In this document: positions 1 to 49,846 of the stretch, piece after piece
How the letters are laid out: every line of letters starts with the position of its first letter
How positions within the stretch are numbered: the first letter of the stretch is position 1
IMG/VR virus record: IMGVR_UViG_2529293147_000015
Source: a virus
Taxonomy: Duplodnaviria; Heunggongvirae; Uroviricota; Caudoviricetes
Strand: one strand, 5' to 3'
Length of the DNA: 49,846 nt
The notes under the pieces: generated by a model
Databases searched by the model: none
Told to the model about the DNA's origin: nothing
Seen by the model: the letters and a program-made list of their open reading frames with translations, nothing else
Translations under genes and position numbers: made by a program

Positions 1-585
1 TTATTCCATAACAGGGGTTGCAGGCCACTCAATATCCGGTGCAGTTGATGTATCAACACGGTTCAGCAACACCCGATACTTTTTCCAGGCTTCCAGCAAT
101 GAGGTTTCTTCCTCCGTTGCGATTTCCAGATCTACAGCATCCTGAAGTGGCGCAATATGCTCACTGGCTACCTGCATCAGGCTGTTTTTTGTTTCTTCCG
201 CCTCTCGGATCCGGAACAGTTTTTCTGCTTCTGCATCTTTCACCCAGGCTGTGCCGTTCCACTTCTGAAACTCCCCTTCCGGCGATAACCAGGTAACATT
301 TTCCGGTAACGGACCGAGTTCAGAAATAAATAACGCGTCCCCTGACGCTACGTCATAAACCGTTTTACCCCGATGGTCTTCAACGAGATGCCACGATGCC
401 TCATCACTGTTGAAAACAGCCACGAAGCCTGCCGGAATATCTGGCGGTGCAATATCGGTACTGTTTGCTGGCAGACCTGTATGAGGCGGAATATATGCAT
501 CACCTTCACCAATAAATTCATTAGTTCCGGCCAGCAGATTATAAATTTTTATGGTCCGTGGTTGTTCACTCATTCTGAATGCCAT
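1..585 (-). CDS. tfa: Tail fibre assembly protein Tfa
   Basis: 194-aa [27 protein letters not shown]... ending ...[11 protein letters not shown], matching lambda Tfa as I remember it; stop codon at window positions 1-3. Confidence 0.85.
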
Positions 586-3500
586 TATGCAAGCCTCACA
601 ATGTAGTTAAATGCGATGTTTTTGACGGTGTTTTCCGCGTTACCCGCAGCGTTAACGGTGATGGTGTGTCCATGTGAGCCAATCGAAACAGAGTGCGTAT
701 GAGCACCAATACCGACAGTATGTGCGTGAGCACCTGCAGATGCAGCTGTGCCGCTGACACTATGAGTGTGCGCTCCTGCAGCACTTGTATTCACACTGGC
801 CGCAGACACAACCTTATGTACTGACCCATTTTGTGACCACTGGCTGACTGCTGATGCGCCTGTGACACTATGAGTATGGTTTCCGGCACTTGCGGCTGTA
901 CCGCTCACACTGTGCGTATGCGCCCCGGTGTTATTCGTGGATTTAGTGCCGTAATCAAACGACGATGTGGTTTTCGTCCCCAAATCCGTACTGGATACGC
1001 TGGCGCTGTGGGTGTGCGATTTAATGCCGTCCTGTTCCTGAGACAATACGGCCCGACCACTGGCAGGCTTGCCCTTAATCGTCCAGCTACGCATATCAGG
1101 GATCACGCCTGACGGATAAGCGGCTGCAAGTTTCGGGTATGCAGATTTGTCAAAAGTCTGCCCCTGCATCAGGGCATAACCAGACGGAACGTTATCTGAT
1201 GGCCACGGGATTGGTGCACCGACTGGATAAAACTCTGCAGGAGGATGAGCCGAGGTGTAAAGCTGCGCCCACGGCGACCAGTTTGCGTCGGTCGTATCCC
1301 GTCGTGAACGAATAAATGCCGGAGCATGAGCACCGCTTGTACCACTCCAGCCGATGAGTAACTCACCTTCGCCAACGGCTGTCATCCCTTTCAGGTGAAT
1401 GATATTTCCATACGTTGTTGGATATCCGTTGTTATACACCTCGTATAACTCAAGACCTGCTGCCCCCTGCGTATTGTCTGTCAGCGCGGCTACCCGACCT
1501 TTTGAAGCCAGATTAACTGATGATACTGCTGTTCCACCTGACGGTAGCGCCCCGATCTCTGATGCCGTTGGCTTATTTCTGGAGTTATAGTCCCTTCGCC
1601 AGCCAGGTGAATAATCTGTTCCGTGATTAATATAGGTAAACTGGGCGTTGGTTGTTCCGCCACCGCTGGATGTGGTCGGAGTGGTAATGCGGATCGTCAT
1701 CGCTGACTTTATCCCCATTACTTCAATGACAGCTCCGGCGAGATGAATATTACCGCAGCCAGTATCAGTAATGATTTTATTATTGCCATAAGACCAGGAA
1801 CCCTTGCACATCCAGTATGGATGGTTAAATGCTCCCTGAGAATCCAGCCACTCGATAAACTGTGCAGTCGTCCAGTTTCCTGTTGTTGTGCTTACTGACC
1901 CACCGAAGGCACGGCAGGCACCAATATTTTTCGTAAAGGTGTCTTTGCCAGGGATATCCGCACCGTTCTGATCTTTCTGCAGACGTTTCTCAGCATTGTC
2001 ATTGGCTGCTTTTACTGCCTTTGGCGTTGCCGCCAGCGTTTCAGACGTGCTGTTGGTCGCGCTGCTTAGCTGGATTATCCCTTTCTGTGCTGTCGTTGCA
2101 TCCTGTGCGGTGTATTTCCCGTTAGCCAGGTCATACGCGGCCTTAACGGCTTTTGGTGTTGCCGCCAGTGACTCGGAAGTGCTGTTAGTCGCACTACTGA
2201 GCTGTACTATCCCCTTTTTCGTCGTGCTCGCATCCTCAAGCGCCACAGCGGATGCAATATCCTCTGCCCGTTTTGCCGCTGTCTCAGCGCGCGTTGCTGC
2301 AGATTCCGCCGTACTTTTGCTCTGAGCTGCTGCCTTCGCACTACCAGCAGCCTCTGTCGCCTTCGTGGATGCCGTCGTGGCGCTGCCCTTCGCTGCTGAC
2401 GCCTGTCTGGTCGCCTCATCTTTTGAAGCAGACGCCGATGATGCCGATGACGCCGCCGAACTGGCGGACGATGCCGCTGCCGTTTTTGAGGATTCTGCAC
2501 GGGTTTCCGACGCTTTCGCGTTCGTTTCGGATGTCTTCGCTGCGGAAGCTGACCTCGCTGCTGCGCTGGCCTGTTCAGTGGCTTCGCCAGCCTTCGTTGT
2601 GGCTGTTGAAGCGGATGATGCGGCGCTTTCTGCCGATTTTCCGGCGGCGATGGCACTGGCTGAGGCCTGCCCGGCACTTGTTGACGCGGCACTGGCAGAC
2701 GACGCAGCCGCTGTTTTTGAGCCTGCCGCAGCTGAGGCGCTCTGTCCCGCTGCCGTCTCAGAAGACCTGGCGTTCGTCTCGGACGTTTTTGCCGCCTTCG
2801 CGGAATTTCCTGCCGCCGTTGCCGAGGAAGCTGCGCTACTGGCGCTCAAGGATGCGTTCGTTTCTGATGATTTCGCTGCCTCTTTTGAGGCCGCCGCATC
2901 CCGGGCTGAGGTGGCAGCTTCTGACGCTTTCGTGGTCGCGGTGGATGCAGAAGTGGCGGCTGATTGTTCTGACGCTGCGGCATTCGTTTCTGACGTTTTC
3001 GCCGCACCGGCACTGGTAGCTGCCACGCTTTTTGAGGACTCTGCAGCGGCAGCACTTTTTGAGGCTTCAGTGGCCTTTGTTGATGCCGTTCCTGCGCTGG
3101 AAGACGCTGACTGAGCCGACGAAGCGGCCTGTCCGGCTGACGTGCTGGCTGCACGTGCTGAATCTGCAGCATCAGTCGCATGGGTTGCCGCCTCACGGGC
3201 AGATGTGCTGGCATCGCCGGCTGACTTCTTCGCGGCTGCCGTGTTCTGTGCCACTACGGACGCGTTACGCGCCACCTCTTCCACCATCAGTTCAAAACGG
3301 CGCAGTGCCTCCGGACGGGCATCATCCTCCGTCATGGCACCGAGAAAATCATTCAGCGTACCGGGTTGGGAATCTTCATACACGGTGATGGTCCCGGCAT
3401 GTGACGGCGGGAATCCTTCCACCAACAGAATAACGCTGTACTGACCGTACTCAACGTCCATGCTGTAACGCCCGGCTTCATCCGGATTTTCTGAGGCCAG

Positions 3501-3611
3501 CGTGTTCACCACCACCGTGGTGCTGTTACGTTTTGCTTTCAGCTGGATTGTGCAGTTCTGTACCGGTTTTCCTGTGCCGTCTTTCAGTACACCTGAAATC
3601 TTTACTGCCAT
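585..3611 (-). CDS. stf: Side tail fibre protein Stf (lambda Stf-like); ATG at 3611 preferred over the GTG at 3617 used by the ORF track
   Basis: [26 protein letters not shown]... N-terminus, long Ala/Ser/Thr-rich repeat domain with KTSETNA motifs, HTHS(V/A)SG repeats and C-terminal ...[11 protein letters not shown]; RBS GGGGTGA before the ATG. Confidence 0.8.
2010..2270 (-). repeat. Tandem duplication (~132-bp period, 2 copies) inside stf encoding KGI(V/I)[11 protein letters not shown](S/T)[11 protein letters not shown]
   Basis: ttggcgttgccgccag at 2021 and ttggtgttgccgccag at 2153; duplicated 44-aa block in the translated protein. Confidence 0.6.
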
Positions 3612-3622
3612 ATTCACCCCAC

Positions 3623-3648
3623 AAAAAAGCCCGCCTGAACCGGCGGGC
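3623..3648 (-). terminator. Intrinsic terminator between lom and stf
   Basis: Minus-strand hairpin GCCCGCC-ggttca-GGCGGGC followed by a T6 run. Confidence 0.5.
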
Positions 3649-3675
3649 TGTCATAACACTGTGTTACCTGGCTAA

Positions 3676-4275
3676 TCAGAATTTATAACCGACACCAACG
3701 ATGAAACCGTCAGTGCGCCAGTCACCACTGCCGGAGCCTTCATAAGCAATATCAATGGCCACGGATTCGGTCGGGTTAAACTGCACGCCAGCCCCCCACG
3801 CCAGAGACGTGTTGCTGTGGCGACCGTCATCACTTCCGGTCAGCACATCGTGCTTTTTCCCCTTGTTGTCAGTTACGCGGAGATAATCCCCGGAGAAAGT
3901 CGACACACGGCTGTAAGCCACACCCGCCATCGCATACGCGCTGAACCATTCATTCACGCGCACAGACGGCCCCGCCATTACGCTGAACCAGCGGTTACGA
4001 ACGGAATCTTCATGCCAGCGGGTATCGCTGTAACGGGTCAGCTGGCGATTCTTGTCTCCTGCATAGCTGAATGACGTCACCATCCCCAGTGTGTCCGTAA
4101 ACTCATAACGGTATTTCACGTTAATCCCGTTCAGATCATCACTGCCGGGGACGTTCGTCGAGGCATGAAGATACCCCGCGCTCAGCGTGGACTGATGTTC
4201 AGACGCCCATGCAGGCGCACCGGATACGGCCAGACAAATGGCTGCGGACAAAATGGCGGCATAAAGTTTACGCAT
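3676..4275 (-). CDS. lom: Outer membrane protein Lom (Ail/Lom family) moron
   Basis: MRKLYAAILSAAICLAVSGAPAWA signal peptide, ...GFIVGVGYKF C-terminal beta-barrel signature; position between J and stf as in lambda. Confidence 0.85.
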   Translation of the reverse strand: MRKLYAAILSAAICLAVSGAPAWASEHQSTLSAGYLHASTNVPGSDDLNGINVKYRYEFTDTLGMVTSFSYAGDKNRQLTRYSDTRWHEDSVRNRWFSVMAGPSVRVNEWFSAYAMAGVAYSRVSTFSGDYLRVTDNKGKKHDVLTGSDDGRHSNTSLAWGAGVQFNPTESVAIDIAYEGSGSGDWRTDGFIVGVGYKF

Positions 4276-4297
4276 AATTACCTCTCGCTTTTCTGCA

Positions 4298-4323
4298 ATA
4301 AAAAAGGCACCATTTCTGGTGCC
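4298..4323 (-). terminator. Intrinsic terminator between J and lom
   Basis: Minus-strand hairpin GGCACCA-gaaa-TGGTGCC followed by TTTTTTATT. Confidence 0.5.
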
Positions 4324-4344
4324 CTTATATGGGTTATAACAATT

Positions 4345-7300
4345 TCAACGAATACTGATGCCGGAAGCGGCTTTTTTGGTCACAATCACCGTACAGTCGG
4401 TGATATTGCCTGCCCCCTGATTGCCTTTCTGGAAAATCTTAAACTCCAGAGTGACGCTTCCCCTGCCACTCGGCATATCAATAACTGCACTGTAACTACC
4501 GGGAATGGCCCCTTTAGTTTCTCTGGATGCGATTAATACGCCGTTTTTGCGAACTTCAAAACCATAACCCGTGTATCGCGTGCCTCCTGGGTTATTTCCG
4601 CTCCCCGGATCGTCATACGCTATACCGTTAAAAATAATGGGCGGAATAATAATCTGGCGGTCAAAGTTATGATCATCGCTGATGGTGACTGTAACCGTAC
4701 CGTTTGGTGTTTCCGTGTTACCCCACGTACCGACTTTTTTCGGGAAGGCTTTTGATACAGCTTTAACGAAATCTCCTCTGACCTGGGTCGCCTCCAGCAT
4801 GCCCTTAATCGTACAGTTCTGGTTAATCGTGACATTGTTGAGCGTTCCTGAGTTCGCATTCACACTGCCACTGATATCCGCATTTTTCGCCGTCAGTCTC
4901 CCGTCTGATGTCAGGGAAAATGCCGGAGGATTACCGCCGCTGGTAATGGTGGGGGCCGTCAGGCGTTTCAGGAACACTTCATTCATGAATATCTGATCGC
5001 CCTGACCAACAAACATCGGCTTTGTGTTGCCATTCGCAGGATTAATCATCGCAATCCTGTCTGCTGCCAGCAGCACCTGACTCTGCATGCCGTCAGGGGT
5101 GTTCTCAATACCGGCACCGATACCCGCAATATAAAGGCGTCCGTCCTGCATCTGCTGCAGCTTCACTGCCCACATGCTGTTCAGGTTATTATTTGTATCA
5201 ACCTGAACCTTCTGTATCTGCTGGATCGCTGCACTCTGGTCTTCCAGTTTCTTATTGACGGTCTGTGTTATTTCATTGCTGACATCCGTTATGGACGTCC
5301 TGATTTCAGTCAGGTCAGGCGCAAGCTGACCGTTATCAATCTGCGTCCACAGCTCCTGAGCCAGATGGGTTTTCCCTATCTCGCCTTTGAAAAAATCCAG
5401 ATAGCCTGATGCATCATCACTCGGCTGACCGACAGCCTCCACGAATGCCGATTTGCCAACGGTGTTCACACTGCGAACGTAAAAATAATAATCATGGCCC
5501 GGTTTGATATTGATACTGGCGGCTATCCAGTACAGTGCCGTACCAAGATAACGCGCGCTGGTTTCAACCTGCCTGATATCCGCAATCCGTTTTTCCGAGA
5601 ACCAGAACTCAAACTGTACCGTCGGGTCATAAACCGCAAGATGCGGCGTGGCGGTTATCTGAAAATAGCCCGGCGTCAGCTCAATCCGCGACGGCGCTGC
5701 CGGTGCGGCAATCCGGAACGATACCGACGCCGGATCGCCCTGCTGCCCCCACGCATTTACTGCTCGGACTGTCAGCCTGTAGTTCCCCAGAGCCAGTTGT
5801 GTGAAGCGGTAAGTGGTTTCCGTCGTCCGGGCCGTGCTGACCAGCCGCTCACGGCCGTCATCCGCTGCCACGGTCAGGCGAAGCAGGAAGCTCACGCCCT
5901 TCACCACCTTCGGCGTGTCCCAGCGCGCCAGCACCTGGTATTCCCCGCTGTCTGCGGTGACTTCTGCGGTCAGTGCTGCACCGCTGGCGGCGTGACACCA
6001 TTCACCGTGCCGCTCTGGTCGCCGTCAAAGTGCGCCCCGTTATCCACGATGGCTTCTTTTTCCGGTACATGCTGCACGGCAGTGATGGCATACGTGCCGT
6101 CATCGTTCTCACGGATACTCACACAGCGGAACAGGCGCTGGCGCAGCGTCGGCAGCTTAGCCCCCACACGCTGTATTCGCAACCCGTCAGGAACACGGCT
6201 CACTTTTACCTTCACGCCGTCGGTGACGGACTGGACCTCCACGCTGACCGGATTGCCACTTCCGTCAACCAGGCTTATCAGCGTGGTACCGGAGGATGGC
6301 AGCGTGATTTCACGGTCGAGCGTCAGCGTCCGGGTCTGGCTGTTCACCGCCAGCACGCGCCCGCCGGTGCTGATACCGGCATAGTCATCATCGCAGATTT
6401 CAATGACATCGCCCGGTACATGGCGAAGCCCTTCGCACCCACGCTGAATCCACGGTCTGCGTTTCCAGCAGTTCCGTTTTAATCAGCCACAGCCCGGCGC
6501 GGTGTGCCTGCCCCCGGCTGGTACAGCCAAAGGCATCCATCTTCGTGACGTTACGACCGTAACGGAATGGCCTGCGTGTCCTCCACAAGCTCTGTCGCCG
6601 TCTCCCAGCCGTTTCGGGTCAATCCAGTTCACCTCAACGGCATTATGGCGGTCCTTAGGGCGCTGAAGCTGTAGCGGAACGGCGCGCCATCATCCGGCAT
6701 CACCACATTACTGCGGTTATAGGTCCACACCTTATCTGATGGTCGGTCCTGCACGAACGTCAGCGTCTGCCCGTTCCATACCGGCATACAGCGCATCGCC
6801 GAGCAGAAATCACTGAGCACATCCCACGCCTTCGTGTGTGGTCAGAGCTTACAGGTGATGCGCGGCTCCGTCCGCCAAAGCCGTCCGGCACTGACTGGTC
6901 GCAGTACTGGCCGATGACATACAGCGCCCATTTTCCACATCCGCCGCACCAAGACGTTTCCCCATGCCGTAGCGGGTGGGTCAGCATATCCCACAGACAC
7001 CAGGCCATGTTTTGCTGTATGCGGTTAACGTTCCGTCCCAGATACCGCTGTATTGCGCGTCTGCGGGTTATAGTTCGACGGCACCTGCAGAATCGCCCGC
7101 GAAGATGATAATTACGGCTCACCTGCTGGCTGCCGAACTGCTCCGATCCACCTGCACGCCGACCAGTGCCGTGTTCGGGTAGCACTGTTTCACATCGATA
7201 TTTCGGTGTATGACGACCAGAGCGTTTTGTTCTGCAGCTGGTCTGTGGTGCTGTCCGGCGTCATCCTGCGCATCCGGATATAACGGGCGCGGCGGCAGGT

Positions 7301-7811
7301 TATCCACCACCACCGAGGCCAGATACTGCGAGGTGGTTTTGCCCTTAATGGTGATGTCTTTTTCCGTCACCCAGCCACCGTTACGTTGTATCTGAACCAG
7401 CAGGCGGACTTCCGACGGATTCCGGTCCCCCTTTGAGGTGGTTTCCACCAGTGCCTGCACACCGAAGGTAAAACGCAGACGGTCAATGTTTGCCGACGTG
7501 ATGGTCCGGGTGATCGGCGTGTCATATTTCACTTCCGTACCCAGCACCGTCTCGGAGCCGGAGGATTCAAATCCCTCCGGCGGTGTCTGCTCCTGCTCAC
7601 CGGCCCGGAACACCACCGTGACGCCGGAGATGTTGGTATTCCCCTCAGTGTCCAGCACCGGCGTACTGTTCAGCAGCACGCTTTTTAATCCATCCACCGG
7701 ACCTTCAACCGGCCCTTCGCTGATGGCATCGATCACACTCAGCAACTGCGTGGACTTCAGGTTGTCCTTCGCTTCGCGCGGGGTATGCCCCTTACTGCTT
7801 CCTTTACCCAT
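4345..7811 (-). pseudogene. J: Host-specificity / central tail fibre protein J, interrupted by multiple frameshifts
   Basis: J-like translation is split over ORFs 7119..7811, 6760..7185, 6629..6820, 6400..6588, 5970..6356 and 4345..5934 in different frames; lambda J motifs ([88 protein letters not shown]) appear across frames. Confidence 0.6.
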
Positions 7812-7871
7812 TCCTCACGCTCCATAAATGACAAAACCGCCCGCAGGCGGTTTCACATAAAACATTTTGCA

Positions 7872-8513
7872 TCAGCGACCAATCACCACAACCTGACCAC
7901 CGTCCCCTTCGTCTGCCGTGCTGATCTCCTGAGAAACCACGCGTGACCCCACGCGCATTTCCCCGTACAGAACAGGCAGAACATTGCCCTGGGCAACCAT
8001 GTTATCCAGTGAAGAAAAATAGGTATTCTGTTTGCCGTTATCCGTTGTCTGTGTGCGGGGGGTTTTGGGTTTAGGGGCCAGCATCTGTGCAACACCGCCA
8101 AGCGTCATACTGGCACCGAGAGAAAACAGCAGATTACTCGCCATAATTCCTACCCCCGGCATCCATATAGCAACCGCCATAACAGCCGCCCCCAGCACAG
8201 CCTGAAACACACCGCCACTTTTGGCTCCTGCCAGACGCGGCACGATATGGATCACGGCACCATTTTCCAGCGGCTCATTAAGACGGGCAGACAATTCGGT
8301 TTCACCTGCATCACGCCCGGCAATGCGTACCTGGTACCAGCCGTCGCTCAGTTTCTGACGAAATGCCGGGATCTGCATGGCCAGCGCCCGGATGGCTTCG
8401 GACCCCGTTTTCACTCGAAGGTCGATGCGGCGGCCAAATCGTTGTAAATCCCCGTAAAGGCAGATGCGTGCCATGCCCGGTGACGCCAGAGGGAGTGTGT
8501 GCGTCGCTGCCAT
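7872..8513 (-). CDS. I: Tail assembly protein I
   Basis: 213-aa ORF in the lambda I position, hydrophobic central segment. Confidence 0.75.
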   Translation of the reverse strand: MAATHTLPLASPGMARICLYGDLQRFGRRIDLRVKTGSEAIRALAMQIPAFRQKLSDGWYQVRIAGRDAGETELSARLNEPLENGAVIHIVPRLAGAKSGGVFQAVLGAAVMAVAIWMPGVGIMASNLLFSLGASMTLGGVAQMLAPKPKTPRTQTTDNGKQNTYFSSLDNMVAQGNVLPVLYGEMRVGSRVVSQEISTADEGDGGQVVVIGR

Positions 8514-9154
8514 TTGTCGGTATACCTCTCTCGTTTGCTCAGTTGTTCAGGAATATGGTGCAGCAGCTCGCCATCACCACAGTAAATGGCGGCATGATTC
8601 GGCACCGATGAACCAAAACAGCACAGCAGCACATCGCCCGGCTGCGCCGCTGACAACGGCACCTGATACAGCCCTGTGGCCTCCAGATTATCCAGATAGA
8701 GATTCTGACCGTTACGCCACCAGTCATCCCCGCGATGAAAATCCGGCATCTCAATCCCCGCCAGATGATAAGCATCCCGGAACAGCGTGTAACAGTCCGT
8801 CACCCCGTGCTCAAAGCGCCGCCCGGTGAGATGCGGCACACAGCGGAACTTATGAATCGCCCCCCGGCAGACCAGCCACCACGGCAAATCACTCTGCACC
8901 TGCAGCCGCCGGTCAGCCTCACTCAGCCAGGGCAGACCACCGGGGTGGCTGTGGACCAGCGCCACAATCTCACCCTGCATTTCTGCCTGCAGCCAGTCCT
9001 CCGGCGACATCCGGAAATACGCCTCCGGCTCACCGGAGATATTCACGCAGGGAAAATATCTTTCCCCCTCCGGCGTGCTTACCACGAAGCCGCACGACTC
9101 CGCTGGCGCACATCGCCGGGCGTGCGCCAGAATCGCTGATTCTGTCTCTGTCAT
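8411..9154 (-). CDS. K: Tail assembly protein K (peptidase-like); 3' limit uncertain, overlaps I
   Basis: HSHP metal-binding motif and Cys/His region in the K position between L and I. Confidence 0.7.
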   Translation of the reverse strand: MTETESAILAHARRCAPAESCGFVVSTPEGERYFPCVNISGEPEAYFRMSPEDWLQAEMQGEIVALVHSHPGGLPWLSEADRRLQVQSDLPWWLVCRGAIHKFRCVPHLTGRRFEHGVTDCYTLFRDAYHLAGIEMPDFHRGDDWWRNGQNLYLDNLEATGLYQVPLSAAQPGDVLLCCFGSSVPNHAAIYCGDGELLHHIPEQLSKRERYTDKWQRRTHSLWRHRAWHASAFTGIYNDLAAASTFE

Positions 9155-9159
9155 GGGAT

Positions 9160-9858
9160 TTACTGCGAAAGTTTGTTAATGGAAAGGAAGCCGCCAAAGT
9201 TGCAGACGTTATTGCGAAACTTACAGCCACTCAGGCATTTGCTGCATTTATCCTTCGTGATATCGGACGTCGGCTGGTCATATTCATCCGCGACAGCCGG
9301 ACCGTGATAACCGCACTCATCACCGCGATAGGTCCAGGTGCAGGTGTTGGCCAGCATGATACGTCCCGGAAAAACAGCGCCGTCCGTTTCCGTCGGCGTG
9401 GACAGTACAAAAGAGGCACTCACCGCGCTCAGTTCGCTGCACTGCTCAATGCGCCAGCGGCTGATCACCTCCTGCTCCGGATCGGCGTCACTGTTTCCGT
9501 TGACGAAGTTCACCGCATCCAGAAAACGGGCGTAAACCTTACGCCTGACCACCGTTCCGCCGACCAGACTCTGCAGGTCTTCCGCCATCCCGGTGACCAT
9601 GCCGTGCAGGTTAGAAACCGTCAGTGTCGGACGGGCAGCACTGCCCTTGCCATTCAGTTCAAAACCACTCCCCTGAATGGGATACGCCTGATACTGTCGC
9701 CCCTGCCAGGTGACCGGCTCACCTTTTTCGTTCTGCTCATTACAGAAAAAATAACGTTCTCCACCGACCTCTGTCAGATCGATTTCCCAGAGCACCACGC
9801 TGGCCGACTGCTCCGCACGGGTGCATTCATTCAGTGTTTCCTGCTGTATATCCTGCAT
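9160..9858 (-). CDS. L: Minor tail protein L
   Basis: 232-aa ORF, same length and position as lambda L. Confidence 0.8.
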   Translation of the reverse strand: MQDIQQETLNECTRAEQSASVVLWEIDLTEVGGERYFFCNEQNEKGEPVTWQGRQYQAYPIQGSGFELNGKGSAARPTLTVSNLHGMVTGMAEDLQSLVGGTVVRRKVYARFLDAVNFVNGNSDADPEQEVISRWRIEQCSELSAVSASFVLSTPTETDGAVFPGRIMLANTCTWTYRGDECGYHGPAVADEYDQPTSDITKDKCSKCLSGCKFRNNVCNFGGFLSINKLSQ

Positions 9859-10187
9859 CAGTTCACCACCTGCTCAAAATCTGCCGTTACAGTCACCCAT
9901 AACGCCCCAACGCGTGTCGACCATTTACGACAAACCACCATGACTGGTTTCCAGCCATAAGGCGGCACCCACTGAAACGCCCTGACACCGCCATGCCGCG
10001 CCAGAAAATCCTCCAGTGACTGATGTTCTCCTTTACGTATCCGGATAGTCACACTGTAAACAGACAATAAATTATTCAGTCCTGCCGGTCGCCGCTGTTC
10101 ATAGCCATCCCCCAGCTTTACCGTCAACACCTTCGGTTCCGATGCAACTGTCATATCAGGACGAATTTTCCAGTGAAACGTCTCCAT
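9858..10187 (-). CDS. M: Minor tail protein M
   Basis: 109-aa ORF, same length and position as lambda M. Confidence 0.8.
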   Translation of the reverse strand: METFHWKIRPDMTVASEPKVLTVKLGDGYEQRRPAGLNNLLSVYSVTIRIRKGEHQSLEDFLARHGGVRAFQWVPPYGWKPVMVVCRKWSTRVGALWVTVTADFEQVVN

Positions 10188-13100
10188 TACCGATACACTC
10201 CGCTTAACTGACCGCCATCACGGGACTGCTGTTGCATAAAGTCCGCTGCAGCTTTTTTCCCGAGGTCATAAACCACCTTCAGGGCAGCCGGACCTATCTG
10301 CCCGTTCGTACCGTCGTTATTGATCGCGATGTTGTACTGCGGGGCAAACATCACCATGCCTGAACCACCAATATCCGCCACAACACCCAGCTTACCGTCG
10401 GCACCACGACGCAGTGGCAGAATGGCTTCAGGCCCCGCTTCTCCCATCACCCCCGCGCCTTTTGCAAAGGCAAAAAACGTCGGGCGGTTAACCACTGAGC
10501 CACTGTAACGGCTCAAATCCGCAGACTGATAAACACCGCCATCCGCATTGGGCGTCACACTGGCAGCGGATGCGCTCCCCCAGCCAAACGCCGAACCAAT
10601 CCCCTTCACCGCCTGCATAATGGCCATCTGCGCCATGATTTTTGCCAGGTCGGAAAGAAGCGAGGCGGTAAAGGATTTGAAATTCAGTTTACCTGTCGTG
10701 CAGAACGTCGCCAGTGCATTACCTGCACTGTTAAATGCCGCTGTAAACATCTGCTCAGCAGTTCCTGCCGCATTATCCGCATCTGCCGTAAAATTCTGAA
10801 ACGCCCGCATGGCACCGTTTTTCCAGTCTGCCTGCATCAGTTCCTGCTCCTGCCAGTAGCGTCTGTTTTCGTTCAGTTGCCGGTTAAGACTGTCTGTCAG
10901 CGTCTGCTCAGCATTCCGGTATTCATCTGTGCCATATGTTCCTTTCCGCTTACTGTCACGCTCCAACTGTTCCCGCTGCTGCTGATATTTTTGTTGCAGA
11001 CTGAACTGTGCCTGGTATCGCTGACGCTGTTTATCCCCCATCCCTGTCGTGGCGATATCCAGGTCATGTTGCTGACGCAGAACCCGCTCCTCTTCCGCCA
11101 GCTGGCTGGCAAGCTGAATGGATTTTTTCTTAAGGTCATTCAGCGCCGTCTGCTTCTGCAGCTCCTGCTGTTTTGCATCCAGCAGCGTCAGCGCCTGAAT
11201 CAGTTCATCCTTATGCGCCAGCACGCTTTTTTCATCTGCCGTCAGCTTTTTACCGGCTAAATCACTGATACGCTGCTGCAGGGCCAGAAGCTGCTTATGC
11301 GCTTCCGTCATTTTTTTCGTGGTCAGTCCCGCGGACTGTCTGGCGGCGGCGATCTGCCCCTCCACCTGCGCCTGTTGCTGGCTGTACTGCAGTAATAACC
11401 GGGTGGCCTCATCATTACGGGTGGCAGGCGTTTCTTTCTTAATGGCTTTTTTGTGACGTTTATTTTCACGCTGTATCGCTGCGTCCCTGACCGACTGATC
11501 TGCGTACTGCATGGCATTAATACGCGCAATTTCACGCTGATGTCGTGCCGCTTCCGTTTCGTTCATCCGGTTCAGCGCGGCATTTTCAGCATTCCGGCGT
11601 TTCTTTTGCTCCTGATAATTCCGCTCTGCCTGCTCTTTTGCATCCTGTAAATCTTTCTGGCGCTTTTTCTCCTGAAGTTCATCAAGGCGCTGCTGGTCGT
11701 ATTCCACTGTGGTGGATGCATTTGTCCAGGGCGATTTTTTCGCACGCTGAATTTTTTCCTGCAGCGCCGCAATCTGCGCATCAAGGGAATCATTACGCCC
11801 GATATTCATGGCGGCATCCCAGAACTGCTTCCACCAGTCAGATAAGGTTTGCAGCGTACTGCCCAGCGCATTGAGATTATTATCAATATCAGATGTGCGT
11901 TTACCGGTTTCCTCTGCCAGCGCTGACATGGCGATCCGGGCAGCATCACTGGCACGCCCCTGTTCCCCGAGAACACGGATTTGTTCAAGCTGGGTGGCAG
12001 TCAGGAAATGCAGTTCATTATCCAGCGTCCTGGCTGCATTTACCGGGTCATCCTTCAGTCGCTTAAACTGACTGATGGTGTCGCTGACAGACTGCCCCAC
12101 TGAACTTTCCATTTGCGCGGCAGCTTTCGCCACCATGGCGATATCACCTCCACGAAATGCACCGCTGCCAACCGCCTGAGCCAGCGCACTGGCTGCAGCA
12201 TGTTGCGTGATACCATTCCCGGAAATGGCGCGACTGAGAGTCCACAGCTGTCCGGTAGTGATGCCCGCATAATGCCCTGTCAACGCCAGCTGACGATTAA
12301 ACACCTCCCCCTCCTTCTGACCGTCATACCAGGCCTTTCCCAGCCCGACAACAGCAGCAGTGAGTCCACCGATAACCCCGCCGACAGCCATGCCTTTCGG
12401 GGACATCAGCGCGTCAATCCATCCGGCACGGTTAGCCAGGGTGATCCCGGAGCCACGAAGCGCACCGAAATTACCCCGGGCAATTTCACCTATCAGAACA
12501 CCTATCTCCTGGCGGGCCGCCGCACTTTTCAGCCCCAGCGAATGCGTGACCTTCCCGGCTTTTTCCATTTTGCTGATATACACCTCAGCCGCACTACTGA
12601 CACCCAGCTGCGCGGCTTTTGCCCTGAGCAGCTCCGTGGATGAAAGATTTTGAGCGGATACCTGCTCCTTCAGCCGCCGGATAAAGGCCGTCTTCTGGCG
12701 GGTGGCGGATTCTTCAGCCTGAGCCAGCACGCGGGTTTTTGCCGTCACTTCGGAGATTAACGCCAGATAATCCTGCTGCGCGATGCCACCATTGTTTCTG
12801 GCCTGACGGACCTGCTGCTGAATACGCTGCAGCTCCTGCAGTCCGGCCCCCGCCTGTTTCACACTGTCAATCTGACGATAAAATGCAGCAGCGGCTTTAT
12901 CCTGAGCAGCAGCCAGTGCCGCCGCCTGCGCCTGCTCCTCACGCATTTTCCGGTTCAGGGCATCAAGTCGCTGACGGGTCTGTTCCACATCCTCTGACAA
13001 CGAAACATGCGCCTGCGCATTCCCCGCCAGTGCCTGAGTCTGTTTCACCGCGGTAGTCGCCGCCTGCTTCTGACTCGCTTCAAACTGTCTGACCCGCGCT

Positions 13101-13219
13101 TCTGCGCGCGCCGCTTCGCTGGCGGTACCATTGAGTTGCGCTTTAATACGCGGAAGCTGTTCCTTAAAATCAGCCGTATCAACACTTAAATCAATAACAA
13201 GGTCAGCTATCTGGCTCAA
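10187..13219 (-). CDS. H: Tail tape measure protein H
   Basis: 1010-aa coiled-coil-rich ORF between G/T and M. Confidence 0.85.
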   Translation of the reverse strand: MSQIADLVIDLSVDTADFKEQLPRIKAQLNGTASEAARAEARVRQFEASQKQAATTAVKQTQALAGNAQAHVSLSEDVEQTRQRLDALNRKMREEQAQAAALAAAQDKAAAAFYRQIDSVKQAGAGLQELQRIQQQVRQARNNGGIAQQDYLALISEVTAKTRVLAQAEESATRQKTAFIRRLKEQVSAQNLSSTELLRAKAAQLGVSSAAEVYISKMEKAGKVTHSLGLKSAAARQEIGVLIGEIARGNFGALRGSGITLANRAGWIDALMSPKGMAVGGVIGGLTAAVVGLGKAWYDGQKEGEVFNRQLALTGHYAGITTGQLWTLSRAISGNGITQHAAASALAQAVGSGAFRGGDIAMVAKAAAQMESSVGQSVSDTISQFKRLKDDPVNAARTLDNELHFLTATQLEQIRVLGEQGRASDAARIAMSALAEETGKRTSDIDNNLNALGSTLQTLSDWWKQFWDAAMNIGRNDSLDAQIAALQEKIQRAKKSPWTNASTTVEYDQQRLDELQEKKRQKDLQDAKEQAERNYQEQKKRRNAENAALNRMNETEAARHQREIARINAMQYADQSVRDAAIQRENKRHKKAIKKETPATRNDEATRLLLQYSQQQAQVEGQIAAARQSAGLTTKKMTEAHKQLLALQQRISDLAGKKLTADEKSVLAHKDELIQALTLLDAKQQELQKQTALNDLKKKSIQLASQLAEEERVLRQQHDLDIATTGMGDKQRQRYQAQFSLQQKYQQQREQLERDSKRKGTYGTDEYRNAEQTLTDSLNRQLNENRRYWQEQELMQADWKNGAMRAFQNFTADADNAAGTAEQMFTAAFNSAGNALATFCTTGKLNFKSFTASLLSDLAKIMAQMAIMQAVKGIGSAFGWGSASAASVTPNADGGVYQSADLSRYSGSVVNRPTFFAFAKGAGVMGEAGPEAILPLRRGADGKLGVVADIGGSGMVMFAPQYNIAINNDGTNGQIGPAALKVVYDLGKKAAADFMQQQSRDGGQLSGVYR

Positions 13220-13517
13220 TTCTTATTCCTCCCGCGATACCTTCCCCCAGAAACATCAGCTCTTCATCTGTCCGGACGGGCGCTTCTGTCTCTGAAGGCA
13301 ACAGGCTGAACATATCCGCCGCCACGGTTTTTCCGGAAACCATCTGCACAATCAGCGTTTTCAGTGTGGCAAATTGCGCATCCAGCCACACATCACTGAA
13401 ACTCTGCCGCCGGAAATAATCCCCCCCCTCTCCCAGTTCTGTGGCTGACATTTCTGACAGCATTCGCCGCCAGTCGCCCCGCCGGAACTCCCGGGCCAGC
13501 CGCATGACAAACTGCAT
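13203..13517 (-). CDS. T: Tail assembly chaperone T frame (expressed as G-T fusion by -1 frameshift)
   Basis: ORF in -1 frame relative to G, immediately downstream and overlapping the G 3' end. Confidence 0.6.
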   Translation of the reverse strand: MQFVMRLAREFRRGDWRRMLSEMSATELGEGGDYFRRQSFSDVWLDAQFATLKTLIVQMVSGKTVAADMFSLLPSETEAPVRTDEELMFLGEGIAGGIRIEPDS

Positions 13518-13525
13518 TTCCTGCG

Positions 13526-13915
13526 TCAGGACTTTTCCGGCGTCAGCACCTCCTTCACGTCATCCCCCTCTGTCGCCACTGTCAGTGCCATACCGCTCAG
13601 CGCCAGAATGCTTTCCGCCGCCATCCCCAGCGCATCCCAGGACCATGTCACGCGCACGGAGGAAAAAAGCGCCGCCACATTCTGAGACTGGTCGGCATTC
13701 CACAGCGAACGGGAAACCAGCCAGGCGTTGATGTCCATCCCCATTTCCATAAAAGCAATCTGGCGGGCCCCTTCTTCCATTCCTGCAGAAGCCTCATCAA
13801 ACTGCGCCGCGCGTTCACGGGCATAAGCCAGGTATTCCACACGCTGCAGACCAGACAGTTCATTCAGTACCACCGACTGATTGCCGTAATTAAACGTATC
13901 CTGTTTCAGAAACAT
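13526..13915 (-). CDS. G: Tail assembly chaperone G
   Basis: 129-aa ORF between V and T; ends ...VLTPEKS with candidate slip site at 13529..13540. Confidence 0.7.
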   Translation of the reverse strand: MFLKQDTFNYGNQSVVLNELSGLQRVEYLAYARERAAQFDEASAGMEEGARQIAFMEMGMDINAWLVSRSLWNADQSQNVAALFSSVRVTWSWDALGMAAESILALSGMALTVATEGDDVKEVLTPEKS

Positions 13916-13975
13916 TTCTCTTCTCCCCGAATAAAAAACCCCGGCGAACCGGGGCTGATGATAAACATGGCCCTG

Positions 13976-14749
13976 TTATCCCCGGGTACGTCCGGTACTC
14001 TTCTCCTCAGCAGGGGCCACGGTCACCTTGACCACCTGCCCCGTACGGCCATCACCGCTCATACCCACAATACTGACCGTCCCTTCCTGGCGGGCAGATA
14101 CCGTAGCCACAAGGCCGCTCAGGCTTACCGTTGCTGTCTGCGGATCCGTGGAAAACACCGTGAGCGTTTTATCCGAGGCGTTTTCCGGTACAAGCACAAA
14201 CGTCAGTTTGGACGTTTCACCAGGATGCAGTGTCACCGCCATCGGTGTCACCGTCACACCGGTGACGCTGACCACCTCCTGACACTCTTCCGCCAGGTAC
14301 GGACGCCCAATCCCGGTGATTTTGATGGTCCGGGTCATCACTTCCGTTGACGTCACCGCTTTGCCCAGCGAACTCAACCAGCCACGAAAAACATCAACTG
14401 TGCCGTTGGGGTACAGAATGCGAAACGCACAAACCTCGCCGGAATAAAACAACTCAACCAGTTTTTTCTGTCCGCTGTCGCCCGGACGCCATGCCAGTGT
14501 GGCAGACGTATCGCCAGCGGTTTTCTGGCCCTGAGATGTGCTCTTCCAGTCCGCATTCTCATCATCAAGATACGTGTCGTCTTCCGCATCAGCCGTCATT
14601 TCGCCCGGCTGCAAATCCTTCACCATTGCCAGTCGCAGCCAGTCCGTGTCTGACAATGCAGACGCAAACGGATCTCCCATCCCGGTATACATCCAGAATG
14701 TTGTCCCTGCGCCTTTCGTTTTCTCCAGTGGATTCGGTGTGGACATCAC
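13976..14749 (-). CDS. V: Major tail protein V
   Basis: 257-aa ORF in the lambda V position with C-terminal Ig-like (Big_2-type) region. Confidence 0.85.
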   Translation of the reverse strand: MMSTPNPLEKTKGAGTTFWMYTGMGDPFASALSDTDWLRLAMVKDLQPGEMTADAEDDTYLDDENADWKSTSQGQKTAGDTSATLAWRPGDSGQKKLVELFYSGEVCAFRILYPNGTVDVFRGWLSSLGKAVTSTEVMTRTIKITGIGRPYLAEECQEVVSVTGVTVTPMAVTLHPGETSKLTFVLVPENASDKTLTVFSTDPQTATVSLSGLVATVSARQEGTVSIVGMSGDGRTGQVVKVTVAPAEEKSTGRTRG

Positions 14750-14768
14750 TCCTCCTTACATTATTTAT

Positions 14769-15170
14769 TCAGTTCGTGTAGGCGATCTGATACGTGATTT
14801 CCGCCATCGCCCACGTCGCCATCTCATCATCGCGCTGGTAGTTAAACCCCTGCGGTGTCATGGTGTCGATCAGCCCGGAAAGCGCCGGTATATGCCTCAG
14901 CGCCGGATAAATGCTATTTTCCATCCACTCATCCAGCTCTGAATCCGGTGCCTGCGCACGGATAAACACAGCGATATGCAGAACGGCCTGCCAGTCGTCC
15001 TCATCTGTCATTTTTCCGGTATACCGGGCATCGCTCAGCCAGACCGCCACAGCGGGCAACTCCTGTGCATCAATAAAGGCCGGAAGCCCGTCAAAAAATG
15101 TGGCGCCCTCGCCACACTCCTCACACAGACGTGCCAGTACCGCCTGACGGATTTTTGTATGTCTGTTCAT
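14769..15170 (-). CDS. U: Tail terminator protein U
   Basis: 133-aa ORF, lambda U length and position. Confidence 0.8.
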   Translation of the reverse strand: MNRHTKIRQAVLARLCEECGEGATFFDGLPAFIDAQELPAVAVWLSDARYTGKMTDEDDWQAVLHIAVFIRAQAPDSELDEWMENSIYPALRHIPALSGLIDTMTPQGFNYQRDDEMATWAMAEITYQIAYTN

Positions 15171-15745
15171 CGTGTCAGAAATAACCTCAGTTGCTGCTTC
15201 AGTGCATAACCCAGTTGTTTCGGCATCTCCGTTTCAGCAATATGCCGACTGGCTTCCGTAAATGCCTGCGTCAGCGGTCCGGACAACGGGATTTTCACCA
15301 CATCAATGGGGTAACGATTTTTGCCGTCAATACGCCGCATCACATGCCAGCGACCGTTCGCCAGTTGCTGAATAAACGCATCCCGGAAAAGATATTTGCC
15401 CACCTTCAGCACACTTCCCCGGTACCGTAGCTTTCCGCCACGCCGCGCCAGCCTGACCTGAGCCGCCCCCAGCTTAATGGCTGGCAGGTTGCCCCGGTTA
15501 ATCCGGATACGGGCATACATTTTTCCTGACGGGCTGGCCTTCAATACCCGGACGCGCTGACGCACCGTTTTCAGGGGGATCCCTTTGACGTGGTTGTCAC
15601 CCGCAACGGTATTCTGCGCAACCTGCCGGGTAGCTACCGAGACCGCTTTCTGCGCTACACGGTTTATCGCCCATGCGCTGGCCTGTGGCACCATACGGGT
15701 ATCAAGGCTGTTCAGATTACGGATGGCGTTTTCAAGACCTTTCAT
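15167..15745 (-). CDS. Z: Tail completion protein Z (start at MKGLENAIRNL preferred)
   Basis: 192 aa from the internal ATG, matching lambda Z length; short overlap with FII. Confidence 0.7.
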   Translation of the reverse strand: MKGLENAIRNLNSLDTRMVPQASAWAINRVAQKAVSVATRQVAQNTVAGDNHVKGIPLKTVRQRVRVLKASPSGKMYARIRINRGNLPAIKLGAAQVRLARRGGKLRYRGSVLKVGKYLFRDAFIQQLANGRWHVMRRIDGKNRYPIDVVKIPLSGPLTQAFTEASRHIAETEMPKQLGYALKQQLRLFLTR

Positions 15746-16106
15746 AATATCGCCCAGTACTGATATCACCCCGGGAAGTGTCACACCGTTGCAGGCGGAT
15801 ATAACAGCATCCCCCGTCGTCCGGAGTAATGCGATCCACCCGAAAAAGATCCCCACCAACCTCCAGCGTATCCAGACGGCGCAGTCCCGTAATATCTGCT
15901 GTTTTCACAAACAAAGACGGTGAAGAATCTTCAAACCGTACTCCTCCGGCAACGAAAGAAATTTTTTCAGGATCATCAAAAACCCCCCTGAGTGTTTTTC
16001 CTTCAAGCTGACCGGACGTAATTACCGCCGTAATCCCCATATGACAAAGAATGACCTCGTCAGCCATGGCGACGGCGGCATCAAACGGATTATCGAAATC
16101 TGCCAC
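15732..16106 (-). CDS. FII: Head-tail joining protein FII
   Basis: MADFDNPFDAAVAMADE... with ...DRITPDDGG, matching lambda FII. Confidence 0.8.
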   Translation of the reverse strand: MADFDNPFDAAVAMADEVILCHMGITAVITSGQLEGKTLRGVFDDPEKISFVAGGVRFEDSSPSLFVKTADITGLRRLDTLEVGGDLFRVDRITPDDGGCCYIRLQRCDTSRGDISTGRYYERS

Positions 16107-16119
16107 CTTTCCCCCACAT

Positions 16120-16503
16120 TCAACACATTTTCACGAGGCCACTTTCTGCCATGCTGGCTGCCACCACAGCAGATACACGAAACACTTCTCCCGGACGTAC
16201 AAATTCCACGGGGTTATCCCGTGTGCCGTGGAGTGCATTGACATGTAACATCACCACAGCTTTGACCATGACCATATCCACAGAATTTCGGTTCTCACTC
16301 TCCCCACGTTCGGATCGTGTTTCGTTTTTTTGTTGTGGTTCTTCATCATCCTTATACAGGCCGTCTGAACCATCACTTAATTCTTCTTCCCACTCCGCCA
16401 GACGTTGTTCAAGATCAGCTTTAGAGCCTGAAATATCGGCATCGCGCCCGAGTGCTACCGCCAGCTCCTGAAGACGCGCTGTTATTTCTTCTTTTGTCAT
16501 CAC
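16120..16503 (-). CDS. DNA packaging protein FI-like
   Basis: 127-aa acidic ORF between E and FII. Confidence 0.5.
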   Translation of the reverse strand: MMTKEEITARLQELAVALGRDADISGSKADLEQRLAEWEEELSDGSDGLYKDDEEPQQKNETRSERGESENRNSVDMVMVKAVVMLHVNALHGTRDNPVEFVRPGEVFRVSAVVAASMAESGLVKMC

Positions 16504-16550
16504 ATCTCTCCTGTGCGATAAAGAAAAAGGCGGGAATATCCCACCTGACC

Positions 16551-17579
16551 TTATTTCACCTTAACTACCACAAACGCGTCCGGATCCGGCAACACCATCA
16601 ACGGCGCAGATTGCGTCATGGTATATTCGCACCCCGGGTCCCCCACCTCTAACCAGTGTTTCGGATAACGAATTGCAGAGGTGATCCCTTCACTCAACGC
16701 CTGGTTATCCTGGATTGCGCCATAACAACGGACACCATCCACCTGAGTGTTTCCAAGAATCAGTGTGCCTTCCGGCAGATAGCGCTGCTCATCCCCGCTT
16801 TCATCAACATACGTTGTTTTCGCCACCATGATGGCCAGATCACCGTAATAACCTTTAAAAGAAACCACGGAACCCAGATCTTTCAGCGCGGTTTCCAGTT
16901 CAGATTTTGAGCCACGGCGGGTATCCAGTTTTTCACGAAACAGCTTAAAACCGTTCAGCATACGCCAGACAGTACCGTCCATAATCGCAATATTGATGGT
17001 ACCGGAAGCAAAATCGCAGTACGCATCCAGATCATGCGTCGGATCAAAGGTGTCAACATTCTGTTTTGACCATTCGCGTCCATCTGCCTGCGTTATGTTA
17101 TTGGCGGCAGAACGTCCAAAATCCACTTCCACCGTCTCAAACTGTTCACCGCTCATGGTGTACTTACCCTGCAGAACAGCGCTGACCGCCTGCATTTCTT
17201 CCACCTGCACAATCGCCTGCTCTTCCTGTTTCAGGTTGTCAGTCAGAATACGCAGGCGACGGTAGGCCGGGTCATTAAGACGGGCCGGATCTTCCCCCGG
17301 AAGACGCTCCACCGCCTGCTGATAATCCAGCCGGTGTTTTGGTTTAACATAGCCGGGGCGTAACACGCGGGTTTCACCACCACGACTGCGCAGTACCTTA
17401 CCTGACACAACCGGAGACACATATGCCGCAACCGGTGTTTTTCCAGTGATTTTATCCAGCATCACTTCCTGAGTATGGAAAGTGACCGTACGACGAAAAA
17501 ACAGCTCCAGAAACAGCGCACGGAATTTCACTTTCTGCTCGGTGTAGCCGAGCAACTGACGCGTGGTAAATAACCCCAT
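16551..17579 (-). CDS. E: Major capsid protein E (start at MGLFTTRQLL preferred)
   Basis: Motifs YVSPVVSG, RSRGGET, PGYVKPKH, VEEMQAVSAVLQGKYTM, EKLDTRRGS, MTQSAPLMVLPDPD match lambda E. Confidence 0.9.
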   Translation of the reverse strand: MGLFTTRQLLGYTEQKVKFRALFLELFFRRTVTFHTQEVMLDKITGKTPVAAYVSPVVSGKVLRSRGGETRVLRPGYVKPKHRLDYQQAVERLPGEDPARLNDPAYRRLRILTDNLKQEEQAIVQVEEMQAVSAVLQGKYTMSGEQFETVEVDFGRSAANNITQADGREWSKQNVDTFDPTHDLDAYCDFASGTINIAIMDGTVWRMLNGFKLFREKLDTRRGSKSELETALKDLGSVVSFKGYYGDLAIMVAKTTYVDESGDEQRYLPEGTLILGNTQVDGVRCYGAIQDNQALSEGITSAIRYPKHWLEVGDPGCEYTMTQSAPLMVLPDPDAFVVVKVK

Positions 17580-17648
17580 AATTGACTTTCCTTTAAAAAC
17601 ACAAACGGGCCGCATCACGACCCGTTTTTTCAGTTAATCATTTCACCA

Positions 17649-17984
17649 TCAGGCGTGGCTGATGGCACTTCCCACAAACGCGTTGGCTTTTTTCACCGCA
17701 TCCACCGAATCCGGCCAGACCAGCGATTCGGTGGCAAACGTACCACTTTTGTAGTACGTCAGTGTGGGCTCGGTCCCGGCCAGCGCCAGTACCAGCACCC
17801 CCACAGCCGTTCCGGCTTTCTGACCATCCCATGCCACCAGTTTTCCGCTGGCGTCATCCAGCATCAGTGGCGTCAGTGAAGGCGTGGCAACACTGATACC
17901 ACTGGTACCTGTTGCGGTATATACCGGATCGCTTCCGGCAAAAATGCGCCCGTCCGCGCGCTTTTCTGTGGTGGTTTTAATCAT
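17649..17984 (-). CDS. D: Head decoration protein D
   Basis: TPLMLD...KLVAWDG...YKSGTF motifs of lambda gpD. Confidence 0.8.
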   Translation of the reverse strand: MIKTTTEKRADGRIFAGSDPVYTATGTSGISVATPSLTPLMLDDASGKLVAWDGQKAGTAVGVLVLALAGTEPTLTYYKSGTFATESLVWPDSVDAVKKANAFVGSAISHA

Positions 17985-18024
17985 TTTCTCAGTCTCCTGA
18001 TTTATCTGAATCACGGATCCACGC

Positions 18025-19365
18025 TTACGGCATACTCATCAGCAGTTCTTTTTCCCCGTTCCCGGCAGTTCCGCCACCGGAAACGGCACTGGCGGCATGC
18101 TGTGCCATGAAGCGCTCAAAAAGTGTTACCTGTGACGGTTGCGATACTGATGGCGCAGCTGCCAGCAGCGTTTTCGCCTGCTCCACTGTCATTCCCGGCT
18201 GTTCAGCCAGCGTCCGTGCCAGTTGTTCACGTCCTTTTGCTTCCGGCAACGCAATAATTTGATCGCCGGAACTTGCCGTGCCGGTTGCCGGTGCCGCTGC
18301 CAGTAATGTTTTTGCCTGCTCAACTGACATTCCCTGCTGACCTGCCAGCATCTGCGCCAGTTTTTCGCGTCCTTTCGCCTCCTGACAATTCAGGATCCCC
18401 ATCACGCGCTGATTTTCCTGGGACACCGCTTCAGCAACGGTGAGATTTTTTGGTGTCATCGTATTCTCCTGTGTAACAGAGTCGTTCAGAGCAGAAACCA
18501 TTACATCAACGGCATCTGCAGCATTAATCAGTTGATCAGCCAGGCCTGTATCAATGCCTGCCTGACCGTCATAAACGGCAGCCTCGGTATTCATCACCAC
18601 CTCTGAACTCAGCCCCGTATAAAGTGCCACCTTGTCGACAAACATCCGGCGGGCATCATCAATACGGCGCTGAAAATCCGCACGCACACCTGTCGGCAAC
18701 GCCTGAATACTGTTGCCGTCAACCTTGTGCTGCCCGGAGTAAATCAGCGTGATATCCACGCCTTCCTGTGCCAGTTGTTTCTCGTAACTGGTGTGCGCCA
18801 TCATCACACCAATCGAACCAATTTTTGCCGTCTGCGTGACCAGCCGACGCGTACAGGCCGCCGCCAGCAACATGGCGGCTGAACAGGCCATGTCATTACA
18901 CAGCGCCCACACGGGCTTCTGTTCCCGCAGACGGTAAATCATGTCAGCACAGTCAAACGCCCCGGCAGCCTGACCGCCCGGACTGTCGATATCCAGTAAA
19001 ATGCCGCGTACATCCGGGTCGTTCACCGCTGACTTAAGACGGGCAGTCAGACCGTCATAACTGGTCATACCGGAATATGGCTGCAGGGTACCCATTTTAT
19101 GTACCAGCGTGCCGCTCACCGGCAGAATGGCAATACCATTTTTCACCTGGTAACTCTTTACCGGACGCGGACCACCAGTCATATAATCGGTAACCTCCAG
19201 CTGCATACCATCGGCATCAAGCTGAACGGCCTGCTGCGGAACGGCAAGGCTGCCCGCCCCCATCTCCTTACCCAGTGCGCAAAAGAAAACCCGCGCATAG
19301 GCGGGTTCCAGTAAAAGCGGCTCATTAAATGCCATCGCGGCAATATGTGATAAATTACAGCGCAT
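18025..19365 (-). CDS. C: Minor capsid protein C / prohead protease (scaffold Nu3 expected in-frame at the 3' end)
   Basis: 446-aa ORF between B and D with ClpP/S49-like peptidase region. Confidence 0.8.
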   Translation of the reverse strand: MRCNLSHIAAMAFNEPLLLEPAYARVFFCALGKEMGAGSLAVPQQAVQLDADGMQLEVTDYMTGGPRPVKSYQVKNGIAILPVSGTLVHKMGTLQPYSGMTSYDGLTARLKSAVNDPDVRGILLDIDSPGGQAAGAFDCADMIYRLREQKPVWALCNDMACSAAMLLAAACTRRLVTQTAKIGSIGVMMAHTSYEKQLAQEGVDITLIYSGQHKVDGNSIQALPTGVRADFQRRIDDARRMFVDKVALYTGLSSEVVMNTEAAVYDGQAGIDTGLADQLINAADAVDVMVSALNDSVTQENTMTPKNLTVAEAVSQENQRVMGILNCQEAKGREKLAQMLAGQQGMSVEQAKTLLAAAPATGTASSGDQIIALPEAKGREQLARTLAEQPGMTVEQAKTLLAAAPSVSQPSQVTLFERFMAQHAASAVSGGGTAGNGEKELLMSMP

Positions 19366-20926
19366 CGCCTTTTTCTCCCGTTGTCTGTCGGATCTGCTGT
19401 TGAAACGCGTCCTTTATCCAGACCGGACGCGGAAGACCGGCAGCCTGTCGCTCCTGAGTTTCCCGTAGCTGCTGGCGGAAAATCTCCTGATAGTCATCCC
19501 CCATCAGGGCCAGCTCTTTCTCGTATGTACTCAGGCCGCCTTCAATGCGCATCACCGCTTCCTGCACTTCCTTAAGGCCATCAATCGCCATACGACCGGC
19601 ACCAATCCACTCGGCACGGCACCACCCGGAACGGGCCTCCCAGAATGAGAAACGGGATTTCGGCGGACGGATCACACCACGAATAAGGGCTTCCTCCATC
19701 CAGCAGGCAAACATCTGTGACGCCAGGCGACTGGCCACAAATTTTCGTTTTCCCATAAAATACCGCCACGACTCATTGGCGGATGCCCTGGCACTGGAAT
19801 AACTGACCTGTGAATAATCACGGGAAAGCTGCTCATACGACACACCCAGTCCGGCAGCAATGTAACGTAACAGCGCCTTTTCCAGTTCAGAAAAACCATT
19901 ATCCGCATTCTGGGCTGTCTGCAGATTCAGTGAATCTCCCGGGTAAAGATGCGGAATACGGACCCCGCCCAGTTTTACCGTATTGGTGGCGTAATAACGC
20001 GCGTAGCCTTTCATGATGGTGTTCAGGGGATTTTTACCTCCATCTCCCACCCCGGCGATATATTCAAACGCTTTTTCCGAATCCAGTGTGGATTCAATCG
20101 TGGCGGCATACATGGCGCGAACCACCGCCGACTGCAGTTGCGTGGCCTGCAGTGTGTCGAGCATCTTGAGACGCTCCATTACAGAATAAAACTGGTTGGC
20201 CCCGCGGGTCTGCCCGTCTTCCTGTGGCTGAAACACATGGATCATTCCCGGTCGTCCGGAAGGCAGTGTTGCCGTAATTCGTGTCCATTTACTGACACCG
20301 TAGCCGGGCCAGTCATCATCCTGAACATGGTAGGCCAGCGCTTTTCCGTGTCGGTTTATTTCCCCCCCGGCACGCATAAAACGATCGCTGGTACCATAAC
20401 CGGGTGTACTGACACGCTTCGGGCTGATGGTTTTGAATTTCGTCCGGAATAATGACGTGGATTCCGCATCCCATACGGGCTGGACAAAAATTTCACCGTT
20501 AAACGTATGGACCCCCACCCCTTCACGAATGAATTCGGTAAACGAACGACGCCCTTCCACATCCATCATACCAAACACCGGATCGCAGTATTCCATCCAC
20601 GCCGCCTCAACATCTTCAATAAAAGCATGTGAATCTGCTTCCGACATCCCCAGCCAGCGCCAGTTGGGACGGTAACTCAGACGAAACATGTGCCCGACAA
20701 TATGATCCTTATGAATTTCCACTGCATTCGATGCAATACCGTTGTTACGGACCAGATCATCCGCGCGGGCGTTACCCAGATGAATGGAAGGTAAGAGCGC
20801 CACGTCGGCACTTTCCGGTGCAGGCAGCCATTCTGCCATTTGCCCACCGAACCCGGAACCACCACCAGAATATCCCATGCTTTGCCGTAAAGGCTGCCCA
20901 TGAATATCCACCAGTTCCCCGTTCAC
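19355..20926 (-). CDS. B: Portal protein B
   Basis: 523-aa ORF immediately downstream of W and terminase A. Confidence 0.85.
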   Translation of the reverse strand: MNGELVDIHGQPLRQSMGYSGGGSGFGGQMAEWLPAPESADVALLPSIHLGNARADDLVRNNGIASNAVEIHKDHIVGHMFRLSYRPNWRWLGMSEADSHAFIEDVEAAWMEYCDPVFGMMDVEGRRSFTEFIREGVGVHTFNGEIFVQPVWDAESTSLFRTKFKTISPKRVSTPGYGTSDRFMRAGGEINRHGKALAYHVQDDDWPGYGVSKWTRITATLPSGRPGMIHVFQPQEDGQTRGANQFYSVMERLKMLDTLQATQLQSAVVRAMYAATIESTLDSEKAFEYIAGVGDGGKNPLNTIMKGYARYYATNTVKLGGVRIPHLYPGDSLNLQTAQNADNGFSELEKALLRYIAAGLGVSYEQLSRDYSQVSYSSARASANESWRYFMGKRKFVASRLASQMFACWMEEALIRGVIRPPKSRFSFWEARSGWCRAEWIGAGRMAIDGLKEVQEAVMRIEGGLSTYEKELALMGDDYQEIFRQQLRETQERQAAGLPRPVWIKDAFQQQIRQTTGEKGDAL

Positions 20927-21135
20927 AGCCCCACTCCTGCCGGGCCACGACGCCGTCCGGATACACCCAGCGCACTTTCCAGCTCTTCAATATACTGACG
21001 CAGTTCACCAATTGTCGCCCGCGAATACTGAACCTGACGCCCGTCCTTGCTGACGGAAACCACAGCACGTCCGATCATCAGTTCATGTAACGCCCGGCGG
21101 GCATCGCATAGCATTTCATGCGTATAAATCATCAC
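20923..21135 (-). CDS. W: Head-tail joining protein W
   Basis: 70-aa ORF between A and B. Confidence 0.7.
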   Translation of the reverse strand: MMIYTHEMLCDARRALHELMIGRAVVSVSKDGRQVQYSRATIGELRQYIEELESALGVSGRRRGPAGVGL

Positions 21136-23055
21136 TTATCCTCCACTCAGAGCAGCTGCGATTTCTTCAATAGTCATTTCATCGTCGTCCTGTTCATCTC
21201 TTCTGGCGCGGGCCAGTGCATCCAGATCCAGTTGCCACCGCTGAACGGAAATGCGCAGCGCTGCATAGGCATACACCAGACAGTCCAGAGCTTCATTACG
21301 CCGTTTTCTGGCATCCCACTGGAGTTTCACCCGCCCGTTCACAACTTTTTCAACCAGCTCTTCTGCCACGAGTTGTTTAGCTTCAACATCAGAAAAAATG
21401 TCCGGGTTATCCGGAAAACGGAAGGTATACGGTGCGACTTCACTGGGAGATACCACCGGCAGGGCAAAACGCGCATACAGCATTTCCTTGACGGTATCGG
21501 AACCCACCTCACACAAAAACACCCCACGCTGGTTTCGCTTTTTTGGCATGGTGATCACCGGCTTGCCGTACACCGACGCCCCTTTGATGGGGAGCACAAA
21601 AAAAGTGCCGTGTTTTCTGGATCGCTGATACACAATGTCCTGGTCAATACCACCGGTATCCCAGCAGACGCGGGAAATGGAAATTTCAGTGCCATCTGCA
21701 TGACGGTATTTTTTCCGGATCACGGCATCAACGCGTTTAAGGGTGTCCTCATCTTCCGGTCTCCCCATGATGATCTGCTTGTCAATCAGAAAAGCTTCTT
21801 CGCCAGGAGCCCAGCCCCAGACATAAATCTCATAACGGTTTTTCTGAGAGTCGATCCCTGCGGTCAGGTAAACCACCCGCAGGGGAACCTGCGCATCATA
21901 GTGGCAGACTTTTTCCAGCAACAACTCAAAGCTCAGTTTTTCTGCCACAGCCTCTTCATAAGGCTCCCCCAGCGTGGTGTTAATGAACGTCTTGACGCCA
22001 TTCGGATCCTTCAGTGCATCAAGCCAGTCATAAACAATCTGTACCCAGGTGGTGAACGGGCTGTATGCCGTCCAGATGTGGTACGAGATTGAGCGCGGTG
22101 GCGGGATTTCCTCATCACCGGCGCTGTAAAATGTCAGACCGTCACGCGTCCACATCCCGGTATTGTCACAAATCCACCGCCCGTCGGTCTGGTCAAGTTC
22201 CGACTGCCGGATCACACAGCCATTATGTTCACACAGGTAATACACCGTTTCCGGTTTACCCTTCTCCCATTTCAGGCCAAACGGCGTCGCATCATCGCCA
22301 AACTTCAGATACTGGGCTTCACCACAATGAGGGCAAGGGACATAAAATCGCATGAAATGCGCAGATTCGTTCGCGGCTTTTTCAATCTGGCAAAAACCTT
22401 TAATTTTGGGCGTTGAGCCGCGTATGGATTTAGGCCATACCGAACCTTCGATACGCTTATCGCCAAGCAGGGTTGGTGAACCTTCTTTTTCCACATCCGG
22501 TTCAAACGAGGAGAGTTCGTCATAGCAGACCACATCCACAGATTTTTCACGGTAGTTTTTGGCAGCAGCTCCGCCCAGACACCAGAATCCCACACCGGAG
22601 GAGAAACGTTTCAGGGTAAGCGTGTTGTCCCGATGTTTTCTGCCAAACCACGGAGCCAGCTCCAGTAATACAGGAACGTCTCTTATCGTTGGTTCGACAT
22701 GGGATTTCATAAAATCTTCTGCCGCAGAATCTGTCGGCTGAAAAAGCAGGCTGTTACGGGATTTGTGTTCAATAAAATAAGCCTCCACCCCCAACAGCAT
22801 TTTGGTGTAACCAACACGCGCCGATTTAATCAGATTAACGGTGCGGATCCGGTCATTCCCCATGCTGTTCATGATGGCAACCTGAAACGGCAGTGTTTCC
22901 CATTGCCCGGGAGTATATGAAGACTCTTTTGGCAGATAATAATACTGATCAGCCCACTGAACTGTCGTCAGTGGTACCGGAATATTGAGAGATACAAGCC
23001 CTGTTGCTATCGCACCGGCTGCATTAGCTGCCTTCTGTGCGTCTGAAATCATCAA
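21136..23055 (-). CDS. A: Terminase large subunit A
   Basis: 639-aa ORF (lambda gpA is ~641 aa) downstream of Nu1. Confidence 0.9.
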
Positions 23056-23572
23056 TCCACCCGCCTACGCTCTCACCAGCTTTAGCTGCAACGTTGGAGG
23101 CTTTTGCGATTTCAGTTTTCACCACATCAAGGTGTGACGGTGAAATATCCGGATATTTACGCTGTAATGTCAGCGGCACACGTACAAGTATCCCCGAAAT
23201 CTCCTGTGCCACACGTTGCAGAATGAAGGTAAACAATTCCGTTTCCAGTACCAGCCCTTCTTCGCGGGCATTTTTCAGTTCCTGTGCATCAGCCTGTGCT
23301 TTTGTGAGTCGGTAGCGCTCATAGTCAATGGTGCCGGGTTGTAAATATGATTCCGCAGCCGCACGCAAATCCTCGGTCTCTTTGCGGAGTTTTTCGTTTT
23401 CAATATCGGCTTCGCGCTGCGCATACCACTGAATTGCCATGGCGGTATCAAATACAGATTCAACCCCCTTACTACCACCAGAGACACAAGAGAGCCCCTG
23501 AGACTGCCAGCGTTCAATCGTTCGTGGATCCACGTTGAAAATTTCCGCGAGCTTCTTTTTGTTAACCTTCAT
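23024..23572 (-). CDS. Nu1: Terminase small subunit Nu1 (start at [12 protein letters not shown] preferred)
   Basis: Motifs [38 protein letters not shown] match lambda Nu1. Confidence 0.85.
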
Positions 23573-23699
23573 AAAACATTTCCATATCAAATGCAGGGTC
23601 CGACATGGAAGTGCTCAAAAACGTCTTTTTCGGGCACTTTCATGTCGTACCTTTTACGGATGTGATTTATGAAAAAACAATGAGTTATACACGAGAAGT

Positions 23700-23765
23700 A
23701 CCGACACGCTTTTTCCCGAAAAATTTTCATAAATAGCGAAAATCCGCGCCGCTGCCGCCCCGTGG
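23700..23765 (-). other. cos site (cosN plus flanking cosB-type sequence)
   Basis: Minus-strand sequence GGGGCGGCAGCGGCGCGGATTTTCGCTATTTATGAAAATTTTTCGGGAAAA resembles the lambda cos region, ~130 bp upstream of Nu1. Confidence 0.6.
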
Positions 23766-24201
23766 CAGGCCACCCCACCGGAAGGACCCGCACAAATGAG
23801 AGCGTTTGTCATTAACATTTACAGATAAGATGACGTACATCATTGAAACGCCATTCAGCCATATACCGGCAGCATTCGTAGTTGCACTCCGTAACTCTGC
23901 GACTAAGGTTAAAAACATGGCCCTCTTTTGCCACCGGCAAATCTTCAATGGATTTCCCCTGCCGGTTTTTTATTTTCGTCGATGCATAACATTGCATTTA
24001 CATCAATAGCGGCTATTGTCATTAGTATGTTACATCAATGCATGGGTGGTATTGGCGGTCTTCGCCGGCCGCTTCTGTGTAGCTGCTCCCTGTGACCGGT
24101 TTTTTATTTCTCACATTACAGCAACCCCTTAGAGTGAAGGGCTGCTGTAATGCCTGTTACTCACGAATCAGGCGAGCACTCTTACTATTCATTTCAATAC
24201 G

Positions 24202-24552
24202 CTAATACTGCGGTTTACCATCAATGATGTCTGTCATTACGAACACCTCACCCGGCTGCAGTTCAACTGCACCTTCCGGTAATTTCATACCGGCAAATAC
24301 CGGACAGCCCGGATGGCGATCATCTTCTGTTGCTCCCAGCATTGACTCACCAAACCACGCCGTTGTGGCGCGACCATCAGCAGCCTTGTAGTGGATCAAG
24401 TACTGGTTTTCGCCATCCGCATACTGCGCGCGAGCTTTAACCTCACCCCATTCATCACTGATGCGCATCTCCACCAGTTGAGACAACTCAAACTTAAACG
24501 GGACAGTAGCGGCACCAATTACAATCGGTTTGTTTTCTGTTGTTTCCATCAT
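24202..24552 (-). CDS. Hypothetical protein (moron between lysis cassette and cos)
   Basis: 116-aa ORF from MMETTENKPIV...; no family recognised. Confidence 0.45.
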   Translation of the reverse strand: MMETTENKPIVIGAATVPFKFELSQLVEMRISDEWGEVKARAQYADGENQYLIHYKAADGRATTAWFGESMLGATEDDRHPGCPVFAGMKLPEGAVELQPGEVFVMTDIIDGKPQY

Positions 24553-24723
24553 CGTCTCCTGATATCGAAGCCCGTCGCCGCACCGGGCACTGATCAACAT
24601 TTGAGTATTCGCGGCGAAAGAAAGAATTTATTTTATTGAGTAGCCACAAACACAGAATTTCATGCTTTCCGGACGCTGACGCATCCTTCATTTTTCAGCA
24701 AAATATTCTGCTCTTACAGGCGA

Positions 24724-24906
24724 TCAGTTCTGCATACAATGCCGGACACCGTCGACAATTTTGCAGACCTGAGAAGCTGTATCGAAAAGCTGGCGCGCCT
24801 TATCCAGGCTGACGCATCCCACCAATAAAAAAGGCACCAGTATCGCTACCAGTGCCCATTTCGCCGCCGTTCGCGGCATTCTGTGTGTCCAGTGTTTTCG
24901 CTTCAT
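24724..24906 (-). CDS. Small lipoprotein (possible o-spanin-like or exclusion lipoprotein)
   Basis: MKRKHWTHRMPRTAAKWALVAILVPFLLVGC lipobox; short Cys-containing mature part. Confidence 0.4.
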   Translation of the reverse strand: MKRKHWTHRMPRTAAKWALVAILVPFLLVGCVSLDKARQLFDTASQVCKIVDGVRHCMQN

Positions 24907-24910
24907 CTCA

Positions 24911-25045
24911 CTATCCACCAATCAATCCGGATAAGCTCAATACTCGCCAGGTGGTGGAAATGAAAATGGCAACCAACATTGCTGAAAATGAAAGGCCAAC
25001 AACCACACAGAGAATTCGCGCCAGTTTTATAATGCTATCTGACAT
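24911..25045 (-). CDS. Small membrane protein
   Basis: 44-aa ORF MSDSIIKLARILCVVVGLSFSAMLVAIFIS... with one TM helix, packed between neighbours. Confidence 0.3.
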   Translation of the reverse strand: MSDSIIKLARILCVVVGLSFSAMLVAIFISTTWRVLSLSGLIGG

Positions 25046-25062
25046 ATTTACCCCTGCCCCAC

Positions 25063-25266
25063 TTACGATTTCACAGCAATGATCAATTTTGCCATCCCAT
25101 ACAGCATCGGAGACACAGCGATACCGACAGCCACCCACTTAATGGCAAAAGCCACCGCTCTGCTGATGTCATCAGTTACGGGCGCTTTCAATTCAAGGCC
25201 GTTTTTCATAGTCAACCTCAACAGAATTAGTTTATACTTCCTCATGTTCTCCTTTGCCTTACCCAA
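25063..25266 (-). CDS. Small membrane protein downstream of endolysin
   Basis: 67-aa ORF with C-terminal hydrophobic segment. Confidence 0.35.
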   Translation of the reverse strand: MGKAKENMRKYKLILLRLTMKNGLELKAPVTDDISRAVAFAIKWVAVGIAVSPMLYGMAKLIIAVKS

Positions 25267-25405
25267 GGCCAGAAACAGAAAACCCCGGACTGTTACCGCA
25301 GCCGGGGTTTTTGCTATCTAATGCTATGCCCCTTACTTTTGCTCATCGTAGCCCCAGAAAAGAGCCTGCATGAGTTGAGGGTGTTCAGCACTTCAGTGTC
25401 AGTTT

Positions 25406-25972
25406 TTAAACTGCTACGCGCTCTTTCATCCAGCCGTAAACAAACGACTCGTTAGCCTCCCGTTTCTCTGCCAGCTCCAGATAGCGGTCACCCTGCGTAC
25501 AGTTCAGTGCGGTCAGCATTACCAGCTCTCCATCCCTGCCACGATTTTTCAGATATACCCGTAATGCATTAAGAGTACGCGGCCCGATACGTCCGTCTGC
25601 ATCCATATCCGGATACAGTTTCCCGCGCAGGTTGAAAACGTTCAGCCAGCGTTGAAGCATTTTTGACGCCACGGCTGGCCCCATGTTGACGCCCGTATCA
25701 CACAACTCTGCGGCAATATCAGGGGATAACGCTGCCACCTGGTCAAAACGTGGTCCATACCAGTAGTCCGCCTCGAGTATTTCCAGCGCCTGCCCGCGCG
25801 TCAGGTCACGCATATCGCCGCGATATCCGTGAGCGCGGGCGACTTTTTCTGTAATACCCCATTTTGTCGGTCCGCCTTTATCATCCGGGTGATTGACGTA
25901 ACCGCCCTCTTTTCCCAGAACTTCGTCAAAAATTTCATCTTTCGACTTCATATCAGCGCCTTCGTAATACAA
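25406..25972 (-). CDS. Endolysin, GH108-type lysozyme with peptidoglycan-binding domain
   Basis: N-terminal EVLGKEGGYVNHPDDKGGPTKWGIT motif and C-terminal PG-binding-like region. Confidence 0.8.
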   Translation of the reverse strand: MYYEGADMKSKDEIFDEVLGKEGGYVNHPDDKGGPTKWGITEKVARAHGYRGDMRDLTRGQALEILEADYWYGPRFDQVAALSPDIAAELCDTGVNMGPAVASKMLQRWLNVFNLRGKLYPDMDADGRIGPRTLNALRVYLKNRGRDGELVMLTALNCTQGDRYLELAEKREANESFVYGWMKERVAV

Positions 25973-26231
25973 AGATTTTTGAAACGTTCCCGCGTGCGCG
26001 AATCACCAGCACGCAGAACAGCAGATTAAGCCCCACCGCCAGCCAGTTCACCGCTAACGGGCGACCACACAGATAGCTGAGGGGCACAAAGGCATACAGC
26101 AGCATCAGCAGCCAGGCCAGCCATGACATCAGCGGTTTGTGTCTGGAGTCACGACGACGATAAAAAAAGAGCGTCAGCACGATAACCGTGCATAACGCCA
26201 CATTCAGCAATCCGGGAAGGTTACTTAACAT
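25953..26231 (-). CDS. Lysis membrane protein (holin/antiholin candidate)
   Basis: ~92-aa ORF from MLSNLPGLLNVALCTVIVLTLFF... with 2-3 TM segments, overlapping the endolysin start. Confidence 0.5.
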   Translation of the reverse strand: MLSNLPGLLNVALCTVIVLTLFFYRRRDSRHKPLMSWLAWLLMLLYAFVPLSYLCGRPLAVNWLAVGLNLLFCVLVIRARGNVSKIFVLRRR

Positions 26232-26613
26232 TGCCGCCTCCTCCGCCCCGCAGGCGGGAGAACACACCGGACACCAGTGATGCAATATCCTGCTGGTGGA
26301 TGAACGAGAGAATCTTCACCGACACCACTGACACCAGTACTGCACACAGTGCGTCGACAGGCGCTCCGTCAAACCCTGTGTGCTTTACCAGCCAGGATGC
26401 CAGAACCCCTGCCCCCAGCACGCCGATAATGAACGACACCAGAAAATGCGCCGCCACACGCCAGGCTGAAAGCGCCTGCGGAATTGTTGCCACAAATAAC
26501 GCCCCGGCGAACGCACCAAACACAATCCCGAAATCCGTTCCGGTAAACAGCCCGAATCCCGTCGCCCCACCGAGCGCCGCAGCCGTACCGGAACCGGATA
26601 AGGGTTCAGACAT
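26221..26613 (-). CDS. Putative holin (start at MSEPLSG, RBS AGGAGA)
   Basis: 131-aa Gly/Ala-rich multi-TM protein directly upstream of the lysis genes. Confidence 0.55.
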   Translation of the reverse strand: MSEPLSGSGTAAALGGATGFGLFTGTDFGIVFGAFAGALFVATIPQALSAWRVAAHFLVSFIIGVLGAGVLASWLVKHTGFDGAPVDALCAVLVSVVSVKILSFIHQQDIASLVSGVFSRLRGGGGGNVK

Positions 26614-26705
26614 ACTTTTTTCTCCTGTAAATAAAAAAGGGCCACCAGCGGCCCGTAAAAAACAATACCCCGTCAAAGGCACCCGCAGATGCCTTTTGTG
26701 TGGTG

Positions 26706-26858
26706 TTATTCAGATTTACGCAGTAAAGGCCGGAGCACGACCAGCGCCATCACCACCAGCACACCATCTGCCAGCACCGACATCAGCCGTCCGGTGAAAT
26801 CCACTGCCACTACCAGAAACAGCAGGATGGCAGCCAGCACAAGGCGCGCACTTTTCAC
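26706..26858 (-). CDS. Small hydrophobic protein (GTG start overlapping the stop of the TerB-like gene)
   Basis: 50-aa ORF VKSARLVLAAILLFLVVAVDF...; below ORF-track cutoff; GTGA start/stop overlap. Confidence 0.3.
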   Translation of the reverse strand: MKSARLVLAAILLFLVVAVDFTGRLMSVLADGVLVVMALVVLRPLLRKSE

Positions 26859-27280
26859 AGGTACTGCTCCAGCGGTAGCTGAAGCGCCTGCGCAATTTTC
26901 TTGAGCTGTGCTTCTTCATCCGGACCAATGCCATCCTGGTCAGCGATATCCAGACACAGGCACAGCACATTAACTGCATCATCAGTACCGGCGACATCAG
27001 CCAGCTGACGAAGGGCTTCGGCATTGGCTGAACGCGGGGATGCTTCATAACGGGCGCGGATATTGGCGCTCATCTGGGCAATCTCACCGGAGAACGGCGC
27101 AAAGGCAGGAAGTGCTGCAATGGTTTTCTCCAGTACTGCGATTTCTTTCGCATCACAGGTGCCGTCAGCGTATGCAATGGAATACGCGCCCCAGACGGTC
27201 GCCTCCACTGCGTCGCGGTTCTCCATCTTCTTCACTTCGGTAATGGCCTTGCGGGTTTTCTTTTTGAAAATACCAAACAT
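26855..27280 (-). CDS. TerB-like (tellurite-resistance TerB domain) protein
   Basis: 141-aa ORF with TerB-like pattern ...AYADGTCDAKEIAVLEKTIA...LCLCLDIADQDGIGPDEEAQLKKIAQALQL. Confidence 0.55.
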   Translation of the reverse strand: MFGIFKKKTRKAITEVKKMENRDAVEATVWGAYSIAYADGTCDAKEIAVLEKTIAALPAFAPFSGEIAQMSANIRARYEASPRSANAEALRQLADVAGTDDAVNVLCLCLDIADQDGIGPDEEAQLKKIAQALQLPLEQYL

Positions 27281-27455
27281 CGTGACTTTTCCTTTTAGTG
27301 GGTGAGCCTGCGCCCGGTGGTGACCAGCCCACAGAGAAAGTCACACTGACCATCCCGTAAGCTCACCCCTGAAAGGCTCTGTGGTTTTTTGATATTCGCC
27401 GGGCGTGGCGCGGATATGAAAAAGGCCCGCCGAAGCGAGCCTGGAAAAATAAGCG

Positions 27456-27532
27456 TGGCGCGTTGTACTGGATTCGAACCAGTGACCGATTGCTTAGAAG
27501 GCAATTGCTCTGTCCGGCTGAGCTAACAACGC
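27456..27532 (-). tRNA. tRNA-Arg (anticodon TCT)
   Basis: Clean cloverleaf: acceptor GCGTTGT/ACAACGC, anticodon loop CTTCTAA, T-loop TTCGAAT, 3' CCA. Confidence 0.85.
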
Positions 27533-27549
27533 ATAATGCAGATAATAGA

Positions 27550-27625
27550 TTGCCATCGGGGACCCGAGCCCCACACAGCCAGTTTCGAAAGCTGGCACTC
27601 TCTGTCGATGAGCTAATGGCGGTAT
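27550..27625 (-). tRNA. tRNA-like element, degenerate or unusual (possible Arg, anticodon-loop candidate TCG)
   Basis: TAGCTC D-arm start and hairpin arms present, but D- and T-loops non-canonical and acceptor pairing imperfect. Confidence 0.35.
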
Positions 27626-27629
27626 GTGA

Positions 27630-27705
27630 TGGTGGCCCTTGCTGGATTTGAACCAGCGACCTGGCGATTATGAGTCGCTCGCTCTCACCACTGAGCTAAA
27701 GGGCC
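27630..27705 (-). tRNA. tRNA-Ile2 (anticodon CAT, ileX/ileZ-like)
   Basis: GGCCCTTTAGCTCAGTGGTGAGAGC...CTCATAA...GGTTCAAATCCAGCAAGGGCCACCA. Confidence 0.85.
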
Positions 27706-27754
27706 GGGAGCAGAATAATAATGGTGCGTAATTAATTCTGCAATCTCATCCGTT

Positions 27755-28804
27755 TCAAACGATTAAATCCTGAACTTCCCTGACTGTCTGTTCAAAACGT
27801 CCGGTCTCCAGCTCAACACCAATCGCACAACGCCCCAGTGCCATCGCCGCTTTTACCGTTGAACCTGAACCCATAAAAAAATCCGCAACCAAATCACCAG
27901 GGTGACTGCTGGCCTCAATTATCTGCCGCAACATATCTGCCGGTTTTTCACAGGGATGTTTGCCCGGATAAAACTGCACGGATTTATGCGTCCAGACATC
28001 CGTATACGGAACGGCAGCCGATACGGAAAAATAACGCCGCAAAGATTTATACTCTTCCAGCAGGCTGGCATATTGCCGGTTCAGTTCACTGTATGTGCTG
28101 ACCAGCTGGTGGTGTGGCTTTTCCAGTTCCCCTCGCTGATGCTTTTCTGCCGCAACACGCGCAAACAACGCCTGCAATTTGTTGTAATCCCCCTCGTTCG
28201 GTAATTGCCACTGACTGGTACCAAACCAGTGCGAAGCCATGTTTTTCTTTCCGGTGGCTTCCGCTATCTGTTTTGACGTTATTCCCAGTGATTCACGCGC
28301 ATCACGAAAGTAAGAAATCAGCGGGGCCATGACGTGCTGTTTTAGCTCACGCCCCTTTGCCTCATAGCCGTCATTTTTGGGCTGGTATGGCCCCTGATAA
28401 TGTTCTGCAAACAGAATGCGCTCTGTTGCCGGGAAATACGCCCGCAGGCTTTCCTTGTTGCACCCGTTCCAGCGCCCTGACGGCTTCGCCCAGATAATGT
28501 GGTTCAGCACATTAAAGCGCTGACGCATCATGATTTCGGTGTCAGATGCCAGGCGATGACCACAGAACAGGTAAAGACTTCCTGCGGGCTTCAGTCCCCG
28601 CCAGAACTGCGCCAGACACTGATTCAGCCATTTCAGGTAATCATCGTCGCCCTTCCACTGGTTATCCCAGCCCTCGGGCTTCACTTTAAAGTATGGCGGG
28701 TCTGTGACTATCAGATCGACAGAATTTTCCGGTAAGGTCTGGATAAATTCCAGACAATCAGCGTTGATTAACTCACAACTGGATATTTTTACAGTATTAG
28801 CCAT
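27755..28804 (-). CDS. Orphan DNA N6-adenine methyltransferase
   Basis: TDPPY catalytic motif and FFMGSGST AdoMet-binding motif; no adjacent restriction gene. Confidence 0.85.
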   Translation of the reverse strand: MANTVKISSCELINADCLEFIQTLPENSVDLIVTDPPYFKVKPEGWDNQWKGDDDYLKWLNQCLAQFWRGLKPAGSLYLFCGHRLASDTEIMMRQRFNVLNHIIWAKPSGRWNGCNKESLRAYFPATERILFAEHYQGPYQPKNDGYEAKGRELKQHVMAPLISYFRDARESLGITSKQIAEATGKKNMASHWFGTSQWQLPNEGDYNKLQALFARVAAEKHQRGELEKPHHQLVSTYSELNRQYASLLEEYKSLRRYFSVSAAVPYTDVWTHKSVQFYPGKHPCEKPADMLRQIIEASSHPGDLVADFFMGSGSTVKAAMALGRCAIGVELETGRFEQTVREVQDLIV

Positions 28805-28940
28805 AGATCAATAAGCACTTCTCTGATAGGCTCATACCGCTTTTGCGCAAAGCAGATGGGCCTGAGGTTTGCTTGTGACCACAACGCATGAGCAGATGGC
28901 TGGCAGGTGCCGCTAACACCCACCAGCCGCCCATTACCAC

Positions 28941-28967
28941 AAATTAAAAAACCTTCACCGCGGAAGG
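28941..28967 (-). terminator. Intrinsic terminator upstream of the methyltransferase gene
   Basis: Minus-strand hairpin CCTTC-cgcggt-GAAGG followed by TTTTTTAATTT. Confidence 0.45.
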
Positions 28968-29152
28968 CGTCTGTAACAACCGAACTGATAATCTGCCAGA
29001 CCCGCCATAACAAGCTGGGTCAGTATTAACTGGCAGCGTTCGCGTGAAAGGTAAGTATTCTGCGCAATCTCCCCGACGGTCGCCGGTTCGGTGACGCTTA
29101 ATTCATTAAACACCACTCTGGCAGTTTCGGTCATATCCTGCTGTTTTAGCAT
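28955..29152 (-). CDS. Small hypothetical protein, possibly HTH-like (start at MLKQQDM assumed)
   Basis: 66-aa ORF; alternative upstream start at 29275. Confidence 0.35.
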   Translation of the reverse strand: MLKQQDMTETARVVFNELSVTEPATVGEIAQNTYLSRERCQLILTQLVMAGLADYQFGCYRRLPR

Positions 29153-29274
29153 GTCTTTTTCCCTTTTCTGGTTAACGTGACATACCAATAACTCTTGTCG
29201 AAAAAGCCAGCAAGCTGAAAGACCGGTATTCGCAACCACCAGCACGTTTAACGTACTGCGCCGTTTTTCGGACA

Positions 29275-29297
29275 CAAAAAACCGCCTGGCGGCGGGT
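29275..29297 (-). terminator. Intrinsic terminator (tR'-like candidate) in the Q-late gene interval
   Basis: Minus-strand hairpin CCGCC-gcca-GGCGG followed by TTTTTTGT. Confidence 0.45.
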
Positions 29298-29433
29298 TTA
29301 AGCTGTGTGGCGAAGTAACCACTCTTAACAGCATATTTGATTTTTTACGATTGTAAACATCTGTTCGGCGATGTCTTTTTACGATAAAATTTAGTCGAAC
29401 TTTTCTTGTACGATAATTCACAAGCAGGCCCAT

Positions 29434-29913
29434 ATGAAAAAAATAGCATTGACATTATTAAGTACATTGATCATTACAGGGTGTACGGCTCAATCTTCCG
29501 CAGAAAACAGAAATAGTGATCATTATGCGTATTTAAAGAAATGCGAAAATATCACCTTGGACAACACGCCCCAGCAAGTTAACAAAAATAATTTTTTAAA
29601 GCTTCTATATAAGGGAGAAATGATAATCAACACTACACAATTTATTACTTCCAGCAAGCAAGATATGTTAGTGAGAGTTGGCTGGGATCCCGATATATCA
29701 AAAGCAATCGCTGACTGCGACATCGAGCAAATGATGATCGTTTTAAATGCAGCAAAAGAACCATTTGAAAAACTCAAGGCAAACACAAAATCACCTACAG
29801 AGCGAGAAGCATTAATCAAAACGTATAGCGCATGGGAAAACTACGTAAGTTCTCCATCCAGAGAAAACAAAAATAATTTTAACGAAAAAGCGAGTTATTA
29901 TAAAAACATTTAA
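29434..29913 (+). CDS. Lipoprotein moron, AT-rich, convergent to Q
   Basis: MKKIALTLLSTLIITGC lipobox; visibly lower GC than flanks; upstream TACGAT repeats; downstream inverted repeat ACCCTCTCC-gca-TGGAGAGGGT. Confidence 0.65.
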   Translation: MKKIALTLLSTLIITGCTAQSSAENRNSDHYAYLKKCENITLDNTPQQVNKNNFLKLLYKGEMIINTTQFITSSKQDMLVRVGWDPDISKAIADCDIEQMMIVLNAAKEPFEKLKANTKSPTEREALIKTYSAWENYVSSPSRENKNNFNEKASYYKNI

Positions 29914-29957
29914 TTCATACCCTCTCCGCATGGAGAGGGTATGTGAGTTAAGTTTTA

Positions 29958-30332
29958 TCAGTCCATGTCCAGCTTGATATCAAGCATCATCAACATGCCG
30001 TCAACTATCCCTTCAGCCTTTTGCAACAAACGGCCAACCCAGCAATCCGAACGACCATGCTTTCGTGCTAGCGCCATAAACGTCATGCCCGCCACGTAAT
30101 AATCTACCAGCAAATCGTGTAATTCTTTGTTGTTCTTATTCAACCGGGCCATACAGCCACAAATGATCATTGCGTCATCGTCGGAACATTGCGGACGCGA
30201 TTTAACTTTCGACGGTATTAATCCTTTAAAGCCAGCAGCAATCGATGGCCATGTGACATCCTCATGATTATTTGCCACCCACGCTCCCCAACGCTCAAGA
30301 ACCATCTGAATATCACGTGCCATCGTTACCAC
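29958..30332 (-). CDS. Q: Late-gene antiterminator Q
   Basis: 124-aa [31 protein letters not shown]... with Cys/His cluster, typical of Q-family proteins of E. coli prophages. Confidence 0.75.
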
Positions 30333-30684
30333 CTGTAATTTCGTAAATCTTCACGCCCAGCCGACCACCAGGTACAAGCTGACTGCGCACAATATTAATT
30401 TCATCAAACTGCTCGTCGTCGATAAGCAGTCCCGCATGTGTCAGTGCATCCAGTGGCGCTTTCAGGATATTGTCCAGGTCACGACGGCGCTTATCCGGTG
30501 GCTCCACAATAATCCTGATCGCCAGCCTTCCGGACAGATTTAATTTCAGTCGCTGCTGGCGAACAATGAGCGCCACATCACGGCGATAACGCTCACCGGC
30601 TTTTGATACAAAATATGTACTGCCACGACGTCGCCAGTAGGTGTTCACCGTTGGCGGGTAAGGCAAAACAAACTCTATACGCAT
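30313..30684 (-). CDS. rusA: Holliday junction resolvase RusA
   Basis: RRRDLDN catalytic motif, ~123 aa. Confidence 0.85.
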
Positions 30685-30696
30685 CAGTAACCTCTT

Positions 30697-31746
30697 TTAC
30701 CCGAGCACGCCGGTTGCAAAGGCGTGATCAAGAAAACGAAAAATTAAATCAATCTGGGAACCATGCTTTTCTTCAAATGCCAGCGGATCAGCATGAAGTT
30801 CATTGTGATGCTCCCGGCACAGCGGTAGCGTGAAAATATCGTGGGCTTTTGTCCCCATCCCTCCCTGACCGTGACCAATCAGGTGATGGGGATCGTCGGC
30901 TGGCTTACCACAACATGCACACGGCTGTGTCTTAACCCAGCGCGTGTACTTTTCGTTAACCCAGCGGCGACGTTTAGGTCGCTTCATGAAAGATTCAGGA
31001 GACTCCGGATCAACGGCAATGCTGACCACCGTCTTTTCCTGTGGTGGGTTCTGTTGCTGGTGGGCGTGAGGCGGTAGCACAATATTTTTTGTGCGCTGCT
31101 TCAGTATGCTGGTGGCTGTCTGCTCTCCCGGTATGATGTCGCTTTCACGGTACACAGAGCGGATTTTTTCCGCACGTAACCCCAGAGAACGACGTAATAC
31201 TGCCTCCGGAAGCGCGTCCGCCACCTGATTGCGGACCGCCCACCAGGATAATTCAGCCAGCGATAATTCCCGCTCCTGCGTGCCATTCACTGCATGGCGT
31301 ATGACGTCAATCATCCATGCTGACAGGTTTTGATGAGCAAGTTGCCCGAGTGATTCGGATGTCTGGTCACGCAGCTGGTTGTCGCAGTGCCAGCACAGCA
31401 CCATCGCGCCGGTACCGTAACGATGTATGACGGTTTCACTGTGATGGTAGTCACCATGAGGCCACTGGCAGGATTTAACATGACGCAGGAGCCAGTCAGA
31501 CAGTGCACCAGCGCCGCCGGCAGCACGAATCACCCGCTCATCGCTGAAAAATGGCAGCAGAGATTTGTCTTCCGCCAGCGGCTGGCGAACGGCAGGAACG
31601 ACCCCGGACGGCAGACCGCGCATGCTTTTTGGCTCCGGTTCAACCAGCACTCTGCCGTTATGGAATACCTGCATGGATTCACGACCTGGCTTAACGATAA
31701 CCACCCCAAGTTCCGGCACCAGAACAGGTCGAAGTAATACCCGCAC
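30697..31746 (-). CDS. NinG/DUF968-like phage protein with C-terminal Cys/His (HNH-like) motif
   Basis: C-terminal ...CACCGKPADDPHHLIGHGQGGMGTKAHDIFTLPLCREHHNELH; located in the nin region beside rusA. Confidence 0.55.
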   Translation of the reverse strand: MRVLLRPVLVPELGVVIVKPGRESMQVFHNGRVLVEPEPKSMRGLPSGVVPAVRQPLAEDKSLLPFFSDERVIRAAGGAGALSDWLLRHVKSCQWPHGDYHHSETVIHRYGTGAMVLCWHCDNQLRDQTSESLGQLAHQNLSAWMIDVIRHAVNGTQERELSLAELSWWAVRNQVADALPEAVLRRSLGLRAEKIRSVYRESDIIPGEQTATSILKQRTKNIVLPPHAHQQQNPPQEKTVVSIAVDPESPESFMKRPKRRRWVNEKYTRWVKTQPCACCGKPADDPHHLIGHGQGGMGTKAHDIFTLPLCREHHNELHADPLAFEEKHGSQIDLIFRFLDHAFATGVLG

Positions 31747-31747
31747 G

Positions 31748-32149
31748 TTACCTCCAGATGCGTTGCTGGAATGTGCGGGACGGACGCGGTGGGCGTTCGG
31801 AATAAGGGAGTCTGACGTAGATTATCCAGTGACGATAATCGAGGCTGAGGGCTTTCCTAAACTCATACCCACGTCTGCGGTAGTTATGAATCAGCCATTC
31901 GGCCTGTTCTTCAGTGCAGGGGTCGTGCTGATACCAGTCATATTTGAATGCGTGCGAACACCGCCCGTGCCTGCTGGCACGAACGGTATCAGAATTGTGT
32001 AATTTGGTCTTGTGCGCCATCTGTTTTCTCTGCTGGCGCAGCAGGTGCCAGTTGTTCAGGCTGGCATGTGGATTGTAAACCAGGATGCTCAGAAAAAACA
32101 AAACCCGCCGAAGCGGGTTAAGTGCGGGTGCATTGAGGATGCCTGACAC
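31748..32149 (-). CDS. Hypothetical nin-region protein (start uncertain)
   Basis: ORF with Cys/His-rich basic C-terminal part; 1-nt gap to the downstream gene. Confidence 0.4.
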   Translation of the reverse strand: MSGILNAPALNPLRRVLFFLSILVYNPHASLNNWHLLRQQRKQMAHKTKLHNSDTVRASRHGRCSHAFKYDWYQHDPCTEEQAEWLIHNYRRRGYEFRKALSLDYRHWIIYVRLPYSERPPRPSRTFQQRIWR

Positions 32150-32193
32150 ATCAGAGGTGGCGAGGGATTTCTCCCCCGCCAGGTCTCTTACTC

Positions 32194-32343
32194 CTCAGGT
32201 TCGTAAGCTGTGAAGACAGCGACCTCCGTCTGGCCGGTTCGGATTCGTACCTCGCAGAGGTCTTTCCTCGTTACCAGTGCCGTCACTATGACGGTTAAAC
32301 AGATGACGATCAGGGCGATTAACATCGCCTTTCGCTGCTTCAT
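32194..32343 (-). pseudogene. hok/gef-family type I toxin, C-terminus frameshifted by a 1-nt insertion
   Basis: Reads MKQRKAMLIALIVICLTVIVTALVTRKDLCEVRIRTGQTEV then RCLHSLRT*; removing one C near 32220 restores the canonical ...VAVFTAYEPEE* ending; small upstream ORF (32340..32399) whose stop overlaps the hok ATG. Confidence 0.6.
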
Positions 32344-33062
32344 AGCCCGCTTCTCCTTGACCTTTCGGTCCGTAAGAGGCTAATCTCTATGTGTCGCATA
32401 GATATGGCCTCAGATTAATGTTAAGCGTCTTGCAGGACGCGTAATGTTAACTGGGGCTTTTCTCTATCTGCCTTTGGTGTTCATGCCTGAGGCAGATAGC
32501 CTCAAGCACCCGCAGCAATTCTACTTAACTCCCGTCACCTCGCCAATATAAAATCAATCAGAAAGGCGATCCATAAGAACAACAGCAAGACAATAAATTG
32601 CCATTACAGCCGCAATAGCTAGCGCACATTTGAGAACCAGCACGACAACCTCCTGTATTGGACGTACACCAGTTCTGATAAATATGAGGCTGTCTCATCA
32701 TTGATTCAATATAACTATTGGGTATAGTTTCTGTGATTTTGTTCTGTAGAAATGGAACACAACAACCAGTCACCACCAGCACTTCTTTAAATACGCCAAG
32801 TCCGACGCAAGCTAACCTTCTAGTCCGCTTTGAGCGAGGAGCGGACCAAACCCGGCCAACTGACTCTTAAAGGGGCCGCAGGAATTTTTCGTCTGAACTT
32901 TCGAAGCTCCTCTCCCTGAAGACAGAAAACTTCTGTGTGCTGTGGGAATATTGAATCTTTGCATTAGATATAAATAATTTTATCCCGCCTGAAGTTTACA
33001 TTATTTTATTTATCTGTTTTTCTAAATCAGACTGCACTCCTTACTTAAATCAGGAGCCAGTC

Positions 33063-34262
33063 ATGCCATTTGTTATTTATGTGTTTACTATCAGTGCCTT
33101 TGCGCTCGGACTCGCGGAATTTGTCCCCATTGGGCTGACAGACGTTATGGCTCAGGGGTTGTGTGTGGGTGTGGAGCAGACCGGGGCAGCGGTTACAACC
33201 TATGCACTGGGGGCAACGTTCGCGGCACCCGTACTGTCTGCGCTGACAGCAAGCTGGAGCCGGAAAAATGTAATGCTTACAACTGCCGTTGTGTTTACTG
33301 CCGGTAGTCTGGCGGCCGCGTTTGCAGCCACATTACCTCAGCTCCTGTTAGCGCGGTTCATTGCTGGTCTGGGACACGGCCTGTTTCTGGCTGCGGCATC
33401 CAGTACCGCAGCTCGTCTTGCTGGACCGGGTAAAGCAGGCAGAGCGGTGGCTGTGGTATTTGGTGGCTTTACTCTGGCGATGGCAATCGGCGTACCGCTG
33501 AGTACATGGTTGGGGGGGGTGGTCTCATGGCGTCCAGTTCTCGGCGCTATTGCCGCTTTTGGCGCGTTCGGATTCCTTGGACTGTTGTTCGGTATGAAAG
33601 ATCCCGTACGCAGCGTGCCCGGTGAACATAGTGACTCAGCAATGCAGAATATCGGCATGCTGTTTAACCGTAAGTTGCTGGCCGGCGCGCTGGTTACGGT
33701 GCTGGCGTATGCAGGCTCGTTTACGGCTTACACCTTTATCGCACCTATTCTGACGCAGGTGACAGGGGTTACCGGAGCAACGGTGAGTCTGTTTATGCTG
33801 GTTTACGGTATTACAGCTGCGGTAGGTAATATTCTTGGTGGGAAACTTACCGACAGCATGGGGGTTAATCGTGCCAATATACTCATCATTAGCGGCATTG
33901 TTGTTGTCGTGCTTGGTATGTGGCTGCTGTCATCCTCACCGGTGAGCATGGGCATTCTGGTTGCGCTGCTGGGTATGGTGACATTTGCCGCAGTGCCGGC
34001 ACTGCAGGCCCGTCTGATTGGTGTCGCTGAGCAACATGCTCCTCATGCGCATGGTGTTGCTGCCGGCCTGAATATTGCGGGCTTCAACTCAGGTATAGCG
34101 CTGGGATCAGTACTGGGCAGCATTACTATAAGCCACGCCGGTATCGTGTATACCGGTATCAGCGGTGCGATTGTTTCTCTGCTCGGCCTGCTGTTGCTGC
34201 TTGCACAAATCCGTCGCAGCCACAGTCGTAAATTTCAACAGGTTAAAATCGTAGGCCAGTAA
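33063..34262 (+). CDS. MFS transporter (12-TM efflux type)
   Basis: 399-aa polytopic membrane protein with characteristic Gly-rich TM helices. Confidence 0.8.
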   Translation: MPFVIYVFTISAFALGLAEFVPIGLTDVMAQGLCVGVEQTGAAVTTYALGATFAAPVLSALTASWSRKNVMLTTAVVFTAGSLAAAFAATLPQLLLARFIAGLGHGLFLAAASSTAARLAGPGKAGRAVAVVFGGFTLAMAIGVPLSTWLGGVVSWRPVLGAIAAFGAFGFLGLLFGMKDPVRSVPGEHSDSAMQNIGMLFNRKLLAGALVTVLAYAGSFTAYTFIAPILTQVTGVTGATVSLFMLVYGITAAVGNILGGKLTDSMGVNRANILIISGIVVVVLGMWLLSSSPVSMGILVALLGMVTFAAVPALQARLIGVAEQHAPHAHGVAAGLNIAGFNSGIALGSVLGSITISHAGIVYTGISGAIVSLLGLLLLLAQIRRSHSRKFQQVKIVGQ

Positions 34263-34273
34263 AGGGAGGTTAT

Positions 34274-34966
34274 ATGCTTACCCGTGAAAATATGCTTAAT
34301 GGCACATTTGTCAGGGTGCATGAAGCGCTGCTCCCGGCGAATATGCTCTGGGACGCTGAAAAAATACGCGCATCAATGAACTCTACTCTGGAGGAGCGCC
34401 CGACGGGTGCTCCTTTCTGGATATTTGCCTACGGGTCATTGATGTGGAATCCCGTGCTGGCAATTGAAGAAATGCAACGGGCCCGTCTGAAAGGATGGCA
34501 GCGCAGTTTCTGCATTCGTTTGATATCCGGACGAGCGACTCCTGATGTCCCCGGCAGGATGTTATCGCTCGACGAAGGTGGAATTACCGAAGGGATTGCG
34601 TTCAGACTGCCGGAATCGACTCTTATTAATGAGCTGGAAATTGTCTGGACGCGCGAGATGATAACCGGTCTTTACCGTCCGGTCTGGGCAGACGTTTCGC
34701 TAGGAAACGGTGAGGAAATTCAGGCGCTGGCTTTCGTATCAGACAGACTGCATCCGCATTATGAACAGGACAATCTTACAGCGACCGTAGCATTGAGCAT
34801 CGCATCTGCCCGTGGAGACATTGGCACGAATGCAGATTATGTATGGAAACTGCAGGCCACTCTGGGTGCGTTGGGAATACGGGATGATTACGTGAGTGAA
34901 CTGGCCCTTGCTCTGCATGAGGCTCCCTGTAACGATAAACTTCATCAGCGAGGCGCTTCACTATGA
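34274..34966 (+). CDS. ChaC-like gamma-glutamylcyclotransferase family protein
   Basis: FWIFAYGSLMWNP motif and ...LWTREMITG... Confidence 0.75.
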   Translation: MLTRENMLNGTFVRVHEALLPANMLWDAEKIRASMNSTLEERPTGAPFWIFAYGSLMWNPVLAIEEMQRARLKGWQRSFCIRLISGRATPDVPGRMLSLDEGGITEGIAFRLPESTLINELEIVWTREMITGLYRPVWADVSLGNGEEIQALAFVSDRLHPHYEQDNLTATVALSIASARGDIGTNADYVWKLQATLGALGIRDDYVSELALALHEAPCNDKLHQRGASL

Positions 34967-35844
34967 GCCATCTGAGCCATCTGCGAACGTTTCTTGAGGC
35001 CTATCGCTCTGGCTCCTTTTCAAAGGCGGCAGAACTACTGGGCATCACTCAGCCCGCGGCGTCACAGCATATCCAGTCTCTTGAGACTCTGGTTGGTAAG
35101 CGTCTGTTTATCAGGCAGGCCAGAGGCGTGACGGCAACCGAAGCTGCGGATGAGCTTGCCCGCTCAGTTTCACCCTTCATTGATGGTCTGGAAGAAAAGC
35201 TGTCCTCTTTCCGGTCAGGCTCTGTACACGGGGGAACAATTAATCTGGCAGGACCGCCAGATTTTATTCATTCCCGGCTTGGGACAGTAATGGCTCCACT
35301 AATGAAGGAGGGGTATCGCTTACGCTTTCATACCGGCAATAAGCAACGTATTTATTCCCTTTTGCATGACGGGAGCGCCGATCTCGCTGTTACCGCATCT
35401 ATGCCTGATGACCGTCTGTACGGCTATGCACATCTACTGACTGAACGCATGCTCCTTGTTCATGCTCCCGCCATGTCAGAGATCATCGGATCAGAACCTG
35501 GTGCTGAAACGCTTGCCTCATTACCGCTGATTGCTTATGACGAAGAGTTGCCACTGATTAGAGCGCTCTGGGCCTCCATGTTTCAGAGAGCCCCTGAGAT
35601 GCAGGCTACATTCACCATTCCGGATTTACGTATTATCCGCGACTTGGTCTGTGACGGCCACGGGTGGACAGTGCTGCCGGATTATCACTGTGACAATGAC
35701 CTGAAAAGTGGTCGCCTGATTTCAGTGACCCCTGCAGACCTCGCTCCGACTAATCATCTTTATCTGGTCTGGAACAAAAGGACGGCTAATAACAGCCGAA
35801 CCGCCTATGTTCGGGATTACATTCTTAAAACGTTTCCGCGTTGA
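34963..35844 (+). CDS. LysR-family transcriptional regulator
   Basis: N-terminal HTH (LRTFLEAYRSGSFSKAAELLGITQPAASQHIQSLE) plus substrate-binding domain; start overlaps the ChaC-like stop. Confidence 0.85.
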   Translation: MSHLSHLRTFLEAYRSGSFSKAAELLGITQPAASQHIQSLETLVGKRLFIRQARGVTATEAADELARSVSPFIDGLEEKLSSFRSGSVHGGTINLAGPPDFIHSRLGTVMAPLMKEGYRLRFHTGNKQRIYSLLHDGSADLAVTASMPDDRLYGYAHLLTERMLLVHAPAMSEIIGSEPGAETLASLPLIAYDEELPLIRALWASMFQRAPEMQATFTIPDLRIIRDLVCDGHGWTVLPDYHCDNDLKSGRLISVTPADLAPTNHLYLVWNKRTANNSRTAYVRDYILKTFPR

Positions 35845-35888
35845 TGTTTGAAACGGATGATTGGCGATGCGTATCATAAGTTACGTAT

Positions 35889-35918
35889 GTCCGCTTCTGG
35901 CACAAAGCAGACGCCCAC
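35889..35918. repeat. Direct repeat copy 1 (GTCCGCTTCTGGCACAAAGCAGACGCCCAC)
   Basis: ~30-bp imperfect direct repeat of 39562..39591; the pair brackets the DUF2254 and BCCT genes. Confidence 0.5.
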
Positions 35919-35974
35919 TCTCACGCGAATGCTTTGCCCTTGACTTGCCAACAACCGTATCGCTTGCTCCGCAA

Positions 35975-37267
35975 CTATGGTTTTTTATTAGAACCTTCGC
36001 CACTAAATAAATTATAATAAATTGATTTTATTAGATATCTGTCAGAATCTATATGGTCAGCACGAGTAGCATGCTCTAATGTTTCAAATGCTAGGGTTTG
36101 TGCGGCTTCAGCAAAAATTCCAGGCCAACCCTTACTCAGCATCGACAGTCCTTTAAGTACCCTTATCTGAATTTCCCTCATACTGGCACCATCGCGCGCA
36201 ACAGGTGAGAAAAAGTCTTCAAGTAGATCGTTATTCTGAAGTGGTGCAACATGTACAGAAGGATATTTCACTTCTATTTCATCAGATTTATTCTGCGCGT
36301 AAGCGGAAAGTATACGTACACCTCTGCCAATGACATCAATGGCGGTTCCAGGATCGTTCACTGCGGGGGAAAGGGCTCGGCAGGCTATTTCGGCCATGAC
36401 GCTAAGACAAAATCGGGGGTCCTGAGCAAATGAACGTACATCCGAGACAATAATCGTCTCAAGTAAATCGGTGCTGATTGATGACTCCTGGCCCTGACTC
36501 AGGTACAAAACTGGCGTGGACGGATGTATGAAACTGCCCGGCTGCGCCACGAGGTATACATGACGGGGATCATTGGTCAGCAGCTTGCTGAGTTTCACCA
36601 TATCAACATATTCAACATAGCCAATCTTTTTCGGATAAACTGCAACCGTTCCTTTCGGCTGTTCATTGTTCTCAAGCCAAGGATATCCGCCGAGACAGGG
36701 ATTTCTTGCTCTCGCAATAAATGTTTCGATGGCCGCCTGTTCTACTTTTGCCGTTGTCTCACCAACCCTCCCCAGAGAGGTCAAATGCTGTATCCAGCGA
36801 AGCAATGTGATGAGGATTAAGGCAATGACAACCAGTGTTACAATGAATAAAATGACTCTCCCCCTTTCTCCATAAGCTCCCATATTGAGGGCAATAATCC
36901 CTACCAGACTGAAGAGAAAAGAACCGATGAAGGTGGCCAGTACATTTTGTGTGGTGACGTCTTCAACAACTAAACGAGTAGCTCTGGGAGTCACATTAGT
37001 AGTGGCTGAACCGTAGGCTGTGACCATGATGCTCAGCGAAAATGTGGTCACTGCCAGCATACTCGATGCCAGTATGTTCAGAATGTTATCGACTGCTTCC
37101 GCACCAACCTTCACGGAAACCGACTCAGGTATCATTGATTTAAAAAGAATTGATAAAAGGGCCGTTATTATTGCGACAATTGCGAATAACGTTGCCCTGA
37201 ACCATAGTTTTTTAAATGTCTGCTTCAGCATCCATTTCCAGCGTGAAATCATTCTGCATTCCCTCAT
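35975..37267 (-). CDS. DUF2254-type integral membrane protein
   Basis: 430-aa ORF with N-terminal TM bundle and soluble C-terminal domain. Confidence 0.6.
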   Translation of the reverse strand: MRECRMISRWKWMLKQTFKKLWFRATLFAIVAIITALLSILFKSMIPESVSVKVGAEAVDNILNILASSMLAVTTFSLSIMVTAYGSATTNVTPRATRLVVEDVTTQNVLATFIGSFLFSLVGIIALNMGAYGERGRVILFIVTLVVIALILITLLRWIQHLTSLGRVGETTAKVEQAAIETFIARARNPCLGGYPWLENNEQPKGTVAVYPKKIGYVEYVDMVKLSKLLTNDPRHVYLVAQPGSFIHPSTPVLYLSQGQESSISTDLLETIIVSDVRSFAQDPRFCLSVMAEIACRALSPAVNDPGTAIDVIGRGVRILSAYAQNKSDEIEVKYPSVHVAPLQNNDLLEDFFSPVARDGASMREIQIRVLKGLSMLSKGWPGIFAEAAQTLAFETLEHATRADHIDSDRYLIKSIYYNLFSGEGSNKKP

Positions 37268-37315
37268 ATTGCAGCCGGGATAAATAAATGCCGCCTCTGT
37301 GGCGGCATGTTGCTG

Positions 37316-39319
37316 TTAACGAACCAGATGCAGGAAGTGCAGGTGTTTTTCGTACTGGTCCAGTATGTCATTAATCAGCTGTTCCTGATTCCAGCCCATT
37401 ACATCATAATTTTGGCCGCCCTCTTTGAGATAGACTTCAGCGCGATAATATCGATGTTGTTCACTCTGCTGCTCATCATTATCCAGCGCAGCGAGCGCGA
37501 AGGTCGGTGAGTTATACCCGCGAAGCCTCACTTCATATATATAATTCAGCTCGTTGCCCAAATCGACTTCAAGGCGAATACGATCCTCGGCGGCGTCACT
37601 GATGTGGCTTATCGTTCCCTGCTTGTTAAGTTCCTCCTGAACCAGCGTCATGGCGGGTTGGATAATGTCGTCCATAAAACGTTTCACAAGAGAGCGCTTC
37701 GGCAAATACGCGATATTGCGTAACCTTCTCTGCCAGGGAATTGGGTTACGTGCAGCCGTAGGAGCAATAGTCGCCATGCTAAGGCTTTCACGCTTGGTCA
37801 AATCCCGACGCAGGGCTTTTAACAGTCCGTATATGGATATTAATAAGATAACTGAGAAGGGCAATGCACTCGCTATCGTTACGGTTTGCAACGCACTCAG
37901 CCCCCCTGCGATCAGCAGGGCAATAGCAACAACGCCCATGAGCGATGCCCAGAAAATTCGCTGCCAGACGGGCGTGTTTGCCACCCCACCTGATGCCAGA
38001 GTATCCACAACCATTGCCCCCGAATCAGCAGACGTTACAAAGAAGACGATGACCATCGCCATTGCAATGAATGACAGCACGGAAGAGAACGGGAAATGCT
38101 CCAGGAAATTAAACAGGGCAAGCGCAACATCCTGCTGAACGGTATTGGCGAGGTCAGTGGCGCCCTGGTTCATGATGAGATAGATGGCGCTGTTTCCAAA
38201 CACCGTCATCCACATGAGCGTAAAGCCGGCGGGAACAAACAACACGCCAGTCACGAACTCACGAATTGTCCTGCCGCGGGAAACGCGTGCAATGAACATA
38301 CCTACAAACGGCGACCATGAAAGCCACCATCCCCAGTATAATAATGTCCAGCCCCCCAGCCAGTTGCTCGACTTGGGTTCATACGCGTAAAGGTTGAACG
38401 TTTTACTCACCAGTTCCGACAGATAACCACCCGTATTTTCCACAAATGACTTCAGCAGAAGCACAGTGGGACCCAGGCACAAGACCAGCGCCAGGAGCAA
38501 CACCGCCAGGCCCAGATTAAGCTCAGACAGGATGCGTATTCCCTTGTCCAGGCCGGACACCACCGAAATCGTCGCTAACCCCGTGATGACCACGATCAAA
38601 ATGACCTGTACCGTTTCATTGATGGGCACGCCGAAAAGATGGTTCAAACCGGCATTCACCTGCAATACACCGTAACCCAGTGATGTTGCAACGCCAAAGA
38701 CAGTGCCTATCACGGCGAAGATATCAACCGCGTGGCCTATAGGCCCGTAAATGCGATCGCCGATAATGGGATAGAGCGCAGAACGCAGCGTTAAAGGCAG
38801 ACCGTGACGGTAACTGAAAAAGGCCAGAATCAGCGCCACGATGGCATAAATTGCCCATGCGTGCAGACCCCAGTGGAAGAACGTCAGGCGCATGGCTTCC
38901 TTCGCTGCCGCAACGGTCTCTGGAGTGCCGACAGGTGGCGAAAGATAATGCATCACAGGTTCGGCAACGCCAAAGAACATCAGGCCGATCCCCATCCCTG
39001 CCGAAAAAAGCATCGCGAACCAGGAGTGGTAGCTGAAATCAGGCTGCGCATGGTCTGGGCCCAGCTTTATATCACCGTAACGTGAGAGTCCAAGGAACGT
39101 GACGCTCAGTAAAATCAGGGCCACAGCAAGTATGTAGAACCAGCTGGCATTCGTGAAGATTTGTTGCTGAAGTAGTTTAAAATTTTTGTCGGCGACATCC
39201 GGGAATACGGCGGCAAAGGCGACAAGAAGGAAAATTAGCAAAGCAGATGTAAAGAATACCGCTTTGTTAATCTGGCTTGTAGACTTCTTTGGGGTTGTAT
39301 CATTTTCACTCATAATCAT
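37316..39319 (-). CDS. BCCT-family (betaine/carnitine/choline) transporter
   Basis: 667 aa; BCCT signature around WTLLYWGWWLSWSPFVGMFIARVSRGRTIREF. Confidence 0.85.
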   Translation of the reverse strand: MIMSENDTTPKKSTSQINKAVFFTSALLIFLLVAFAAVFPDVADKNFKLLQQQIFTNASWFYILAVALILLSVTFLGLSRYGDIKLGPDHAQPDFSYHSWFAMLFSAGMGIGLMFFGVAEPVMHYLSPPVGTPETVAAAKEAMRLTFFHWGLHAWAIYAIVALILAFFSYRHGLPLTLRSALYPIIGDRIYGPIGHAVDIFAVIGTVFGVATSLGYGVLQVNAGLNHLFGVPINETVQVILIVVITGLATISVVSGLDKGIRILSELNLGLAVLLLALVLCLGPTVLLLKSFVENTGGYLSELVSKTFNLYAYEPKSSNWLGGWTLLYWGWWLSWSPFVGMFIARVSRGRTIREFVTGVLFVPAGFTLMWMTVFGNSAIYLIMNQGATDLANTVQQDVALALFNFLEHFPFSSVLSFIAMAMVIVFFVTSADSGAMVVDTLASGGVANTPVWQRIFWASLMGVVAIALLIAGGLSALQTVTIASALPFSVILLISIYGLLKALRRDLTKRESLSMATIAPTAARNPIPWQRRLRNIAYLPKRSLVKRFMDDIIQPAMTLVQEELNKQGTISHISDAAEDRIRLEVDLGNELNYIYEVRLRGYNSPTFALAALDNDEQQSEQHRYYRAEVYLKEGGQNYDVMGWNQEQLINDILDQYEKHLHFLHLVR

Positions 39320-39561
39320 TTATTCCATTAATTAAATCCGCACTGGATAGAAGGTACTACCTCTCACAGAGTAGCAAAGTTCAACTGGCTATGCGGGGTT
39401 AATCGGAATGCATGGTGGAATGAGTGCCGATACAAATCATCCTATATTCTAAGGAGTTTTAAGTTACTCAGCCTGCCAATTACTGGGGCATTTAATTTGT
39501 ATGATCTGTATCAAAGCTGGGATATAAGTTAAGTGAAGTATATTAGGCACGAATTACCAGC

Positions 39562-39591
39562 GTCTGCTCTTGGCACAAAGCGGACAACCAC
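39562..39591. repeat. Direct repeat copy 2 (GTCTGCTCTTGGCACAAAGCGGACAACCAC)
   Basis: Matches 35889..35918 at ~24 of 30 positions. Confidence 0.5.
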
Positions 39592-39653
39592 GCTAGCTCT
39601 ACCCTGTGCCACAAAATGTCAATTTGCATCTGAACTAATGCACTTTAATCTCG

Positions 39654-40076
39654 TCACTTCAATAAATACCGAACATCCCCCTGATAAAACGACAATATGC
39701 GCTGCATAACTTCGCTCTTCCGGCACTCGCGACAGATTATGTTTAGGCGACTGTCGTAGCGACGTATTTCTCCGTCAGGTAATGACCAGATAAGGTCCGG
39801 ATCAACCACAACCGGTTTCTTCAGCTTTGCCCTCGATAATTTTTTGCGGGCATTTTGCCAGTCTTTACGAGCCTGTTCAGACGGGAATAACCCGTAGCCA
39901 GAATTGTATACATCGCCACTGGCAACCAGCTCTCTGGCCAGAACGCTCATCAGATATCTTGTTGCCCCAGTTTTAGCTTCCAGTTGTCGTAACGTCTCGC
40001 GCCCACTCTGGCGTACGAGTTCAAGAACCTGCCCTTTAATTTTTTCCCGCTCTTCTTGTGTAAAAACTTTTGCCAC
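39654..40076 (-). CDS. Hypothetical phage early protein, possibly DNA-binding
   Basis: 140-aa ORF downstream of the replication initiator. Confidence 0.5.
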   Translation of the reverse strand: MAKVFTQEEREKIKGQVLELVRQSGRETLRQLEAKTGATRYLMSVLARELVASGDVYNSGYGLFPSEQARKDWQNARKKLSRAKLKKPVVVDPDLIWSLPDGEIRRYDSRLNIICRECRKSEVMQRILSFYQGDVRYLLK

Positions 40077-40116
40077 AAGCCCTCCTGAAAATTACCTCAT
40101 GACCAGAAATTAACAC

Positions 40117-41193
40117 TTACCCCCTGAAGCCCGGCGGAATTTCGTTATCCGGTTCAGAAATATGATTCACACAACGCTGGTTGTTCGTGCCGCTTACCGG
40201 GAGCAACCAGGGGTTCTCAAAATTCCGGTCCGGTCCAAAAAACGTCGTCGCTCGCTGAACAAATTCCGTTCCCGTTTTCCCGGTAGCCGCCAAGTATCTT
40301 GCGTAACGCCTCACGCCATCCAGCATGGCCTCTGGTGGCACCCCCTCGCGTAATCTGGCCTTCCAGGCACTGAAAGCGGATTTCTTCGGGTTTGCCCCAG
40401 CACGCAACGGGTACTCCCGCCAGACCTGTTCGAACACATCCGGATAATCCACTCGTCCCACAGACTGCCCGGTGTTTTCCGGGACTACCCGATCGGCTTC
40501 CCGCTGAATGGCGGAATCGGCTTCAGGGTGCTGCAGTTGGTGTGATTGCTCCGCCCTTGCGGTCATCACCTGCTGCACAGCGCCCGAATCGGCTTTCAGC
40601 GCATACGCTGAATCGGCTTCCGGTGTCGTGCCTGCTGGCTGACCAAGATTGACGGTCTGAACATCCCCTGCCTGGTTCGTGGCGTTTTTTACGCCATGGA
40701 CCATAGTGTTTTGATCTTCTTGATCTGTATCTTTATCTGTATCTTTATCTGTCGTGACTCGTCGTGACATGTGCGTGACATTTCGTGACGCGCCGTGACA
40801 ATCGCCATTTTGTTCCCGCTTTCTTTCCCTCTCTCGCTGCGCCCTCTTGCGCTCTGCAGGAGATTTTGCGGTTTGCGAAATATTGCCGTTGTCCTCTTTA
40901 AGCACCTGGCGTTTTTCCCATCCAGTGATTAAATCACCATCAAGTACCCGCCCCTGCATCGTCTGCAAAATTGAATCAATTACCTCTTCTGTCACGTCGA
41001 GCGCACTTGCCAAATCTTCTGTCGTGACATCAATGTGACCTCGCGTGACATTTCGTGACGCGCTCACCAGGAGGTGGATATACACTGCCATCACTGTTGC
41101 AATTGGCTGCCCTGACACCCTGGCAATTGTTCGCCACTTAGGGTCATTTGGCATGTCATGCCATAATCTGAGCCAGGCGTTAGCCATACTCAC
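40117..41193 (-). CDS. Replication initiation protein (YdaU/DUF1376-like) with internal iterons
   Basis: 358-aa ORF in the O-gene position after Cro-like and YdaT-like genes; internal CGTGAC iterons. Confidence 0.55.
   Translation of the reverse strand: MSMANAWLRLWHDMPNDPKWRTIARVSGQPIATVMAVYIHLLVSASRNVTRGHIDVTTEDLASALDVTEEVIDSILQTMQGRVLDGDLITGWEKRQVLKEDNGNISQTAKSPAERKRAQRERERKREQNGDCHGASRNVTHMSRRVTTDKDTDKDTDQEDQNTMVHGVKNATNQAGDVQTVNLGQPAGTTPEADSAYALKADSGAVQQVMTARAEQSHQLQHPEADSAIQREADRVVPENTGQSVGRVDYPDVFEQVWREYPLRAGANPKKSAFSAWKARLREGVPPEAMLDGVRRYARYLAATGKTGTEFVQRATTFFGPDRNFENPWLLPVSGTNNQRCVNHISEPDNEIPPGFRG
40721..40806. repeat. Putative replication origin iterons, cluster 1
   Basis: Five CGTGAC copies at ~10-11 bp spacing (40753, 40763, 40774, 40785, 40795) preceded by tandem TATCTTTATCTG. 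Confidence 0.55.
41018..41064. repeat. Putative replication origin iterons, cluster 2
   Basis: CGTGAC repeated at 41023, 41044, 41055; CGTGACATTTCGTGACGCGC shared with cluster 1. Confidence 0.5.
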
Positions 41194-41258
41194 CTCTTTT
41201 GATACCGAATCTTTTTACTCACAAATTGCCGGAAGTGATCCGGTATGAATATTGCGAG

Positions 41259-41684
41259 TCAATGCACAGCCACAATATTTCCTGCAGGGCCACCACGATT
41301 CATCTGGTTGAAACCAGCGATCGCCACTGCGACAAAATCATCAGCGTCTCTCACCAGCCGTTCCCGCGTCTCCACCAGCTCCCGAAACCAGGCTGAACTG
41401 TGGCTGCGCATTCGGGCCACCAGCAGAGGCGGCATTGCTTTTTCGATAGCTGGTAACAACGCCTGAATTTTTTTAACCGCATCAGGGGTGTCTTTCTCCA
41501 CCCAGCGGAAAATTTTCTGAGTATTGCGAGCCAGGGCTTCCGGATGGCTGTCGTTATACAGTTCCGGGAACGTCATTCCCAGCTCGAAATACGCTTTGGT
41601 AATTTTCGCAGCCGGAACTTTTTCACCGTCCGGATGCGCCCAGGCATTCATCGCCATGCGGATGTGTTCATGCTTGATTTTCAT
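41259..41684 (-). CDS. YdaT-like protein (CII-like regulator position)
   Basis: 141-aa ORF MKIKHEHI... immediately downstream of the Cro-like gene. Confidence 0.5.
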   Translation of the reverse strand: MKIKHEHIRMAMNAWAHPDGEKVPAAKITKAYFELGMTFPELYNDSHPEALARNTQKIFRWVEKDTPDAVKKIQALLPAIEKAMPPLLVARMRSHSSAWFRELVETRERLVRDADDFVAVAIAGFNQMNRGGPAGNIVAVH

Positions 41685-41983
41685 GAATCAACTCCATCAG
41701 ATAAGCATGCACTACAATCACCTTCAGCATGAACTACATGTGTTTGCCCCAAACGAATGCCGCTCGCATACTCAGGCCAAATAAGCTCCCAATCATGGGG
41801 TCGTAGCTCCGCCCTACTTACTTGGCCTTCCGTCGCAGATTCGATCATAAGGGCGCGTGTTGGAGATATAGCTGCTCGTCCAGACGCCATTTGCGATAAG
41901 TAAGATGGCGATACACCAAGTCTGGCTGCGAATTTCTTAGCATCACCAACCCTCAATGATTTAATAAACTCTTTTAATGTCAT
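41681..41983 (-). CDS. Cro-like HTH regulator (YdaS-like)
   Basis: HTH segment AKKFAARLGVSPSYLSQMASGR; divergent from the repressor gene. Confidence 0.6.
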   Translation of the reverse strand: MTLKEFIKSLRVGDAKKFAARLGVSPSYLSQMASGRAAISPTRALMIESATEGQVSRAELRPHDWELIWPEYASGIRLGQTHVVHAEGDCSACLSDGVDS

Positions 41984-41991
41984 ACCTTCCT

Positions 41992-42070
41992 CGGTTTAGT
42001 GTTTTTTTTGAGAGTTTAGTGTTTAATAAACCATTAAGTCAAGTATTTGCTTGTTTAGTGATTACTAAAG
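41992..42070. promoter_or_regulatory. OR-like operator and divergent promoter region
   Basis: Three GTTTAGTG copies (41994, 42015, 42053) and palindrome GTTTAATAAAC between the divergent Cro-like and repressor genes. Confidence 0.5.
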
Positions 42071-42081
42071 ATAATTACCAC

Positions 42082-42453
42082 ATGCAAAAAAAAGAAATTC
42101 GCCGTTTACGTCTCAAGGAGTGGTTTAAAGATAAAACTCTGCCACCCAAAGAGAAGAGCTACCTATCTCAACTAATGAGTGGGAGAGCCTCGTTTGGAGA
42201 AAAGGCTGCCAGAAGAATAGAGCAAACATACGGGATGCCGGAAGGGTATCTGGATGCGGAATACGCAGAACAACCGGAGGTTTCTCCACCACATGCAGGG
42301 TTAACGTCTAATCAACTGGAATTATTGCAGATTTTTTCAGCCTTCCCTGAGGATGAGCAACGCCAGATAATCAGCGAGTTAAAGCAGAAAAAAGAATCAA
42401 TGGAAGATCTCATAGCGAGATGGATTGCGGCGCAAAAATGCCGCCGCGCCTGA
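42082..42453 (+). CDS. Prophage repressor / regulator (RacR- or PaaR-like)
   Basis: ORF from MQKKEIRRLRLKEW...; divergent to the Cro-like gene and upstream of the TA pair. Confidence 0.55.
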   Translation: MQKKEIRRLRLKEWFKDKTLPPKEKSYLSQLMSGRASFGEKAARRIEQTYGMPEGYLDAEYAEQPEVSPPHAGLTSNQLELLQIFSAFPEDEQRQIISELKQKKESMEDLIARWIAAQKCRRA

Positions 42454-42473
42454 GTTATAAAACCGGAGGAAAC

Positions 42474-42665
42474 ATGAATAGAGCCCTTTCACCAATGGTT
42501 TCTGAATTTGAAACCATTGAACAAGAAAACAGTTACAACGAATGGCTGCGTGCAAAAGTAGCAACGAGCCTTGCAGATCCACGCCCAGCAATTCCCCATG
42601 ACGAAGTTGAGCGCAGAATGGCAGAACGCTTTGCTAAAATGCGCAAGGAACGGAGCAAGCAGTAA
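42474..42665 (+). CDS. Type II antitoxin (small, PaaA/ParD-like)
   Basis: 63-aa ORF MNRALSPMVSEFETIEQENSYNEWLRAK..., RBS GGAGGA, stop 1 nt before the toxin start. Confidence 0.6.
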   Translation: MNRALSPMVSEFETIEQENSYNEWLRAKVATSLADPRPAIPHDEVERRMAERFAKMRKERSKQ

Positions 42666-42666
42666 A

Positions 42667-42945
42667 ATGTTACCCGTGTTATGGCTTGAAAGCGCAGATA
42701 CCGACCTAGATGATATAACTAGTTATATTGCTCGTTTCGACATAGATGCGGCTGAACGCTTATGGCAGCGATTAAGGGGTTGTGTGCTGCCGTTATCCGA
42801 ACATCCGTATTTATACCCACCAAGCGACAGAGTACCTGGCTTGCGTGAGATTGTAGCCCACCCTAACTATATAATTCTATACCGCGTAACAACATCAAGC
42901 GTTGAAGTAGTAAACGTGATCCACGCAAGACGCCAGTTTCCCTAA
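42667..42945 (+). CDS. ParE/RelE-family toxin
   Basis: 92-aa ORF MLPVLWLESADTDLDDITSYIA... ending ...ILYRVTTSSVEVVNVIHARRQFP. Confidence 0.7.
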   Translation: MLPVLWLESADTDLDDITSYIARFDIDAAERLWQRLRGCVLPLSEHPYLYPPSDRVPGLREIVAHPNYIILYRVTTSSVEVVNVIHARRQFP

Positions 42946-43013
42946 CTTTCACTACCAATAGAAACATAACAACCGCAACGACTTTATCAAAAGCGTTGTG
43001 TTTGTTACGCCCT

Positions 43014-43066
43014 GCGGTTTAGTTTTTACTTGACTTAAGTTTAATGTTTATTAAACTAAAAATATC
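43014..43066. promoter_or_regulatory. OL-like operator region
   Basis: Inverted copy of the OR sequence (TTAATAAAC, TTAAGTCAAG shared) upstream of the plus-strand early-left genes. Confidence 0.45.
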
Positions 43067-43155
43067 AACCCACCCCGCCCCACATAATGCAGGGCAATAC
43101 TTCGAGTTACCAGGCAGTGGTCAGGGGTTAAGTAGCCAGCCCGAGGCGTAAGAAC

Positions 43156-43392
43156 ATGACGGCAGGGTTCAACTTTAATAACTATGCAGCAGGTTTTTGT
43201 TCCGCTACCCCGGCGTTAAGGGGAAATGAGGTCAGCATGGATACTATCGATCTTGGCAACAGCGAATCTCTGGTATGTGGCGTGTTCCCCAACCAGGACG
43301 GTACGTTCACCGCGATGACGTATACCAAAAGCAAAACGTTTAAAACCGAAAATGGTGCCCGTCGCTGGCTGGAAAGAAACTCAGGTGAGTGA
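43156..43392 (+). CDS. Hypothetical early-left protein
   Basis: 78-aa ORF, first gene after OL. Confidence 0.35.
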   Translation: MTAGFNFNNYAAGFCSATPALRGNEVSMDTIDLGNSESLVCGVFPNQDGTFTAMTYTKSKTFKTENGARRWLERNSGE

Positions 43393-43393
43393 T

Positions 43394-43522
43394 ATGGATT
43401 TCGACACAATCATGGAAAAGGCTTACGAAGAATACTTCGAAGGTCTTGCCGAAGGCGAAGAAGCTCTCAGCTTCAACGAATTTAAACAGGCGCTTTCCAG
43501 TTCGGCAAAATCTAACGGCTGA
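43394..43522 (+). CDS. Small acidic protein (42 aa)
   Basis: ATG 2 nt after the upstream stop; MDFDTIMEKAYEEYFEGLAEGEEALSFNEFKQALSSSAKSNG; below ORF-track cutoff. Confidence 0.3.
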   Translation: MDFDTIMEKAYEEYFEGLAEGEEALSFNEFKQALSSSAKSNG

Positions 43523-43551
43523 TAAGCGAAACAGCACCGCGAGGAATCAGT

Positions 43552-43767
43552 ATGCAGAAACGAGAACCCGTCATCATCGCGCCAGACTATACCGATGATG
43601 AACTTTATGAGTGGATGCACCAGAAAATTAATGCAGCGCAGGATCTGAAATGGGCCAATGAAGCTAGGGCTAAGCAGGCTGAAAATCTGTCCGCTCTGGA
43701 GCAGGATATCACCAATCTGGAAAAAGCAGCAGCATTAAGCATTGCCAGAATGATTACAGGTTGGTAA
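43552..43767 (+). CDS. Hypothetical early-left protein
   Basis: 71-aa ORF, coiled-coil-like C-terminus. Confidence 0.4.
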   Translation: MQKREPVIIAPDYTDDELYEWMHQKINAAQDLKWANEARAKQAENLSALEQDITNLEKAAALSIARMITGW

Positions 43768-43777
43768 TAAAGGAGTT

Positions 43778-43829
43778 CTCCACGGGTGAGGTGGAGTGCG
43801 TGTGCCGGACACGGGTGAGCATCCGGCAC
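43778..43829 (+). ncRNA. Tandem stem-loops sharing CACGGGTGAG (candidate structured RNA or protein-binding element)
   Basis: Hairpin 1 CTCCAC-gggtgag-GTGGAG (43778..43796); hairpin 2 GTGCCGGA-cacgggtgagca-TCCGGCAC (43802..43829). Confidence 0.3.
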
Positions 43830-44306
43830 TGACAGTTTACTGAAAGGATATTTCCCTGAAAAGTCAGACCATAACGCGAAAGCGCACGGCGAGGTAGCTG
43901 GTTCATAGATAGCCTGTCGTTAAATTTTCGTCGACCGTGCGCTTCCGGTTGTGGCAATCCGCGAAATGGCGCGGCGGTAAGTATGGCGGGGTTATTCCTT
44001 CCCCCGTTGAGGACACCGGGTTGTCAGGTTGACCATACGCTTAAGTGACAACCCCGCTGCAACGCCCTCTGTTATCAATTTTCTGGTGACGTTTGGCGGT
44101 ATCAGTTTTACTCCGTGACTGCTCTGCCGCCCTTTTTAAAGTGAATTTTGTGATGTGGTGAATGCGGCTGAGCGCACGCGGAACAGTTAAAACCAAAAAC
44201 AGTGTTATGGGTGGATTCTCTGTATCCGGCGTTAATTGTTAACTGGTTAACGTCACCTGGAGGCACCAGGCACCGCATCACAAAATTCATTGTTGAGGAC
44301 GCGATA

Positions 44307-44495
44307 ATGAAAACGTTATTACCAAACGTTAATACGTCTGAAGGTTGTTTTGAAATTGGTGTCACTATCAGTAACCCAGTATTTACTGAAGATGCCATTA
44401 ACAAGAGAAAACAAGAAGGGGAGCTATTAAATAAAATATGCATTGTTTCAATGCTGGCTCGTTTACGTCTGATGCCAAAAGGATGTGCACAATGA
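44307..44495 (+). CDS. Small hypothetical protein
   Basis: 62-aa ORF from MKTLLPNVNTSEG..., RBS GAGGA. Confidence 0.35.
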   Translation: MKTLLPNVNTSEGCFEIGVTISNPVFTEDAINKRKQEGELLNKICIVSMLARLRLMPKGCAQ

Positions 44496-44683
44496 ATTCA
44501 GCATTTGCGCTTGTTCTGACAGTTTATCTTGTTTCCGGAGAGCCAGTTGATATTGCAGTCAGTGTTCACAGGACAATGCAGGAGTGTATGACTGCAGCAA
44601 CCGAACAGAAAATTCCCGGTAACTGTTACCCGGTCGATAAAGTTATTCACCAGGATAATAACGAAATCCCGGCAGGTCTTTAA
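44492..44683 (+). CDS. Small secreted or membrane protein
   Basis: 63-aa ORF MNSAFALVLTVYLVSG... with signal-peptide-like N-terminus; ATGA overlap with the upstream gene. Confidence 0.4.
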   Translation: MNSAFALVLTVYLVSGEPVDIAVSVHRTMQECMTAATEQKIPGNCYPVDKVIHQDNNEIPAGL

Positions 44684-44775
44684 AACAGTTCCGTAATAAA
44701 TATCCGGTTTCATTCTTATATGCCAGCAATGGCAGGGATTTATTCACCCTTAAATCTGTAATGAGGTAAAACAAA

Positions 44776-47247
44776 ATGAGTAAAGTCTTTATTTGCGCCG
44801 CCATTCCGGACGAACAGGCAATAAAGGAAGAAGGTGCAGTCGCTGTAGCCACAGCCATTGAAGCTGGCGACGAACGCCGTGCTCGAGCAAAATTTCACTG
44901 GCAATTCCTGGAGCATTATCCGGCTGCTCAGGACTGCGCTTATAAATTTCTTGTTTGCGAGGATAAACCCGGTATACCCCGCCCTGCCCTCGATTCCTGG
45001 GATGCTGAATATATGCAGGAAAACCGCTGGGATGAGGAGTCTGCTTCCTTTGTCCCGGTTGAGACTGAATCAGATCCGATGAACGTCACTTTTGACAAGC
45101 TGGCCCCTGAAGTACAGAACGCTGTCATGGTTAAGTTCGACACATGTGAAAACATCACCGTTGATATGATTATTAGCGCGCAGGAATTGTTGCAGGAAGA
45201 CATGGCAACATTCGACGGACATATCGTTGAAGCGTTGATGAAAATGCCAGAAGTTAACGCCATGTATCCGGAGCTTAAGTTGCACGCCATTGGGTGGGTT
45301 AAGCATAAATGTATTCCTAGTGCTAAATGGCCCGAAATTCAGGCAGAGATGCGCATCTGGAAAAAACGTCGCGAAGGTGAACGCAAGGAAACCGGAAAAT
45401 ACACGTCTGTTGTTGATCTCGCCCGCGCCAGAACCAATCAACAGTACACTGAAAATTCAACAGGAAAAATCTGCCCGGTCATTGCTGCCATTCATCGCGA
45501 ATACAAGCAGACATGGAAAACACTGGATGACGAACTGGCCTACGCTCTCTGGCCTGGTGATGTGGGTGCCGGAAACATTGACGGCAGCATCCATCGCTGG
45601 GCAAAAAAAGAAGTTATCGACAACGACCGCGAAGACTGGAAGCGTATCTCGGCATCAATGCGCAAACAGCCTGATGCCCTTCGCTACGACCGCCAAACTA
45701 TTTTTGGCCTTGTCCGTGAGCGTCCGATCGACATTCACAAAGATCCCGTAGCACTGAACAAATATATCTGCGAATACCTGACGACAAAGGGCGCGTTTGA
45801 GAATGAAGAAACAGACCTGGGCACTGTTGATGTTCTCCAGTCATCAGAAACACAAACTGATGCAGTGGAAACTGAGGTATCTGATATCCCAAAAAATGAA
45901 ACCGCGCCGGAAGCTGAACCATCTGTAGAGCGTGAGGGGCCGTTCTATTTCCTCTTCGCAGATAAGGACGGAGAAAAATACGGTCGCGCAAACAAACTTT
46001 CTGGTCTGGATAAGGCACTGGCTGCTGGCGCCACTGAAATCACAAAAGAAGAATATTTTGCCCGAAAAAATGGCACATACACGGGCTTACCGCAAAATGT
46101 AGATACCGCTGAAGATTCAGAACAACCAGAGCCGATAAAAGTTACCGCTGACGAAGTAAACAAAATTATGCAGGCAGCCAATATCAGCCAGCCTGACGCC
46201 GATAAGTTGCTTGCTGCATCACGTGGTGAATTTGTTGAAGGGATTAGTGACCCGAATGATCCGAAATGGGTTAAGGGGATCCAGACCCGCGATTCTGTGA
46301 ACCAGAACCAGCATGAATCGGAACGGAACTACCAAAAAGCGGAACAAAACAGTCCAAATGCGTTACAAAACGAGCCAGAAACGAAACAGCCTGAACCAGT
46401 GGCGCAACAGGAAGTGGAAAAAGCCTGCACCGCTTGCGGTCAGACCGGCGGCGGCAACTGCCCTGATTGTGGCGCGGTGATGGGCGACGCAACATACCAA
46501 GAAACATTCGATGAAGAGTATCAGGTTGAAGTTCAGGAAGATGATCCGGAGGAAATGGAAGGCGCTGAACATCCACACAAGGAGAACACTGGCGGCAATC
46601 AGCATCACAATAGCGATAATGAAACTGGCGAGACGGCAGATCACCCAATTAAGGTGAACGGTCATCACGAAATCACATCCACCAGCAGGACGTGTGACCA
46701 TCTAATGATCGACCTTGAAACCATGGGAAAAAATCCTGATGCCCCGATCATCTCAATAGGTGCAATATTTTTCGATCCGCAAACCGGAGATATGGGACCG
46801 GAATTTAGTAAGACTATCGATCTGGAAACTGCTGGCGGAGTCATTGATCGGGACACCATTAAATGGTGGCTTAAGCAATCACGCGAAGCGCAATCTGCCA
46901 TTATGACCGATGAAATCCCGTTAGATGATGCACTGTTACAATTGCGGGAATTTATCGACGAAAACTCCGGTGAATTTTTTGTTCATGTCTGGGGAAATGG
47001 AGCCAACTTCGACAACACGATTTTGCGCCGTTCATACGAACGGCAGGGGATCCCCTGCCCGTGGCGTTACTACAACGATCGCGATGTACGCACAATCGTT
47101 GAGCTGGGGAAAGCCATAGACTTCGATGCCAGAACGGCTATTCCATTCGAAGGTGAGCGCCATAATGCACTTGATGACGCCCGTTACCAGGCAAAATACG
47201 TTTCAGTTATCTGGCAAAAACTGATCCCGAGTCAGGCTGATTCTTAA
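44776..47247 (+). CDS. Prophage exonuclease with C-terminal DnaQ-like (DEDD) 3'-5' exonuclease domain
   Basis: 823 aa; C-terminal motifs DLETMG, HVWGNGANFDNTIL, HNALDDARYQA; sits in the exo/recE position upstream of xis-int. Confidence 0.7.
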   Translation: MSKVFICAAIPDEQAIKEEGAVAVATAIEAGDERRARAKFHWQFLEHYPAAQDCAYKFLVCEDKPGIPRPALDSWDAEYMQENRWDEESASFVPVETESDPMNVTFDKLAPEVQNAVMVKFDTCENITVDMIISAQELLQEDMATFDGHIVEALMKMPEVNAMYPELKLHAIGWVKHKCIPSAKWPEIQAEMRIWKKRREGERKETGKYTSVVDLARARTNQQYTENSTGKICPVIAAIHREYKQTWKTLDDELAYALWPGDVGAGNIDGSIHRWAKKEVIDNDREDWKRISASMRKQPDALRYDRQTIFGLVRERPIDIHKDPVALNKYICEYLTTKGAFENEETDLGTVDVLQSSETQTDAVETEVSDIPKNETAPEAEPSVEREGPFYFLFADKDGEKYGRANKLSGLDKALAAGATEITKEEYFARKNGTYTGLPQNVDTAEDSEQPEPIKVTADEVNKIMQAANISQPDADKLLAASRGEFVEGISDPNDPKWVKGIQTRDSVNQNQHESERNYQKAEQNSPNALQNEPETKQPEPVAQQEVEKACTACGQTGGGNCPDCGAVMGDATYQETFDEEYQVEVQEDDPEEMEGAEHPHKENTGGNQHHNSDNETGETADHPIKVNGHHEITSTSRTCDHLMIDLETMGKNPDAPIISIGAIFFDPQTGDMGPEFSKTIDLETAGGVIDRDTIKWWLKQSREAQSAIMTDEIPLDDALLQLREFIDENSGEFFVHVWGNGANFDNTILRRSYERQGIPCPWRYYNDRDVRTIVELGKAIDFDARTAIPFEGERHNALDDARYQAKYVSVIWQKLIPSQADS

Positions 47248-47319
47248 TGTTCAACTGTCGCCGGTTGTGACTGGTATTCTGCAACCGGCGCTCGTCTAAT
47301 GTAAGAGATAAAGAAATCG

Positions 47320-47571
47320 ATGAGCGAAGTAATCATGATTGTCTCTCCCGGCAAATGGGTATCCGAAGAGCAGTTAATTGCGCTGAAAGGAATAAAAAAA
47401 GGTACGTTAAAAAAGGCCCGGGAAAAATCGTTTATGGAAGGAAGGGAATATAAGCATGTCGCTCATGACGGTATGCCATGGGATAACAGCCCATGCTTTT
47501 ACAACCTGGAAGAAATTGATCGCTGGATTGAGCGCCAGGCATCAGCAAGACCAAGACGTCATCTTACTTGA
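47320..47571 (+). CDS. xis: Excisionase (Xis)
   Basis: Small basic ORF immediately upstream of int. Confidence 0.65.
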   Translation: MSEVIMIVSPGKWVSEEQLIALKGIKKGTLKKAREKSFMEGREYKHVAHDGMPWDNSPCFYNLEEIDRWIERQASARPRRHLT

Positions 47572-47590
47572 CTAAAAGCCACACTAACTA

Positions 47591-48886
47591 ATGAGAGAAG
47601 TTGAAATGAAATATCCGACAGGCGTGGAAAACCATGGAGGGAAATTACGTATCTGGTTTGTTTATAAAGGCGTAAGAGTCAGGGAAAACCTGGGGGTTCC
47701 TGACACAGCAAAAAACAGGCGCGTTGCAGGCGAGCTACGCGCCTCTGTTTGTTACGCAATAAAAACTGGTGTTTTCGACTATGCAAAACAGTTTCCCTCC
47801 TCACGCAATCTGGAAAAATTTGGTGAGACCCGACAAGATTTAACCATAAAAGAACTGGCTGAAAAATTTCTGGCACTGAAAGAAACTGAAGTCGCAAAAA
47901 CATCACTCAACACATACCGTGCCGTCATCAAAAATATCCTGAGCATAATCGGTGAAAAAAATCTTGCCTCATCGATTAATAAAGAAAAATTACTGGAGGT
48001 TCGTAAAGAGCTACTGACTGGATACCAGATCCCCAAAAGTAACTATATTGTTACACAACCAGGAAGATCGGCTGTAACTGTAAATAATTACATGACAAAT
48101 CTTAACGCCGTGTTCCAGTTTGGTGTTGATAACGGTTACCTGGCAGATAACCCGTTTAAGGGGATCTCGCCATTAAAGGAATCAAGAACCATTCCGGATC
48201 CTCTTTCGCGGGAGGAATTCATCCGTCTTATCGATGCGTGCAGAAATCAGCAAGCCAAAAATTTATGGTGTGTTTCTGTTTATACTGGCGTTCGCCCTGG
48301 TGAGCTGTGTGCACTTGGATGGGAGGACATAGATCTGAAAAATGGAACAATGATGATCAGGAGAAATTTAGCAAAAGACCGTTTCACGGTACCAAAAACA
48401 CAGGCGGGAACCAATCGGGTCATTCATCTTATTAAGCCAGCAATCGACGCTCTCCGGAGTCAGATGACATTAACGAGACTGAGCAAAGAGCATATCATTG
48501 ATGTTCACCTCAGAGAGTATGGCAGAACAGAAAAACATAAATGCACCTTTGTTTTTCAACCTGAAGTGTCAGCGAGAGTAAAAAATTATGGTGACCATTT
48601 TACCGTTGACTCAATAAGGCAGATGTGGGACGCAGCGATAAAACGTGCCGGACTCCGCCATCGAAAATCATATCAGTCGAGACATACTTATGCCTGCTGG
48701 TCGCTGACAGCTGGTGCTAACCCGGCATTTATAGCAAACCAGATGGGCCATGCAGATGCGCAAATGGTATTTCAGGTATACGGAAAATGGATGTCTGAAA
48801 ACAATAATGCACAGGTAGCTTTGTTAAATACACAGTTAAGCGAGTTTGCCCCAACCATGCCCCATAACGAAGCAATGAAAAATTAA
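47591..48886 (+). CDS. int: Tyrosine integrase (alternative start at 47606, MKYPTG)
   Basis: N-terminal arm-binding-like region GGKLRIWFVYKG; C-terminal catalytic region with HTYACW...GHADAQMVFQVYGKWM. Confidence 0.9.
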   Translation: MREVEMKYPTGVENHGGKLRIWFVYKGVRVRENLGVPDTAKNRRVAGELRASVCYAIKTGVFDYAKQFPSSRNLEKFGETRQDLTIKELAEKFLALKETEVAKTSLNTYRAVIKNILSIIGEKNLASSINKEKLLEVRKELLTGYQIPKSNYIVTQPGRSAVTVNNYMTNLNAVFQFGVDNGYLADNPFKGISPLKESRTIPDPLSREEFIRLIDACRNQQAKNLWCVSVYTGVRPGELCALGWEDIDLKNGTMMIRRNLAKDRFTVPKTQAGTNRVIHLIKPAIDALRSQMTLTRLSKEHIIDVHLREYGRTEKHKCTFVFQPEVSARVKNYGDHFTVDSIRQMWDAAIKRAGLRHRKSYQSRHTYACWSLTAGANPAFIANQMGHADAQMVFQVYGKWMSENNNAQVALLNTQLSEFAPTMPHNEAMKN

Positions 48887-49139
48887 TTTAATATTTATCA
48901 AATAGTTGACACGTATGACTCTTGAAATCCATAATTCACAGATGTTTTTTCTCATTCTGTGGTTTCCTTGGCGCTTTCTAGGTTTTTTCAGATAGTTACA
49001 TTTTTTCAAAAGCATCCTGAGTTCGATCTTACTATCTATCTGTGGCCTATTTCTGTCCCATATATGCCCCAAAAAACACCCCAACAGATAAGCAATCTTT
49101 TCATGGTGTTACGCGTAAAAACAATAACGGCTTGAAATT

Positions 49140-49300
49140 ATTCAATACACTCTCGAAAGTGCATCAGCCAACCGCAGAACGTTATTGCATACAACGTTTC
49201 TGCGGCATATCACGAAACGATTACTTAATGACTGGGACTTCAGACCACTCAATATCCGGTACAATTATGTATCAACGCAGTTTAACAACACCCTATATTT
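49140..49300 (-). pseudogene. Degenerate 3' remnant of a second tfa gene beyond the int-proximal prophage end
   Basis: 49221..49300 is ~75% identical to window 1..85; minus-strand translation KYRVLLNCVDT* hits a premature stop. Confidence 0.5.
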
Positions 49301-49648
49301 AATCCAGAGTGCGAGCAACGTTGTCCCTTTCTCTTTTGCACTCTTAAAATATACGATTACTTAAGTGAAGATGCTTGACGAATCGCCAAATAAAACATCT
49401 TCATCAGCATAAAAATCCATATATGATTGAAAATTTAGTCATTAATACCATTCATATCTGAATACTAACCTAATACGCTTACTAACCGTGAGAAATCTTT
49501 TTTTTCGACTTAATCACTCGAAATAAACTTTCACTCAATTGAAAACAATTAGCTACAATTATCATTGCAATATCAAATCAAACATAACAACTTGCATAAA
49601 TTCTCATGGGATACAGCATCAGTTGTGCCAAACACATAAGGAATTGAA

Positions 49649-49846
49649 ATGGACGGAGAAAGCTTTAACTTTGATGACAATGATATTGAATTTATTGCTT
49701 CAATGTATGCATCATGTAAATTATCAGGAAGTATCGCCCCCATAATGCATATAATGGTTAGCATTCCAAAAAATAAGAAAAAACAATTCTACGAACGAGT
49801 TGAGCATTATTGTAGTTTATATTCCAATAAAAACCCACCTTCTTAA
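49649..49846 (+). CDS. Hypothetical protein in AT-rich flanking DNA
   Basis: 65-aa ORF in a ~30% GC region; no recognisable family. Confidence 0.25.
   Translation: MDGESFNFDDNDIEFIASMYASCKLSGSIAPIMHIMVSIPKNKKKQFYERVEHYCSLYSNKNPPS

Follow-up and report, generated by a model that had tools for sequence, protein, structure and literature searches.

The window analysed here, a stretch of 49,846 nucleotides, belongs to contig AQAZ01000143.1 (80,294 bp) of the draft WGS assembly GCA_000358535.2 of E. coli P0304816.2. Gene calls and Pfam searches on the source contig give the tail gene order H-M-L-K-I-J-lom-stf-tfa, which is also the gene order of phage lambda, and gene J, encoding the lambda tip attachment protein or central tail fibre, is located between I and lom. 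It occupies positions 4345..7811 on the minus strand, with its ATG at 7811 and the end of its stop codon at 4345. The genes around it, all read on the same strand, are uninterrupted, as a preliminary description of this stretch had claimed for I, lom, stf and tfa: the tail tip assembly gene I (7872..8474, 200 aa, PF06805) is intact, and so are lom, for an Ail/Lom outer-membrane protein (3676..4275, 199 aa), stf (585..3611, 1008 aa) and tfa (1..585, 194 aa). The genes K, L, M and H in the window are uninterrupted, too.

For J as deposited, the expected single ORF of about 1130-1230 codons is absent. The gene is split among seven ORFs on the minus strand, at 7119-7811 (230 aa), 6760-7185, 6629-6820, 6483-6632, 6400-6588, 5970-6356 and 4345-5934 (529 aa), which confirms the earlier observation of J peptides in at least six ORFs in different frames. 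Six Pfam domains of J, namely FNIII-A_GpJ, Phage-tail_3, Ig_J, Ig_J_second, Phage_Tail_Tip and Ig_GpJ_C, are all found across the fragments, and this domain set is again that of lambda. The locally compensated shift reported within ORF 7119-7811 was also recovered. That is, the segment IRMRRMTPDSTTDQLQNKTLWSSYTEI is located at 7199-7279 (minus strand) in the +1 frame, bounded by a deletion of two bases at 7281/7282 and a deletion of one base at 7200 that restores the frame.

From 4200 to 8000, the window shares 97.5-97.9% identity with many annotated I-J-lom segments of phages and E. coli chromosomes, and the intact relatives of the window J are each 31-32 nt longer. For example, the gpJ genes of E. 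coli O104:H4 2009EL-2050 (WP_000515635.1) and of phage phiSTEC1575-Stx2k, which show this level of nucleotide identity to the window over I-J-lom, are continuous ORFs of 3498 nt, whereas the deposited J has 3467 nt and is distinguished by 31 missing bases and 41 mostly silent substitutions. The gpJ region of O104:H4 2009EL-2050 (L001) served as the alignment reference for the window J. In the blastn alignment with it, the 31 nt are missing in 26 gap openings, every one of which is a deletion of 1-2 nt in the window, and no insertion occurs in the window J. Note that the event count depends on the aligner, with 26 openings in blastn and 21 events in MAFFT for the same 31 nt. All these gaps are confined to the zone 5973..7282 (minus strand), corresponding to J nt 531-1869. 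The window positions adjoining the blastn deletions, with (2) denoting the loss of two bases, are 7281(2), 7200, 7146, 7093, 7056, 7026(2), 7022, 7011, 6976, 6974, 6933, 6871, 6848, 6846, 6845(2), 6834, 6832, 6656, 6613(2), 6565(2), 6448, 6435, 6183, 6178, 6158 and 5973. A 27th single-base gap lies just outside J, at window position 4326 between J and lom. No second copy of the J segment was detected within the window by self-blast.

On both sides of the deletion zone, J is free of lesions and aligns to the reference without gaps. The 5' part (7283..7811, minus strand, J nt 1-530) is translated as in the intact J as far as ...NLPPRP. The 3' part (4345..5972, minus strand) holds the 529-aa ORF, which includes the receptor-binding C-terminus and displays four full-length Pfam J domains, and positions 4500-5749 of the window have zero mismatches to the reference in blastn. 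Some other short-read contigs (L103-L106) have their first base within J, 3 nt ahead of the 529-aa ORF.

When the 31 gaps were filled with the bases of the reference, J was restored to a single ORF of 1165 codons with the terminal stop only and no internal stop codon. The refilled gene differs from the reference at 41 nucleotides, 33 of them in codons that still specify the same amino acid, and the protein shows six amino acid differences, some of them being alignment noise near the deletion clusters. A PDB search with the repaired protein recovers lambda J (8iyk_J) with E=0 and 2149 bits. The likeness of the repaired protein to lambda J (PDB 8IYK and related structures) is best over residues 1-836, while residues 866-1164 match as a separate stretch in the PDB search and are covered by the J chains 9wca_J and 8xcj_Z. 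The deposited J differs from lambda J in lacking the 31 nt, so that no single ORF can be read. Most likely, the true cellular J is one continuous ORF of about 1165 codons.

The remainder of the prophage gives a measure of how unusual the deletion zone is. Over positions 8314-27441, the window is 99.3-99.9% identical to a relative from a draft assembly (L090), with no net frameshift, the indels being a single base between L and K and a pair that compensate each other. Since these adjacent 19 kb or so are without net frameshift against such a close relative, the clustering of the deletions in J is far beyond chance. The collection has the exact I protein of the window in 4600 index blocks, and at all ten places listed an intact J (1132-1159 aa) comes next. 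Within the same prophage family, six of the seven loci listed carry an intact J of 1233 aa, and the seventh, AQDV, which has a neighbouring AQ-series WGS prefix, has both I and J fragmented. A protein look-up for other contigs with the exact tape-measure protein (1010 aa) or stf protein (1008 aa) of the window returned none; contig breaks or further consensus differences are a possible reason for the missing counterparts in the sibling assemblies described below.

The positions of the deletions were then compared with the natural variation of J, in a MAFFT alignment of the window J with 81 intact alleles (the reference and 80 loci from viral contigs). Among these alleles, 23 of the 31 deleted columns are polymorphic, as against a background of 16.5% of columns over the same 1.4 kb (Fisher p=8.6e-13). 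Each of the 21 deletion events contains a variable column, whereas random placement gives 6.9 such events on average and at most 16, and none of 100,000 permutations matched the observed 21. In addition, 21 of the 31 missing bases are at third codon positions. The deleted bases show no homopolymer bias in their run-length distribution, with 19 of 31 (61%) in runs of length 1 compared with 59% in the background, and homopolymer or slippage errors are ruled out by this equality. A mutational process would have no reason to choose silent sites that vary between alleles, but a consensus drawn from the reads of several slightly different copies has one. Paralogues from other genomes were also taken as proxies, in order to see how far they could predict the deletions. 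The proxy pair, consisting of the J 5' end of L090/L094 and the J of the TMP-1077 prophages L108-L114, predicts 7-10 of 35 deleted sites, which is about 3-4 times a rough, uncomputed chance estimate of about 2 of 35 and is only a partial overlap. That the prediction falls short is explained by the mosaic nature of J and by the use of proxies in place of the strain's own copies.

Further evidence comes from the assemblies related to the source. The 230-aa J fragment is found in exactly one contig, AQAZ01000143.1, where it is annotated for E. coli P0304816.2 as a hypothetical protein. An 83-aa fragment that falls in the protein cluster of the 230-aa one has four accessions, for which the two names listed are P0304816.3 and P0304816.14, and it leads to four further contigs in the assemblies AQBA, AQAX, AQBB and AQBE (L085-L088). 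To judge from their naming, their flanks and the study discussed next (PMC4462620), these appear to be clonal sibling isolates of P0304816.2. In that study, multiple ETEC colonies per patient were sequenced on HiSeq2000 with 300-bp inserts at >200x coverage and assembled with the Celera Assembler, and clonal populations were found in 10 of 12 patients, the exceptions being P0299917 and P0299438 (Sahl et al., 2015; PMC4462620). The main text does not name P0304816 (Sahl et al., 2015; PMC4462620), and nothing relevant was found in the literature on AQAZ00000000 or P0304816; the isolate naming pattern suggests that the P0304816.2 assembly most probably stems from this study.

Aligned to the same reference, the five assemblies have different but overlapping sets of deleted J positions, that is, 31 in the window, 30 in AQBA, 14 in AQAX, 45 in AQBB and 13 in AQBE. 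The union comprises 54 positions, of which only nine are common to all five, and the pairwise Jaccard index ranges from 0.21 to 0.60. These differences arise between contigs whose flanks are nearly identical. For example, L086 and L087 are separated by a single mismatch and no gaps along 4.7 kb of downstream sequence but by 49 gap positions in the zone of K, I and the 5' part of J, and L085 and L087 by 5 mismatches and no gaps along 4.5 kb of upstream sequence, followed by 33 gaps. In L085 the small deletions extend into I and lom. Inherited mutations would be shared by all colonies of a clone, whereas errors in assembling a repeat may differ from one assembly to the next.

The contigs also leave the J zone into different prophages, as seen from the lengths of the tape-measure protein (1010, 1018 or 1077 aa) and of the lom protein (199 or 203 aa). 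L085 and L087 have the 1077-aa tape-measure gene upstream in common and differ in the lom and fibre genes downstream; conversely, L086 and L087 have their downstream genes in common and differ in the upstream tape-measure genes. In the four other P0304816-series assemblies, the J 5' segment has at least three different surroundings. On this basis, the P0304816.2 strain appears to carry several lambdoid prophages with a nearly identical module of K, I and the 5' two-thirds of J. Such redundancy is in line with what is seen in the species. The 1.5 kb around the deletions recur at 95-99% identity in about 4500 complete E. coli records, where the median genome holds 3 copies, while the head-to-tail region 7800-27500 has only about 90-93% identity to its nearest relatives in complete genomes.

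Taken together, the positions and sets of the deletions suggest that the frameshifts in J are very probably consensus errors that arose when several copies of a prophage segment were collapsed in a short-read draft assembly, rather than decay of the gene. The fragmentation of J is real in the deposited file, but almost certainly not in the bacterium. Several resident prophages with nearly identical K-I-J(5' two-thirds) modules would supply the reads, and these would be merged into one consensus, in which a base may then be lost at columns that differ between the copies. This could occur in two ways: a mismatch could be drawn as two staggered gap columns and then called as a gap, or an ambiguity code could be called and later stripped. 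It should be noted that the simple staggered-gap model does not fully fit some of the 2-nt events, which have only one variable column. Either way, deletions of 1-2 nt at copy-variable sites would break the frame, and the unique flanks, namely the head and tail genes, the 3' end of J, lom and stf, would be assembled cleanly.

The preliminary description had offered two readings of the locus, local sequencing indels or a decaying J in a defective prophage, with emphasis on the latter. The decay reading, according to which J has gathered frameshift deletions and the prophage can make no infectious tails, could point to the 26 frame-breaking gaps that are present in the deposited gene, and defective lambdoid prophages are common in E. 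coli. However, the deletions coincide with allele-variable sites and are mostly at third codon positions. A pseudogene would be expected to have lesions independent of polymorphism and biased to homopolymers, whereas all 21 events are on variable columns; nonsense codons or a non-synonymous excess would also be expected, whereas the refilled J has zero nonsense mutations, there are zero insertions, and most of the substitutions leave the amino acid unchanged. Nor are the same lesions seen across the assemblies of what appears to be one clone, with only 9 of 54 common to the five, and the deletion sets differ two- to three-fold among these P0304816-series assemblies despite their nearly identical flanks. 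The neighbouring 19 kb are undamaged, and a single gene with 31 indel bases and only about 41 substitutions does not show the spectrum of neutral decay. With lesions at allele-variable sites, sets specific to each assembly and no other sign of relaxed selection, the emphasis on decay is contradicted, and we consider genuine pseudogenisation extremely unlikely. Since there is no evidence here for a decayed J, no claim on the defectiveness or infectivity of the prophage is made from this contig. The other reading, local sequencing indels, is essentially right, once it is narrowed to consensus errors over a collapsed multi-copy repeat as opposed to random read errors.

Random errors independent of the repeat, such as those caused by low coverage, poor reads or homopolymer miscalls, would also be in keeping with a draft assembly as the source and with lesions that are all deletions and all local. 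However, the lack of homopolymer bias noted above, the reported Illumina coverage of >200x and the recurrence of nine identical positions in five separately deposited assemblies speak against them, and randomness would ignore the variation between alleles, whereas the positions are strongly tied to polymorphic columns. Such errors are therefore a very unlikely source of the pattern. A third explanation places the deletions in vivo: recombination between the J paralogues of three resident lambdoid prophages could leave heteroduplex mismatches that are turned into 1-2 nt deletions, a real hypermutation specific to each colony. This would also put deletions at paralogue-variable sites and give different sets to sibling isolates. 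If it were true, each colony of one patient would have its own heavily frameshifted J set, and a previously undescribed, error-prone inactivation of paralogous prophage genes would have been found. But we know of no such repair outcome in E. coli, where mismatch repair converts or aborts and does not delete. Moreover, dozens of events per colony would be needed in one module only and within a single infection, and the switching of the contigs between prophage contexts across the zone speaks for an assembly fault. We therefore regard colony-specific hypermutation as barely conceivable. Jointly, decay, random errors and hypermutation take up only a very small share of the probability. Programmed frameshifting or recoding, which was considered as well, is ruled out by the 26 shifts in 1.3 kb and by the sets differing across the five assemblies.

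Collapsed multi-copy repeats in short-read drafts are a known class of artefact and a source of spurious pseudogenes. Like other artefacts of this class, the errors in the window are restricted to a segment that most E. coli genomes hold in several copies, and they fall at copy-variable sites; they are not reproducible between assemblies with nearly identical flanks, and they are accompanied by inconsistent contig joins. The difference is that the usual outcome at a repeat is a contig break, as with L103-L106, whereas the assembler here would have passed through the repeat and dropped bases.

If the frameshifts are consensus errors of this kind, the fragmentation of J is without biological significance, but it has some use for data quality. 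A combination of features, namely deletions only, without homopolymer bias, at third codon or allele-variable sites and within a multi-copy module, could serve as a diagnostic of spurious pseudogenes that needs no reads. Fragments such as the 'hypothetical proteins' of 230, 128 and 83 aa have probably inflated the pseudogene counts, the pan-genome families and the prophage-completeness calls derived from these deposits. The same fault is present in the four sibling assemblies, in AQDV and in a J fragment of the P0304777 series, the J fragment of E. coli P0304777.15 clustering with one of the J fragments of the window.

The same type of small-deletion damage found in the tail-tip gene J of the window is present in genes I and J of four P0304816-series assemblies (L085-L088), and in one of them, L085, it also extends to lom. 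It is not confined to this series, for the same kind of damage occurs in the AQDV01000018.1 locus (L093), which carries a neighbouring AQ-series WGS prefix, and in a J fragment (P0005) from E. coli P0304777.15 of the P0304777 series. Therefore, the fault looks systematic for these deposits, beyond the contig of the window alone. Four further contigs (L103-L106) start at the equivalent of window ~5934-5937, 3 nt upstream of the GTG start codon of the 529-aa ORF in the lesion-free 3' part of J, and these contig ends are ~40 nt downstream of the last J deletion of the window. Such a start point fits a nearby repeat boundary at which other assemblies are broken.

Fragmented genes were also observed in a group of near-complete assemblies of the GCA_0456... 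series (L097 and L099-L101), with contigs of 1.3-5.2 Mb, where fragmented L, K, I and J adjoin the same 529-aa C-terminal ORF of J. These may be uncorrected long-read assemblies, and if so, spurious prophage pseudogenes would have another origin here.

Some differences outside J could be read in two ways. Compared with close relatives, two insertion/deletion pairs in gene K, both compensated, and one single-base difference in the L-K junction are located at window 8656-8660, 8986-8989 and 9161, and the reading frames are all kept. These differences may be natural variation, or the consensus problem of J may recur here in a milder form. In gene C, which encodes the S49 protease/scaffold protein (ORF 18025-19365), the window is one copy short of its relatives in a 138-nt in-frame tandem repeat, the difference being located at window 18158-18382. 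The product has 446 aa in the window, compared with 492 aa in the draft-assembly relative L090, whose repeat has 2.6 copies with 89% identity, and 538 aa in the relatives L091 and L096. The copy number may vary naturally, or the assembler may have collapsed a second repeat here.

Neither the exact tape-measure protein (H, window 10187-13219) nor the exact side-tail-fibre protein (stf, window 585-3611) was found on any other contig of the collection, including those of the other P0304816-series assemblies, which may break or differ in these two genes too. Inside stf and antisense to it, the public annotation calls a gene at a 249-aa ORF (window 2365-3114, + strand). The ORF falls together with a strong AT skew (-0.42 over window 2001-3000); this part of the fibre gene is biased in composition, and the gene call there is probably spurious.

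As for the prophage ends, the Qin-site prophage of ETEC E1373 (L084) has at each of its ends an 18-nt sequence that the window carries just beyond the integrase gene (window 47591-48886), at 48921-48938. Past this sequence, window 48939-49846 corresponds to DNA that L084 has at the opposite end of its prophage, on the ydfJ side. In the other direction, the source contig passes from tfa into a helicase/AbiTii island adjoining smpB. This is either an unusual integration geometry or a mis-joined contig.

Within the prophage early region, a cargo-like block (window 33063-39319) contains genes for an MFS transporter, a gamma-glutamylcyclotransferase, a LysR regulator, a DUF2254 protein and a BCCT transporter. 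The block also occurs in Qin-site prophages of ETEC strains, and the HSP spanning it has 97.7% identity to L084. In addition, two phage-borne tRNA genes, tRNA-Arg(TCT) and tRNA-Met(CAT), are located in the late-region leader on the - strand (window 27456-27532 and 27630-27705). At the equivalent locus of E1373, tRNA-Arg and tRNA-Ile are annotated.

Follow-up and report, generated by a model that had tools for sequence, protein, structure and literature searches.

The four small genes that separate the endolysin gene from cos in this prophage belong to three independent modules rather than to one system, and one of them encodes a very short lipoprotein whose position is equivalent to the slot of the spanin genes in other phages. 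Most phages of Gram-negative hosts break the outer membrane with a two-protein spanin, whereas neither a canonical Rz/Rz1 pair nor any other partner of the lipoprotein was found here. The region can be read as a three-module mosaic within a Q-dependent late operon, in which the lipoprotein would serve as a partnerless outer-membrane lysis factor; we give this reading about an even chance.

Gene content of the lysis region

The window (the whole stretch of DNA analysed, 49,846 bp) contains an integrase gene (47591-48886) and Q (29958-30332) and extends out to tail and Lom genes, and is therefore essentially an entire prophage. The four-gene cluster lies on the minus strand and is bounded by a GH108 endolysin gene and cos. 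The features of this region are as follows:

26221-26613, minus strand: holin of the Phage_holin_8 family (Pfam PF16931, E 3.6e-21)
25953-26231, minus strand: holin of the Phage_holin_3_7 family with three transmembrane domains (Pfam PF05449, E 4.6e-21)
25406-25951, minus strand: endolysin with GH108 and PG_binding_3 domains (PF05838, E 1.9e-26; PF09374, E 3.7e-26)
25271-25312, minus strand: intrinsic terminator hairpin, CCCCGG-CTG ... CAG-CCGGGG, then UUUUCUGUUUCU
25063-25245, minus strand: TMa, 60 aa from the ATG (phrog_1115, E 6.9e-45)
24911-25045, minus strand: TMb, 44 aa, with a single transmembrane domain (phrog_4906, E 1.4e-18)
24724-24906, minus strand: prelipoprotein of 60 aa with lipobox LVG/C (phrog_7528, E 4.9e-37)
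24202-24552, minus strand: soluble protein of 116 aa, phiP27 L33 family (phrog_1935)
23024-23590, minus strand: Nu1, beyond cos and followed by TerL

The two holin genes overlap and open the lysis cassette (25953-26613). The endolysin, whose start codon was chosen after a 546-nt RefSeq homologue, also matches phrog_315 (endolysin) and is a soluble protein with neither a SAR nor a signal sequence; its gene provides an anchor on the upstream side of the small-gene cluster. The gene calls agree with the inventory downstream of the endolysin in the preliminary description. All four small proteins have PHROG matches, each to a family of unknown function (phrog_1115, phrog_4906, phrog_7528 and phrog_1935; E 1e-18 to 1e-68), and none has a significant match in Pfam, NCBIfam or PADLOC.

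Selection on these genes was estimated from pN/pS across related loci. All four point to purifying selection. The lipoprotein gene had a value of 0.23 over 60 distinct alleles, none of which carried a stop, followed by TMa (0.31, 28 alleles), TMb (0.36) and L33 (0.43). Since two spurious ORFs of the cos region, used as a control, gave 0.44-0.53, the lipoprotein is set apart clearly, TMa and TMb modestly and L33 not at all. The preliminary description had considered that the small ORFs might be unconserved in relatives; all four proved to be conserved.

The same description had left two possibilities for the cluster, a non-canonical spanin system or an unrelated moron. Both survive in part, each for a different gene: the lipoprotein alone sits in the spanin slot and the 116-aa protein is an accessory gene, while TMa and TMb drop out as parts of a spanin.

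A lipoprotein in the spanin slot

In the prelipoprotein, an n-region that is long and basic (MKRKHWTHRMPRTAAKW), an h-region and the lipobox precede a mature lipopeptide of 30 aa (CVSLDKARQLFDTASQVCKIVDGVRHCMQN). Because the n-region is conserved whereas Met10 varies, and the signal peptide is maintained at the protein level (pN/pS 0.30), the 60-aa start first proposed is supported, and annotation of this gene should be corrected to 60 aa instead of 51. Three cysteines (C31, C48 and C57) and G30 are invariant in the homologues. At position +2 the aligned homologues carry V, A or T and never Asp, which together with the lipobox predicts sorting to the outer membrane. The mature part is amphipathic (muH 0.5-0.6) and devoid of Pro. 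Its net charge is +1 in this prophage and -1 in the allele seen most often, and lies in the range -1 to +3 for the members tested. No hydrophobic segment follows Cys31, and the C-terminus reads ...VRHCMQN. An AF2 model consisted of one long helix of low confidence (mean pLDDT 69.9) and was uninformative on a disulfide.

A profile search run exhaustively over 1.84 billion representative proteins returned 21 matches to the family, 44-85 aa in length except for two proteins of 111 and 220 aa that resemble fusions or miscalled ORFs. Their mature parts share the pattern C...C-x8/9-C, and the mature length, which is 30 aa in nearly all homologues, ranges from 24 to 32 aa family-wide. Among complete E. 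coli genomes, the gene is present in approximately 6.5% (349-354 of 5426). The lipoprotein does not resemble Rz1, entericidins or colicin lysis proteins in sequence (Pfam, NCBIfam and PADLOC, no match at E <= 1), PDB profile searches with the lipoprotein and with L33 gave nothing meaningful, and our survey of the literature on phiP27, disruptin, orphan o-spanins and spaninless phages turned up no experiments on the family.

The lipoprotein gene is closely tied to the end of the endolysin gene. In 34 loci the gene directly before it encodes an M15 endolysin, the commonest junction (27 loci) being a 14-nt spacer with an AGGTG Shine-Dalgarno sequence, and in one locus (L030) its start overlaps the stop codon of a GH108 gene (ATGA). 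In 35 compact loci the lipoprotein gene lies immediately after the endolysin gene without any of the TM genes. Six divergent homologues, from lambdoid phages, a Mu-like phage and a prophage with baseplate genes, each begin 0-10 nt after the preceding gene or overlap it. This preceding gene matches M15_4, GH108 or PG_binding_3 in five of the six; in the sixth it has no Pfam match and appears M15-like by eye. Their holins are either holin_3_1 or holin_8 plus holin_3_7, and their downstream neighbours encode soluble proteins without a transmembrane domain. Because the lipoprotein thus accompanies holins of three families and endolysins of at least two, it has no constant phage-encoded partner.

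In other phages the same slot is filled by spanin genes. In Yersinia phage vB_YpM_44, a holin_8/holin_3_7/GH108 cassette is followed by an overlapped i-spanin/o-spanin pair, and in E. coli Combat2C1 a lambda-like Rz/Rz1 pair comes after a holin/M15 cassette. Of 80 loci that were chosen for carrying TMa, 41 had an intact lipoprotein and no Rz, 34 had Rz and no lipoprotein, and none had both intact, in a sample that consists mostly of closely related, non-independent E. coli prophages and with an Rz search that was systematic across loci for the lambda type only (a lambda Rz1 query was run against the fetched loci). A spanin and a copy of the lipoprotein gene were combined in only two loci, where the copy is a pseudogene, frameshifted in one (L124) and interrupted by internal stops in the other (L150). 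In the loci sampled, the lipoprotein therefore excludes intact Rz/Rz1 from the slot. At no less than 80% query coverage, the holin pair was found in 373 E. coli genomes and the lipoprotein gene in 349, nearly the same number.

The absence of a canonical Rz/Rz1 pair, noted at the outset, was confirmed by three scans of the prophage, which together rule out a conventional pair that had been missed. A lipobox scan that took in all start codons of the six reading frames across the window returned the lipoprotein as the sole lipobox ORF; no ORF in the window combines an N-terminal transmembrane domain with a coiled-coil-like periplasmic domain; and tblastn with two lambda-type Rz queries found nothing in positions 18001-32000. 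No cognate i-spanin was found in the window or in the six distant loci, and the 35 compact loci have no room for one. The mature peptide of 30 aa would be ~4.5 nm long in helical form and ~10 nm when fully extended, while the periplasm is roughly 20-25 nm wide. With a length far below what would be needed to contact the inner membrane, and with no conserved phage partner, it is unlikely to be a membrane-bridging, membrane-fusing spanin.

A homologue of the lipoprotein in phage phiP27 was classified by Kongari et al. (2018, PMC6139136) as the o-spanin, in a singleton family, of a separated two-component spanin, which had the shortest combined periplasmic length of their set (62 residues). The ORF published as the phiP27 i-spanin is present in only 2 of 139 lipoprotein loci, has no PHROG match and runs antisense to a phrog_36812 gene. 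The phiP27 i-spanin is thus an unconserved antisense ORF, and the published call is corrected accordingly. In the same survey, 91 of 677 phages (~13%) had no identifiable spanin (PMC6139136), so the absence of a spanin is not unheard of.

The terminator-TMa-TMb module and the L33-family protein

The terminator hairpin lies between the endolysin gene and TMa and marks the 5' edge of the TMa/TMb module. The 69-nt segment that holds it has a predicted RNA fold of -28.3 kcal/mol; it did not appear in the output of a consensus scan because its stem is bulged. Upstream of TMa in O157:H7 and phage PhiR5_2, the equivalent position is taken by a hairpin whose stem sequence differs, followed by the same T-tract and Shine-Dalgarno sequence; the terminator is conserved as a structure while the stems differ.

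TMa, which also has an alternative TTG start at 25266, the end coordinate of the preliminary description (giving 67 aa), is a predicted inner-membrane protein with a basic N-terminus, one C-terminal hydrophobic segment and almost no periplasmic tail; source annotations call it 'transmembrane protein' or 'hypothetical'. The TMb gene begins 17 nt after TMa and stops 4 nt before the ATG of the lipoprotein, and its product has a C-terminal tail of about 15 aa. TMb always follows TMa, in lipoprotein and Rz contexts alike. The TMa/TMb region is found in 1753 of 5426 complete E. coli genomes (~32%), compared with 349-354 for the lipoprotein. It is missing from about 45% of lipoprotein loci, and it lies between the lysozyme gene and canonical Rz/Rz1 in 35 of the 80 TMa-selected loci, as well as in O157:H7 and PhiR5_2. 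The module is thus a mobile cassette independent of the lipoprotein. As TMa and TMb usually stand between lysozyme and Rz/Rz1, they are not substitutes for spanins. A role as i-spanins was likewise rejected, with periplasmic tails of at most ~15 residues and co-occurrence with canonical Rz/Rz1. Neither protein, each with a single transmembrane domain, has a significant match to holin families (Pfam, NCBIfam, PADLOC); the only Pfam match of TMb, DUF3930, is below the cut-off (E 0.075).

The module may be viewed as a separately mobile insertion at the junction of the endolysin and outer-membrane genes, whose tiny inner-membrane products would be expressed only with the late transcript and would most likely modulate lysis timing, with the holin or the inner membrane as the point of action. 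In size, single transmembrane domain and location in or near the lysis cassette, they are comparable to Lcc6 of LambdaSo (Shewanella, 65 aa), a case indicating that such small proteins can be required at the holin step (bioRxiv 10.1101/2024.01.23.576932). Unlike Lcc6, TMa and TMb are found alongside holin/endolysin sets that are unrelated to one another, and the likeness is one of description, with no claim of homology.

The gene of the 116-aa protein is preceded by an AGGAG Shine-Dalgarno sequence, and its product comprises a conserved beta-barrel core of about 60 aa and a variable C-terminus. L33 is present in only part of the lipoprotein loci, and P2-like and Burkholderia phages carry the core domain too, in unrelated contexts. 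Its optional occurrence and these contexts make it an accessory gene at the lambda bor position, as had been suggested. The fold is similar to that of the HspQ / YccV-like SH3 beta-barrel (PDB 5ycq), whereas sequence comparison gave no Pfam match, no PDB profile match at E <= 10 and an hhalign probability of 0.7% with an HspQ query sequence. It is probably a cytoplasmic, SH3-like accessory protein that is optional and has no part in lysis.

The slot between the lysis genes and cos, at the position of lambda bor, is a known insertion hotspot, and the marks of a classical moron were sought in the cluster. A consensus sigma-70 promoter scan of positions 23500-27500, which provides weak negative evidence, returned no minus-strand site, and hence no promoter at the 116-aa protein or at TMa/TMb of the kind that a moron would carry. 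The terminator of the cluster is located upstream of TMa, not downstream, and GC content is not markedly deviant.

Proposed role of the lipoprotein and competing explanations

In the mechanism proposed here, the prelipoprotein would be the fourth gene of the lysis cassette, doing the job that Rz/Rz1 performs in lambda. It would be exported by Sec, lipidated at Cys31 and cleaved, and a 30-residue amphipathic lipopeptide with two further invariant Cys would build up during late gene expression and weaken the outer membrane from within. It may do so in the manner of colicin lysis proteins, by perturbing the membrane and activating the phospholipase OmpLA; alternatively, it may act by binding to some component of the host envelope. 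With the murein destroyed by the holin and the GH108 endolysin, an outer membrane weakened in this way would give out. The long, basic and unusually conserved signal peptide may also contribute, much like that of the cloacin DF13 release protein, which is stable. The evidence for this function is positional, and the OmpLA-type mechanism is only an analogy, because the lipoprotein has no sequence similarity to colicin lysis proteins.

Three other explanations have been weighed against the partnerless lysis factor. The lipoprotein might be a true o-spanin whose partner (TMb, TMa, a holin or a host protein) has escaped recognition, the complex bridging and fusing the membranes. Its outer-membrane lipobox, its place in the spanin slot and its conserved periplasmic Cys, as in most spanins, are consistent with this, as are the classification of the phiP27 homologue by Kongari et al. 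and the stop codon of TMb just ahead of the lipoprotein start in the window. An inner-membrane partner, host-encoded or phage-encoded and unrecognised, may exist. However, TMa and TMb are absent from nearly half of the lipoprotein loci, occur elsewhere with canonical Rz/Rz1 and have minimal tails, the phiP27 i-spanin is unconserved, and a mature peptide of 4.5-10 nm falls far short of the width of the periplasm, which makes a true o-spanin unlikely. It is even less probable, to the point of being a very long shot, that TMa, TMb, the lipoprotein and the 116-aa protein constitute one co-adapted non-canonical spanin unit. The four genes are contiguous and tightly spaced on one strand, the same arrangement exists in some E. 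coli prophages (such as L010-L016), and identical proteins have consecutive locus tags in E. coli; nevertheless, each element is also found without the others, the lipoprotein without TM genes (35 loci), TMa/TMb with Rz/Rz1 (35 loci) and L33 in unrelated phages.

The lipoprotein could also be a late-expressed exclusion lipoprotein in the lysis-cos hotspot or, more generally, a moron-type protein (exclusion like Cor or T5 Llp, or serum resistance like Bor), in which case these phages would disrupt the outer membrane in some other way. Spaninless phages do exist, as the 91 in the survey illustrate, and the lipoprotein is small, has a disulfide-capable Cys pair like that of Llp and lies near the lambda bor position. 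Known exclusion lipoproteins, on the other hand, adjoin tail or receptor-binding genes, not lysis cassettes. In addition, no sigma-70-like promoter was seen upstream of the gene on its strand, and PADLOC gave no match. In many loci the gene either shows translational coupling to the endolysin gene or starts no more than 14 nt from it, and it excludes intact Rz/Rz1 and decays where a spanin is present. We regard the moron-type explanation as improbable.

If the lipoprotein is the partnerless lysis factor, it can be compared with several known systems. It shares with o-spanins of the lambda Rz1 and phiP27 type the outer-membrane signal, the slot after the endolysin and conserved periplasmic Cys, but in contrast to lambda Rz1, which has 10 Pro in 40 aa, its mature part of 30 aa contains no Pro and is predicted to be helical. 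Moreover, its gene is neither embedded in nor overlapped with another gene, it has no conserved i-spanin, and bridging is geometrically implausible. The u-spanin gp11 of T1 likewise comes from one lysis-cassette gene and starts with a lipoprotein signal, but possesses a C-terminal transmembrane domain and a periplasm-spanning domain, both of which the lipoprotein lacks. To our knowledge, disruptin is the only alternative to spanins described so far. This protein, gp28 of phiKT (bioRxiv 10.1101/515445), resembles the lipoprotein in being a single small protein, from a spaninless phage, with a proposed role in outer-membrane disruption. Unlike the lipoprotein, which, although amphipathic, has a lipobox, is predicted to be lipid-anchored and carries a low charge, disruptin is a cationic antimicrobial peptide that lacks any lipid anchor.

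In size and lipoprotein nature it matches colicin lysis proteins, or bacteriocin release proteins (such as ColE7 Cel and pCloDF13 BRP), which are prelipoproteins of 45-60 aa with mature parts of about 28-30 aa. They are encoded by the last gene of an operon induced late in the life of the producer cell and permeabilise the envelope. Their mature 28-aa outer-membrane lipoprotein activates phospholipase A, and the signal peptide alone is lethal (PMC2896534 and references therein); the activity of that signal peptide finds a possible parallel in the unusually conserved signal peptide of the lipoprotein. Unlike them, the lipoprotein has no Lysis_col match, is phage-encoded beside an endolysin and has two extra invariant Cys.

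It is tentatively proposed, with the balance slightly against it, that the mature lipoprotein represents a third class of phage outer-membrane disruptors, one with a single component, beside spanins and disruptin. It would be the phage counterpart of bacteriocin release proteins and a modular replacement of Rz/Rz1 in lambdoid, Mu-like and other enterobacterial phages, including the Stx2e phage phiP27, whose 'shortest two-component spanin' would then be an annotation artefact.

For the passage of spaninless phages through the outer membrane, the lipoprotein offers a genetically tractable candidate, and its family occurs in lambdoid prophages of E. coli, Shiga-toxin phages included. The terminator-TMa-TMb module is, in turn, a very common and unstudied component of the lysis cassettes of E. 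coli prophages, including those of O157:H7. If the lipoprotein works alone, the spanin slot can host a protein of a different mechanism; and if the proposal is true, phage lysis would be linked to the biology of colicin release, and a very small lipopeptide active on the outer membrane would be gained.

Gene content of the lysis-cos region

Every gene of the region is carried on the minus strand, and transcription runs from the holins through the endolysin and the small ORFs to cos, Nu1 and TerL. Holin, endolysin and terminase families were assigned by Pfam and PHROG searches.

Features of the lysis-cos region and of other parts of the window
26221-26613 (-), holin, Phage_holin_8
25953-26231 (-), holin, Phage_holin_3_7, 3 TMDs
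25406-25951 (-), endolysin, GH108 and PG_binding_3, soluble
about 25271-25312 (-), intrinsic terminator hairpin
25063-25245 (-), TMa, single-TM protein of 60 aa
24911-25045 (-), TMb, single-TM protein of 44 aa
24724-24906 (-), prelipoprotein of 60 aa
24202-24552 (-), soluble protein of 116 aa, phiP27 L33 family (L33)
below 24202 (-), cos region, Nu1 and TerL
29958-30332, Q
47591-48886, integrase
3676-4275 (-), Lom, Ail/Lom-family outer-membrane protein (Pfam E 1.6e-120)

The presence of Q, integrase, Lom and tail genes indicates an almost complete lambdoid prophage, and its host is E. coli, since identical sequences of TMa, TMb, the lipoprotein and L33 occur under consecutive locus tags in E. 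coli genomes. Each of these four proteins belongs to a PHROG family, with function unassigned there. All four genes are under purifying selection (pN/pS 0.23 for the lipoprotein over 60 alleles without stops, 0.31 for TMa, 0.36 for TMb and 0.43 for L33), with a clear signal for the lipoprotein only, as two spurious cos-region ORFs used as a control scored 0.44-0.53. The small ORFs are conserved, and the preliminary description had delimited the genes accurately, including the start of the 60-aa lipoprotein. Its claim that no canonical Rz/Rz1 is present was also borne out, embedded copies included: among lipobox ORFs with all start codons in six frames of the 49.8 kb, only the 60-aa lipoprotein was detected; no ORF in the window pairs an N-terminal TMD with a long charged periplasmic domain behind it; and tblastn with two lambda-type Rz proteins gave no match in 18001-32000, around the lysis genes. 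The lambda Rz1 query was run against the fetched comparison loci only.

Several other features were observed. The Ail/Lom-family gene, located among the tail genes, is a classical moron. The Q-holin interval, which is the stx position in Stx phages and whose equivalent in phiP27 holds stx2e, contains genes for a TerB-like 'tellurite resistance' protein (phrog_632; 26855-27280 (-)), tRNA-Arg(tct) (27456-27532 (-)), tRNA-Met(cat) (27630-27705 (-)) and a DNA methyltransferase (27755-28804 (-)). A 17-bp hairpin with almost perfect pairing (24114-24152; CATTACAGCAGCCCTTC...GGGGTTGCTGTAATG on the minus strand) lies where the cos region borders the 116-aa gene, immediately downstream of the latter; no U-tract follows on either strand, and the hairpin is therefore not a classical terminator.

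TMa/TMb and L33 as separate modules

Reference proteins were mapped onto 80 IMG/VR loci picked by the lipoprotein and 80 picked by TMa, mostly closely related E. coli prophages that are not independent. The lipoprotein is the constant element of the cluster, and TMa/TMb and L33 are separate modules rather than parts of one system. In 35 of the 80 loci picked by TMa, the TMa/TMb pair is flanked by a SAR-type lysozyme gene on one side and a canonical embedded Rz/Rz1 on the other. The pair likewise separates lysozyme from Rz/Rz1 in PhiR5_2, and in E. coli O157:H7 the genes run holin, YdfR, lysozyme, TMa, TMb, Rz. Of 5426 complete E. coli genomes, 1753 carry the module and 354 the lipoprotein gene; about 45% of the loci with the lipoprotein are without the module. 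TMa, basic at its N-terminus, has about 4 residues after its C-terminal hydrophobic segment, TMb has about 15 residues beyond its TMD, and both are too short to cross the periplasm.

In each of the three contexts compared, a strong terminator hairpin lies immediately 5' of TMa (window 25271-25312 (-); about 2455-2490 in the O157:H7 locus L169; and the PhiR5_2 locus L007), and is therefore part of the module; its stem sequences differ, and the T-tract and Shine-Dalgarno sequence are identical across the three lysis cassettes. Presumably, only Q-modified polymerase passes this conserved terminator in the middle of the late operon. TMa/TMb would then be expressed solely from the Q-modified late transcript, because of the upstream terminator, the failure of a promoter scan (a weak test) to detect a promoter for them, and the tight coupling to the next gene. 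Their likeliest role, proposed tentatively, would be to modulate lysis timing in the inner membrane, for which the small single-TMD lysis factor Lcc6 of LambdaSo offers a precedent; action in exclusion or as a toxin is the alternative. In addition, a 23-nt motif forming a small hairpin, GCAGAATATTTTGCTGAAAAATG, follows the lipoprotein stop codon (24689-24711 (-)) and also the lysozyme stop codon in O157:H7 and PhiR5_2, and may represent a module boundary or recombination junction.

The L33-family gene is present in only part of the lipoprotein loci. Its conserved core of about 60 aa was also found between terS and the head-tail adaptor gene in P2-like ESSI2 phages and among small genes of Burkholderia and Bordetella phages. 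The AF2 model is a small beta-barrel (core pLDDT about 76-83), and sequence-level tests of a fold relationship (PDB profile search and hhalign) were negative. The 116-aa protein has no signal peptide or TMD, and its gene was treated as an optional cytoplasmic accessory gene.

The lipoprotein gene and the spanin slot

The lipoprotein gene starts directly 3' of an M15 endolysin gene in 34 loci, most commonly (27/34) after a 14-nt spacer carrying an AGGTG Shine-Dalgarno sequence, and in one locus (L030) its ATG shares bases with the GH108 stop codon. Alternative insertions between endolysin and lipoprotein are TMa/TMb, a 93-aa protein, a KilA-N protein and the phiP27 90-aa gene. Six divergent members begin 0-10 nt past the end of the preceding gene or share 4 nt with it; this gene has M15_4, GH108 or PG_binding_3 matches in five of the six, and in the remaining locus (that of homologue P0235) it has no Pfam match and, on visual inspection, resembles M15 enzymes. 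Among the six loci are lambdoid prophages whose holin is of the lambda S type (holin_3_1), a Mu-like phage (GemA, Mor, Portal_Mu) and a prophage that carries baseplate genes (Baseplate_J); the downstream neighbours, where read, are soluble without a TMD.

Related cassettes place spanins at the same position. In Yersinia phage vB_YpM_44, a matching holin_8/holin_3_7/GH108 cassette, with an endolysin 89% identical to that of the window, is followed by a typical overlapped pair of a 92-aa i-spanin (TMD and charged helical domain) and a 69-aa o-spanin. Similarly, E. coli Combat2C1 has a lambda-like Rz, with Rz1 embedded in it, behind its holin/M15 cassette, and E24377A, ECL27977 and STEC711 have the lipoprotein gene behind the same cassette. 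Intact lipoprotein and lambda-type Rz were never found together in the TMa-selected loci, the systematic cross-locus search having covered lambda-type Rz only.

Lipoprotein and lambda-type Rz in TMa-selected loci
Lipoprotein intact, Rz absent: 41
Lipoprotein absent, Rz present: 34
Lipoprotein absent, Rz absent: 3
Lipoprotein pseudogene, Rz present (L150): 1
Lipoprotein pseudogene, Rz absent, other spanin-like pair upstream (L124): 1
Lipoprotein intact, Rz present: 0

In both spanin-bearing loci with a lipoprotein copy, this copy is a pseudogene (frameshifted and fused in L124, two internal stops in L150). Among E. coli genomes, the holin pair (373 at at least 80% coverage) and the lipoprotein gene (349) occur at almost equal frequency. 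Taken by position, these comparisons indicate that the lipoprotein occupies the spanin slot.

This family has been assigned to spanins before. Kongari et al. (2018; PMC6139136) listed phiP27 as having a 'separated' two-component spanin, with both subunits singleton families and a combined periplasmic length of 62 residues, the shortest in their set. By their coordinates, the o-spanin is the homologue of the lipoprotein in the window and the i-spanin is a 64-aa TTG-start ORF (NC_003356, 20348-20542; 3780-3974 on the minus strand of our locus L001). This ORF is antisense to the 90-aa phrog_36812 gene, matched no PHROG family, and was detectable in 2 of 139 lipoprotein loci, in one at 43% identity. 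It is most likely an artefact and a false call, and the lipoprotein had been wrongly classed as one subunit of a two-component spanin. Literature searches found no experimental work on the family.

Two further observations concern lipoprotein loci. In L177 (481-732) and L182 (3676-3894), the next gene overlaps the lipoprotein 3' end by 14 nt; its product, a soluble acidic protein of 72-83 aa, is conserved and has no TMD (phrog_9518 in L182). 'Actinobacillus phage vB_Apl-pPE4' (PP818812.1) has an E. coli-type lysis region (about 88% DNA identity) with TerB, holins, M15 endolysin, KilA-N and a lipoprotein gene that is not annotated; given this sequence, the host assignment of the record looks odd.

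Lipoprotein family and proposed action

In RefSeq homologues and in Kongari et al., the protein begins at Met10 (24879 instead of 24906) and has 51 aa. However, homologues have T, V or I in place of Met10, the N-terminal 17 residues, 1-9 among them, show conservation at the protein level, and in other loci the ATG equivalent to 24906 abuts the endolysin stop codon or overlaps it; the real form is therefore that of 60 aa. Searched exhaustively with an HMM, 1.84 billion representative proteins yielded only 21 members, of 44-85 aa except for two of 111 and 220 aa that resemble fusions or miscalled ORFs. They share a signal peptide, an LLVG|C lipobox and a mature part of 24-32 aa in which the cysteines follow a C...C-x8/9-C pattern. 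In the window, the mature peptide has 30 aa, three invariant cysteines, no proline and a net charge of +1 (-1 to +3 in members tested), and is strongly amphipathic (muH 0.5-0.6). An E. coli homologue (P0111) carries a tandem 10-residue duplication (QLFDTASQVC twice), which lengthens the mature peptide to 40 aa and adds a Cys. At the DNA level, the segment coding for the signal-peptide h-region (24832-24857 (-); WALVAILVPFLL) contains a terminator-like hairpin with a T-run and shows less synonymous divergence than any other part of the gene (pS 0.09 vs 0.20 in the mature part), and may be under extra RNA-level constraint.

A lipobox without Asp at +2 leads to outer-membrane sorting via the Lol system. 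A 30-residue helix measures about 4.5 nm and the periplasm about 20-25 nm; the peptide would be unable to bridge the envelope, and the lipoprotein would therefore not be a spanin in the mechanistic sense. Most likely, it would weaken the outer membrane from the inner leaflet during late gene expression, so that the membrane would rupture once holin and endolysin had removed the murein. Across loci, no holin family, endolysin family or membrane protein was constant, that is, no conserved phage-encoded partner was found; it is possible that the lipoprotein works with a host-encoded or unrecognised partner. For outer-membrane weakening, colicin lysis proteins are probably the closest functional analogues: their mature outer-membrane lipoprotein of about 28 aa activates phospholipase A, and their signal peptide is lethal by itself (PMC2896534 and references therein). 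The long basic signal peptide of the phage lipoprotein is conserved (pN/pS 0.30, many invariant residues), which fits such a dual role. No similarity in sequence to colicin lysis proteins was detected by Pfam and NCBIfam searches, and the relation would be mechanistic analogy rather than membership.

All evidence on the function of the cluster is positional and comparative. The earlier suggestion of a non-canonical spanin system or an unrelated moron was partly supported, with L33 as an optional accessory gene and the lipoprotein in the spanin slot, whereas TMa/TMb are not spanin parts. Interest centres on the partnerless mini-lipoprotein of the spanin slot, which is directly testable in E. 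coli.

Follow-up and report, generated by a model that had tools for sequence, protein, structure and literature searches.

The lambdoid-prophage counterpart of phage P1 tciA/tciB: a coupled TerB and DUF3927 gene pair in the slot that carries stx in Stx2 phages

The tciA-tciB(-tciC) genes of phage P1 were reportedly named and annotated by Lobocka et al. in 2004. In the P1 record NC_005856, they correspond to gp074-076 and lie within the C1-repressed ban operon. The gene names were derived from homology only; no experimental function for tciA/tciB was found in the literature of the roughly twenty years since naming. A genome-wide CRISPRi screen of P1 scored tciA/tciB as non-essential (PMC10695390), and about half of the P1 subgroup-1 phage-plasmids have lost the pair (PMC9603915). 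In a 2025 preprint, the P1 tci genes are listed only as differentially expressed.

TerB domains have since been found in anti-phage systems, namely the validated defence systems Bunzi and Shango, and TerB was reported to be membrane-associated with a suggested role in membrane surveillance (10.1101/2022.05.11.491447; PMC10250203). The TerB protein of Bunzi has predicted transmembrane helices (10.1101/2022.05.11.491447). Here, we describe a TerB-type gene and a coupled small ORF in a window of 49,846 nt (the whole stretch of DNA that was analysed), which is a lambdoid E. coli prophage. The features of the locus are collected in Table 1.

Table 1. Features of the tciA/tciB locus and its surroundings, in the order of transcription.
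Feature	Coordinates	Strand	Basis or remark
Antiterminator Q	30332..29958	minus	Pfam Phage_antitermQ E = 6.4e-51
N6/N4 DNA methyltransferase	28804..27755	minus	Pfam N6_N4_Mtase E = 1.2e-42
tRNA(CAT) and tRNA-Arg(TCT) pair	27705..27630 and 27532..27456	minus	ARAGORN, Rfam
Terminator-like hairpin that follows tRNA-Arg and marks the module's upstream end	27423..27442	minus	Matches the annotated tRNA-stx2A terminator of phage 06-3462
Conserved leader of ~140 nt travelling with tciA	27281..27421	minus	Homology boundaries, diversity
tciA homologue, 141 aa	27280..26855	minus	ATG start
GTGA start/stop overlap	26855..26858	minus	Read from sequence; translational coupling
tciB homologue, 50 aa	26858..26706	minus	GTG start
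Strong hairpin with T-run, like an intrinsic terminator, separating tciB from the first holin gene	26629..26654	minus	Hairpin 26654..26639
Lysis cassette, directly 3' of the pair	25406..26613	minus	Pfam and PHROG matches
Phage_holin_8 gene	26613..26221	minus	Lysis cassette member 1
3-TM holin gene	26231..25953	minus	Lysis cassette member 2
GH108 endolysin gene	25951..25406	minus	Lysis cassette member 3

Identity and families of the two proteins

With P1 TciA and TciB, the two proteins encoded in the window share 86% and 47% identity, respectively, and the locus is almost certainly the lambdoid-prophage version of P1 tciA/tciB. Exact window sequences of the pair are already in public databases, with the exact 50-aa protein present on 234 public contigs. 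PGAP names the two genes 'tellurite resistance TerB family protein' and 'DUF3927 family protein' in E. coli, where 165 of 5426 complete genomes carry the full pair and 424 have a match. The pair, which an earlier note on this DNA had put forward as a candidate exclusion or stress module, is therefore not new: it is P1 tciA/tciB, has its PHROG families and PGAP names, and is already known, named and widely annotated. As a finding, it is an ordinary accessory pair of a common E. coli prophage. What is added here is the full-length TerB homology, which is visible only at the level of profile and fold; the conservation of the pair, an invariant peptide signature and a class with a non-TerB partner; and the combination of no detectable promoter with a strongly conserved leader that has no explanation.

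The TerB-domain assignment of the 141-aa protein, already made in the earlier note, was borne out by profile search, family profile and fold. The protein matches Pfam TerB (PF05099) with 32.4 bits against a cut-off of 24.4, the aligned residues being only 11-57, and phrog_632 ('tellurite resistance') over its full length with E = 4e-65. An exhaustive search of 1.84 billion representatives gave a TciA family of 175 representatives, mostly of 140-150 aa and 30-40% identity. An alignment of 72 members was the basis for the profile tests: all 72 match Pfam TerB (best E = 1.6e-19), and 32 of them also match DUF533, a membrane-anchored TerB-like family. The family profile matches the Klebsiella TerB structure 2JXU with E = 2.9e-28 (positions 6-142 against 12-149), and hhalign of the family with plasmid terB returned a probability of 99.4% (134 columns, 16% identity). 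When TciA was compared pairwise with PDB sequences and plasmid terB, no match came up; this was not counted against membership because the homology emerged only with the family profile. The AlphaFold model of TciA (pLDDT 90.3) is all-helical with six helices; Foldseek returned the TerB-like folds 2H5N (top match, probability 1.00) and 2OU3. On the strength of the 72-member alignment, the 2JXU profile match, hhalign and the fold, TciA is, as judged by sequence and predicted structure, a genuine TerB homologue over its full length, although a very divergent one.

Two acidic ADG-x5-E motifs (D39, G40 and E46; G117 and E122, each conserved in at least 90%) are proposed as a putative metal site. 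The N-terminus carries a conserved basic MFGxFKKK and is basic over the first 20 residues, while the body is acidic with a pI of 4.2; the protein is predicted to be cytoplasmic and soluble. DjlA gives a weak alignment with the C-terminal ADG repeat (39 columns, 67% probability), and an NCBIfam search with both proteins gave no family match except DjlA below threshold.

The 50-aa peptide matches Pfam DUF3927 (PF13064) with 49 bits against a cut-off of 25 and phrog_1470 ('TciB-like') with E = 6.5e-24. Its residues R5, D20-F21-T22, S27, D31 and P44 are invariant across the DUF3927-type peptides encoded beside TerB genes. The hydropathy and charge layout is that of a two-helix hydrophobic hairpin with positive charges at both ends. 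In a model of the TciA-TciB fusion, for which only TciA alignment rows were used (MAFFT placed the included peptides on the TciA half), the TciB part is a helix-turn-helix with pLDDT 77-95. TciB is thus predicted to be a 50-residue helical-hairpin peptide of the inner membrane with two invariant aspartates. The possibility that it is a fragment or miniature of TerC was also considered and rejected, the hhalign probability between the DUF3927 family and TerC being 0.15%.

Both ORFs are taken as real genes and not chance ORFs because of the Pfam and PHROG scores, the pooled dN/dS, which is 0.08 for tciA (very strong purifying selection) and 0.34 for tciB, and the kept overlap of the two genes. 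A ribosome-binding site, AAGGA, lies 9-13 nt upstream of the tciA ATG.

Position in the late region and transcription

On the minus strand, Q is followed by the methyltransferase, the tRNA pair, tciA/tciB, the two holin-family genes and the GH108 endolysin, so that the Q / methyltransferase / tRNA / holin layout recognized in the earlier note is confirmed. Its comparison of the slot with that of stx is likewise supported by sequence identity and by gene order. Many Stx2 phages have a tRNA cluster with 91.4% identity to window positions 27407-27754, and the annotation of phage 06-3462 places a terminator and then stx2A/stx2B after this cluster. The pair hence fills a prime cargo site that elsewhere carries Shiga toxin genes. 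In E. coli STEC308 and SE11, the annotated order of methyltransferase, tRNA, pair and holin matches that of the window, as does the lysis cassette. Seven IMG/VR prophage contigs (L075-L081) match the window proteins, four of them with 100% identity across TciA, methyltransferase and Q. In other E. coli prophages, the Q-side region is 97% identical, with homology ending at window position 27422.

The pair is bracketed by terminator-like hairpins (Table 1), the downstream sequence being GGGCCGCTGGTGGCCC followed by TTTTTTATTT. In about 70 of 82 loci, the homology that includes the leader of tciA breaks off within 27421-27451. Its diversity (pi) is 0.053 versus 0.219 at the third codon positions of tciA in the same 45 loci, and the leader is ~4x more conserved than synonymous sites. 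In the consensus fold, CCUUU pairs with the Shine-Dalgarno AAAGG; the fold has a z-score of -2.06 with a negligible covariation term of -0.31, the sequences varying too little for a pairing test. Rfam gave no family for the leader or the spacer at gathering and permissive thresholds. Standard and relaxed (at least 8 of 12) scans of the gene strand at 27260-27470, which address the sigma-70-like consensus only, found no sigma-70-like promoter, and the strongly conserved leader may hide a promoter or regulator that a consensus scan misses. A preprint links the sRNAs PasA, PasC and PasD to prophage TerB genes. The flanks of the pair were compared with these sRNA genes of E2348/69 and the assignment was rejected, as only chance matches of 11-12 nt were found elsewhere in the window.

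The earlier note had described the pair as a moron expressed from the late promoter or its own. The downstream terminator expected of such a unit is there; the own promoter was not found. Late or lytic expression is better supported than expression from an own promoter in lysogens, because no promoter was detected and the P1 pair belongs to the ban operon. Q lies upstream, and more terminators stand between it and the pair; most simply, Q-modified polymerase would reach the pair from the late promoter, as it does stx2. Late production of the two proteins would be most likely since the pair sits between terminators in a Q-dependent unit with no detectable promoter.

The main alternative is a lysogenic-conversion moron, which would be expressed in the lysogen from a promoter of its own within the leader and would exclude other phages or colicins in the way of ter Phi/PacB. 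The terminators bracket the pair as in a classical moron, and the leader, with its conservation well above that of synonymous sites, could accommodate such a promoter. However, the gene strand showed no sigma-70-like site even with 8 of 12 matches allowed, and in P1 a repressor controls the lytic operon that contains the pair. Phi and PacB are phenotypes of the multi-gene ter cluster, of which none of the other genes is present in the window. The occurrence of TerB domains in the validated systems Shango and Bunzi (10.1101/2022.05.11.491447; PMC10250203) speaks for an exclusion function, yet the models of PADLOC-DB 2.0, which include Shango and Bunzi, matched neither protein at E ≤ 1. Transcript data are available for prophage PP2 of EPEC E2348/69, where the genes in the equivalent slot were transcribed without induction at 37-226 normalised reads versus 1-3.5 for the lysis genes (PMC8550237, supplement). 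These reads hint at transcription independent of the late promoter in at least one relative, but they come from a non-TerB arrangement (see below). Taken together, we regard the moron explanation as rather unlikely and retain late production in the lytic unit as the preferred reading.

Conservation of the coupling and the proposed role

The two genes share 4 nt at their junction, cTGTGA, where the GTG start of tciB runs into the TGA stop of tciA; the earlier note had described an overlap of this start and stop. Of 96 related loci, 93 have the same 4-nt overlap, and the P1 type has TGATG instead. A search for co-occurrence of the two ORFs showed that the pair is conserved; with the TerB match of the 141-aa protein, neither of the two outcomes that the earlier note had named as refuting occurred. 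Viral contigs that were collected with the peptide as seed carry tciA directly upstream in 80 of 80 cases, while tblastn detected the peptide in 10 of 12 genome loci collected with TciA. Of the two exceptions, one contig stops within tciA, and L014 has a divergent DUF3927-like ORF straight after tciA. IncY P1-like plasmids also have the coupled pair, with a TerB allele 34% identical to that of the window and a P1-type peptide; so do the SSU5-like IncFIB phage-plasmids found in Salmonella and Klebsiella. About 800 plasmid records from E. coli, Klebsiella and Salmonella contain the pair, mostly non-mobilizable and of phage-plasmid type. On three metagenomic phage contigs (L101, L102 and L111), the gene of a TerB relative (33-41% identity) leads straight into a DUF3927-type ORF. 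The pair is therefore conserved across three phage lineages, down to ~33% TerB identity. On such metagenomic contigs, the peptide ORF is often missed by gene callers.

Other TerB relatives have different neighbours. In L106, the next gene is for another type of small protein, which has two helices and whose start overlaps; in L105, it is a small ORF, likewise of another type, with one hydrophobic segment at its N-terminus. L108 is without a small ORF and has TerD and vWA-TerF-like genes downstream. The only TciA-TciB fusion protein found (P0171) comes from a single contig, where a frameshift error may account for it.

The peptide is also found with a partner that is not TerB. In phage 434, phage 2B8 and EPEC E2348/69 PP2, a divergent DUF3927 gene follows the gene of a 247-aa putative membrane protein of phrog_1521, which is unrelated to TerB (hhalign probability 0.07%). 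Prophage PP5 of the same EPEC strain retains only a decayed remnant of the TerB-type pair. Furthermore, an intact tciB stands beside a 5'-truncated tciA in 11-12 loci, and the same peptide C-terminus is found with very different TerB alleles. Because of the phrog_1521 partner and the truncated loci, the peptide is not strictly dependent on a TerB partner. These three observations could be read to mean that the two genes are independent, with the DUF3927 peptide as the active membrane element and the gene upstream (TerB here, phrog_1521 in phage 434) as an exchangeable neighbour unrelated to it. Against such independence, the overlap persists in different genera and with TerB alleles of as little as 33% identity, and the purifying selection on tciA is very strong. 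We consider it improbable.

The position of the pair next to the holins raises the question of a function in lysis timing, in which TciB, with or without TciA, would modulate the adjacent holins in an antiholin-like or membrane-priming manner. More than 70 lambdoid loci have the pair directly upstream of the same Phage_holin_8 and 3-TM holin genes, homology usually runs on through both, and TciB, as a membrane protein, combines small size, two helices and a charged C-terminus. The association breaks down elsewhere, though: P1 and the SSU5-like phage-plasmids lack lysis genes beside the pair, an esterase gene separates tciB from the lysis genes in phage 434, and the loci L087-L096 form a subset with a different downstream context without Phage_holin_8. 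Moreover, TciB matches none of the holin families of Pfam and PHROG. A lysis-timing accessory is, in our estimate, distinctly improbable.

That the pair is a genuine tellurite-resistance determinant, as the Pfam and PHROG names and the full-length TerB homology at profile level would have it, is hardly credible given only 16% identity to operon TerB, the absence of terZ, terA, terC, terD and terE from the window, a tblastn of plasmids with TciA as query that finds no ter-operon terB even at E ≤ 1 (terB occurs in about 2500 plasmid records), and the description of the function of TerB itself as unknown (PMC3728262). The tblastn search of the window with six Ter proteins and the VWA protein likewise gave chance matches only (best E = 0.3). 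Since the window is without the other ter genes, the label 'tellurite resistance' is not justified. The link to tellurite drawn in the earlier note comes down to a distant, profile-detectable homology, and the present analysis corrects an annotation that the gene content does not support.

The explanation that we prefer takes the locus as a P1-type tciA/tciB pair that supplies a tethered TerB protein and conditions the envelope late in phage development; for this explanation as a whole, we see an even chance. In this scheme, tciB would be translated by coupling to tciA through the GTGA overlap, and TciB would dock TciA on the cytoplasmic face of the inner membrane. We propose the tethering because of the hairpin peptide, the acidic TciA with its basic tail, the coupling, the terB-terC gene order and the likeness to DUF533 and DjlA. 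The two polypeptides might then reproduce the layout of a membrane anchor plus a TerB domain that is known from DjlA, DUF533/YebE and Bunzi. Such a membrane-tethered TerB complex is plausible, at slightly less than an even chance. The TciA-TciB complex may sense or buffer the membrane or ion state. Most likely, the pair would be made together with the lysis genes after induction and, in P1, from the C1-repressed ban operon. Its physiological effect, we infer, could be to prepare the host envelope while the phage develops, for example for pore formers, superinfection or a membrane collapse that comes too early, or to keep the membrane stable until the holin fires. Envelope protection or exclusion as the actual role is possible but doubtful. 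The pair would be dispensable for plaque formation and would not in itself be a determinant of tellurite resistance.

A bolder version of this scheme can be conceived, in which TerB and DUF3927 form a self-sufficient minimal Ter-type membrane module that, with no other partner expressed, would shield the envelope from superinfecting phages, pore-forming colicins or membrane stress, and the leader is a cis-regulatory RNA that masks the tciA ribosome-binding site until a signal arrives. We hold this to be unlikely. If it were true, a two-gene system of 600 bp would make the biochemical role of TerB directly testable, a domain that is also present in Shango, Bunzi and DjlA. For the preferred late-made, tethered pair as well, the small two-gene unit offers a cheap route to the role of TerB at the membrane.

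Comparison with known systems

The stx2AB cassette of Stx2 phages likewise comes directly after the homologous tRNA cluster and terminator, downstream of Q. It is a positional analogue of tciA/tciB only, as the genes and their functions are unrelated.

The TerB of the terZABCDE operon (2JXU; IncHI2/IncFIB plasmids and the O157 island) is a full-length homologue of TciA, of similar size and with a TerB-like helical fold, but its 16% identity is undetectable in pairwise comparison. In the canonical operon, the membrane-protein gene terC starts 26 nt after terB, so that the next gene is one for a membrane protein there as well. The downstream partners show no similarity, being a 50-aa DUF3927 hairpin here and the 345-aa TerC in the ter operon. 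In DjlA, DUF533/YebE and Bunzi, a TerB-type domain is held at the inner membrane by transmembrane helices of the same protein, whereas the anchor in the window would be a separate polypeptide. TciA also differs from DjlA in having no J domain.

The pair of phage 434 and EPEC PP2 occupies the same slot after Q and tR', and its peptide belongs to the same DUF3927 family with the DFT...S...D...P signature. Its genes are 85 nt apart, whereas those of the window overlap, and an esterase gene and the PasD2 sRNA follow.

The genes of P1 tciA-tciB are orthologues of the window pair, and their order, the overlapping stop and start, the adjacent tRNA genes, the DNA methyltransferase gene upstream and the orientation within a lytic unit are all shared with the window. 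P1 has tciC in addition, and a TciC-like ORF of 35 aa is present in the IncY locus L098; the window has none, its tciB-holin gap being 92 nt and filled by two hairpins. The window has a GTGA junction and a lambdoid-prophage setting, in the late region that depends on Q; P1 has TGATG and the C1-controlled ban operon.

Leader and recombination in the tciA/tciB module

A leader of about 140 nt precedes tciA, the gene for the TerB-family protein, and was recognized by its conservation, which is about four times that of the tciA synonymous sites, and by its movement together with tciA as one unit. In the predicted fold of this leader, which offers no usable covariation, CCUUU is paired to the tciA Shine-Dalgarno sequence. 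No promoter was found in the leader, and it matched no Rfam family.

Since other E. coli strains match the window at 97% over 27422-40000 and leave the tciAB side unmatched, position 27422 is a recombination junction. Less synonymous diversity was observed in tciB (26706-26858), the DUF3927 peptide gene, with a pooled pS of 0.15, than in tciA (26855-27280), with 0.41; for the first third of tciB, third-position pi was 0.034. Breakpoints of recombination are concentrated at 26745-26755, within tciB. Taken together, the low diversity and the breakpoint cluster suggest that the 3′ end of the module is under added constraint or was recently exchanged.

The matched block also holds LysR, MFS, BCCT-transporter and DUF2254 genes, which resemble cargo of non-phage origin or chromosomal flanks. 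The tRNA-Met (CAT) called by ARAGORN is probably a lysidine-dependent tRNA-Ile2, because its counterparts in Stx phages and in the EPEC strain E2348/69 are annotated as tRNA-Ile (ileZ-like). The lipoprotein-like ORF, for which Pfam gave no match, runs antisense in the interval from Q to the late genes, the expected site of the late promoter and its terminator.

Features in the window and in compared loci (window RNA matches to Rfam at gathering level)
Feature	Location	Coordinates	Strand	Basis or remark
IS009 sRNA	window	44-242		Rfam
Conserved tciA leader	window	27281-27421	-	conservation, co-movement with tciA
tRNA-Met (CAT)	window	27630-27705		ARAGORN
Lipoprotein-like ORF, 159 aa	window	29434-29913	+	phrog_8179, E = 1e-99
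sok antitoxin RNA (hok/sok module)	window	32341-32511		Rfam
LysR, MFS, BCCT-transporter and DUF2254 genes	window	33063-39319		inside block matched by other E. coli strains
DicF	window	44081-44132		Rfam
Divergent DUF3927/TciB gene after non-TerB gene	E. coli E2348/69 PP2 (L116/L113)	NC_011601 740129-741328 (whole locus)
Divergent DUF3927/TciB gene after non-TerB gene	phage 434 (L117)
PP5 locus	E2348/69 (L118)	NC_011601 1286139-1288118

Altered forms and host labels

In 11 or 12 related prophages (IMG/VR loci L046-L056 and L065), an intact tciB stands beside a 5′-truncated tciA, which retains about residues 73-141 only and matches phrog_9865; the methyltransferase gene is nearer there. A 196-aa database protein from a single contig (P0171) joins P1-type TciA and TciB in frame with both Pfam domains, and may be a true fusion or a one-base assembly error. 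Host mislabelling or contamination seems likely for PP818812 ('Actinobacillus phage vB_Apl-pPE4', L002), whose DNA is 95% identical to the E. coli prophage region of the window, and for assemblies labelled Bacillota MAG, Pseudomonas lundensis and Kocuria (L006, L011, L017), which carry tciA at 87-96% identity.

Separated partners in other elements

In PP2 and phage 434, the DUF3927 arrangement occupies the same post-Q slot as the window pair, with a 247-aa putative membrane protein (phrog_1521) as upstream partner instead of TerB. In EPEC, the Hfq-dependent sRNA PasD2 begins 41 nt past the DUF3927 stop codon. In PP5 the methyltransferase/tRNA-Ile/tRNA-Arg block of the window recurs; after it come an unannotated gap of 545 nt and a DUF3927 remnant of 28 aa, with iraM adjoining. 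This locus has the look of a module copy in decay. On a Logan contig (SRR34434907, L108), a distant TerB-family gene (32% identity) has no DUF3927 partner, and TerD and vWA-TerF-like genes are found downstream of it; the phage TerB family is therefore connected with other Ter components in some elements.

What the first reader, a model, noticed from the sequence alone, without database searches (positions are those of the whole stretch)
29275..29950. AT-rich lipoprotein moron convergent to Q, with TACGAT repeats and terminators on both sides
The 159-aa lipoprotein gene (lipobox LIITGC) has much lower GC than its flanks and is transcribed against the late operon. Its upstream region carries three TACGAT(A/T) repeats (29351..29425), with an inverted repeat ACCCTCTCC-gca-TGGAGAGGGT downstream and a minus-strand terminator at 29275..29297. 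Prophage lipoproteins in such positions often mediate superinfection exclusion or envelope modification.
Basis: partly seen in the sequence, partly recalled or inferred. Interest (0 to 1): 0.5.

Follow-up and report, generated by a model that had tools for sequence, protein, structure and literature searches.

The report
Prophage lipoprotein moron beside Q
A small AT-rich gene for an outer-membrane lipoprotein of unknown function sits in a cargo slot between a prophage's late-gene regulator Q and the late promoter, a slot that in related E. coli prophages often holds anti-phage defence genes. It is a real but fairly ordinary prophage add-on gene.

Summary
ORF 29434..29913(+) encodes a 159-aa lipoprotein (lipobox ITG|C, Thr at +2). 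Its GC is about 0.35 against 0.46-0.55 in the flanks. It is convergent with a Q21-family Q gene and is followed by a strong hairpin.

Two details need correcting:
- The minus-strand terminator at 29275-29297 and the first TACGAT copy are not part of the cassette. They belong to a conserved late-promoter/leader/terminator block (pR'-tR') found in more than 120 related phage loci.
- The gene lies between Q and pR'. It is therefore outside the late operon, not antisense to it.

In the related loci, a palindrome just upstream of the block co-varies one-to-one with the Q allele, which marks it as the likely Q-binding site. The space between Q and this promoter is a hypervariable cargo hotspot: 83 of 95 loci carry cargo, 71 of them convergent with Q, with median GC 0.37. 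The cargo includes a Kiwa KwaB-like protein and PADLOC candidate systems.

The protein belongs to a small uncharacterised family (phrog_8179) that includes phage phi80 MorF. Members occur only in lambdoid prophage moron slots. The AlphaFold model (pLDDT 87) is a generic four-helix bundle, and I found no functional homolog. The best guess is an envelope-level superinfection-exclusion lipoprotein, with low-to-moderate confidence.

The parts
29434..29913 (+). Lipoprotein gene (159 aa). Signal peptide 29434-29481, lipid-modified Cys17 at 29482-29484. The mature protein is a four-helix bundle with conserved Cys37 and Cys95 and a C-terminal motif ALIxxYSAWExY...YYKNI.
   Evidence: phrog_8179, E 1e-99; 36% identity to phi80 MorF; family alignment; AF2 pLDDT 87.3
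29916..29943 (.). Perfect 12-bp hairpin (CATACCCTCTCC-GCAT-GGAGAGGGTATG) between the convergent lipoprotein and Q genes. It is the likely 3' terminator or stabiliser of the cassette mRNA and a barrier to read-through from Q. The extended stem runs 29908-29953 on +.
29359..29433 (+). Cassette-specific 5' region. It holds TACGAT copies 2 (29380-85) and 3 (29409-14), a weak promoter candidate TTTAGT(29390)-16-GATAAT(29412), and an AGG Shine-Dalgarno at 29426-28.
   Evidence: (the ETEC1717 cassette diverges from 29359)
29325..29351 (+). Plus-strand promoter-like site TTAACA-15-TACGAT (9/12) inside the conserved block, pointing into the cargo. It is shared with the ETEC1717 cassette. It is a candidate only.
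29330..29357 (-). Inferred late promoter pR'. -35 TTTACA (29357-52), 16-nt spacer, -10 TATGCT (29335-30). An imperfect palindrome TTTACAATCGTAAA (29357-29344) is the putative Q-binding element and contains TACGAT copy 1.
   Evidence: the palindrome co-varies with the Q allele; the QBE lies between -35 and -10 in pR' promoters
29298..29329 (-). Conserved leader of the late transcript, with the hairpin GUGG-UUACUUCG-CCAC. Positions 29330..29305 (TGTTAAGAGTGGTTACTTCGCCACAC) were the exact-match search pattern, so their identity across loci is by construction. The leader downstream of the pattern is also near-invariant.
29275..29297 (-). Intrinsic terminator of the short late leader (tR'-type). 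The hairpin plus T-run is kept in all 34 sequence variants.
29958..30332 (-). Antiterminator Q of the Q21 family (PF06530). The start annotated in RM11911 gives 121 aa, 29958..30323.
28955..29152 (-). First gene after the terminator: a 65-aa phrog_331 protein that NCBI annotation labels 'TrmB family'. It is followed by a DNA methyltransferase (27755..28804) and tRNA genes.

Best explanation
The segment 29359..29957 is a horizontally acquired, self-contained moron cassette. It has a 5' control region, a lipoprotein gene and a 3' hairpin. It sits in a cargo hotspot of Q21-family lambdoid prophages, between the stop codon of Q and Q's cognate late promoter pR' (29357..29330, minus strand). pR' is followed by a leader of about 50 nt and the terminator at 29297..29275.

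Because the gene is upstream of pR' and on the other strand, it is not part of the late operon. It can be transcribed in the lysogen from its own (unmapped) promoter. In lytic growth it would be opposed by early transcription reading out of Q.

The product is exported, lipidated at Cys17 and, with Thr at +2, sorted by Lol to the outer membrane. There it exposes a disulfide-stabilised four-helix bundle to the periplasm. It belongs to the uncharacterised MorF/phrog_8179 family, whose members are found only in moron slots of lambdoid prophages.

Most likely role (inferred, not shown): an envelope-level superinfection-exclusion or anti-phage factor that interferes with adsorption or genome delivery by incoming phages.

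My confidence in the anatomy (moron between Q and pR', outer-membrane lipoprotein of the MorF family) is about 0.85. My confidence in the exclusion function is about 0.35.
For: Gene and cassette:
- ORF, lipobox and low GC.
- The cassette is absent in PhiR5_1, where Q is followed within about 30 nt by the same promoter/leader/terminator block.
- In ETEC1717-type prophages the same slot holds an unrelated 148-aa lipoprotein, and homology to the window runs up to 29358.

The slot:
- In 120 IMG/VR loci sharing the 26-nt leader, 95 have Q within 2.6 kb. Of these, 83 carry cargo, 71 convergent with Q, with cargo GC median 0.366.
- Cargo includes a KwaB-like protein next to a predicted membrane protein (Pfam) and PADLOC PDC-S20 and PDC-M53A.
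- Nine Q-allele clusters map one-to-one onto five palindrome types at a fixed position upstream of the block, whatever the distance (20-2310 nt) or cargo. This is the position known for Q-binding elements (PMC6606751).

The protein and its family:
- phrog_8179 at E 1e-99.
- phi80 MorF at 36.5% identity, E 1e-17, annotated there as a moron lipoprotein with its own promoter and terminator.
- 21 family representatives, all about 160-aa lipoproteins, none with Asp at +2, with conserved Cys37 and Cys95.
- Family members sit before the tape-measure gene, after gpM, between I and J, near the early-left genes, near the immunity region, or after a lambda-type Q.
- The chaperone/tape-measure slot is where the HK97 gp15 exclusion moron lies (PMC3594210).
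- AF2 model with pLDDT 87.3, all-alpha.
Against: - No convincing sigma-70 promoter lies upstream of the ORF; the best candidates score 8-9 of 12.
- The hairpin lacks a canonical adjacent U-tract.
- Such hotspots also carry non-defence cargo such as toxins, porins and serum-resistance genes (established knowledge). Context alone therefore does not fix the function.
- pR' and the Q-binding site are inferred from conservation and covariation only. The palindromic form differs from the direct-repeat QBE of phage 21 itself.
Confidence: 0.45

Rival explanations
1. A host-fitness or virulence moron. The outer-membrane lipoprotein would alter envelope properties (serum or complement resistance as with lambda Bor, adhesion, stress tolerance) rather than block phages.
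For: It has the same general class and expression logic as Bor or Lom (established knowledge; the moron review PMC3594210). The exact protein is seen on 229 E. coli contigs. It has no PADLOC match.
Against: No similarity to Bor, Lom, TraT or any Pfam family. Family members are confined to prophage moron slots, several inside tail modules. The same slot in sister prophages holds defence systems.
Confidence: 0.22
2. A periplasmic immunity or inhibitor protein: a distant relative of the DUF1311/LprI (PF07007) or Pim-type inhibitors. It would neutralise a peptidoglycan hydrolase or imported toxin, such as a phage tail-associated muralytic enzyme, a bacteriocin or a T6SS effector.
For: Four of 24 family members give weak PF07007 hits (E 0.03-0.19). 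The three inspected members hit in the same register, residues about 83-145 against profile positions 8-70. One member gives a weak Pim hit (E 0.027). The motifs look alike by eye: C...LN...(L)xxAYSAWxxY against YecT C...LNKAY...SQRAWLDFR. The protein is periplasmic with conserved cysteines.
Confidence: 0.13
3. A silent or decaying passenger. The ORF is real but not expressed, for example silenced by H-NS on AT-rich DNA and lacking a working promoter. Or it acts only during lytic growth.
For: No strong promoter match. Very AT-rich. The gene is rare among complete E. coli genomes: 1 of 5426 matches over at least 80% of the query.
Against: The ORF is intact and nearly identical (99-100%) across many isolates and different prophage backbones. 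The family is conserved at 22-53% identity with invariant cysteines and motifs, and gives a confident fold. This indicates purifying selection.
Confidence: 0.1

Closest known systems
Phage phi80 MorF lipoprotein (FN582354; PHROG 8179)
   Same: Homologous: 36.5% identity over 91% of the protein, tblastn E 1e-17. It has the same length class, lipobox, conserved cysteines and AYSxWE motif. In phi80 it is annotated as a moron with its own promoter and terminator.
   Different: MorF lies between tail genes I and J on the same strand as the tail operon. The window gene lies between Q and pR' on the opposite strand. MorF as annotated lacks the last ~11 residues (YYKNx end). I found no study of MorF's function.
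HK97 gp15 moron (superinfection exclusion; between tail chaperone and tape-measure genes)
   Same: It has the same genetic logic: an AT-rich moron expressed from the prophage. Proteus and Providencia members of this family occupy the same chaperone/tape-measure slot (PMC3594210).
   Different: gp15 is an inner-membrane protein, not a lipoprotein. There is no sequence relationship. An exclusion function has not been shown for this family.
Exclusion or serum-resistance lipoproteins of coliphages (Cor of phi80/N15/HK022, Llp of T5, Bor of lambda)
   Same: All are small phage-encoded outer-membrane lipoproteins made in the lysogen or early in infection, and they act at the envelope (established knowledge; Cor in PMC3594210).
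   Different: No sequence or fold similarity was detected. Those proteins are smaller, and to my recollection are not helical bundles, whereas this one is a 140-residue four-helix bundle.
Prophage defence hotspots (P2/P4 hotspots; phi80 Tai locus upstream of the packaging genes)
   Same: A fixed position between conserved phage genes carries hypervariable, AT-rich, often antisense cargo that includes known or candidate defence systems (PMC9122126; PMC11364771).
   Different: Here the slot is defined by Q on one side and Q's own target promoter on the other. I found no paper describing this particular slot. The lipoprotein itself is not a known defence gene.
Phage 21 Q / pR' / QBE late-gene switch (Q21 family, PF06530)
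   Same: The neighbouring Q is a PF06530 member. An allele-specific DNA element sits between the -35 and -10 regions of a promoter that is followed by a short leader and a terminator.
   Different: The phage 21 QBE is two direct TGAGCA repeats. The elements inferred here are palindromes (TTTACAATCGTAAA, GCGTACGC, GCGGTCCGC, TGTTATAACA, GGAATTCC). Binding has not been tested.

Membership tests
Bacterial lipoprotein (Lgt/LspA/Lnt substrate) | N-terminal signal peptide with a positive n-region, a hydrophobic h-region and the lipobox [LVI][ASTVI][GAS]C | tested here: met
   MKK-IALTLLSTLI-ITG|C. The lipobox Cys is invariant in 21 to 24 family members.
Bacterial lipoprotein (Lgt/LspA/Lnt substrate) | Globomycin-sensitive cleavage and acylation of the Cys | not testable with these tools
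   Needs labelling or globomycin experiments.
Outer-membrane (Lol-sorted) lipoprotein of E. coli | No Asp at position +2 after the lipidated Cys | tested here: met
   +2 is Thr. Across the family +2 is S, A, T or V, never D.
Moron (Juhala/Hendrix definition; PMC3594210) | Extra DNA relative to related phages at the same position | tested here: met
   Absent in PhiR5_1-type loci and replaced by other cargo elsewhere.
Moron (Juhala/Hendrix definition; PMC3594210) | Base composition differs from the neighbouring genes | tested here: met
   GC 0.34-0.375 against 0.46-0.55.
Moron (Juhala/Hendrix definition; PMC3594210) | Own terminator | tested here: inconclusive
   A very stable hairpin follows the stop codon (z -6.8), but the U-tract is imperfect. 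The consensus scan did not call it.
Moron (Juhala/Hendrix definition; PMC3594210) | Own promoter, with expression from the repressed prophage | tested here: inconclusive
   Only weak candidates (8-9 of 12 matches). Expression is not testable here.
MorF / PHROG 8179 lipoprotein family | Significant full-length sequence similarity | tested here: met
   phrog_8179 at E 9.7e-100 over 1-159. phi80 MorF at E 1e-17. 21 representatives at E 1.7e-41 to 7e-5.
LprI / DUF1311 (PF07007) | Score above the Pfam gathering threshold, or a significant profile-profile match | tested here: not met
   The window protein gives no hit. Four of 24 relatives score 13-15 bits against a cutoff of 22. hhalign against the YecT family gives probability 0.4%. 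That test profile was narrow, so a very distant relationship is not excluded.
Known phage exclusion or defence proteins (Bor, Cor, TraT, PADLOC systems) | Match to the family model | tested here: not met
   Pfam gave no hit above threshold and PADLOC gave none. Fold searches returned only generic helical bundles.
Q21-family antitermination module (neighbouring gene and promoter) | PF06530 Q protein, with a Q-binding element between -35 and -10 of a promoter followed by a terminator | tested here: met
   PF06530 at E 6e-51. An allele-specific palindrome sits at a fixed position in a promoter-like site followed by hairpin plus T-run. Physical binding and the sigma-dependent pause were not tested.

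The most novel reading that the evidence does not exclude
The MorF/phrog_8179 lipoproteins are a new class of periplasm-facing, outer-membrane-anchored four-helix-bundle exclusion factors. Lambdoid prophages shuttle them between moron slots to block genome delivery by competing siphophages. In this cassette, the two extra copies of the Q-site core (TACGAT at 29380 and 29409) couple its expression, or the late switch, to Q.
Probability: 0.25. Interest if true: 0.6.

Novelty: new member of a known kind. Interest (0 to 1): 0.4.

Why it matters
The gene is one more uncharacterised prophage lipoprotein, so on its own it is ordinary. Three things make it useful:
- It ties an orphan E. coli gene to a small, purely prophage-borne family (phi80 MorF) that now has a confident fold model and testable conserved residues.
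- It shows that the space between a Q21-family Q gene and its target promoter is a busy cargo and defence hotspot. That makes the slot a practical place to mine for new anti-phage genes.
- The Q-allele/palindrome covariation predicts the DNA sites for several untested Q variants.

Tried and rejected
- Single-sequence AlphaFold gave a poor model (pLDDT 48). It was replaced by a 24-sequence alignment model.
- The word-indexed protein search found only the gene's own cluster. With a profile it found 8 proteins.
- The PDB sequence profile search found only signal-peptide-level noise.
- The LprI/DUF1311 lead from weak Pfam hits was tested against an E. coli YecT-family profile and was not supported.
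- Rfam found nothing in 28900-30000 apart from a chance snoRNA-level match.
- Literature searches for MorF, for the leader sequence and for a Q/late-promoter hotspot found nothing specific.
- I first took the PhiR5_1 Q for the same allele as the window's. It is only 46% identical, because the DNA match covered mostly the leader region. This in fact fits the covariation pattern.
- I tested whether extra Q-site copies are a general feature of cargo 5' regions. They are not: among 63 unique regions, only those carrying this cassette have them.
- Association with tape-measure genes is frequent but not universal. I therefore did not use it as evidence for a tape-measure target.

Full report
**1. 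What is there**

The window is a lambdoid prophage whose genes run mostly on the minus strand. Around the finding, in the direction of phage transcription, lie:
- a DUF968 protein (30697..31746)
- RusA (30313..30684)
- the antiterminator Q (29958..30332; PF06530, E 6e-51)
- the plus-strand ORF 29434..29913
- a small phrog_331 gene (28955..29152)
- a DNA methyltransferase (27755..28804)
- two tRNA genes

The plus-strand ORF encodes 159 aa starting MKKIALTLLSTLIITG|C, a textbook lipoprotein signal peptide. GC falls to 0.34-0.375 over 29300-29999, against 0.46-0.55 on either side. A perfect 12-bp inverted repeat (29916-29927 / 29932-29943) lies between the two convergent stop codons. It folds far better than shuffled sequence on both strands (z about -6.8). 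TACGAT occurs at 29346, 29380 and 29409, and a hairpin plus T-run lies on the minus strand at 29295..29275.

**2. Which parts belong to the cassette**

Three comparisons fix the boundaries.
- *PhiR5_1.* This phage has a related but different Q allele. About 30 nt after its Q stop codon comes a sequence that is nearly identical to window 29330..29275 read on the minus strand: TGTTAAGAGTGGTTACTTCGCCACACAGCTTAAACCCGCC...TTTTTT. It has no lipoprotein gene.
- *ETEC1717.* This E. coli strain has a Q 92% identical to the window's, and its homology to the window extends to 29358. After that point it carries a different AT-rich cassette, which encodes an unrelated 148-aa lipoprotein (MNKMTVLLLSATIISG|C). 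That gene is also convergent with Q and also followed by a hairpin.
- *Other isolates.* RM11911 and other E. coli isolates carry the window's cassette at 99-100% identity in the same slot but in different prophage backbones.

The cassette is therefore 29359..29957. The terminator at 29275-29297 and TACGAT copy 1 belong to a conserved block outside it.

**3. What the conserved block is**

An exact-match scan of IMG/VR for the 26-nt leader returned 120 loci.
- The base just before the block plus the block's first T form a TAnnnT hexamer in nearly all variants. In the window this is TATGCT, 29335..29330.
- The window type also has TTTACA 16 nt upstream (29357..29352), which the consensus scan called independently.
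- Downstream, every one of 34 sequence variants keeps a G+C hairpin followed by a T-run.

The decisive result comes from clustering the upstream Q proteins at 80% identity. That gives nine clusters, which map one-to-one onto five forms of a short palindrome at a fixed position between the -35 and -10 regions:
- GCGGTCCGC
- GCGTACGC
- TTTAC(A/G)ATCGTAAA (the window type)
- TGTTATAACA
- GGAATTCC (phiP27)

This holds whether Q ends 20 nt or 2310 nt away, and whatever lies in between. PF06530 is the Q21 family (PMC9388147), and Q-binding elements lie between -35 and -10 of pR' (PMC6606751).

I therefore read 29357..29330 as pR' with its Q-binding site, 29329..29298 as the leader, and 29297..29275 as the tR'-type terminator. 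This rests on conservation and covariation, not on experiment. The palindromic form also differs from the direct repeats of phage 21 itself.

Two consequences follow:
- The lipoprotein gene lies between Q and pR', outside the late operon and divergent from pR'. It is not antisense to late transcription.
- TACGAT copy 1 is half of the putative Q site.

**4. The slot is a cargo and defence hotspot**

Of the 120 loci, 95 have Q within 2.6 kb. Twelve have no cargo and 83 do. In 71 of the 83 the largest cargo ORF is convergent with Q. Cargo GC has a median of 0.366 and a range of 0.29-0.42.

The cargo is highly diverse and is often a gene pair of about 300 aa plus a 150-190-aa membrane protein. It includes:
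- a KwaB-like protein next to a predicted membrane protein, suggestive of the Kiwa system (Pfam PF16162)
- PADLOC candidates PDC-S20 and PDC-M53A
- an SDH-type protease
- a GIY-YIG nuclease in phiP27
- two unrelated lipoproteins

The window's features (AT-rich, antisense, own hairpin) are thus typical of this slot.

**5. The protein**

- *Family searches.* No Pfam, NCBIfam or PADLOC family matches above threshold. PHROG 8179 (unknown function) matches end to end. tblastn finds phi80 MorF and two phi80-like phages at about 36% identity. MorF is annotated as a moron lipoprotein between tail genes I and J.
- *Family size and conservation.* An exhaustive HMMER search of 1.84 billion representatives found only 23 hits. 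Twenty-one of these are real and two are repeat-protein artefacts. All the full-length hits (19 of the 21; two are N-terminally truncated fragments) are lipoproteins of 144-172 aa, with invariant Cys17, near-invariant Cys37 and Cys95, and the motif ALIxAYSAWExY...YYKN[IM] at the C-terminus. None has Asp at +2.
- *The one functional lead.* A weak, register-consistent similarity of a few members to PF07007 (LprI/DUF1311), and one to Pim, was not confirmed by profile-profile comparison with the YecT family.

**6. Where the family lives**

Every context examined is a lambdoid prophage cargo site:
- immediately upstream of the tape-measure gene in Proteus and Providencia prophages
- after gpM
- before tail genes I and J (phi80)
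- next to the early-left genes
- next to the immunity region among toxin-antitoxin pairs
- after a lambda-type Q, again convergent

The chaperone/tape-measure site is where the HK97 gp15 exclusion moron lies (PMC3594210). The family is thus a mobile moron gene, not a structural or lysis gene.

**7. Mechanism**

*Shown or directly read from the sequence:*
- It is a lipoprotein precursor.
- Its +2 residue is compatible with outer-membrane sorting.
- It is an acquired cassette.
- It lies between Q and the conserved promoter block.

*Inferred:*
- It is transcribed in the lysogen from its own promoter. The candidates are TTAACA-15-TACGAT at 29325-29351, which is shared with the ETEC1717 cassette and overlaps pR' back to back, or TTTAGT-16-GATAAT at 29390-29417.
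- Its transcript ends at the hairpin.
- It is opposed in lytic growth by early transcription leaving Q.

*Speculative but most likely:* the protein acts at the envelope against superinfecting phages. The main rivals are a Bor-like host-fitness role, a periplasmic inhibitor or immunity role, and silence.

**8. Unexplained**

TACGAT copies 2 and 3 repeat the core of the putative Q site. Among 63 unique cargo 5' regions of all five site types, only those carrying this cassette have extra copies of their own site core. By my own estimate, two further same-strand copies in about 80 nt of 35%-GC DNA have a chance probability near 4e-4, although this is a post hoc figure. They could be -10-like promoter elements or extra Q half-sites.

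**9. Verdict**

This is a genuine moron lipoprotein of an uncharacterised, phage-restricted family, sitting in a slot that turns out to be a defence-rich hotspot. It is a new member of a known kind, of moderate interest. Its function is unproven.

Noticed in passing
window 29275-29357 (-); loci L004-L126: In Q21-family (PF06530) prophages, nine Q-allele clusters co-vary one-to-one with five palindrome types at a fixed place in a conserved promoter/leader/terminator block: GCGGTCCGC, GCGTACGC, TTTACAATCGTAAA, TGTTATAACA and GGAATTCC. This predicts their Q-binding sites. The sites are palindromic, unlike the direct repeats of phage 21.
   Followed up: yes
between Q and the block in L007-L126 (equivalent to window 29359-29957): The Q-to-pR' gap is a hypervariable cargo hotspot. 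83 of 95 loci carry 0.5-2.3 kb of AT-rich cargo, mostly convergent with Q. The cargo includes a KwaB-like protein next to a predicted membrane protein, PADLOC PDC-S20 and PDC-M53A, an SDH-type protease, and many unannotated two-gene sets with a membrane protein.
   Followed up: partly
L006 2673-3119 (E. coli ETEC1717): A second, unrelated 148-aa lipoprotein (MNKMTVLLLSATIISGC...) occupies the same slot behind a 92%-identical Q. It is much commoner than the window's gene (cluster of 291 members, more than 1000 contigs). It has no Pfam or PADLOC match.
   Followed up: partly
window 29298-29329 (-): The predicted leader RNA of about 50 nt, from pR' to the terminator, contains a conserved hairpin GUGG-UUACUUCG-CCAC. 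By analogy with the lambda 6S RNA and StxS of Stx phages (from memory), it would probably be made constitutively in lysogens. It has no Rfam family.
   Followed up: partly
window 27456-27705 (-): There are two tRNA genes, Arg-tct and a CAT-anticodon tRNA. The equivalent gene in phiP27 is annotated ileZ. A third tRNA-like match at 27549-27622 scores below threshold (23.7 bits). All three lie downstream of the methyltransferase, as in Stx-phage late regions.
   Followed up: no
window 32188-32343 (-): A 51-aa ORF, MKQRKAMLIALIVICLTVIVTALVTRKDLCEVRIRTGQTEVAVFTAYEPEE, looks like a Hok/Gef-family toxin (HokD/RelF-like). This is recognised from memory and was not tested.
   Followed up: no
window 26855-27280 (-): A 141-aa protein with a TerB-like domain (PF05099, E 1e-7) lies between the tRNA genes and the presumed lysis genes.
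   Followed up: no
L002 3950-4408 (phi80 MorF): The annotated phi80 MorF ends about 11 residues before the conserved YYKNx C-terminus of the family, yet the tblastn alignment continues past the annotated stop. This may be a truncation or a sequencing or annotation issue in phi80.
   Followed up: no
L138 4180-4659; L141 4156-4686 (Providencia prophages): A VasI-like (PF11319, T6SS-associated) protein lies two genes upstream of the family member, in the accessory island before the tape-measure gene.
   Followed up: no

What the first reader, a model, noticed from the sequence alone, without database searches (positions are those of the whole stretch)
32194..32399. hok-family toxin with single-nucleotide insertion, plus overlapping upstream leader ORF
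A sub-threshold ORF missing from the ORF track encodes a Hok/Gef-type N-terminus through ...RIRTGQTEV, then an extra C near 32220 replaces the canonical VAVFTAYEPEE* tail with RCLHSLRT*. A short upstream ORF ends with a TGA overlapping the hok ATG (mok-like coupling). Either an inactivated type I toxin or an indel error.
Basis: partly seen in the sequence, partly recalled or inferred. Interest (0 to 1): 0.5.

Follow-up and report, generated by a model that had tools for sequence, protein, structure and literature searches.

The report
Intact prophage hok/mok/sok toxin–antitoxin locus

Summary
The claimed single-base insertion does not exist. The window reads GAGGTCGCTGTC at 32215–32226 (−). 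The ORF 32188..32343 (−) encodes a complete 51-aa Hok with the canonical VAVFTAYEPEE* tail; by my reading it is 50/51 identical to E. coli K-12 HokD/RelF (Pfam HOK_GEF 1.2e-23).

The short upstream ORF is real: 19 codons, 32399..32340, with its UGA overlapping the hok AUG. It is the mok leader in a minority allele (mok–hok start spacing 56 nt; 12 of 120 related viral contigs, against 57 nt in 92 and 58 nt in 7). All such alleles keep an intact hok.

The rest of the hok/sok machinery is present:
- a hok promoter;
- a 5′ tac element that pairs with a 3′ fbi element in the predicted full-length mRNA fold (z = −10);
- predicted tac/ucb and mok-SD/dcb refolding after 3′ trimming;
- a terminator;
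- an antisense Sok gene (32393..32467, +) with a TTGACC-18-TAATCT promoter.

The Rfam sok model scores 104.8 bits. The locus lies in a Qin/Rac-like prophage, between a cargo island and the DUF968–RusA–Q genes.

Verdict: already known, low interest.

The parts
32518..32546 (-). hok/mok mRNA promoter: -35 TTGGCG (32546-32541), 17-nt spacer, -10 TAGAAT (32523-32518)
   Evidence: Promoter scan, 9 of 12 matches. The -10 ends 6 nt before the start of the Rfam model at 32511. TAGAAT is conserved across the family.
32095..32511 (-). Predicted full-length hok mRNA (about 417 nt)
   Evidence: The 5' end is taken from the Rfam model start and the promoter; the 3' end from the intrinsic terminator. MFE -179.4 kcal/mol, z = -10.1 against shuffles.
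32500..32511 (-). tac (translational activator element), GGGUGCUUGAGG, at the mRNA 5' end
   Evidence: Pairs with fbi in the full-length fold, with ucb in the truncated fold, and with 32493-32483 in the nascent 30-nt fold. Invariant in 105 family loci.
32453..32459 (-). ucb (anti-SD of mok), AAGCCCC
   Evidence: Its 3' part (GCC, 32457-32455) pairs with the mok SD region in the full-length fold, and the whole box pairs with tac in the truncated fold. This is the arrangement described for R1 in PMC9841398.
32407..32411 (-). mok Shine-Dalgarno, GAGGC
   Evidence: Lies 7 nt upstream of the mok AUG. R1 has a GAGG mok SD (PMC9841398). Sequestered in the full-length fold and paired with dcb in the truncated fold.
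32340..32399 (-). mok leader ORF, short allele: 19 codons plus a UGA that overlaps the hok AUG (AUGA)
   Evidence: The same allele occurs in E. coli ChlosBP-23-1 (L001) and in 12 of 120 viral contigs; E. albertii (L128) carries the allele's 26-nt signature.
32376..32380 (-). dcb (downstream complementary box), GCCUC
   Evidence: Pairs with the mok SD in the truncated-mRNA fold.
32352..32358 (-). hok Shine-Dalgarno, AAGGAGA
   Evidence: Lies 8 nt upstream of the hok AUG. Partly paired (32355-32352 with 32377-32374) in the full-length fold and unpaired in the truncated fold.
32188..32343 (-). hok toxin CDS, 51 aa, intact: MKQRKAMLIALIVICLTVIVTALVTRKDLCEVRIRTGQTEVAVFTAYEPEE*
   Evidence: Pfam HOK_GEF 82.9 bits against a cut-off of 22. 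PHROG 251 'MokW-like host killing', 2.7e-32. Differs from K-12 HokD only at Q4R by direct comparison of the sequences.
32126..32138 (-). fbi (fold-back inhibition element), CCUCAAUGCACCC
   Evidence: Forms 12 bp with tac, with one bulged U, in the MFE of the full-length RNA. Family variants change only the bulged base or are C-to-U changes opposite G.
32093..32119 (-). Intrinsic terminator of hok mRNA (stem 32119-32102 plus a U tract)
   Evidence: Terminator scan: AACCCGCTTCGGCGGGTT followed by TTGTTTTTTC.
32357..32386 (+). Sok promoter: -35 TTGACC (32357-32362), 18-nt spacer, -10 TAATCT (32381-32386). It overlaps the hok SD on the opposite strand.
   Evidence: Read from the sequence (printout). 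It scores 8 of 12, below the scan threshold, so one search did not list it. Identical in all 56-nt and most 58-nt family loci. It aligns with the region upstream of the annotated K-12 sokC start.
32393..32467 (+). Predicted Sok antisense RNA (about 75 nt): a single-stranded 5' tail complementary to the mok start region, a long hairpin, then GGGGCUUUUCUCU
   Evidence: The ends of annotated K-12 sokC map to 32393 and 32467 by pairwise alignment. Fold -31.9 kcal/mol, z = -5.7.

Best explanation
This is an intact hok/mok/sok type I toxin-antitoxin cassette of the HokD/HokW group, carried in the early-right ('nin'-equivalent) region of a Qin/Rac-like lambdoid prophage.

Shown from sequence and prediction:
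- A sigma-70-like promoter would drive a roughly 417-nt mRNA.
- The mRNA's 5' tac element pairs with a 3' fbi element, closing the molecule and burying the mok ribosome-binding site.
- After removal of the 3' end, the predicted fold switches to tac/ucb and mok-SD/dcb stems and frees the hok SD.
- A 19-codon mok ORF runs across the hok SD and stops at a UGA overlapping the hok AUG.
- A convergent promoter on the plus strand would give a roughly 75-nt Sok RNA complementary to the mok start region.

Inferred from the R1 paradigm (PMC9841398; Thisted & Gerdes 1992, as cited there):
- Short-lived Sok pairs with the processed mRNA, blocks mok translation and hence hok translation, and the duplex is cut by RNase III.
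- When transcription of the locus stops (for example prophage loss or an infecting phage shutting off host transcription), Sok decays and the stable mRNA pool is trimmed and refolds.
- Ribosomes then translate mok and reinitiate at hok, and the 51-aa membrane peptide depolarises the cell.

The short mok is a natural allele expected to work, because in R1 mok translation is needed only as far as the hok initiation region.
For: - Intact ORF and no extra C.
- Hok family membership: Pfam 1.2e-23 and PHROG 251 at 2.7e-32. Homologous loci at up to 96.7% identity are annotated hokD in RefSeq E. coli genomes, and as MokW/hok/mok in phages.
- Rfam sok (RF01794): 104.8 bits against a gathering score of 59 over the whole leader.
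- RNA folds: tac-fbi closure with z = -10.1; truncated fold with tac/ucb and SD/dcb stems; nascent metastable tac hairpin. All three states match the model summarised in PMC9841398.
- Sok: the annotated K-12 sokC maps to 32393..32467 and the promoter aligns; hairpin z = -5.7.
- mok: a 19-codon ORF with an SD. Loci with this allele all keep a 51-aa hok, tac and the Sok promoter, and nearly all keep a recognisable fbi, in at least three different upstream contexts. R1 mutagenesis shows that stops after the hok start are neutral and that translation up to the hok SD is required.
- Prophage context.
Against: - Nothing here was measured. The promoters, RNA ends, 3' processing, Sok-dependent repression and toxicity are all inferred.
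- The Sok promoter matches only 8 of 12 consensus positions and was not picked up by the scan.
- tac and fbi barely vary in this family, so there is no true compensatory covariation.
- According to the 2026 preprint, several chromosomal hok loci tested in E. coli did not mediate post-segregational killing, so an intact sequence does not guarantee activity.
- The NCBIfam Hok models score below their curated cut-offs (48.4 against 73).
- The mok stop lies at the hok start rather than downstream of it. This exact configuration was not among the R1 mutants described in the paper I read.
Confidence: 0.88

Rival explanations
1. One reading: hok carries a 1-nt insertion near 32220 that replaces the C-terminus with RCLHSLRT*, so it is either a dead toxin gene or an assembly indel.
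For: The third reading frame across hok does end in ...GGRCLHSLRT* at 32197..32195. Truncated hok alleles do exist elsewhere in the family, in contigs L036, L099 and L105.
Against: The required string is absent. The hok frame is open to the canonical stop. The alignment shows no gap in the CDS relative to seven homologues, including K-12 hokD.
Confidence: 0.01
2. The sequence is intact but the cassette is functionally crippled. The 2-nt shorter mok region puts the leader in a frame that stops at the hok start, which uncouples or weakens hok translation. The locus would then be a silent remnant, like several K-12 chromosomal hok loci.
For: In R1, premature stops in mok upstream of the hok start abolish toxicity. 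The 56-nt allele is the minority, 12 of 120. Some chromosomal hok loci failed post-segregational-killing tests.
Against: Here ribosomes translate through the whole hok SD and terminate on a UGA overlapping the AUG; by general knowledge that is the classic geometry for termination-reinitiation. R1 data say translation up to the hok SD is what matters. All loci with this allele retain an intact hok, tac and the Sok promoter, and nearly all a recognisable fbi, across several flanking contexts and in two species. That is not what decay of a dead locus predicts.
Confidence: 0.09
3. The 2-nt difference in the mok region is itself a sequencing or assembly artefact in this window.
For: It is a small indel.
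Against: The identical allele occurs in a complete E. coli genome (L001) and in 12 viral contigs. The E. albertii type-strain contig carries the same 26-nt signature.
Confidence: 0.01

Closest known systems
hokD (relF) of the E. coli K-12 Qin cryptic prophage
   Same: The toxin is 50/51 identical (Q4R only). The CDS, 3' UTR, fbi and terminator align. Both have prophage neighbours of the same kind, with DUF968/YdfU and an antiterminator Q downstream.
   Different: Homology of K-12 hokD to this locus begins only at the hok SD. Upstream of that it has relBE instead of the promoter, tac, ucb, mok and sok. The window carries the complete regulatory leader, so it is the full cassette of which K-12 hokD is a truncated copy.
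hokC/mokC/sokC (gef) of E. coli K-12
   Same: The leader architecture is the same and alignable, including tac, ucb, mok SD and the Sok promoter. The annotated sokC maps cleanly onto 32393..32467.
   Different: mokC is in frame with hokC (57-nt spacing, 69 aa), whereas here spacing is 56 nt and mok is 19 codons. The Sok hairpin here is 18 nt longer. In K-12 an IS186 lies about 20 nt downstream of the hokC stop and homology to the window's 3' UTR, including fbi, is lost; here the 3' UTR is intact.
hok/mok/sok of plasmid R1 (the paradigm)
   Same: Every named element is present: tac, fbi, ucb, dcb, the mok SD (GAGG), 19 mok codons before the hok start, antisense Sok, and the three predicted folding states.
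   Different: R1 Mok is 70 aa; from memory it is in the +1 frame and ends near the hok stop. Here mok stops at the hok AUG. The Hok proteins are distant: HokW, of the same group, is 44% identical to R1 Hok according to PMC8621323. This locus is prophage-borne rather than plasmid-borne.
hokW-sokW of Sakai prophage Sp5 (PMC8621323)
   Same: A 51-aa Hok in a lambdoid prophage. Toxicity and Sok-promoter-dependent neutralisation were shown experimentally for that locus, and it depends on RNase III and Hfq. The window's Hok falls in PHROG 251, 'MokW-like host killing'.
   Different: I did not align it directly to Sp5 here. The Stx-phage relatives I examined have the in-frame 57-nt mok and a shorter Sok hairpin. 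The reported role in phage release is untested for this prophage.

Membership tests
Hok/Gef toxin family (Pfam PF01848) | Sequence match above the family's curated threshold | tested here: met
   82.9 bits against a cut-off of 22, E = 1.2e-23, covering profile positions 1-42 of 42. PHROG 251 at 2.7e-32.
Hok/Gef toxin family (Pfam PF01848) | A peptide of about 50 aa with an N-terminal hydrophobic helix, the conserved Cys in '...KDLCE...', and a complete C-terminal tail | tested here: met
   51 aa, LIALIVICLTVIVTALV helix, C30, and tail VAVFTAYEPEE* identical to K-12 HokD.
Hok/Gef toxin family (Pfam PF01848) | Membrane depolarisation and toxicity on expression | not testable with these tools
   Shown for the related HokW (PMC8621323) but not for this protein.
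NCBIfam Hok models (NF007279 subfamily, NF007290 HokA equivalog) | Score above the curated cut-off | tested here: not met
   48.4 against 73, and 38.2 against 89. These models represent other Hok subgroups; the library returned no HokD-specific model. RefSeq nevertheless names the homologues HokD.
hok/sok type I TA locus (R1 paradigm; Rfam RF01794) | Leader RNA matching the covariance model | tested here: met
   104.8 bits against a gathering score of 59, full model 1-157, on the hok-sense strand, ending at the hok AUG.
hok/sok type I TA locus (R1 paradigm; Rfam RF01794) | A mok leader ORF with its own SD whose translation reaches the hok initiation region | tested here: met
   GAGGC SD and a 19-codon ORF 32399..32340 whose UGA overlaps the hok AUG. 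It is shorter than the canonical 68-70 codons, but it satisfies the functional requirement defined in R1.
hok/sok type I TA locus (R1 paradigm; Rfam RF01794) | A cis-antisense Sok RNA with its own promoter, complementary to the mok translation-initiation region | tested here: inconclusive
   The TTGACC-18-TAATCT promoter matches 8 of 12 and fell below the scan threshold. However, it is conserved, aligns to annotated K-12 sokC, and the predicted RNA folds into a hairpin plus U-rich tail with z = -5.7. No transcript data.
hok/sok type I TA locus (R1 paradigm; Rfam RF01794) | Long-range 5' tac / 3' fbi pairing that closes the full-length mRNA | tested here: met
   12 bp in the MFE, whole-RNA z = -10.1. 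This is prediction only. The family shows no compensatory changes, only wobble-compatible ones.
hok/sok type I TA locus (R1 paradigm; Rfam RF01794) | Refolding of the 3'-truncated mRNA to tac/ucb and mok-SD/dcb stems, and a metastable 5' hairpin in the nascent RNA | tested here: met
   The MFE of 32511..32138 and of the first 30 nt reproduce both states. These are predictions; the 3' processing site is assumed.
hok/sok type I TA locus (R1 paradigm; Rfam RF01794) | RNase III cleavage of the Sok-mRNA duplex, slow 3' exonucleolytic processing, and post-segregational killing | not testable with these tools
   These require experiments.

The most novel reading that the evidence does not exclude
Two modest possibilities remain open. 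(1) Loci more than 90% identical to each other use all three mok reading frames: 57 nt in frame, 58 nt in the +1 frame, and 56 nt ending in AUGA. The window's short-mok allele would then be a natural termination-reinitiation version of the coupling. That is a ready-made natural experiment showing that the Mok peptide is irrelevant, and the allele might have different coupling efficiency or Sok sensitivity. I found no description of this allele series in the papers available to me. (2) A conserved, mostly unannotated 29-34-aa membrane-peptide gene abuts the hok promoter in many prophages and could be a functional partner or a second small toxin.
Probability: 0.3. Interest if true: 0.3.

Novelty: already known. 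Interest (0 to 1): 0.08.

Why it matters
It matters mainly as a correction. The locus should be annotated as an intact hok (HokD/HokW-type) gene with a mok leader and a sok antisense RNA, not as a pseudogene or an assembly error. Small type I toxin genes fall below common ORF-length thresholds and overlap other open frames, so a slip between frames when reading by eye is easy. The family comparison also gives a small practical lesson for annotation: mok cannot be predicted by homology of its peptide, because indels of 1-2 nt just after its start codon move it among all three frames while hok and the RNA elements stay constant.

Tried and rejected
- **Sok promoter scan.** The consensus scan over 31900-32800 did not list a Sok promoter. 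I located it by reading the sequence and by alignment instead.
- **tac-fbi covariation.** I looked across 105 family loci. The elements are nearly invariant, so the test is uninformative beyond showing wobble-compatible changes.
- **Distant relatives.** A distant-mode search of plasmids was meant to bring in R1/F-type relatives for covariation. It returned almost only the same hokD-like group or short fragments, so no direct alignment to R1 was made. Statements about R1 sequence details rest on PMC9841398 and on my memory.
- **Literature on mok frames.** Two searches for a description of mok frame variation found none. The 2026 preprint states that Mok prediction is unresolved.
- **The 29-aa ORF.** Pfam, PHROGs and NCBIfam gave nothing.
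- **Weak Rfam hits.** Sub-threshold hits in the region (isrK 27 bits, ceN48, rsmX, and a plus-strand 'sok' hit of 19.9 bits) are treated as chance.
- **The 133-aa ORF.** The ORF 31748..32149, which appears to overlap the hok 3' UTR, is rejected as an over-extended call. Homologues are annotated at 92 aa, and PHROG 1212 covers residues 25-90 of the version starting at ATG 32020.
- **Expensive searches.** I did not run the protein-database, structure-prediction or metagenome searches, because the answer did not depend on them.

Full report
**1. Observation**

I read the minus strand of 31800-32800 and listed all ORFs of at least 20 aa. An ORF at 32188..32343 (−) translates to MKQRKAMLIALIVICLTVIVTALVTRKDLCEVRIRTGQTEVAVFTAYEPEE*.

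That string occurs nowhere in the window. The sequence is GAGGTCGCTGTC, found once at 32215..32226.

I aligned the locus with K-12 hokD, K-12 hokC, two E. coli prophage loci and three phage records. The hok CDS has no gap relative to any of the hokD-type sequences.

In phage Rac that same frame is the annotated 68-aa Mok, ending ...PDGGRCLHSLRT.

ATG 32399 opens a 19-codon ORF (MRHIEISLLRTERSRRSGL*) whose TGA (32342..32340) overlaps the hok ATG as ATGA.

**2. What it is**

- The peptide matches Pfam HOK_GEF at 82.9 bits (cut-off 22) and PHROG 251, "MokW-like host killing", at 2.7e-32.
- By direct comparison of the sequences, it differs from K-12 HokD/RelF only at Q4R.
- The Rfam "sok" model (RF01794) matches 32341..32511 on the minus strand at 104.8 bits (gathering score 59), over its full length. 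This model lies on the hok-sense strand and ends at the hok AUG. It therefore recognises the hok mRNA leader, and the strand of the hit is not the strand of the Sok gene.
- The 511-nt locus has full-length matches (at least 80% of the query) in 3,818 of 5,426 complete E. coli genomes. The best is 96.7% identical, and the listed hits are annotated hokD. It also matches 102 phage records, annotated MokW, hok, mok or gef.

**3. Context**

The window is a Qin/Rac-like lambdoid prophage. Its gene order parallels the annotated prophage of E. coli strain 3R at 97.4% identity. The order is: integrase, exonuclease, dicB region (with a DicF RNA at 44081..44132), the YdaT and DUF977 replication-region genes, a cargo island, hok, a 90-aa ORF, DUF968, RusA, antiterminator Q, tRNAs, and then lysis and morphogenesis genes. 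The cargo island comprises BCCT transporter, DUF2254, LysR, gamma-glutamylcyclotransferase and MFS transporter genes.

In other prophages the slot just upstream of hok holds different cargo: polyketide cyclase plus LysR in L001, an acetyltransferase in phage Evi, and Paa/AdfO in an Stx2a phage.

K-12 hokD is a truncated copy. Its homology to this locus starts only at the hok SD, and relBE lies upstream of it.

**4. Anatomy**

*Promoter and transcript ends.* A promoter (TTGGCG-17-TAGAAT, 32546..32518) precedes the model start at 32511. An intrinsic terminator lies at 32119..32102 with a U tract.

*Full-length mRNA.* The predicted 417-nt RNA folds at −179.4 kcal/mol, z = −10.1. Its first 12 nt (tac, GGGUGCUUGAGG) pair with CCUCAAUGCACCC at 32138..32126 (fbi). 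The mok SD region pairs with ucb, and the hok SD is partly paired.

*Truncated mRNA.* Removing the 3′ end at fbi changes the MFE. tac now pairs with AAGC/CCC at 32459..32453 (ucb), the mok SD GAGGC pairs with GCCUC at 32380..32376 (dcb), and the hok SD is free.

*Nascent RNA.* The first 30 nt fold into a hairpin that sequesters tac.

These are the three states described for R1 hok mRNA: a metastable nascent form, a closed full-length form and an open truncated form (PMC9841398).

*Sok.* On the plus strand, TTGACC (32357..32362), 18 nt, then TAATCT (32381..32386) precede a G at 32393. Aligning the annotated K-12 sokC places its ends at 32393 and 32467. That 75-nt RNA has a free 5′ tail complementary to the mok start, a long hairpin and a GGGGCUUUUCUCU tail, and folds with z = −5.7. 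The hairpin is 18 nt longer than in sokC.

**5. The mok allele**

The real indel variation in this family lies just after the mok start codon, not in hok.

| mok–hok start spacing | Mok product | Contigs |
|---|---|---|
| 57 nt | in frame with hok, 70 aa, an N-terminally extended Hok as in K-12 mokC | 92, plus 3 with a truncated hok |
| 56 nt | 19 codons, ending in AUGA (the window's type) | 12 |
| 58 nt | +1 frame, 68 aa, as in phage Rac and, from memory, R1 | 7 |

These counts come; six contigs could not be classified.

In the subset with enough flanking sequence, all 56-nt loci have an intact 51-aa hok, tac and the identical Sok promoter. All but two have a recognisable fbi. They occur behind at least three different upstream sequences. 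The allele is also present in the complete genome of E. coli ChlosBP-23-1, and its 26-nt signature occurs in an E. albertii type-strain contig. It is therefore real and persistent, not an artefact.

R1 mutagenesis shows three relevant things: the mok start codon is required, stops upstream of the hok start abolish toxicity, and stops after the hok start are neutral. [quoted passage not shown] A mok that crosses the hok SD and terminates on the hok AUG satisfies this requirement, so I infer that coupling is retained. This exact geometry has not been tested in what I could read.

**6. Mechanism**

The shown and inferred steps are set out in the best explanation. In short:
- Unstable Sok represses mok, and hence hok, on the processed mRNA.
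- Loss of transcription lets Sok decay while the stable, closed full-length mRNA is slowly trimmed, refolds and is translated.
- Hok then kills by membrane depolarisation.

For a prophage the likely payoffs are retention of the element, exclusion of superinfecting phage, or a contribution to lysis and release. A role in release was shown for hokW-sokW of Sp5 (PMC8621323). Hok genes are reported to be about four-fold enriched in prophages (bioRxiv 10.1101/2025.08.07.668861). Which role applies to this prophage is unknown.

**7. Comparison and novelty**

The locus meets every sequence-level defining feature of the hok/sok family that I could test (see the membership table). The one soft point is the Sok promoter, which matches 8 of 12 consensus positions.

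The NCBIfam Hok models score below their cut-offs. Those models represent other Hok subgroups, and RefSeq still names the homologues HokD.

This is an already-known kind of element in a known place. The only mildly new points are the allele series of mok frames and a conserved small ORF next door.

**8. Verdict**

The finding as stated, a frameshifted hok, is an artefact of reading by eye. What is there is an ordinary, intact, well-understood toxin–antitoxin cassette. Interest 0.08.

Noticed in passing
window 32554..32643 (-): A 29-aa hydrophobic ORF (GTG start; AGGAGG 5 nt upstream; V/MLVLKCALAIAAVMAIYCLAVVLMDRLSD) ends about 8 nt before the hok -35. It is conserved next to hok in more than 20 viral contigs. 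A 54%-identical, 34-aa form (MSDDISLAMEGALAV[I/V]AVVGVYCLVVFLMDRLGN, with its own AAGGAGG SD) occurs in 15 others whose flanks are unrelated; in the one contig I checked (L022) it also lies upstream of hok. Variable columns by codon position are 14/9/20. It has no Pfam, PHROG or NCBIfam family. It is unannotated in three of four phage records and in the two RefSeq loci I examined (L001, L003). It is plausibly a real small membrane protein linked to hok.
   Followed up: partly
loci L036, L099, L105 (IMG/VR contigs): Truncated hok alleles do exist in this family, with premature ends after ...RIRTG...RIRT and ...RKDL.
   Followed up: no
window 33063..39319: A five-gene cargo island sits between the prophage replication genes and hok: MFS transporter, gamma-glutamylcyclotransferase, LysR regulator, DUF2254 and a BCCT transporter. 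The same slot holds different cargo in related prophages: polyketide cyclase plus LysR, an acetyltransferase, or Paa/AdfO. The region upstream of hok looks like a moron insertion hot spot.
   Followed up: partly
window 32205..32202 (-): Hok codon Tyr47 reads UAC followed by G, giving UACG. From my own knowledge, UACG is the motif for TadA A-to-I editing, which recodes Tyr to Cys. The 2026 preprint reports such editing for hokB and a similar phenomenon for hokC/D/E mRNAs. In a local fold the motif lies in a 9-nt hairpin loop.
   Followed up: no
window 31748..32149 (-): The mechanical 133-aa ORF that overlaps the hok terminator and 3' UTR is over-extended from a GTG start. Homologues are annotated at 92 aa, and PHROG 1212 (unknown function) covers residues 25-90 of the version starting at ATG 32020.
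   Followed up: partly
window 32341..32511 (-): Rfam RF01794 is named 'sok antitoxin' but is built on the hok-sense leader and ends at the hok AUG. The strand of a hit is therefore opposite to the real Sok gene, which is a trap for automated annotation.
   Followed up: yes
window 32098..32179 (-): A sub-threshold isrK-like hit (27 bits against a gathering score of 50, E = 0.003) covers the hok 3' UTR and terminator. From memory, IsrK is a Salmonella prophage sRNA. I treated the hit as chance.
   Followed up: no
window 44..242 (-), 44081..44132 (+), 27459..27532 and 27633..27705 (-): Other RNA genes in the window score above the Rfam gathering thresholds: IS009 (229 bits), DicF (76.7 bits, in the dicB region of the prophage), and two tRNAs downstream of the Q antiterminator.
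   Followed up: no

Follow-up and report, generated by a model that had tools for sequence, protein, structure and literature searches.

A putative two-cassette cargo array in a motif-bounded variable slot of a Qin/Rac-type lambdoid phage genome

The cargo block and its phage surroundings

The 49,846-nucleotide (nt) stretch of viral DNA analyzed here (IMG/VR record IMGVR_UViG_2529293147_000015; hereafter, the window) carries a block of five genes that are unrelated to the phage life cycle, which raises the question of how the block came to lie within a phage genome and whether phage genes were lost in exchange. An earlier note, made from the sequence alone, had placed these genes at positions 33063-39319, and the open reading frame (ORF) list together with Pfam supported this: all five ORFs were found there, and the Pfam matches of their products all far exceeded the curated cut-offs. 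The view of the block as non-phage cargo within one phage genome was likewise borne out, its close relatives being loci of bacterial chromosomes; the top matches listed for the cargo include poultry isolates as well as human clinical isolates. The whole block is carried by 297 of 5,426 complete Escherichia coli genomes (5.5%) and thus constitutes accessory rather than core DNA.

The window represents a single lambdoid genome of the Qin/Rac type in its joined attP form. The attP core (48924..48938, plus strand), which contains GAAATCCATAA, joins the int arm to the tail-fiber-side arm: positions 43062-48938 match the int end of the prophage of strain AR_452 (97.7% identical, with hokD annotated), and positions 48924-49846 match the opposite end of that prophage, beside ydfJ′. 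The presence of this junction indicates that the element has excised or circularized. At least four frameshifts disrupt the J tail-tip gene.

The neighbors identified by Pfam and PHROGs confirmed that the cargo lies between the replication genes and hok/nin/Q. On the nin side, the first backbone element is formed by the hokD toxin gene (about 32188-32343) and the sok antisense RNA region (together 32188..32511, minus strand), as supported by an Rfam sok match of 104.8 bits at 32341-32511, by the HokD sequence recovered by translation and by the AR_452 annotation; DUF968, RusA and Q follow beyond it. On the opposite side, the last backbone gene ahead of the cargo encodes a DUF977/LygF/Ren-like protein (39654..40076, minus strand; Pfam DUF977, 2.2e-28; phrog_142, 'Ren-like exclusion protein'). 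It is followed by the gene of the replication initiator, or replisome organizer (40117..41193, minus strand; 358 amino acids [aa]; phrog_3729, 1e-256), and by the immunity region (41259..42453; Pfam and PHROGs), which comprises a YdaT/cII-like gene (41259-41684, minus strand), a YdaS/Cro-like gene (41681-41983, minus strand) and a repressor gene (41977-42453, plus strand).

Two cassettes between related palindromes

The true variable segment is slightly larger than the 6.3 kb given by the earlier note (32847-39561; 6,715 bp between the boundary motifs). Comparison with relatives put the backbone breakpoints at positions 32846 and 39561. A 24-bp imperfect palindrome marks each of these edges; the two palindromes are related and are termed type B (toward hok) and type A (toward DUF977). 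Exactly three copies with perfect arms are present in the window, all of them on the plus strand and at cassette edges, namely type B GTCCGCTTTGAGCGAGGAGCGGAC at the hok-side edge of the slot (32823..32846), type A GTCCGCTTCTGGCACAAAGCAGAC at the junction between the cassettes (35889..35912) and type A GTCTGCTCTTGGCACAAAGCGGAC at the DUF977-side edge (39562..39585), while the type-A pattern is expected to yield zero copies by chance in the window. Two relatives with the same backbone, the prophage Tritos and the phage Evi, as well as a Rac-type prophage, diverge from the window right after the type-B motif, and the homology to Tritos and Evi, which stops at 32846, restarts at 39554-39561, at the DUF977-side type-A motif. 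Homology to a Rac-type prophage (L003) and to an E. coli island (L002) begins exactly at the internal motif at 35889. An internal motif occurs in all four multi-cassette alleles and is absent from all single-cassette alleles.

The site between DUF977 and hok/sok is variable well beyond these relatives. A census of 45 related loci, chosen for a B-type site beside the hok flank, revealed about 15 cargo alleles of 984-6,715 bp, the cargo of this window being the largest; the type-B motif holds the same hok-side position in 45 of 45 loci, which were selected for that very site. Tritos carries 1.8 kb with a single FRG-domain gene at this site, and Evi carries 1.4 kb with a GNAT acetyltransferase and a regulator. 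Alternative cargos include RelA_SpoT, FRG, GmrSD_N, AbiH and HEPN/RES-like proteins, several of them defense-like, and at least 16 unrelated left-hand flanks abut the DUF977-side type-A motif in viral contigs. The left arm of the type-A motif varies with the cargo to its left, and the constancy of its right half is partly a product of the search pattern used. The flanking backbone shows 88-100% identity on either side of the slot, over stretches of hundreds of bases. The slot is thus a hypervariable cargo locus of Qin/Rac-type lambdoid phages, and variable slots of this kind are known.

The first cassette (32847..35888, plus strand) consists of a 104-nt linker, a native promoter region, the MFS, ChaC-like and LysR genes and a 41-nt linker. 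From position 32950/32970 to position 35847 it is 84-87% identical in nucleotide sequence, and 89-96% in amino acid sequence, to chromosomal, non-phage loci of Pantoea rwandensis and Enterobacter sp. BIGb0383, and its linkers occur solely together with it. Within the sequence conserved in these alignments lies a promoter-like site (TTGAAT, 16 nt, AATAAT; 32951..32978, plus strand; consensus scan only) upstream of the MFS gene. The latter encodes a transporter of the DHA1-like efflux type (33063..34262, plus strand; 399 aa; Pfam MFS_1, 2.9e-42), whose best NCBIfam matches (Cmx/CmrA, sugar efflux, AraJ and NepI) all fall under the cut-off. The second gene encodes a ChaC-like gamma-glutamylcyclotransferase (34274..34966, plus strand; 230 aa; Pfam ChaC, 4.8e-35, 121.6 bits). 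Its domain and family motifs, YGSLMW and TREM (the family Arg-Glu with the catalytic Glu), match those of the glutathione-specific ChaC enzymes, its best solved relative is human ChaC2, and it matched no NCBIfam model. The third gene encodes a LysR-family regulator (34963..35844, plus strand; 293 aa; Pfam HTH_1 and LysR_substrate). The start codon of this gene overlaps the ChaC stop codon as ATGA (34963-34966), and the 11-nt gap between the MFS and ChaC genes contains a GGGAGG ribosome-binding site, in agreement with the tight plus-strand operon described in the earlier note. The trio is opposed to phage transcription and would use its own promoter under LysR control. As judged from family membership only, the compound cleaved by the ChaC-like enzyme would be glutathione or a different gamma-glutamyl compound, with the MFS protein transporting this substrate or a product.

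The second cassette (35913..39561, minus strand; 3.65 kb) comprises the DUF2254 and BCCT genes with an upstream region and has no type-B site of its own. It encodes a DUF2254 membrane protein (35975..37267, minus strand; 430 aa; Pfam DUF2254, 1.6e-92) and a BCCT-family transporter of the BetT-like subfamily (37316..39319, minus strand; 667 aa; Pfam BCCT, 7e-199). A terminator-like GC-rich hairpin followed by a T-run lies between the two genes (37288..37308, minus strand; consensus scan only). The transporter scored 752 bits against the NCBIfam BetT model (cut-off, 695) and shares with E. coli BetT the domain architecture and the long BetT-type C-terminal extension; however, it is only 42% identical to BetT of E. 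coli K-12 and is not linked to betIBA. The cassette is 99.8% identical in five prophages with other left-hand neighbors (L003, L019, L031, L049 and L069) and recurs at 94% identity in an IS-rich E. coli island represented by about 1,550 records. DUF2254 homologues are widespread in Enterobacterales, DUF2254 adjoins a BCCT gene in every context examined, and in Lelliottia the pair is chromosomal and without the motif. With DUF2254 as its constant partner, the transporter would import a quaternary-ammonium osmoprotectant, a prediction made from family membership only.

In the direction of early-right transcription, DUF977 is followed by type A, BCCT-DUF2254, type A, MFS-ChaC-LysR (antisense), type B and hok. 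Judging by these sequence comparisons, the block consists of two cargo cassettes in an array, which came from different sources and were acquired independently of each other. Each cassette retains the upstream region native to it, and expression of both in the lysogen is probable.

Proposed exchange of cargo at the boundary motifs

How would the cargo be exchanged? In the mechanism that we propose, new cargo would enter or be swapped by recombination centered on the boundary motifs; this could be site-specific recombination by some enzyme or short-homology recombination, for instance by the phage's own RecE-type system. Several observations concern the motifs themselves. In the complete genomes of Tritos and of the P2-like phage 899, as in this window, members of the motif family occur nowhere but in the hotspot. 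The same succession of type B, cargo and type A is found in P2 itself and in the Z region of P2-EC48, where motifs separate every ORF, and GenBank entry AJ512681 labels the motif site 'left inverted repeat'. As in the Z/fun locus of P2, palindromes of types B and A stand at the edges and between the cassettes in the window (32823, 35889 and 39562). The phage att core is unrelated to the boundary motifs, whose predicted folding was no better than that of shuffled sequence. We also considered whether the two ends of each cassette form one perfect site, and this holds for some alleles and fails for the two commonest. In a more speculative reading, which is less likely than not, the type-A and type-B palindromes may be sites of a cassette-exchange system common to lambdoid and P2-like temperate phages of Enterobacterales, with an integron-like or pdif-like mechanism and an enzyme that is possibly host encoded. 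Were this so, the system would fill fixed hotspots of phages with defense genes or, as in this window, with genes for metabolism and transport, and it would carry the same cassette across phage families, prophage ends and chromosomal islands.

The motifs may instead be conserved parts of the backbone or regulatory elements (stem-loops at RNA 3′ ends or a binding site for a protein, for example) that take no part in recombination, with the cargo exchanged by ordinary homologous recombination in the flanks. The long, highly similar flanks described above would suffice for RecA- or RecET-mediated exchange, and the motifs keep one polarity with respect to transcription of the backbone in both P2 and lambdoid phages, which fits a role in transcription. 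Moreover, neither a recombinase that could be linked to the motifs nor a recombination intermediate was identified, and the only recombinase genes among the screened ORFs are those of a lambda-type Int and Xis. On the other hand, the motifs are also present between cassettes, where backbone is absent, the same cassette is motif bounded in three unrelated contexts, and P2-like and lambdoid backbones have the motifs in common but not the flanks. We consider this explanation possible, though rather doubtful.

The replication module and other accounts of the block

According to the earlier note, no helicase-loader gene follows the initiator, and the cargo may therefore have replaced part of the replication and nin modules. 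The first statement was confirmed: in the ORFs of the early region that were screened, Pfam and PHROGs revealed neither a separate P/DnaC-type loader or helicase nor any P/DnaC/IstB-like or DnaB-like gene, and the arrangement of a lambda-type O/P module, with a separate loader gene after the initiator, was not found. The second did not hold up. Tritos and Evi possess the same YdaS-YdaT-initiator-DUF977 module (96% identity), likewise without a separate loader gene, and share the hok-DUF968-(RusA)-Q continuation across the slot. Tritos, a prophage of E. coli LF82, is plaque forming; it has been grown on MG1655 and viewed by electron microscopy (PMC9928086). The window lacks no part of the backbone, and the breakpoints coincide exactly with the slot edges. 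The comparison thus speaks for an intact replication module from which no replication gene was displaced.

Helicase recruitment is probably built into the initiator, because residues 124-358 match phrog_1701 ('DnaD-like helicase loader', 7e-63), the C-terminal half also matches a PHROG family labeled 'primosomal protein', and the last 24 residues (335-358) match the C terminus of host DnaT (PDB 6aep; E = 0.003); the loader-like label of this half is a PHROG annotation. The Pfam model Phage_rep_org_N matched the initiator with an E value of 0.13 only, and a single-sequence structure model was too poor for use (pLDDT of 45). The phage would thus replicate without a loader gene of its own, the single initiator probably recruiting host DnaB-DnaC. 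It is very unlikely that insertion of the cargo deleted a loader gene and part of the nin region and left a replication-defective prophage. Such a deletion would explain the missing P/DnaC/IstB-like and DnaB-like genes, and the frameshifts in the J gene may make this copy defective on separate grounds; nevertheless, the plaque-forming phage Tritos, as well as Evi, carries just the same genes to either side of the slot and lacks a loader gene, the backbone is interrupted at the slot edges, and the attP junction testifies to excision or circularization.

Delivery by an insertion sequence (IS) or a composite transposon is hardly credible. Some genomes have IS100 inside DUF2254, and where the pair occurs in the island or on plasmids, it is bordered by IS600, IS911, ISKpn26 or IS1, but no ORF within or next to the block in the window encodes a transposase, and the IS elements in other genomes represent secondary events because they interrupt or truncate the DUF2254-BCCT pair. 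Finally, despite the chromosomal island copies and the core-chromosomal pair of Lelliottia, the idea that the block is a piece of conserved chromosome with a separate phage remnant on either side is excluded by its 5.5% prevalence, by its position in the contexts examined between DUF977 and hok, which are neighbors in isolated phages with contiguous backbones, and by the attP junction of one circularly joined genome.

Significance and comparison with known systems

Considered as a whole, the explanation that combines a two-cassette array, a motif-delimited hypervariable slot, motif-centered exchange and loader-free replication is likely to be correct. The cargo is ordinary in kind, and the shared boundary motif is the part worth pursuing. 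A phage hotspot that often holds anti-phage genes can also hold a regulated metabolic operon and an osmoprotectant-type transporter, and this cargo has spread to about 5% of complete E. coli genomes. For annotation, a missing P/DnaC gene is normal for this replication module and no sign of decay. The motifs, which mark variable loci in two unrelated phage families, offer a simple sequence handle for locating phage cargo and defense genes.

Integron arrays and the pdif modules of Acinetobacter are alike in outline, with gene units split by short imperfect palindromes and the same unit recurring in different replicons. Membership in either class was rejected, since no IntI was found among the screened ORFs and the motifs are unlike attC, attI and XerC/D dif sites. 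Classical lambdoid morons (rexAB, lom and bor of lambda; trkG of Rac) likewise place host-benefit genes with their own expression signals in a prophage; in Rac of E. coli K-12, the transporter gene trkG is located beyond ydaW, the homologue of DUF977. Unlike these morons, the cargo described here consists of two cassettes from different sources, one with its own regulator, in a motif-bounded slot. Tritos (LF82 prophage 3) and Evi share the immunity-replication-DUF977-hok-DUF968-Q backbone at 85-96% identity, the slot and the motifs, whereas their slots hold 1.8 kb and 1.4 kb, respectively, compared with 6.7 kb here.

The Z/fun locus of P2 likewise occupies a fixed position between conserved backbone genes, receives interchangeable foreign genes and follows the same type-B, cargo, type-A grammar, with motifs between successive cassettes. 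Nilsson, Karlsson and Haggard-Ljungquist reportedly proposed in 2004 (Mol Biol Evol 21:1) that P2-like phages acquire foreign genes site specifically, and the shared motifs make this old, barely followed proposal directly testable. The P2 locus is flanked by G and FI rather than by DUF977 and hok and belongs to a different phage family, and the cargo of the window, in contrast to that of the P2 loci, is much larger and serves transport and metabolism instead of defense. The P2/P4 hotspots of antiviral systems described by Rousset et al. in 2022 concern the other P2 locus, tin/old (PMC9122126). These hotspots are fixed sites as well, and in other phages the lambdoid slot, too, holds defense-like genes.

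The cargo genes and the phage backbone

All five open reading frames of the non-phage block described in the earlier note were confirmed, position by position, and each scored far above the curated Pfam cut-off for its family: MFS_1, ChaC, LysR (HTH_1 plus substrate domain), DUF2254 and BCCT. The overlap of the ChaC stop and LysR start codons was likewise found as the ATGA at 34963-34966, and the 11-nt gap between the MFS and ChaC genes contains a GGGAGG ribosome-binding site. The ChaC-like protein has kept the family motifs YGSLMW and Arg-Glu, and the BCCT protein reaches the score of the NCBIfam BetT subfamily, yet is just 42% identical to K-12 BetT. To the left of the block lie sok/hok, DUF968, RusA and Q, and to its right are the genes for DUF977 (PHROG 'Ren-like'), a 358-aa replication initiator, YdaT/cII-like and YdaS/Cro-like proteins and the repressor. 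The feature is of an ordinary kind, cargo in a phage hotspot; its metabolic and transport load is unusual.

We located the insertion boundaries by comparison with Tritos (LF82 prophage 3) and Evi, two related lambdoid phages that carry other, smaller cargo in the same slot: homology stops at 32846 and restarts at 39554-39561. In both phages the YdaS-YdaT-initiator-DUF977 module is 96% identical to that of the window, hok-DUF968-(RusA)-Q follows beyond the slot, and a P/DnaC-type gene is absent. As the module is the same and homology breaks only at the slot edges, the proposal that the cargo had replaced part of the replication and nin modules is not supported; the backbone at the slot is complete, with nothing lost. 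Tritos, a prophage of E. coli LF82, is induced spontaneously; it formed a plaque, could be grown on MG1655 and had the shape of a siphovirus when imaged (PMC9928086).

The missing helicase-loader gene, in contrast, was correctly noticed, and among the other early-region open reading frames that were screened there was neither a helicase nor an AAA+ loader. The C-terminal half of the initiator (40117-41193, minus strand) matches PHROG families labelled 'DnaD-like helicase loader' and 'primosomal protein', and its residues 335-358 (GTNNQRCVNHISEPDNEIPPGFRG; 40117-40191, minus strand) match the extreme C-terminus of E. coli DnaT (PDB 6aep, 2ru8 and 9zbt), the common pattern being SEPDNxIPPGFRG. 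Judged from these sequence matches, the tail may mimic the host replication-restart factor, recruiting DnaB-DnaC or PriA, and helicase recruitment would be built into the initiator protein. The role of the extreme C-terminus of DnaT is not stated in the 2026 preprimosome paper, and a single-sequence AlphaFold model of the initiator was unusable (mean pLDDT of 45).

The element as a whole

The window element is a lambdoid phage of the Qin/Rac type and stands in reverse orientation: tail and head genes occupy the minus strand from 1 to ~24 kb, and int lies at 47591-48886. At the Qin site of E. coli strain AR_452 (NZ_CP030331), between rspB and a truncated ydfJ, there is an intact prophage of ~48.9 kb with 97.7% identity to the window element, and ETEC strains carry the same cargo inside a ~26-kb prophage remnant at that site. 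An attP-type core, GAAATCCATAA, at 48924-48938 (context 48880-49846) joins the int arm to the sequence of the opposite, ydfJ'-side end of the AR_452 prophage, so that the window represents one element in its attP form, and its source was therefore an excised, circular or tandem form. This excludes the alternative considered in the earlier note, a stretch of chromosome flanked by two separate phage remnants. As a circle the element would measure ~50.7 kb, which is close to the upper packaging limit of lambda (~51 kb).

The whole block is present in 297 of 5,426 complete E. coli genomes, and the cargo had no match among 50,697 deposited phage records. Coverage of window positions 25000-49846 by any complete E. 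coli genome did not exceed 74%. At 27422-30343 the window differs from the AR_452 prophage, with two tRNA genes (27459-27532 and 27633-27705), a 349-aa DNA methyltransferase gene (27755-28804), an uncharacterised 159-aa open reading frame (29434-29913, plus strand) and a short Q-like antiterminator of 124 aa, and this mosaic was not found together with the cargo in any complete E. coli genome. Rfam matches in the window were limited to sok, DicF antisense RNA (44081-44132, plus strand) in the early-left region, the IS009 RNA family (44-242, minus strand) in the tail-fibre-assembly region and the two tRNAs. The tape measure, terminase, portal and side tail fibre genes are intact; the tail-tip gene J (4345-7811, minus strand) is broken by four or more frameshifts into pieces in three reading frames and has a length not divisible by three. 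This copy of the phage may therefore be incapable of forming infectious particles, barring sequencing errors in the region.

Two cassettes and their boundary motifs

The 6.3-kb block of the earlier note stands as non-phage cargo and is a composite of two cassettes with different relatives. The window has just three perfect-arm copies (GTCCGC/GCGGAC) of a family of 24-bp imperfect palindromes, placed precisely at the two slot edges and the cassette junction: they start at 32823 (type B, at the slot edge facing hok), at 35889 (type A, at the cassette junction) and at 39562 (type A, at the slot edge facing DUF977). Cassette 1 (MFS-ChaC-LysR, 32847-35888) is 84-87% identical in DNA and 89-96% identical in protein to loci of Pantoea rwandensis and Enterobacter sp. 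BIGb0383, in which the trio sits among ordinary metabolic genes with neighbours that differ between the two genomes, and the promoter region of the trio was carried along. Weak type-B-like and type-A-like motifs, with two mismatches each, occur at 11408 of the Pantoea rwandensis locus (L007) and 12477 of L008, a few kb from the chromosomal trio loci, the Pantoea copy with the usual AGCAAT prefix; these could be chance matches or traces of the trio's mobilisation.

Cassette 2 (DUF2254-BCCT, 35913-39561) is 99.8% identical in other prophages whose left-hand neighbours differ, and a ~94% identical copy occurs in an IS-rich E. coli island (~1,550 records). The pair is also found on a plasmid. In Enterobacter asburiae (L135-L137, ~5938-10330), BCCT-DUF2254 lies at a prophage end, after tail-fibre genes and a Pin-like invertase, and beyond it come, in this order, a type-A motif, a DUF2971 gene, a type-B motif and chromosomal purB, which is the same cassette grammar at another place in a phage genome. 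In Lelliottia the pair adjoins dcp in the core chromosome without a motif; in L. amnigena (L138, 5938-9275) it lies beside dcp, ydfG, rspR, ydfZ and ydfI, a region that in E. coli surrounds the Qin attachment site in ydfJ. This neighbourhood hints that the pair was first captured by aberrant excision of a Qin-type prophage. In Shigella flexneri SFBU0723 (L006, 9700-13030) the same two-cassette block has DUF2254 and BCCT in several fragments, and the cargo is decaying there; in some E. coli chromosomes (H1, H21 and H25), IS100 (istA/istB) is inserted in the DUF2254 gene of the block.

Among 45 loci having both edge motifs, we counted ~15 cargo alleles of 984-6,715 bp, the largest being that of the window. 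An internal motif was present at each junction of all four multi-cassette alleles and in none of the single-cassette alleles, and in viral contigs the type-A site beside DUF977 borders on 16 or more left-hand flanks that are unrelated to one another. The alternative occupants, several of them defence-like, include AbiH, GmrSD-N, RelA/SpoT, FRG and HEPN/RES-like proteins. Neither Tritos nor one P2-like phage has members of the motif family outside the hotspot in its complete genome. Downstream of Q in related prophages, two TolA-like cargo genes are separated by a related palindrome, GTCCGCCACTGGCTCAGAGCTGAC (L001 14555-14578, L003 2923, L006 1912 and L011 22527), so lambdoid phages may have a second cargo site that is marked by this family. 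No Rfam family covers the 24-bp motifs, a literature search with the literal motif strings returned nothing relevant, and a search on boundary sequences of lambdoid morons found nothing specific.

Proposed cargo exchange and the likeness to P2

In several contexts that are unrelated to one another the breakpoints fall at the motifs, and we infer that recombination is centred on them. For the outer edges of the slot, homologous exchange of the ordinary kind, within the long and conserved flanks, is a serious rival; it accounts less well for the internal motifs and for the presence of motifs across phage families. Against a strong claim for recombination at the motifs count three observations. 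No enzyme for it was identified in this analysis, and folding the three motifs as single-stranded DNA gave no greater stability than folding shuffled sequence (z of -1.7 to +0.1), so that a structural hairpin has no support from folding energy. Moreover, the idea that the two ends of each cassette make up one perfect palindromic site, implying a circular intermediate, fits the window, Tritos, Evi and locus L026 but fails in the two commonest alleles (984 bp and 2,192 bp), and was dropped as evidence because of this inconsistency. Action of the phage integrase at the motifs was rejected, since the att core bears no resemblance to them, as was a role as YdaT operator, the published YdaT box (TTGATT-N6-AATCAA) being unrelated.

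The motifs have a counterpart in P2, with type A between genes G and fun(Z) and type B on the FI side. The Z-region record of P2-EC48 labels the site 'left inverted repeat', and its three foreign open reading frames are each set apart by motifs. This record is from Nilsson et al. 2004 (doi 10.1093/molbev/msg223), the title of which proposes site-specific recombination. In a passage of Rousset et al. 2022 (PMC9122126), that study is cited for one of two variable P2 loci with anti-phage genes. Along the direction of backbone transcription, the order is type A, cargo and type B in P2-like and lambdoid phages alike, and the boundary motif common to the window phage and P2 is the most interesting lead of this analysis.
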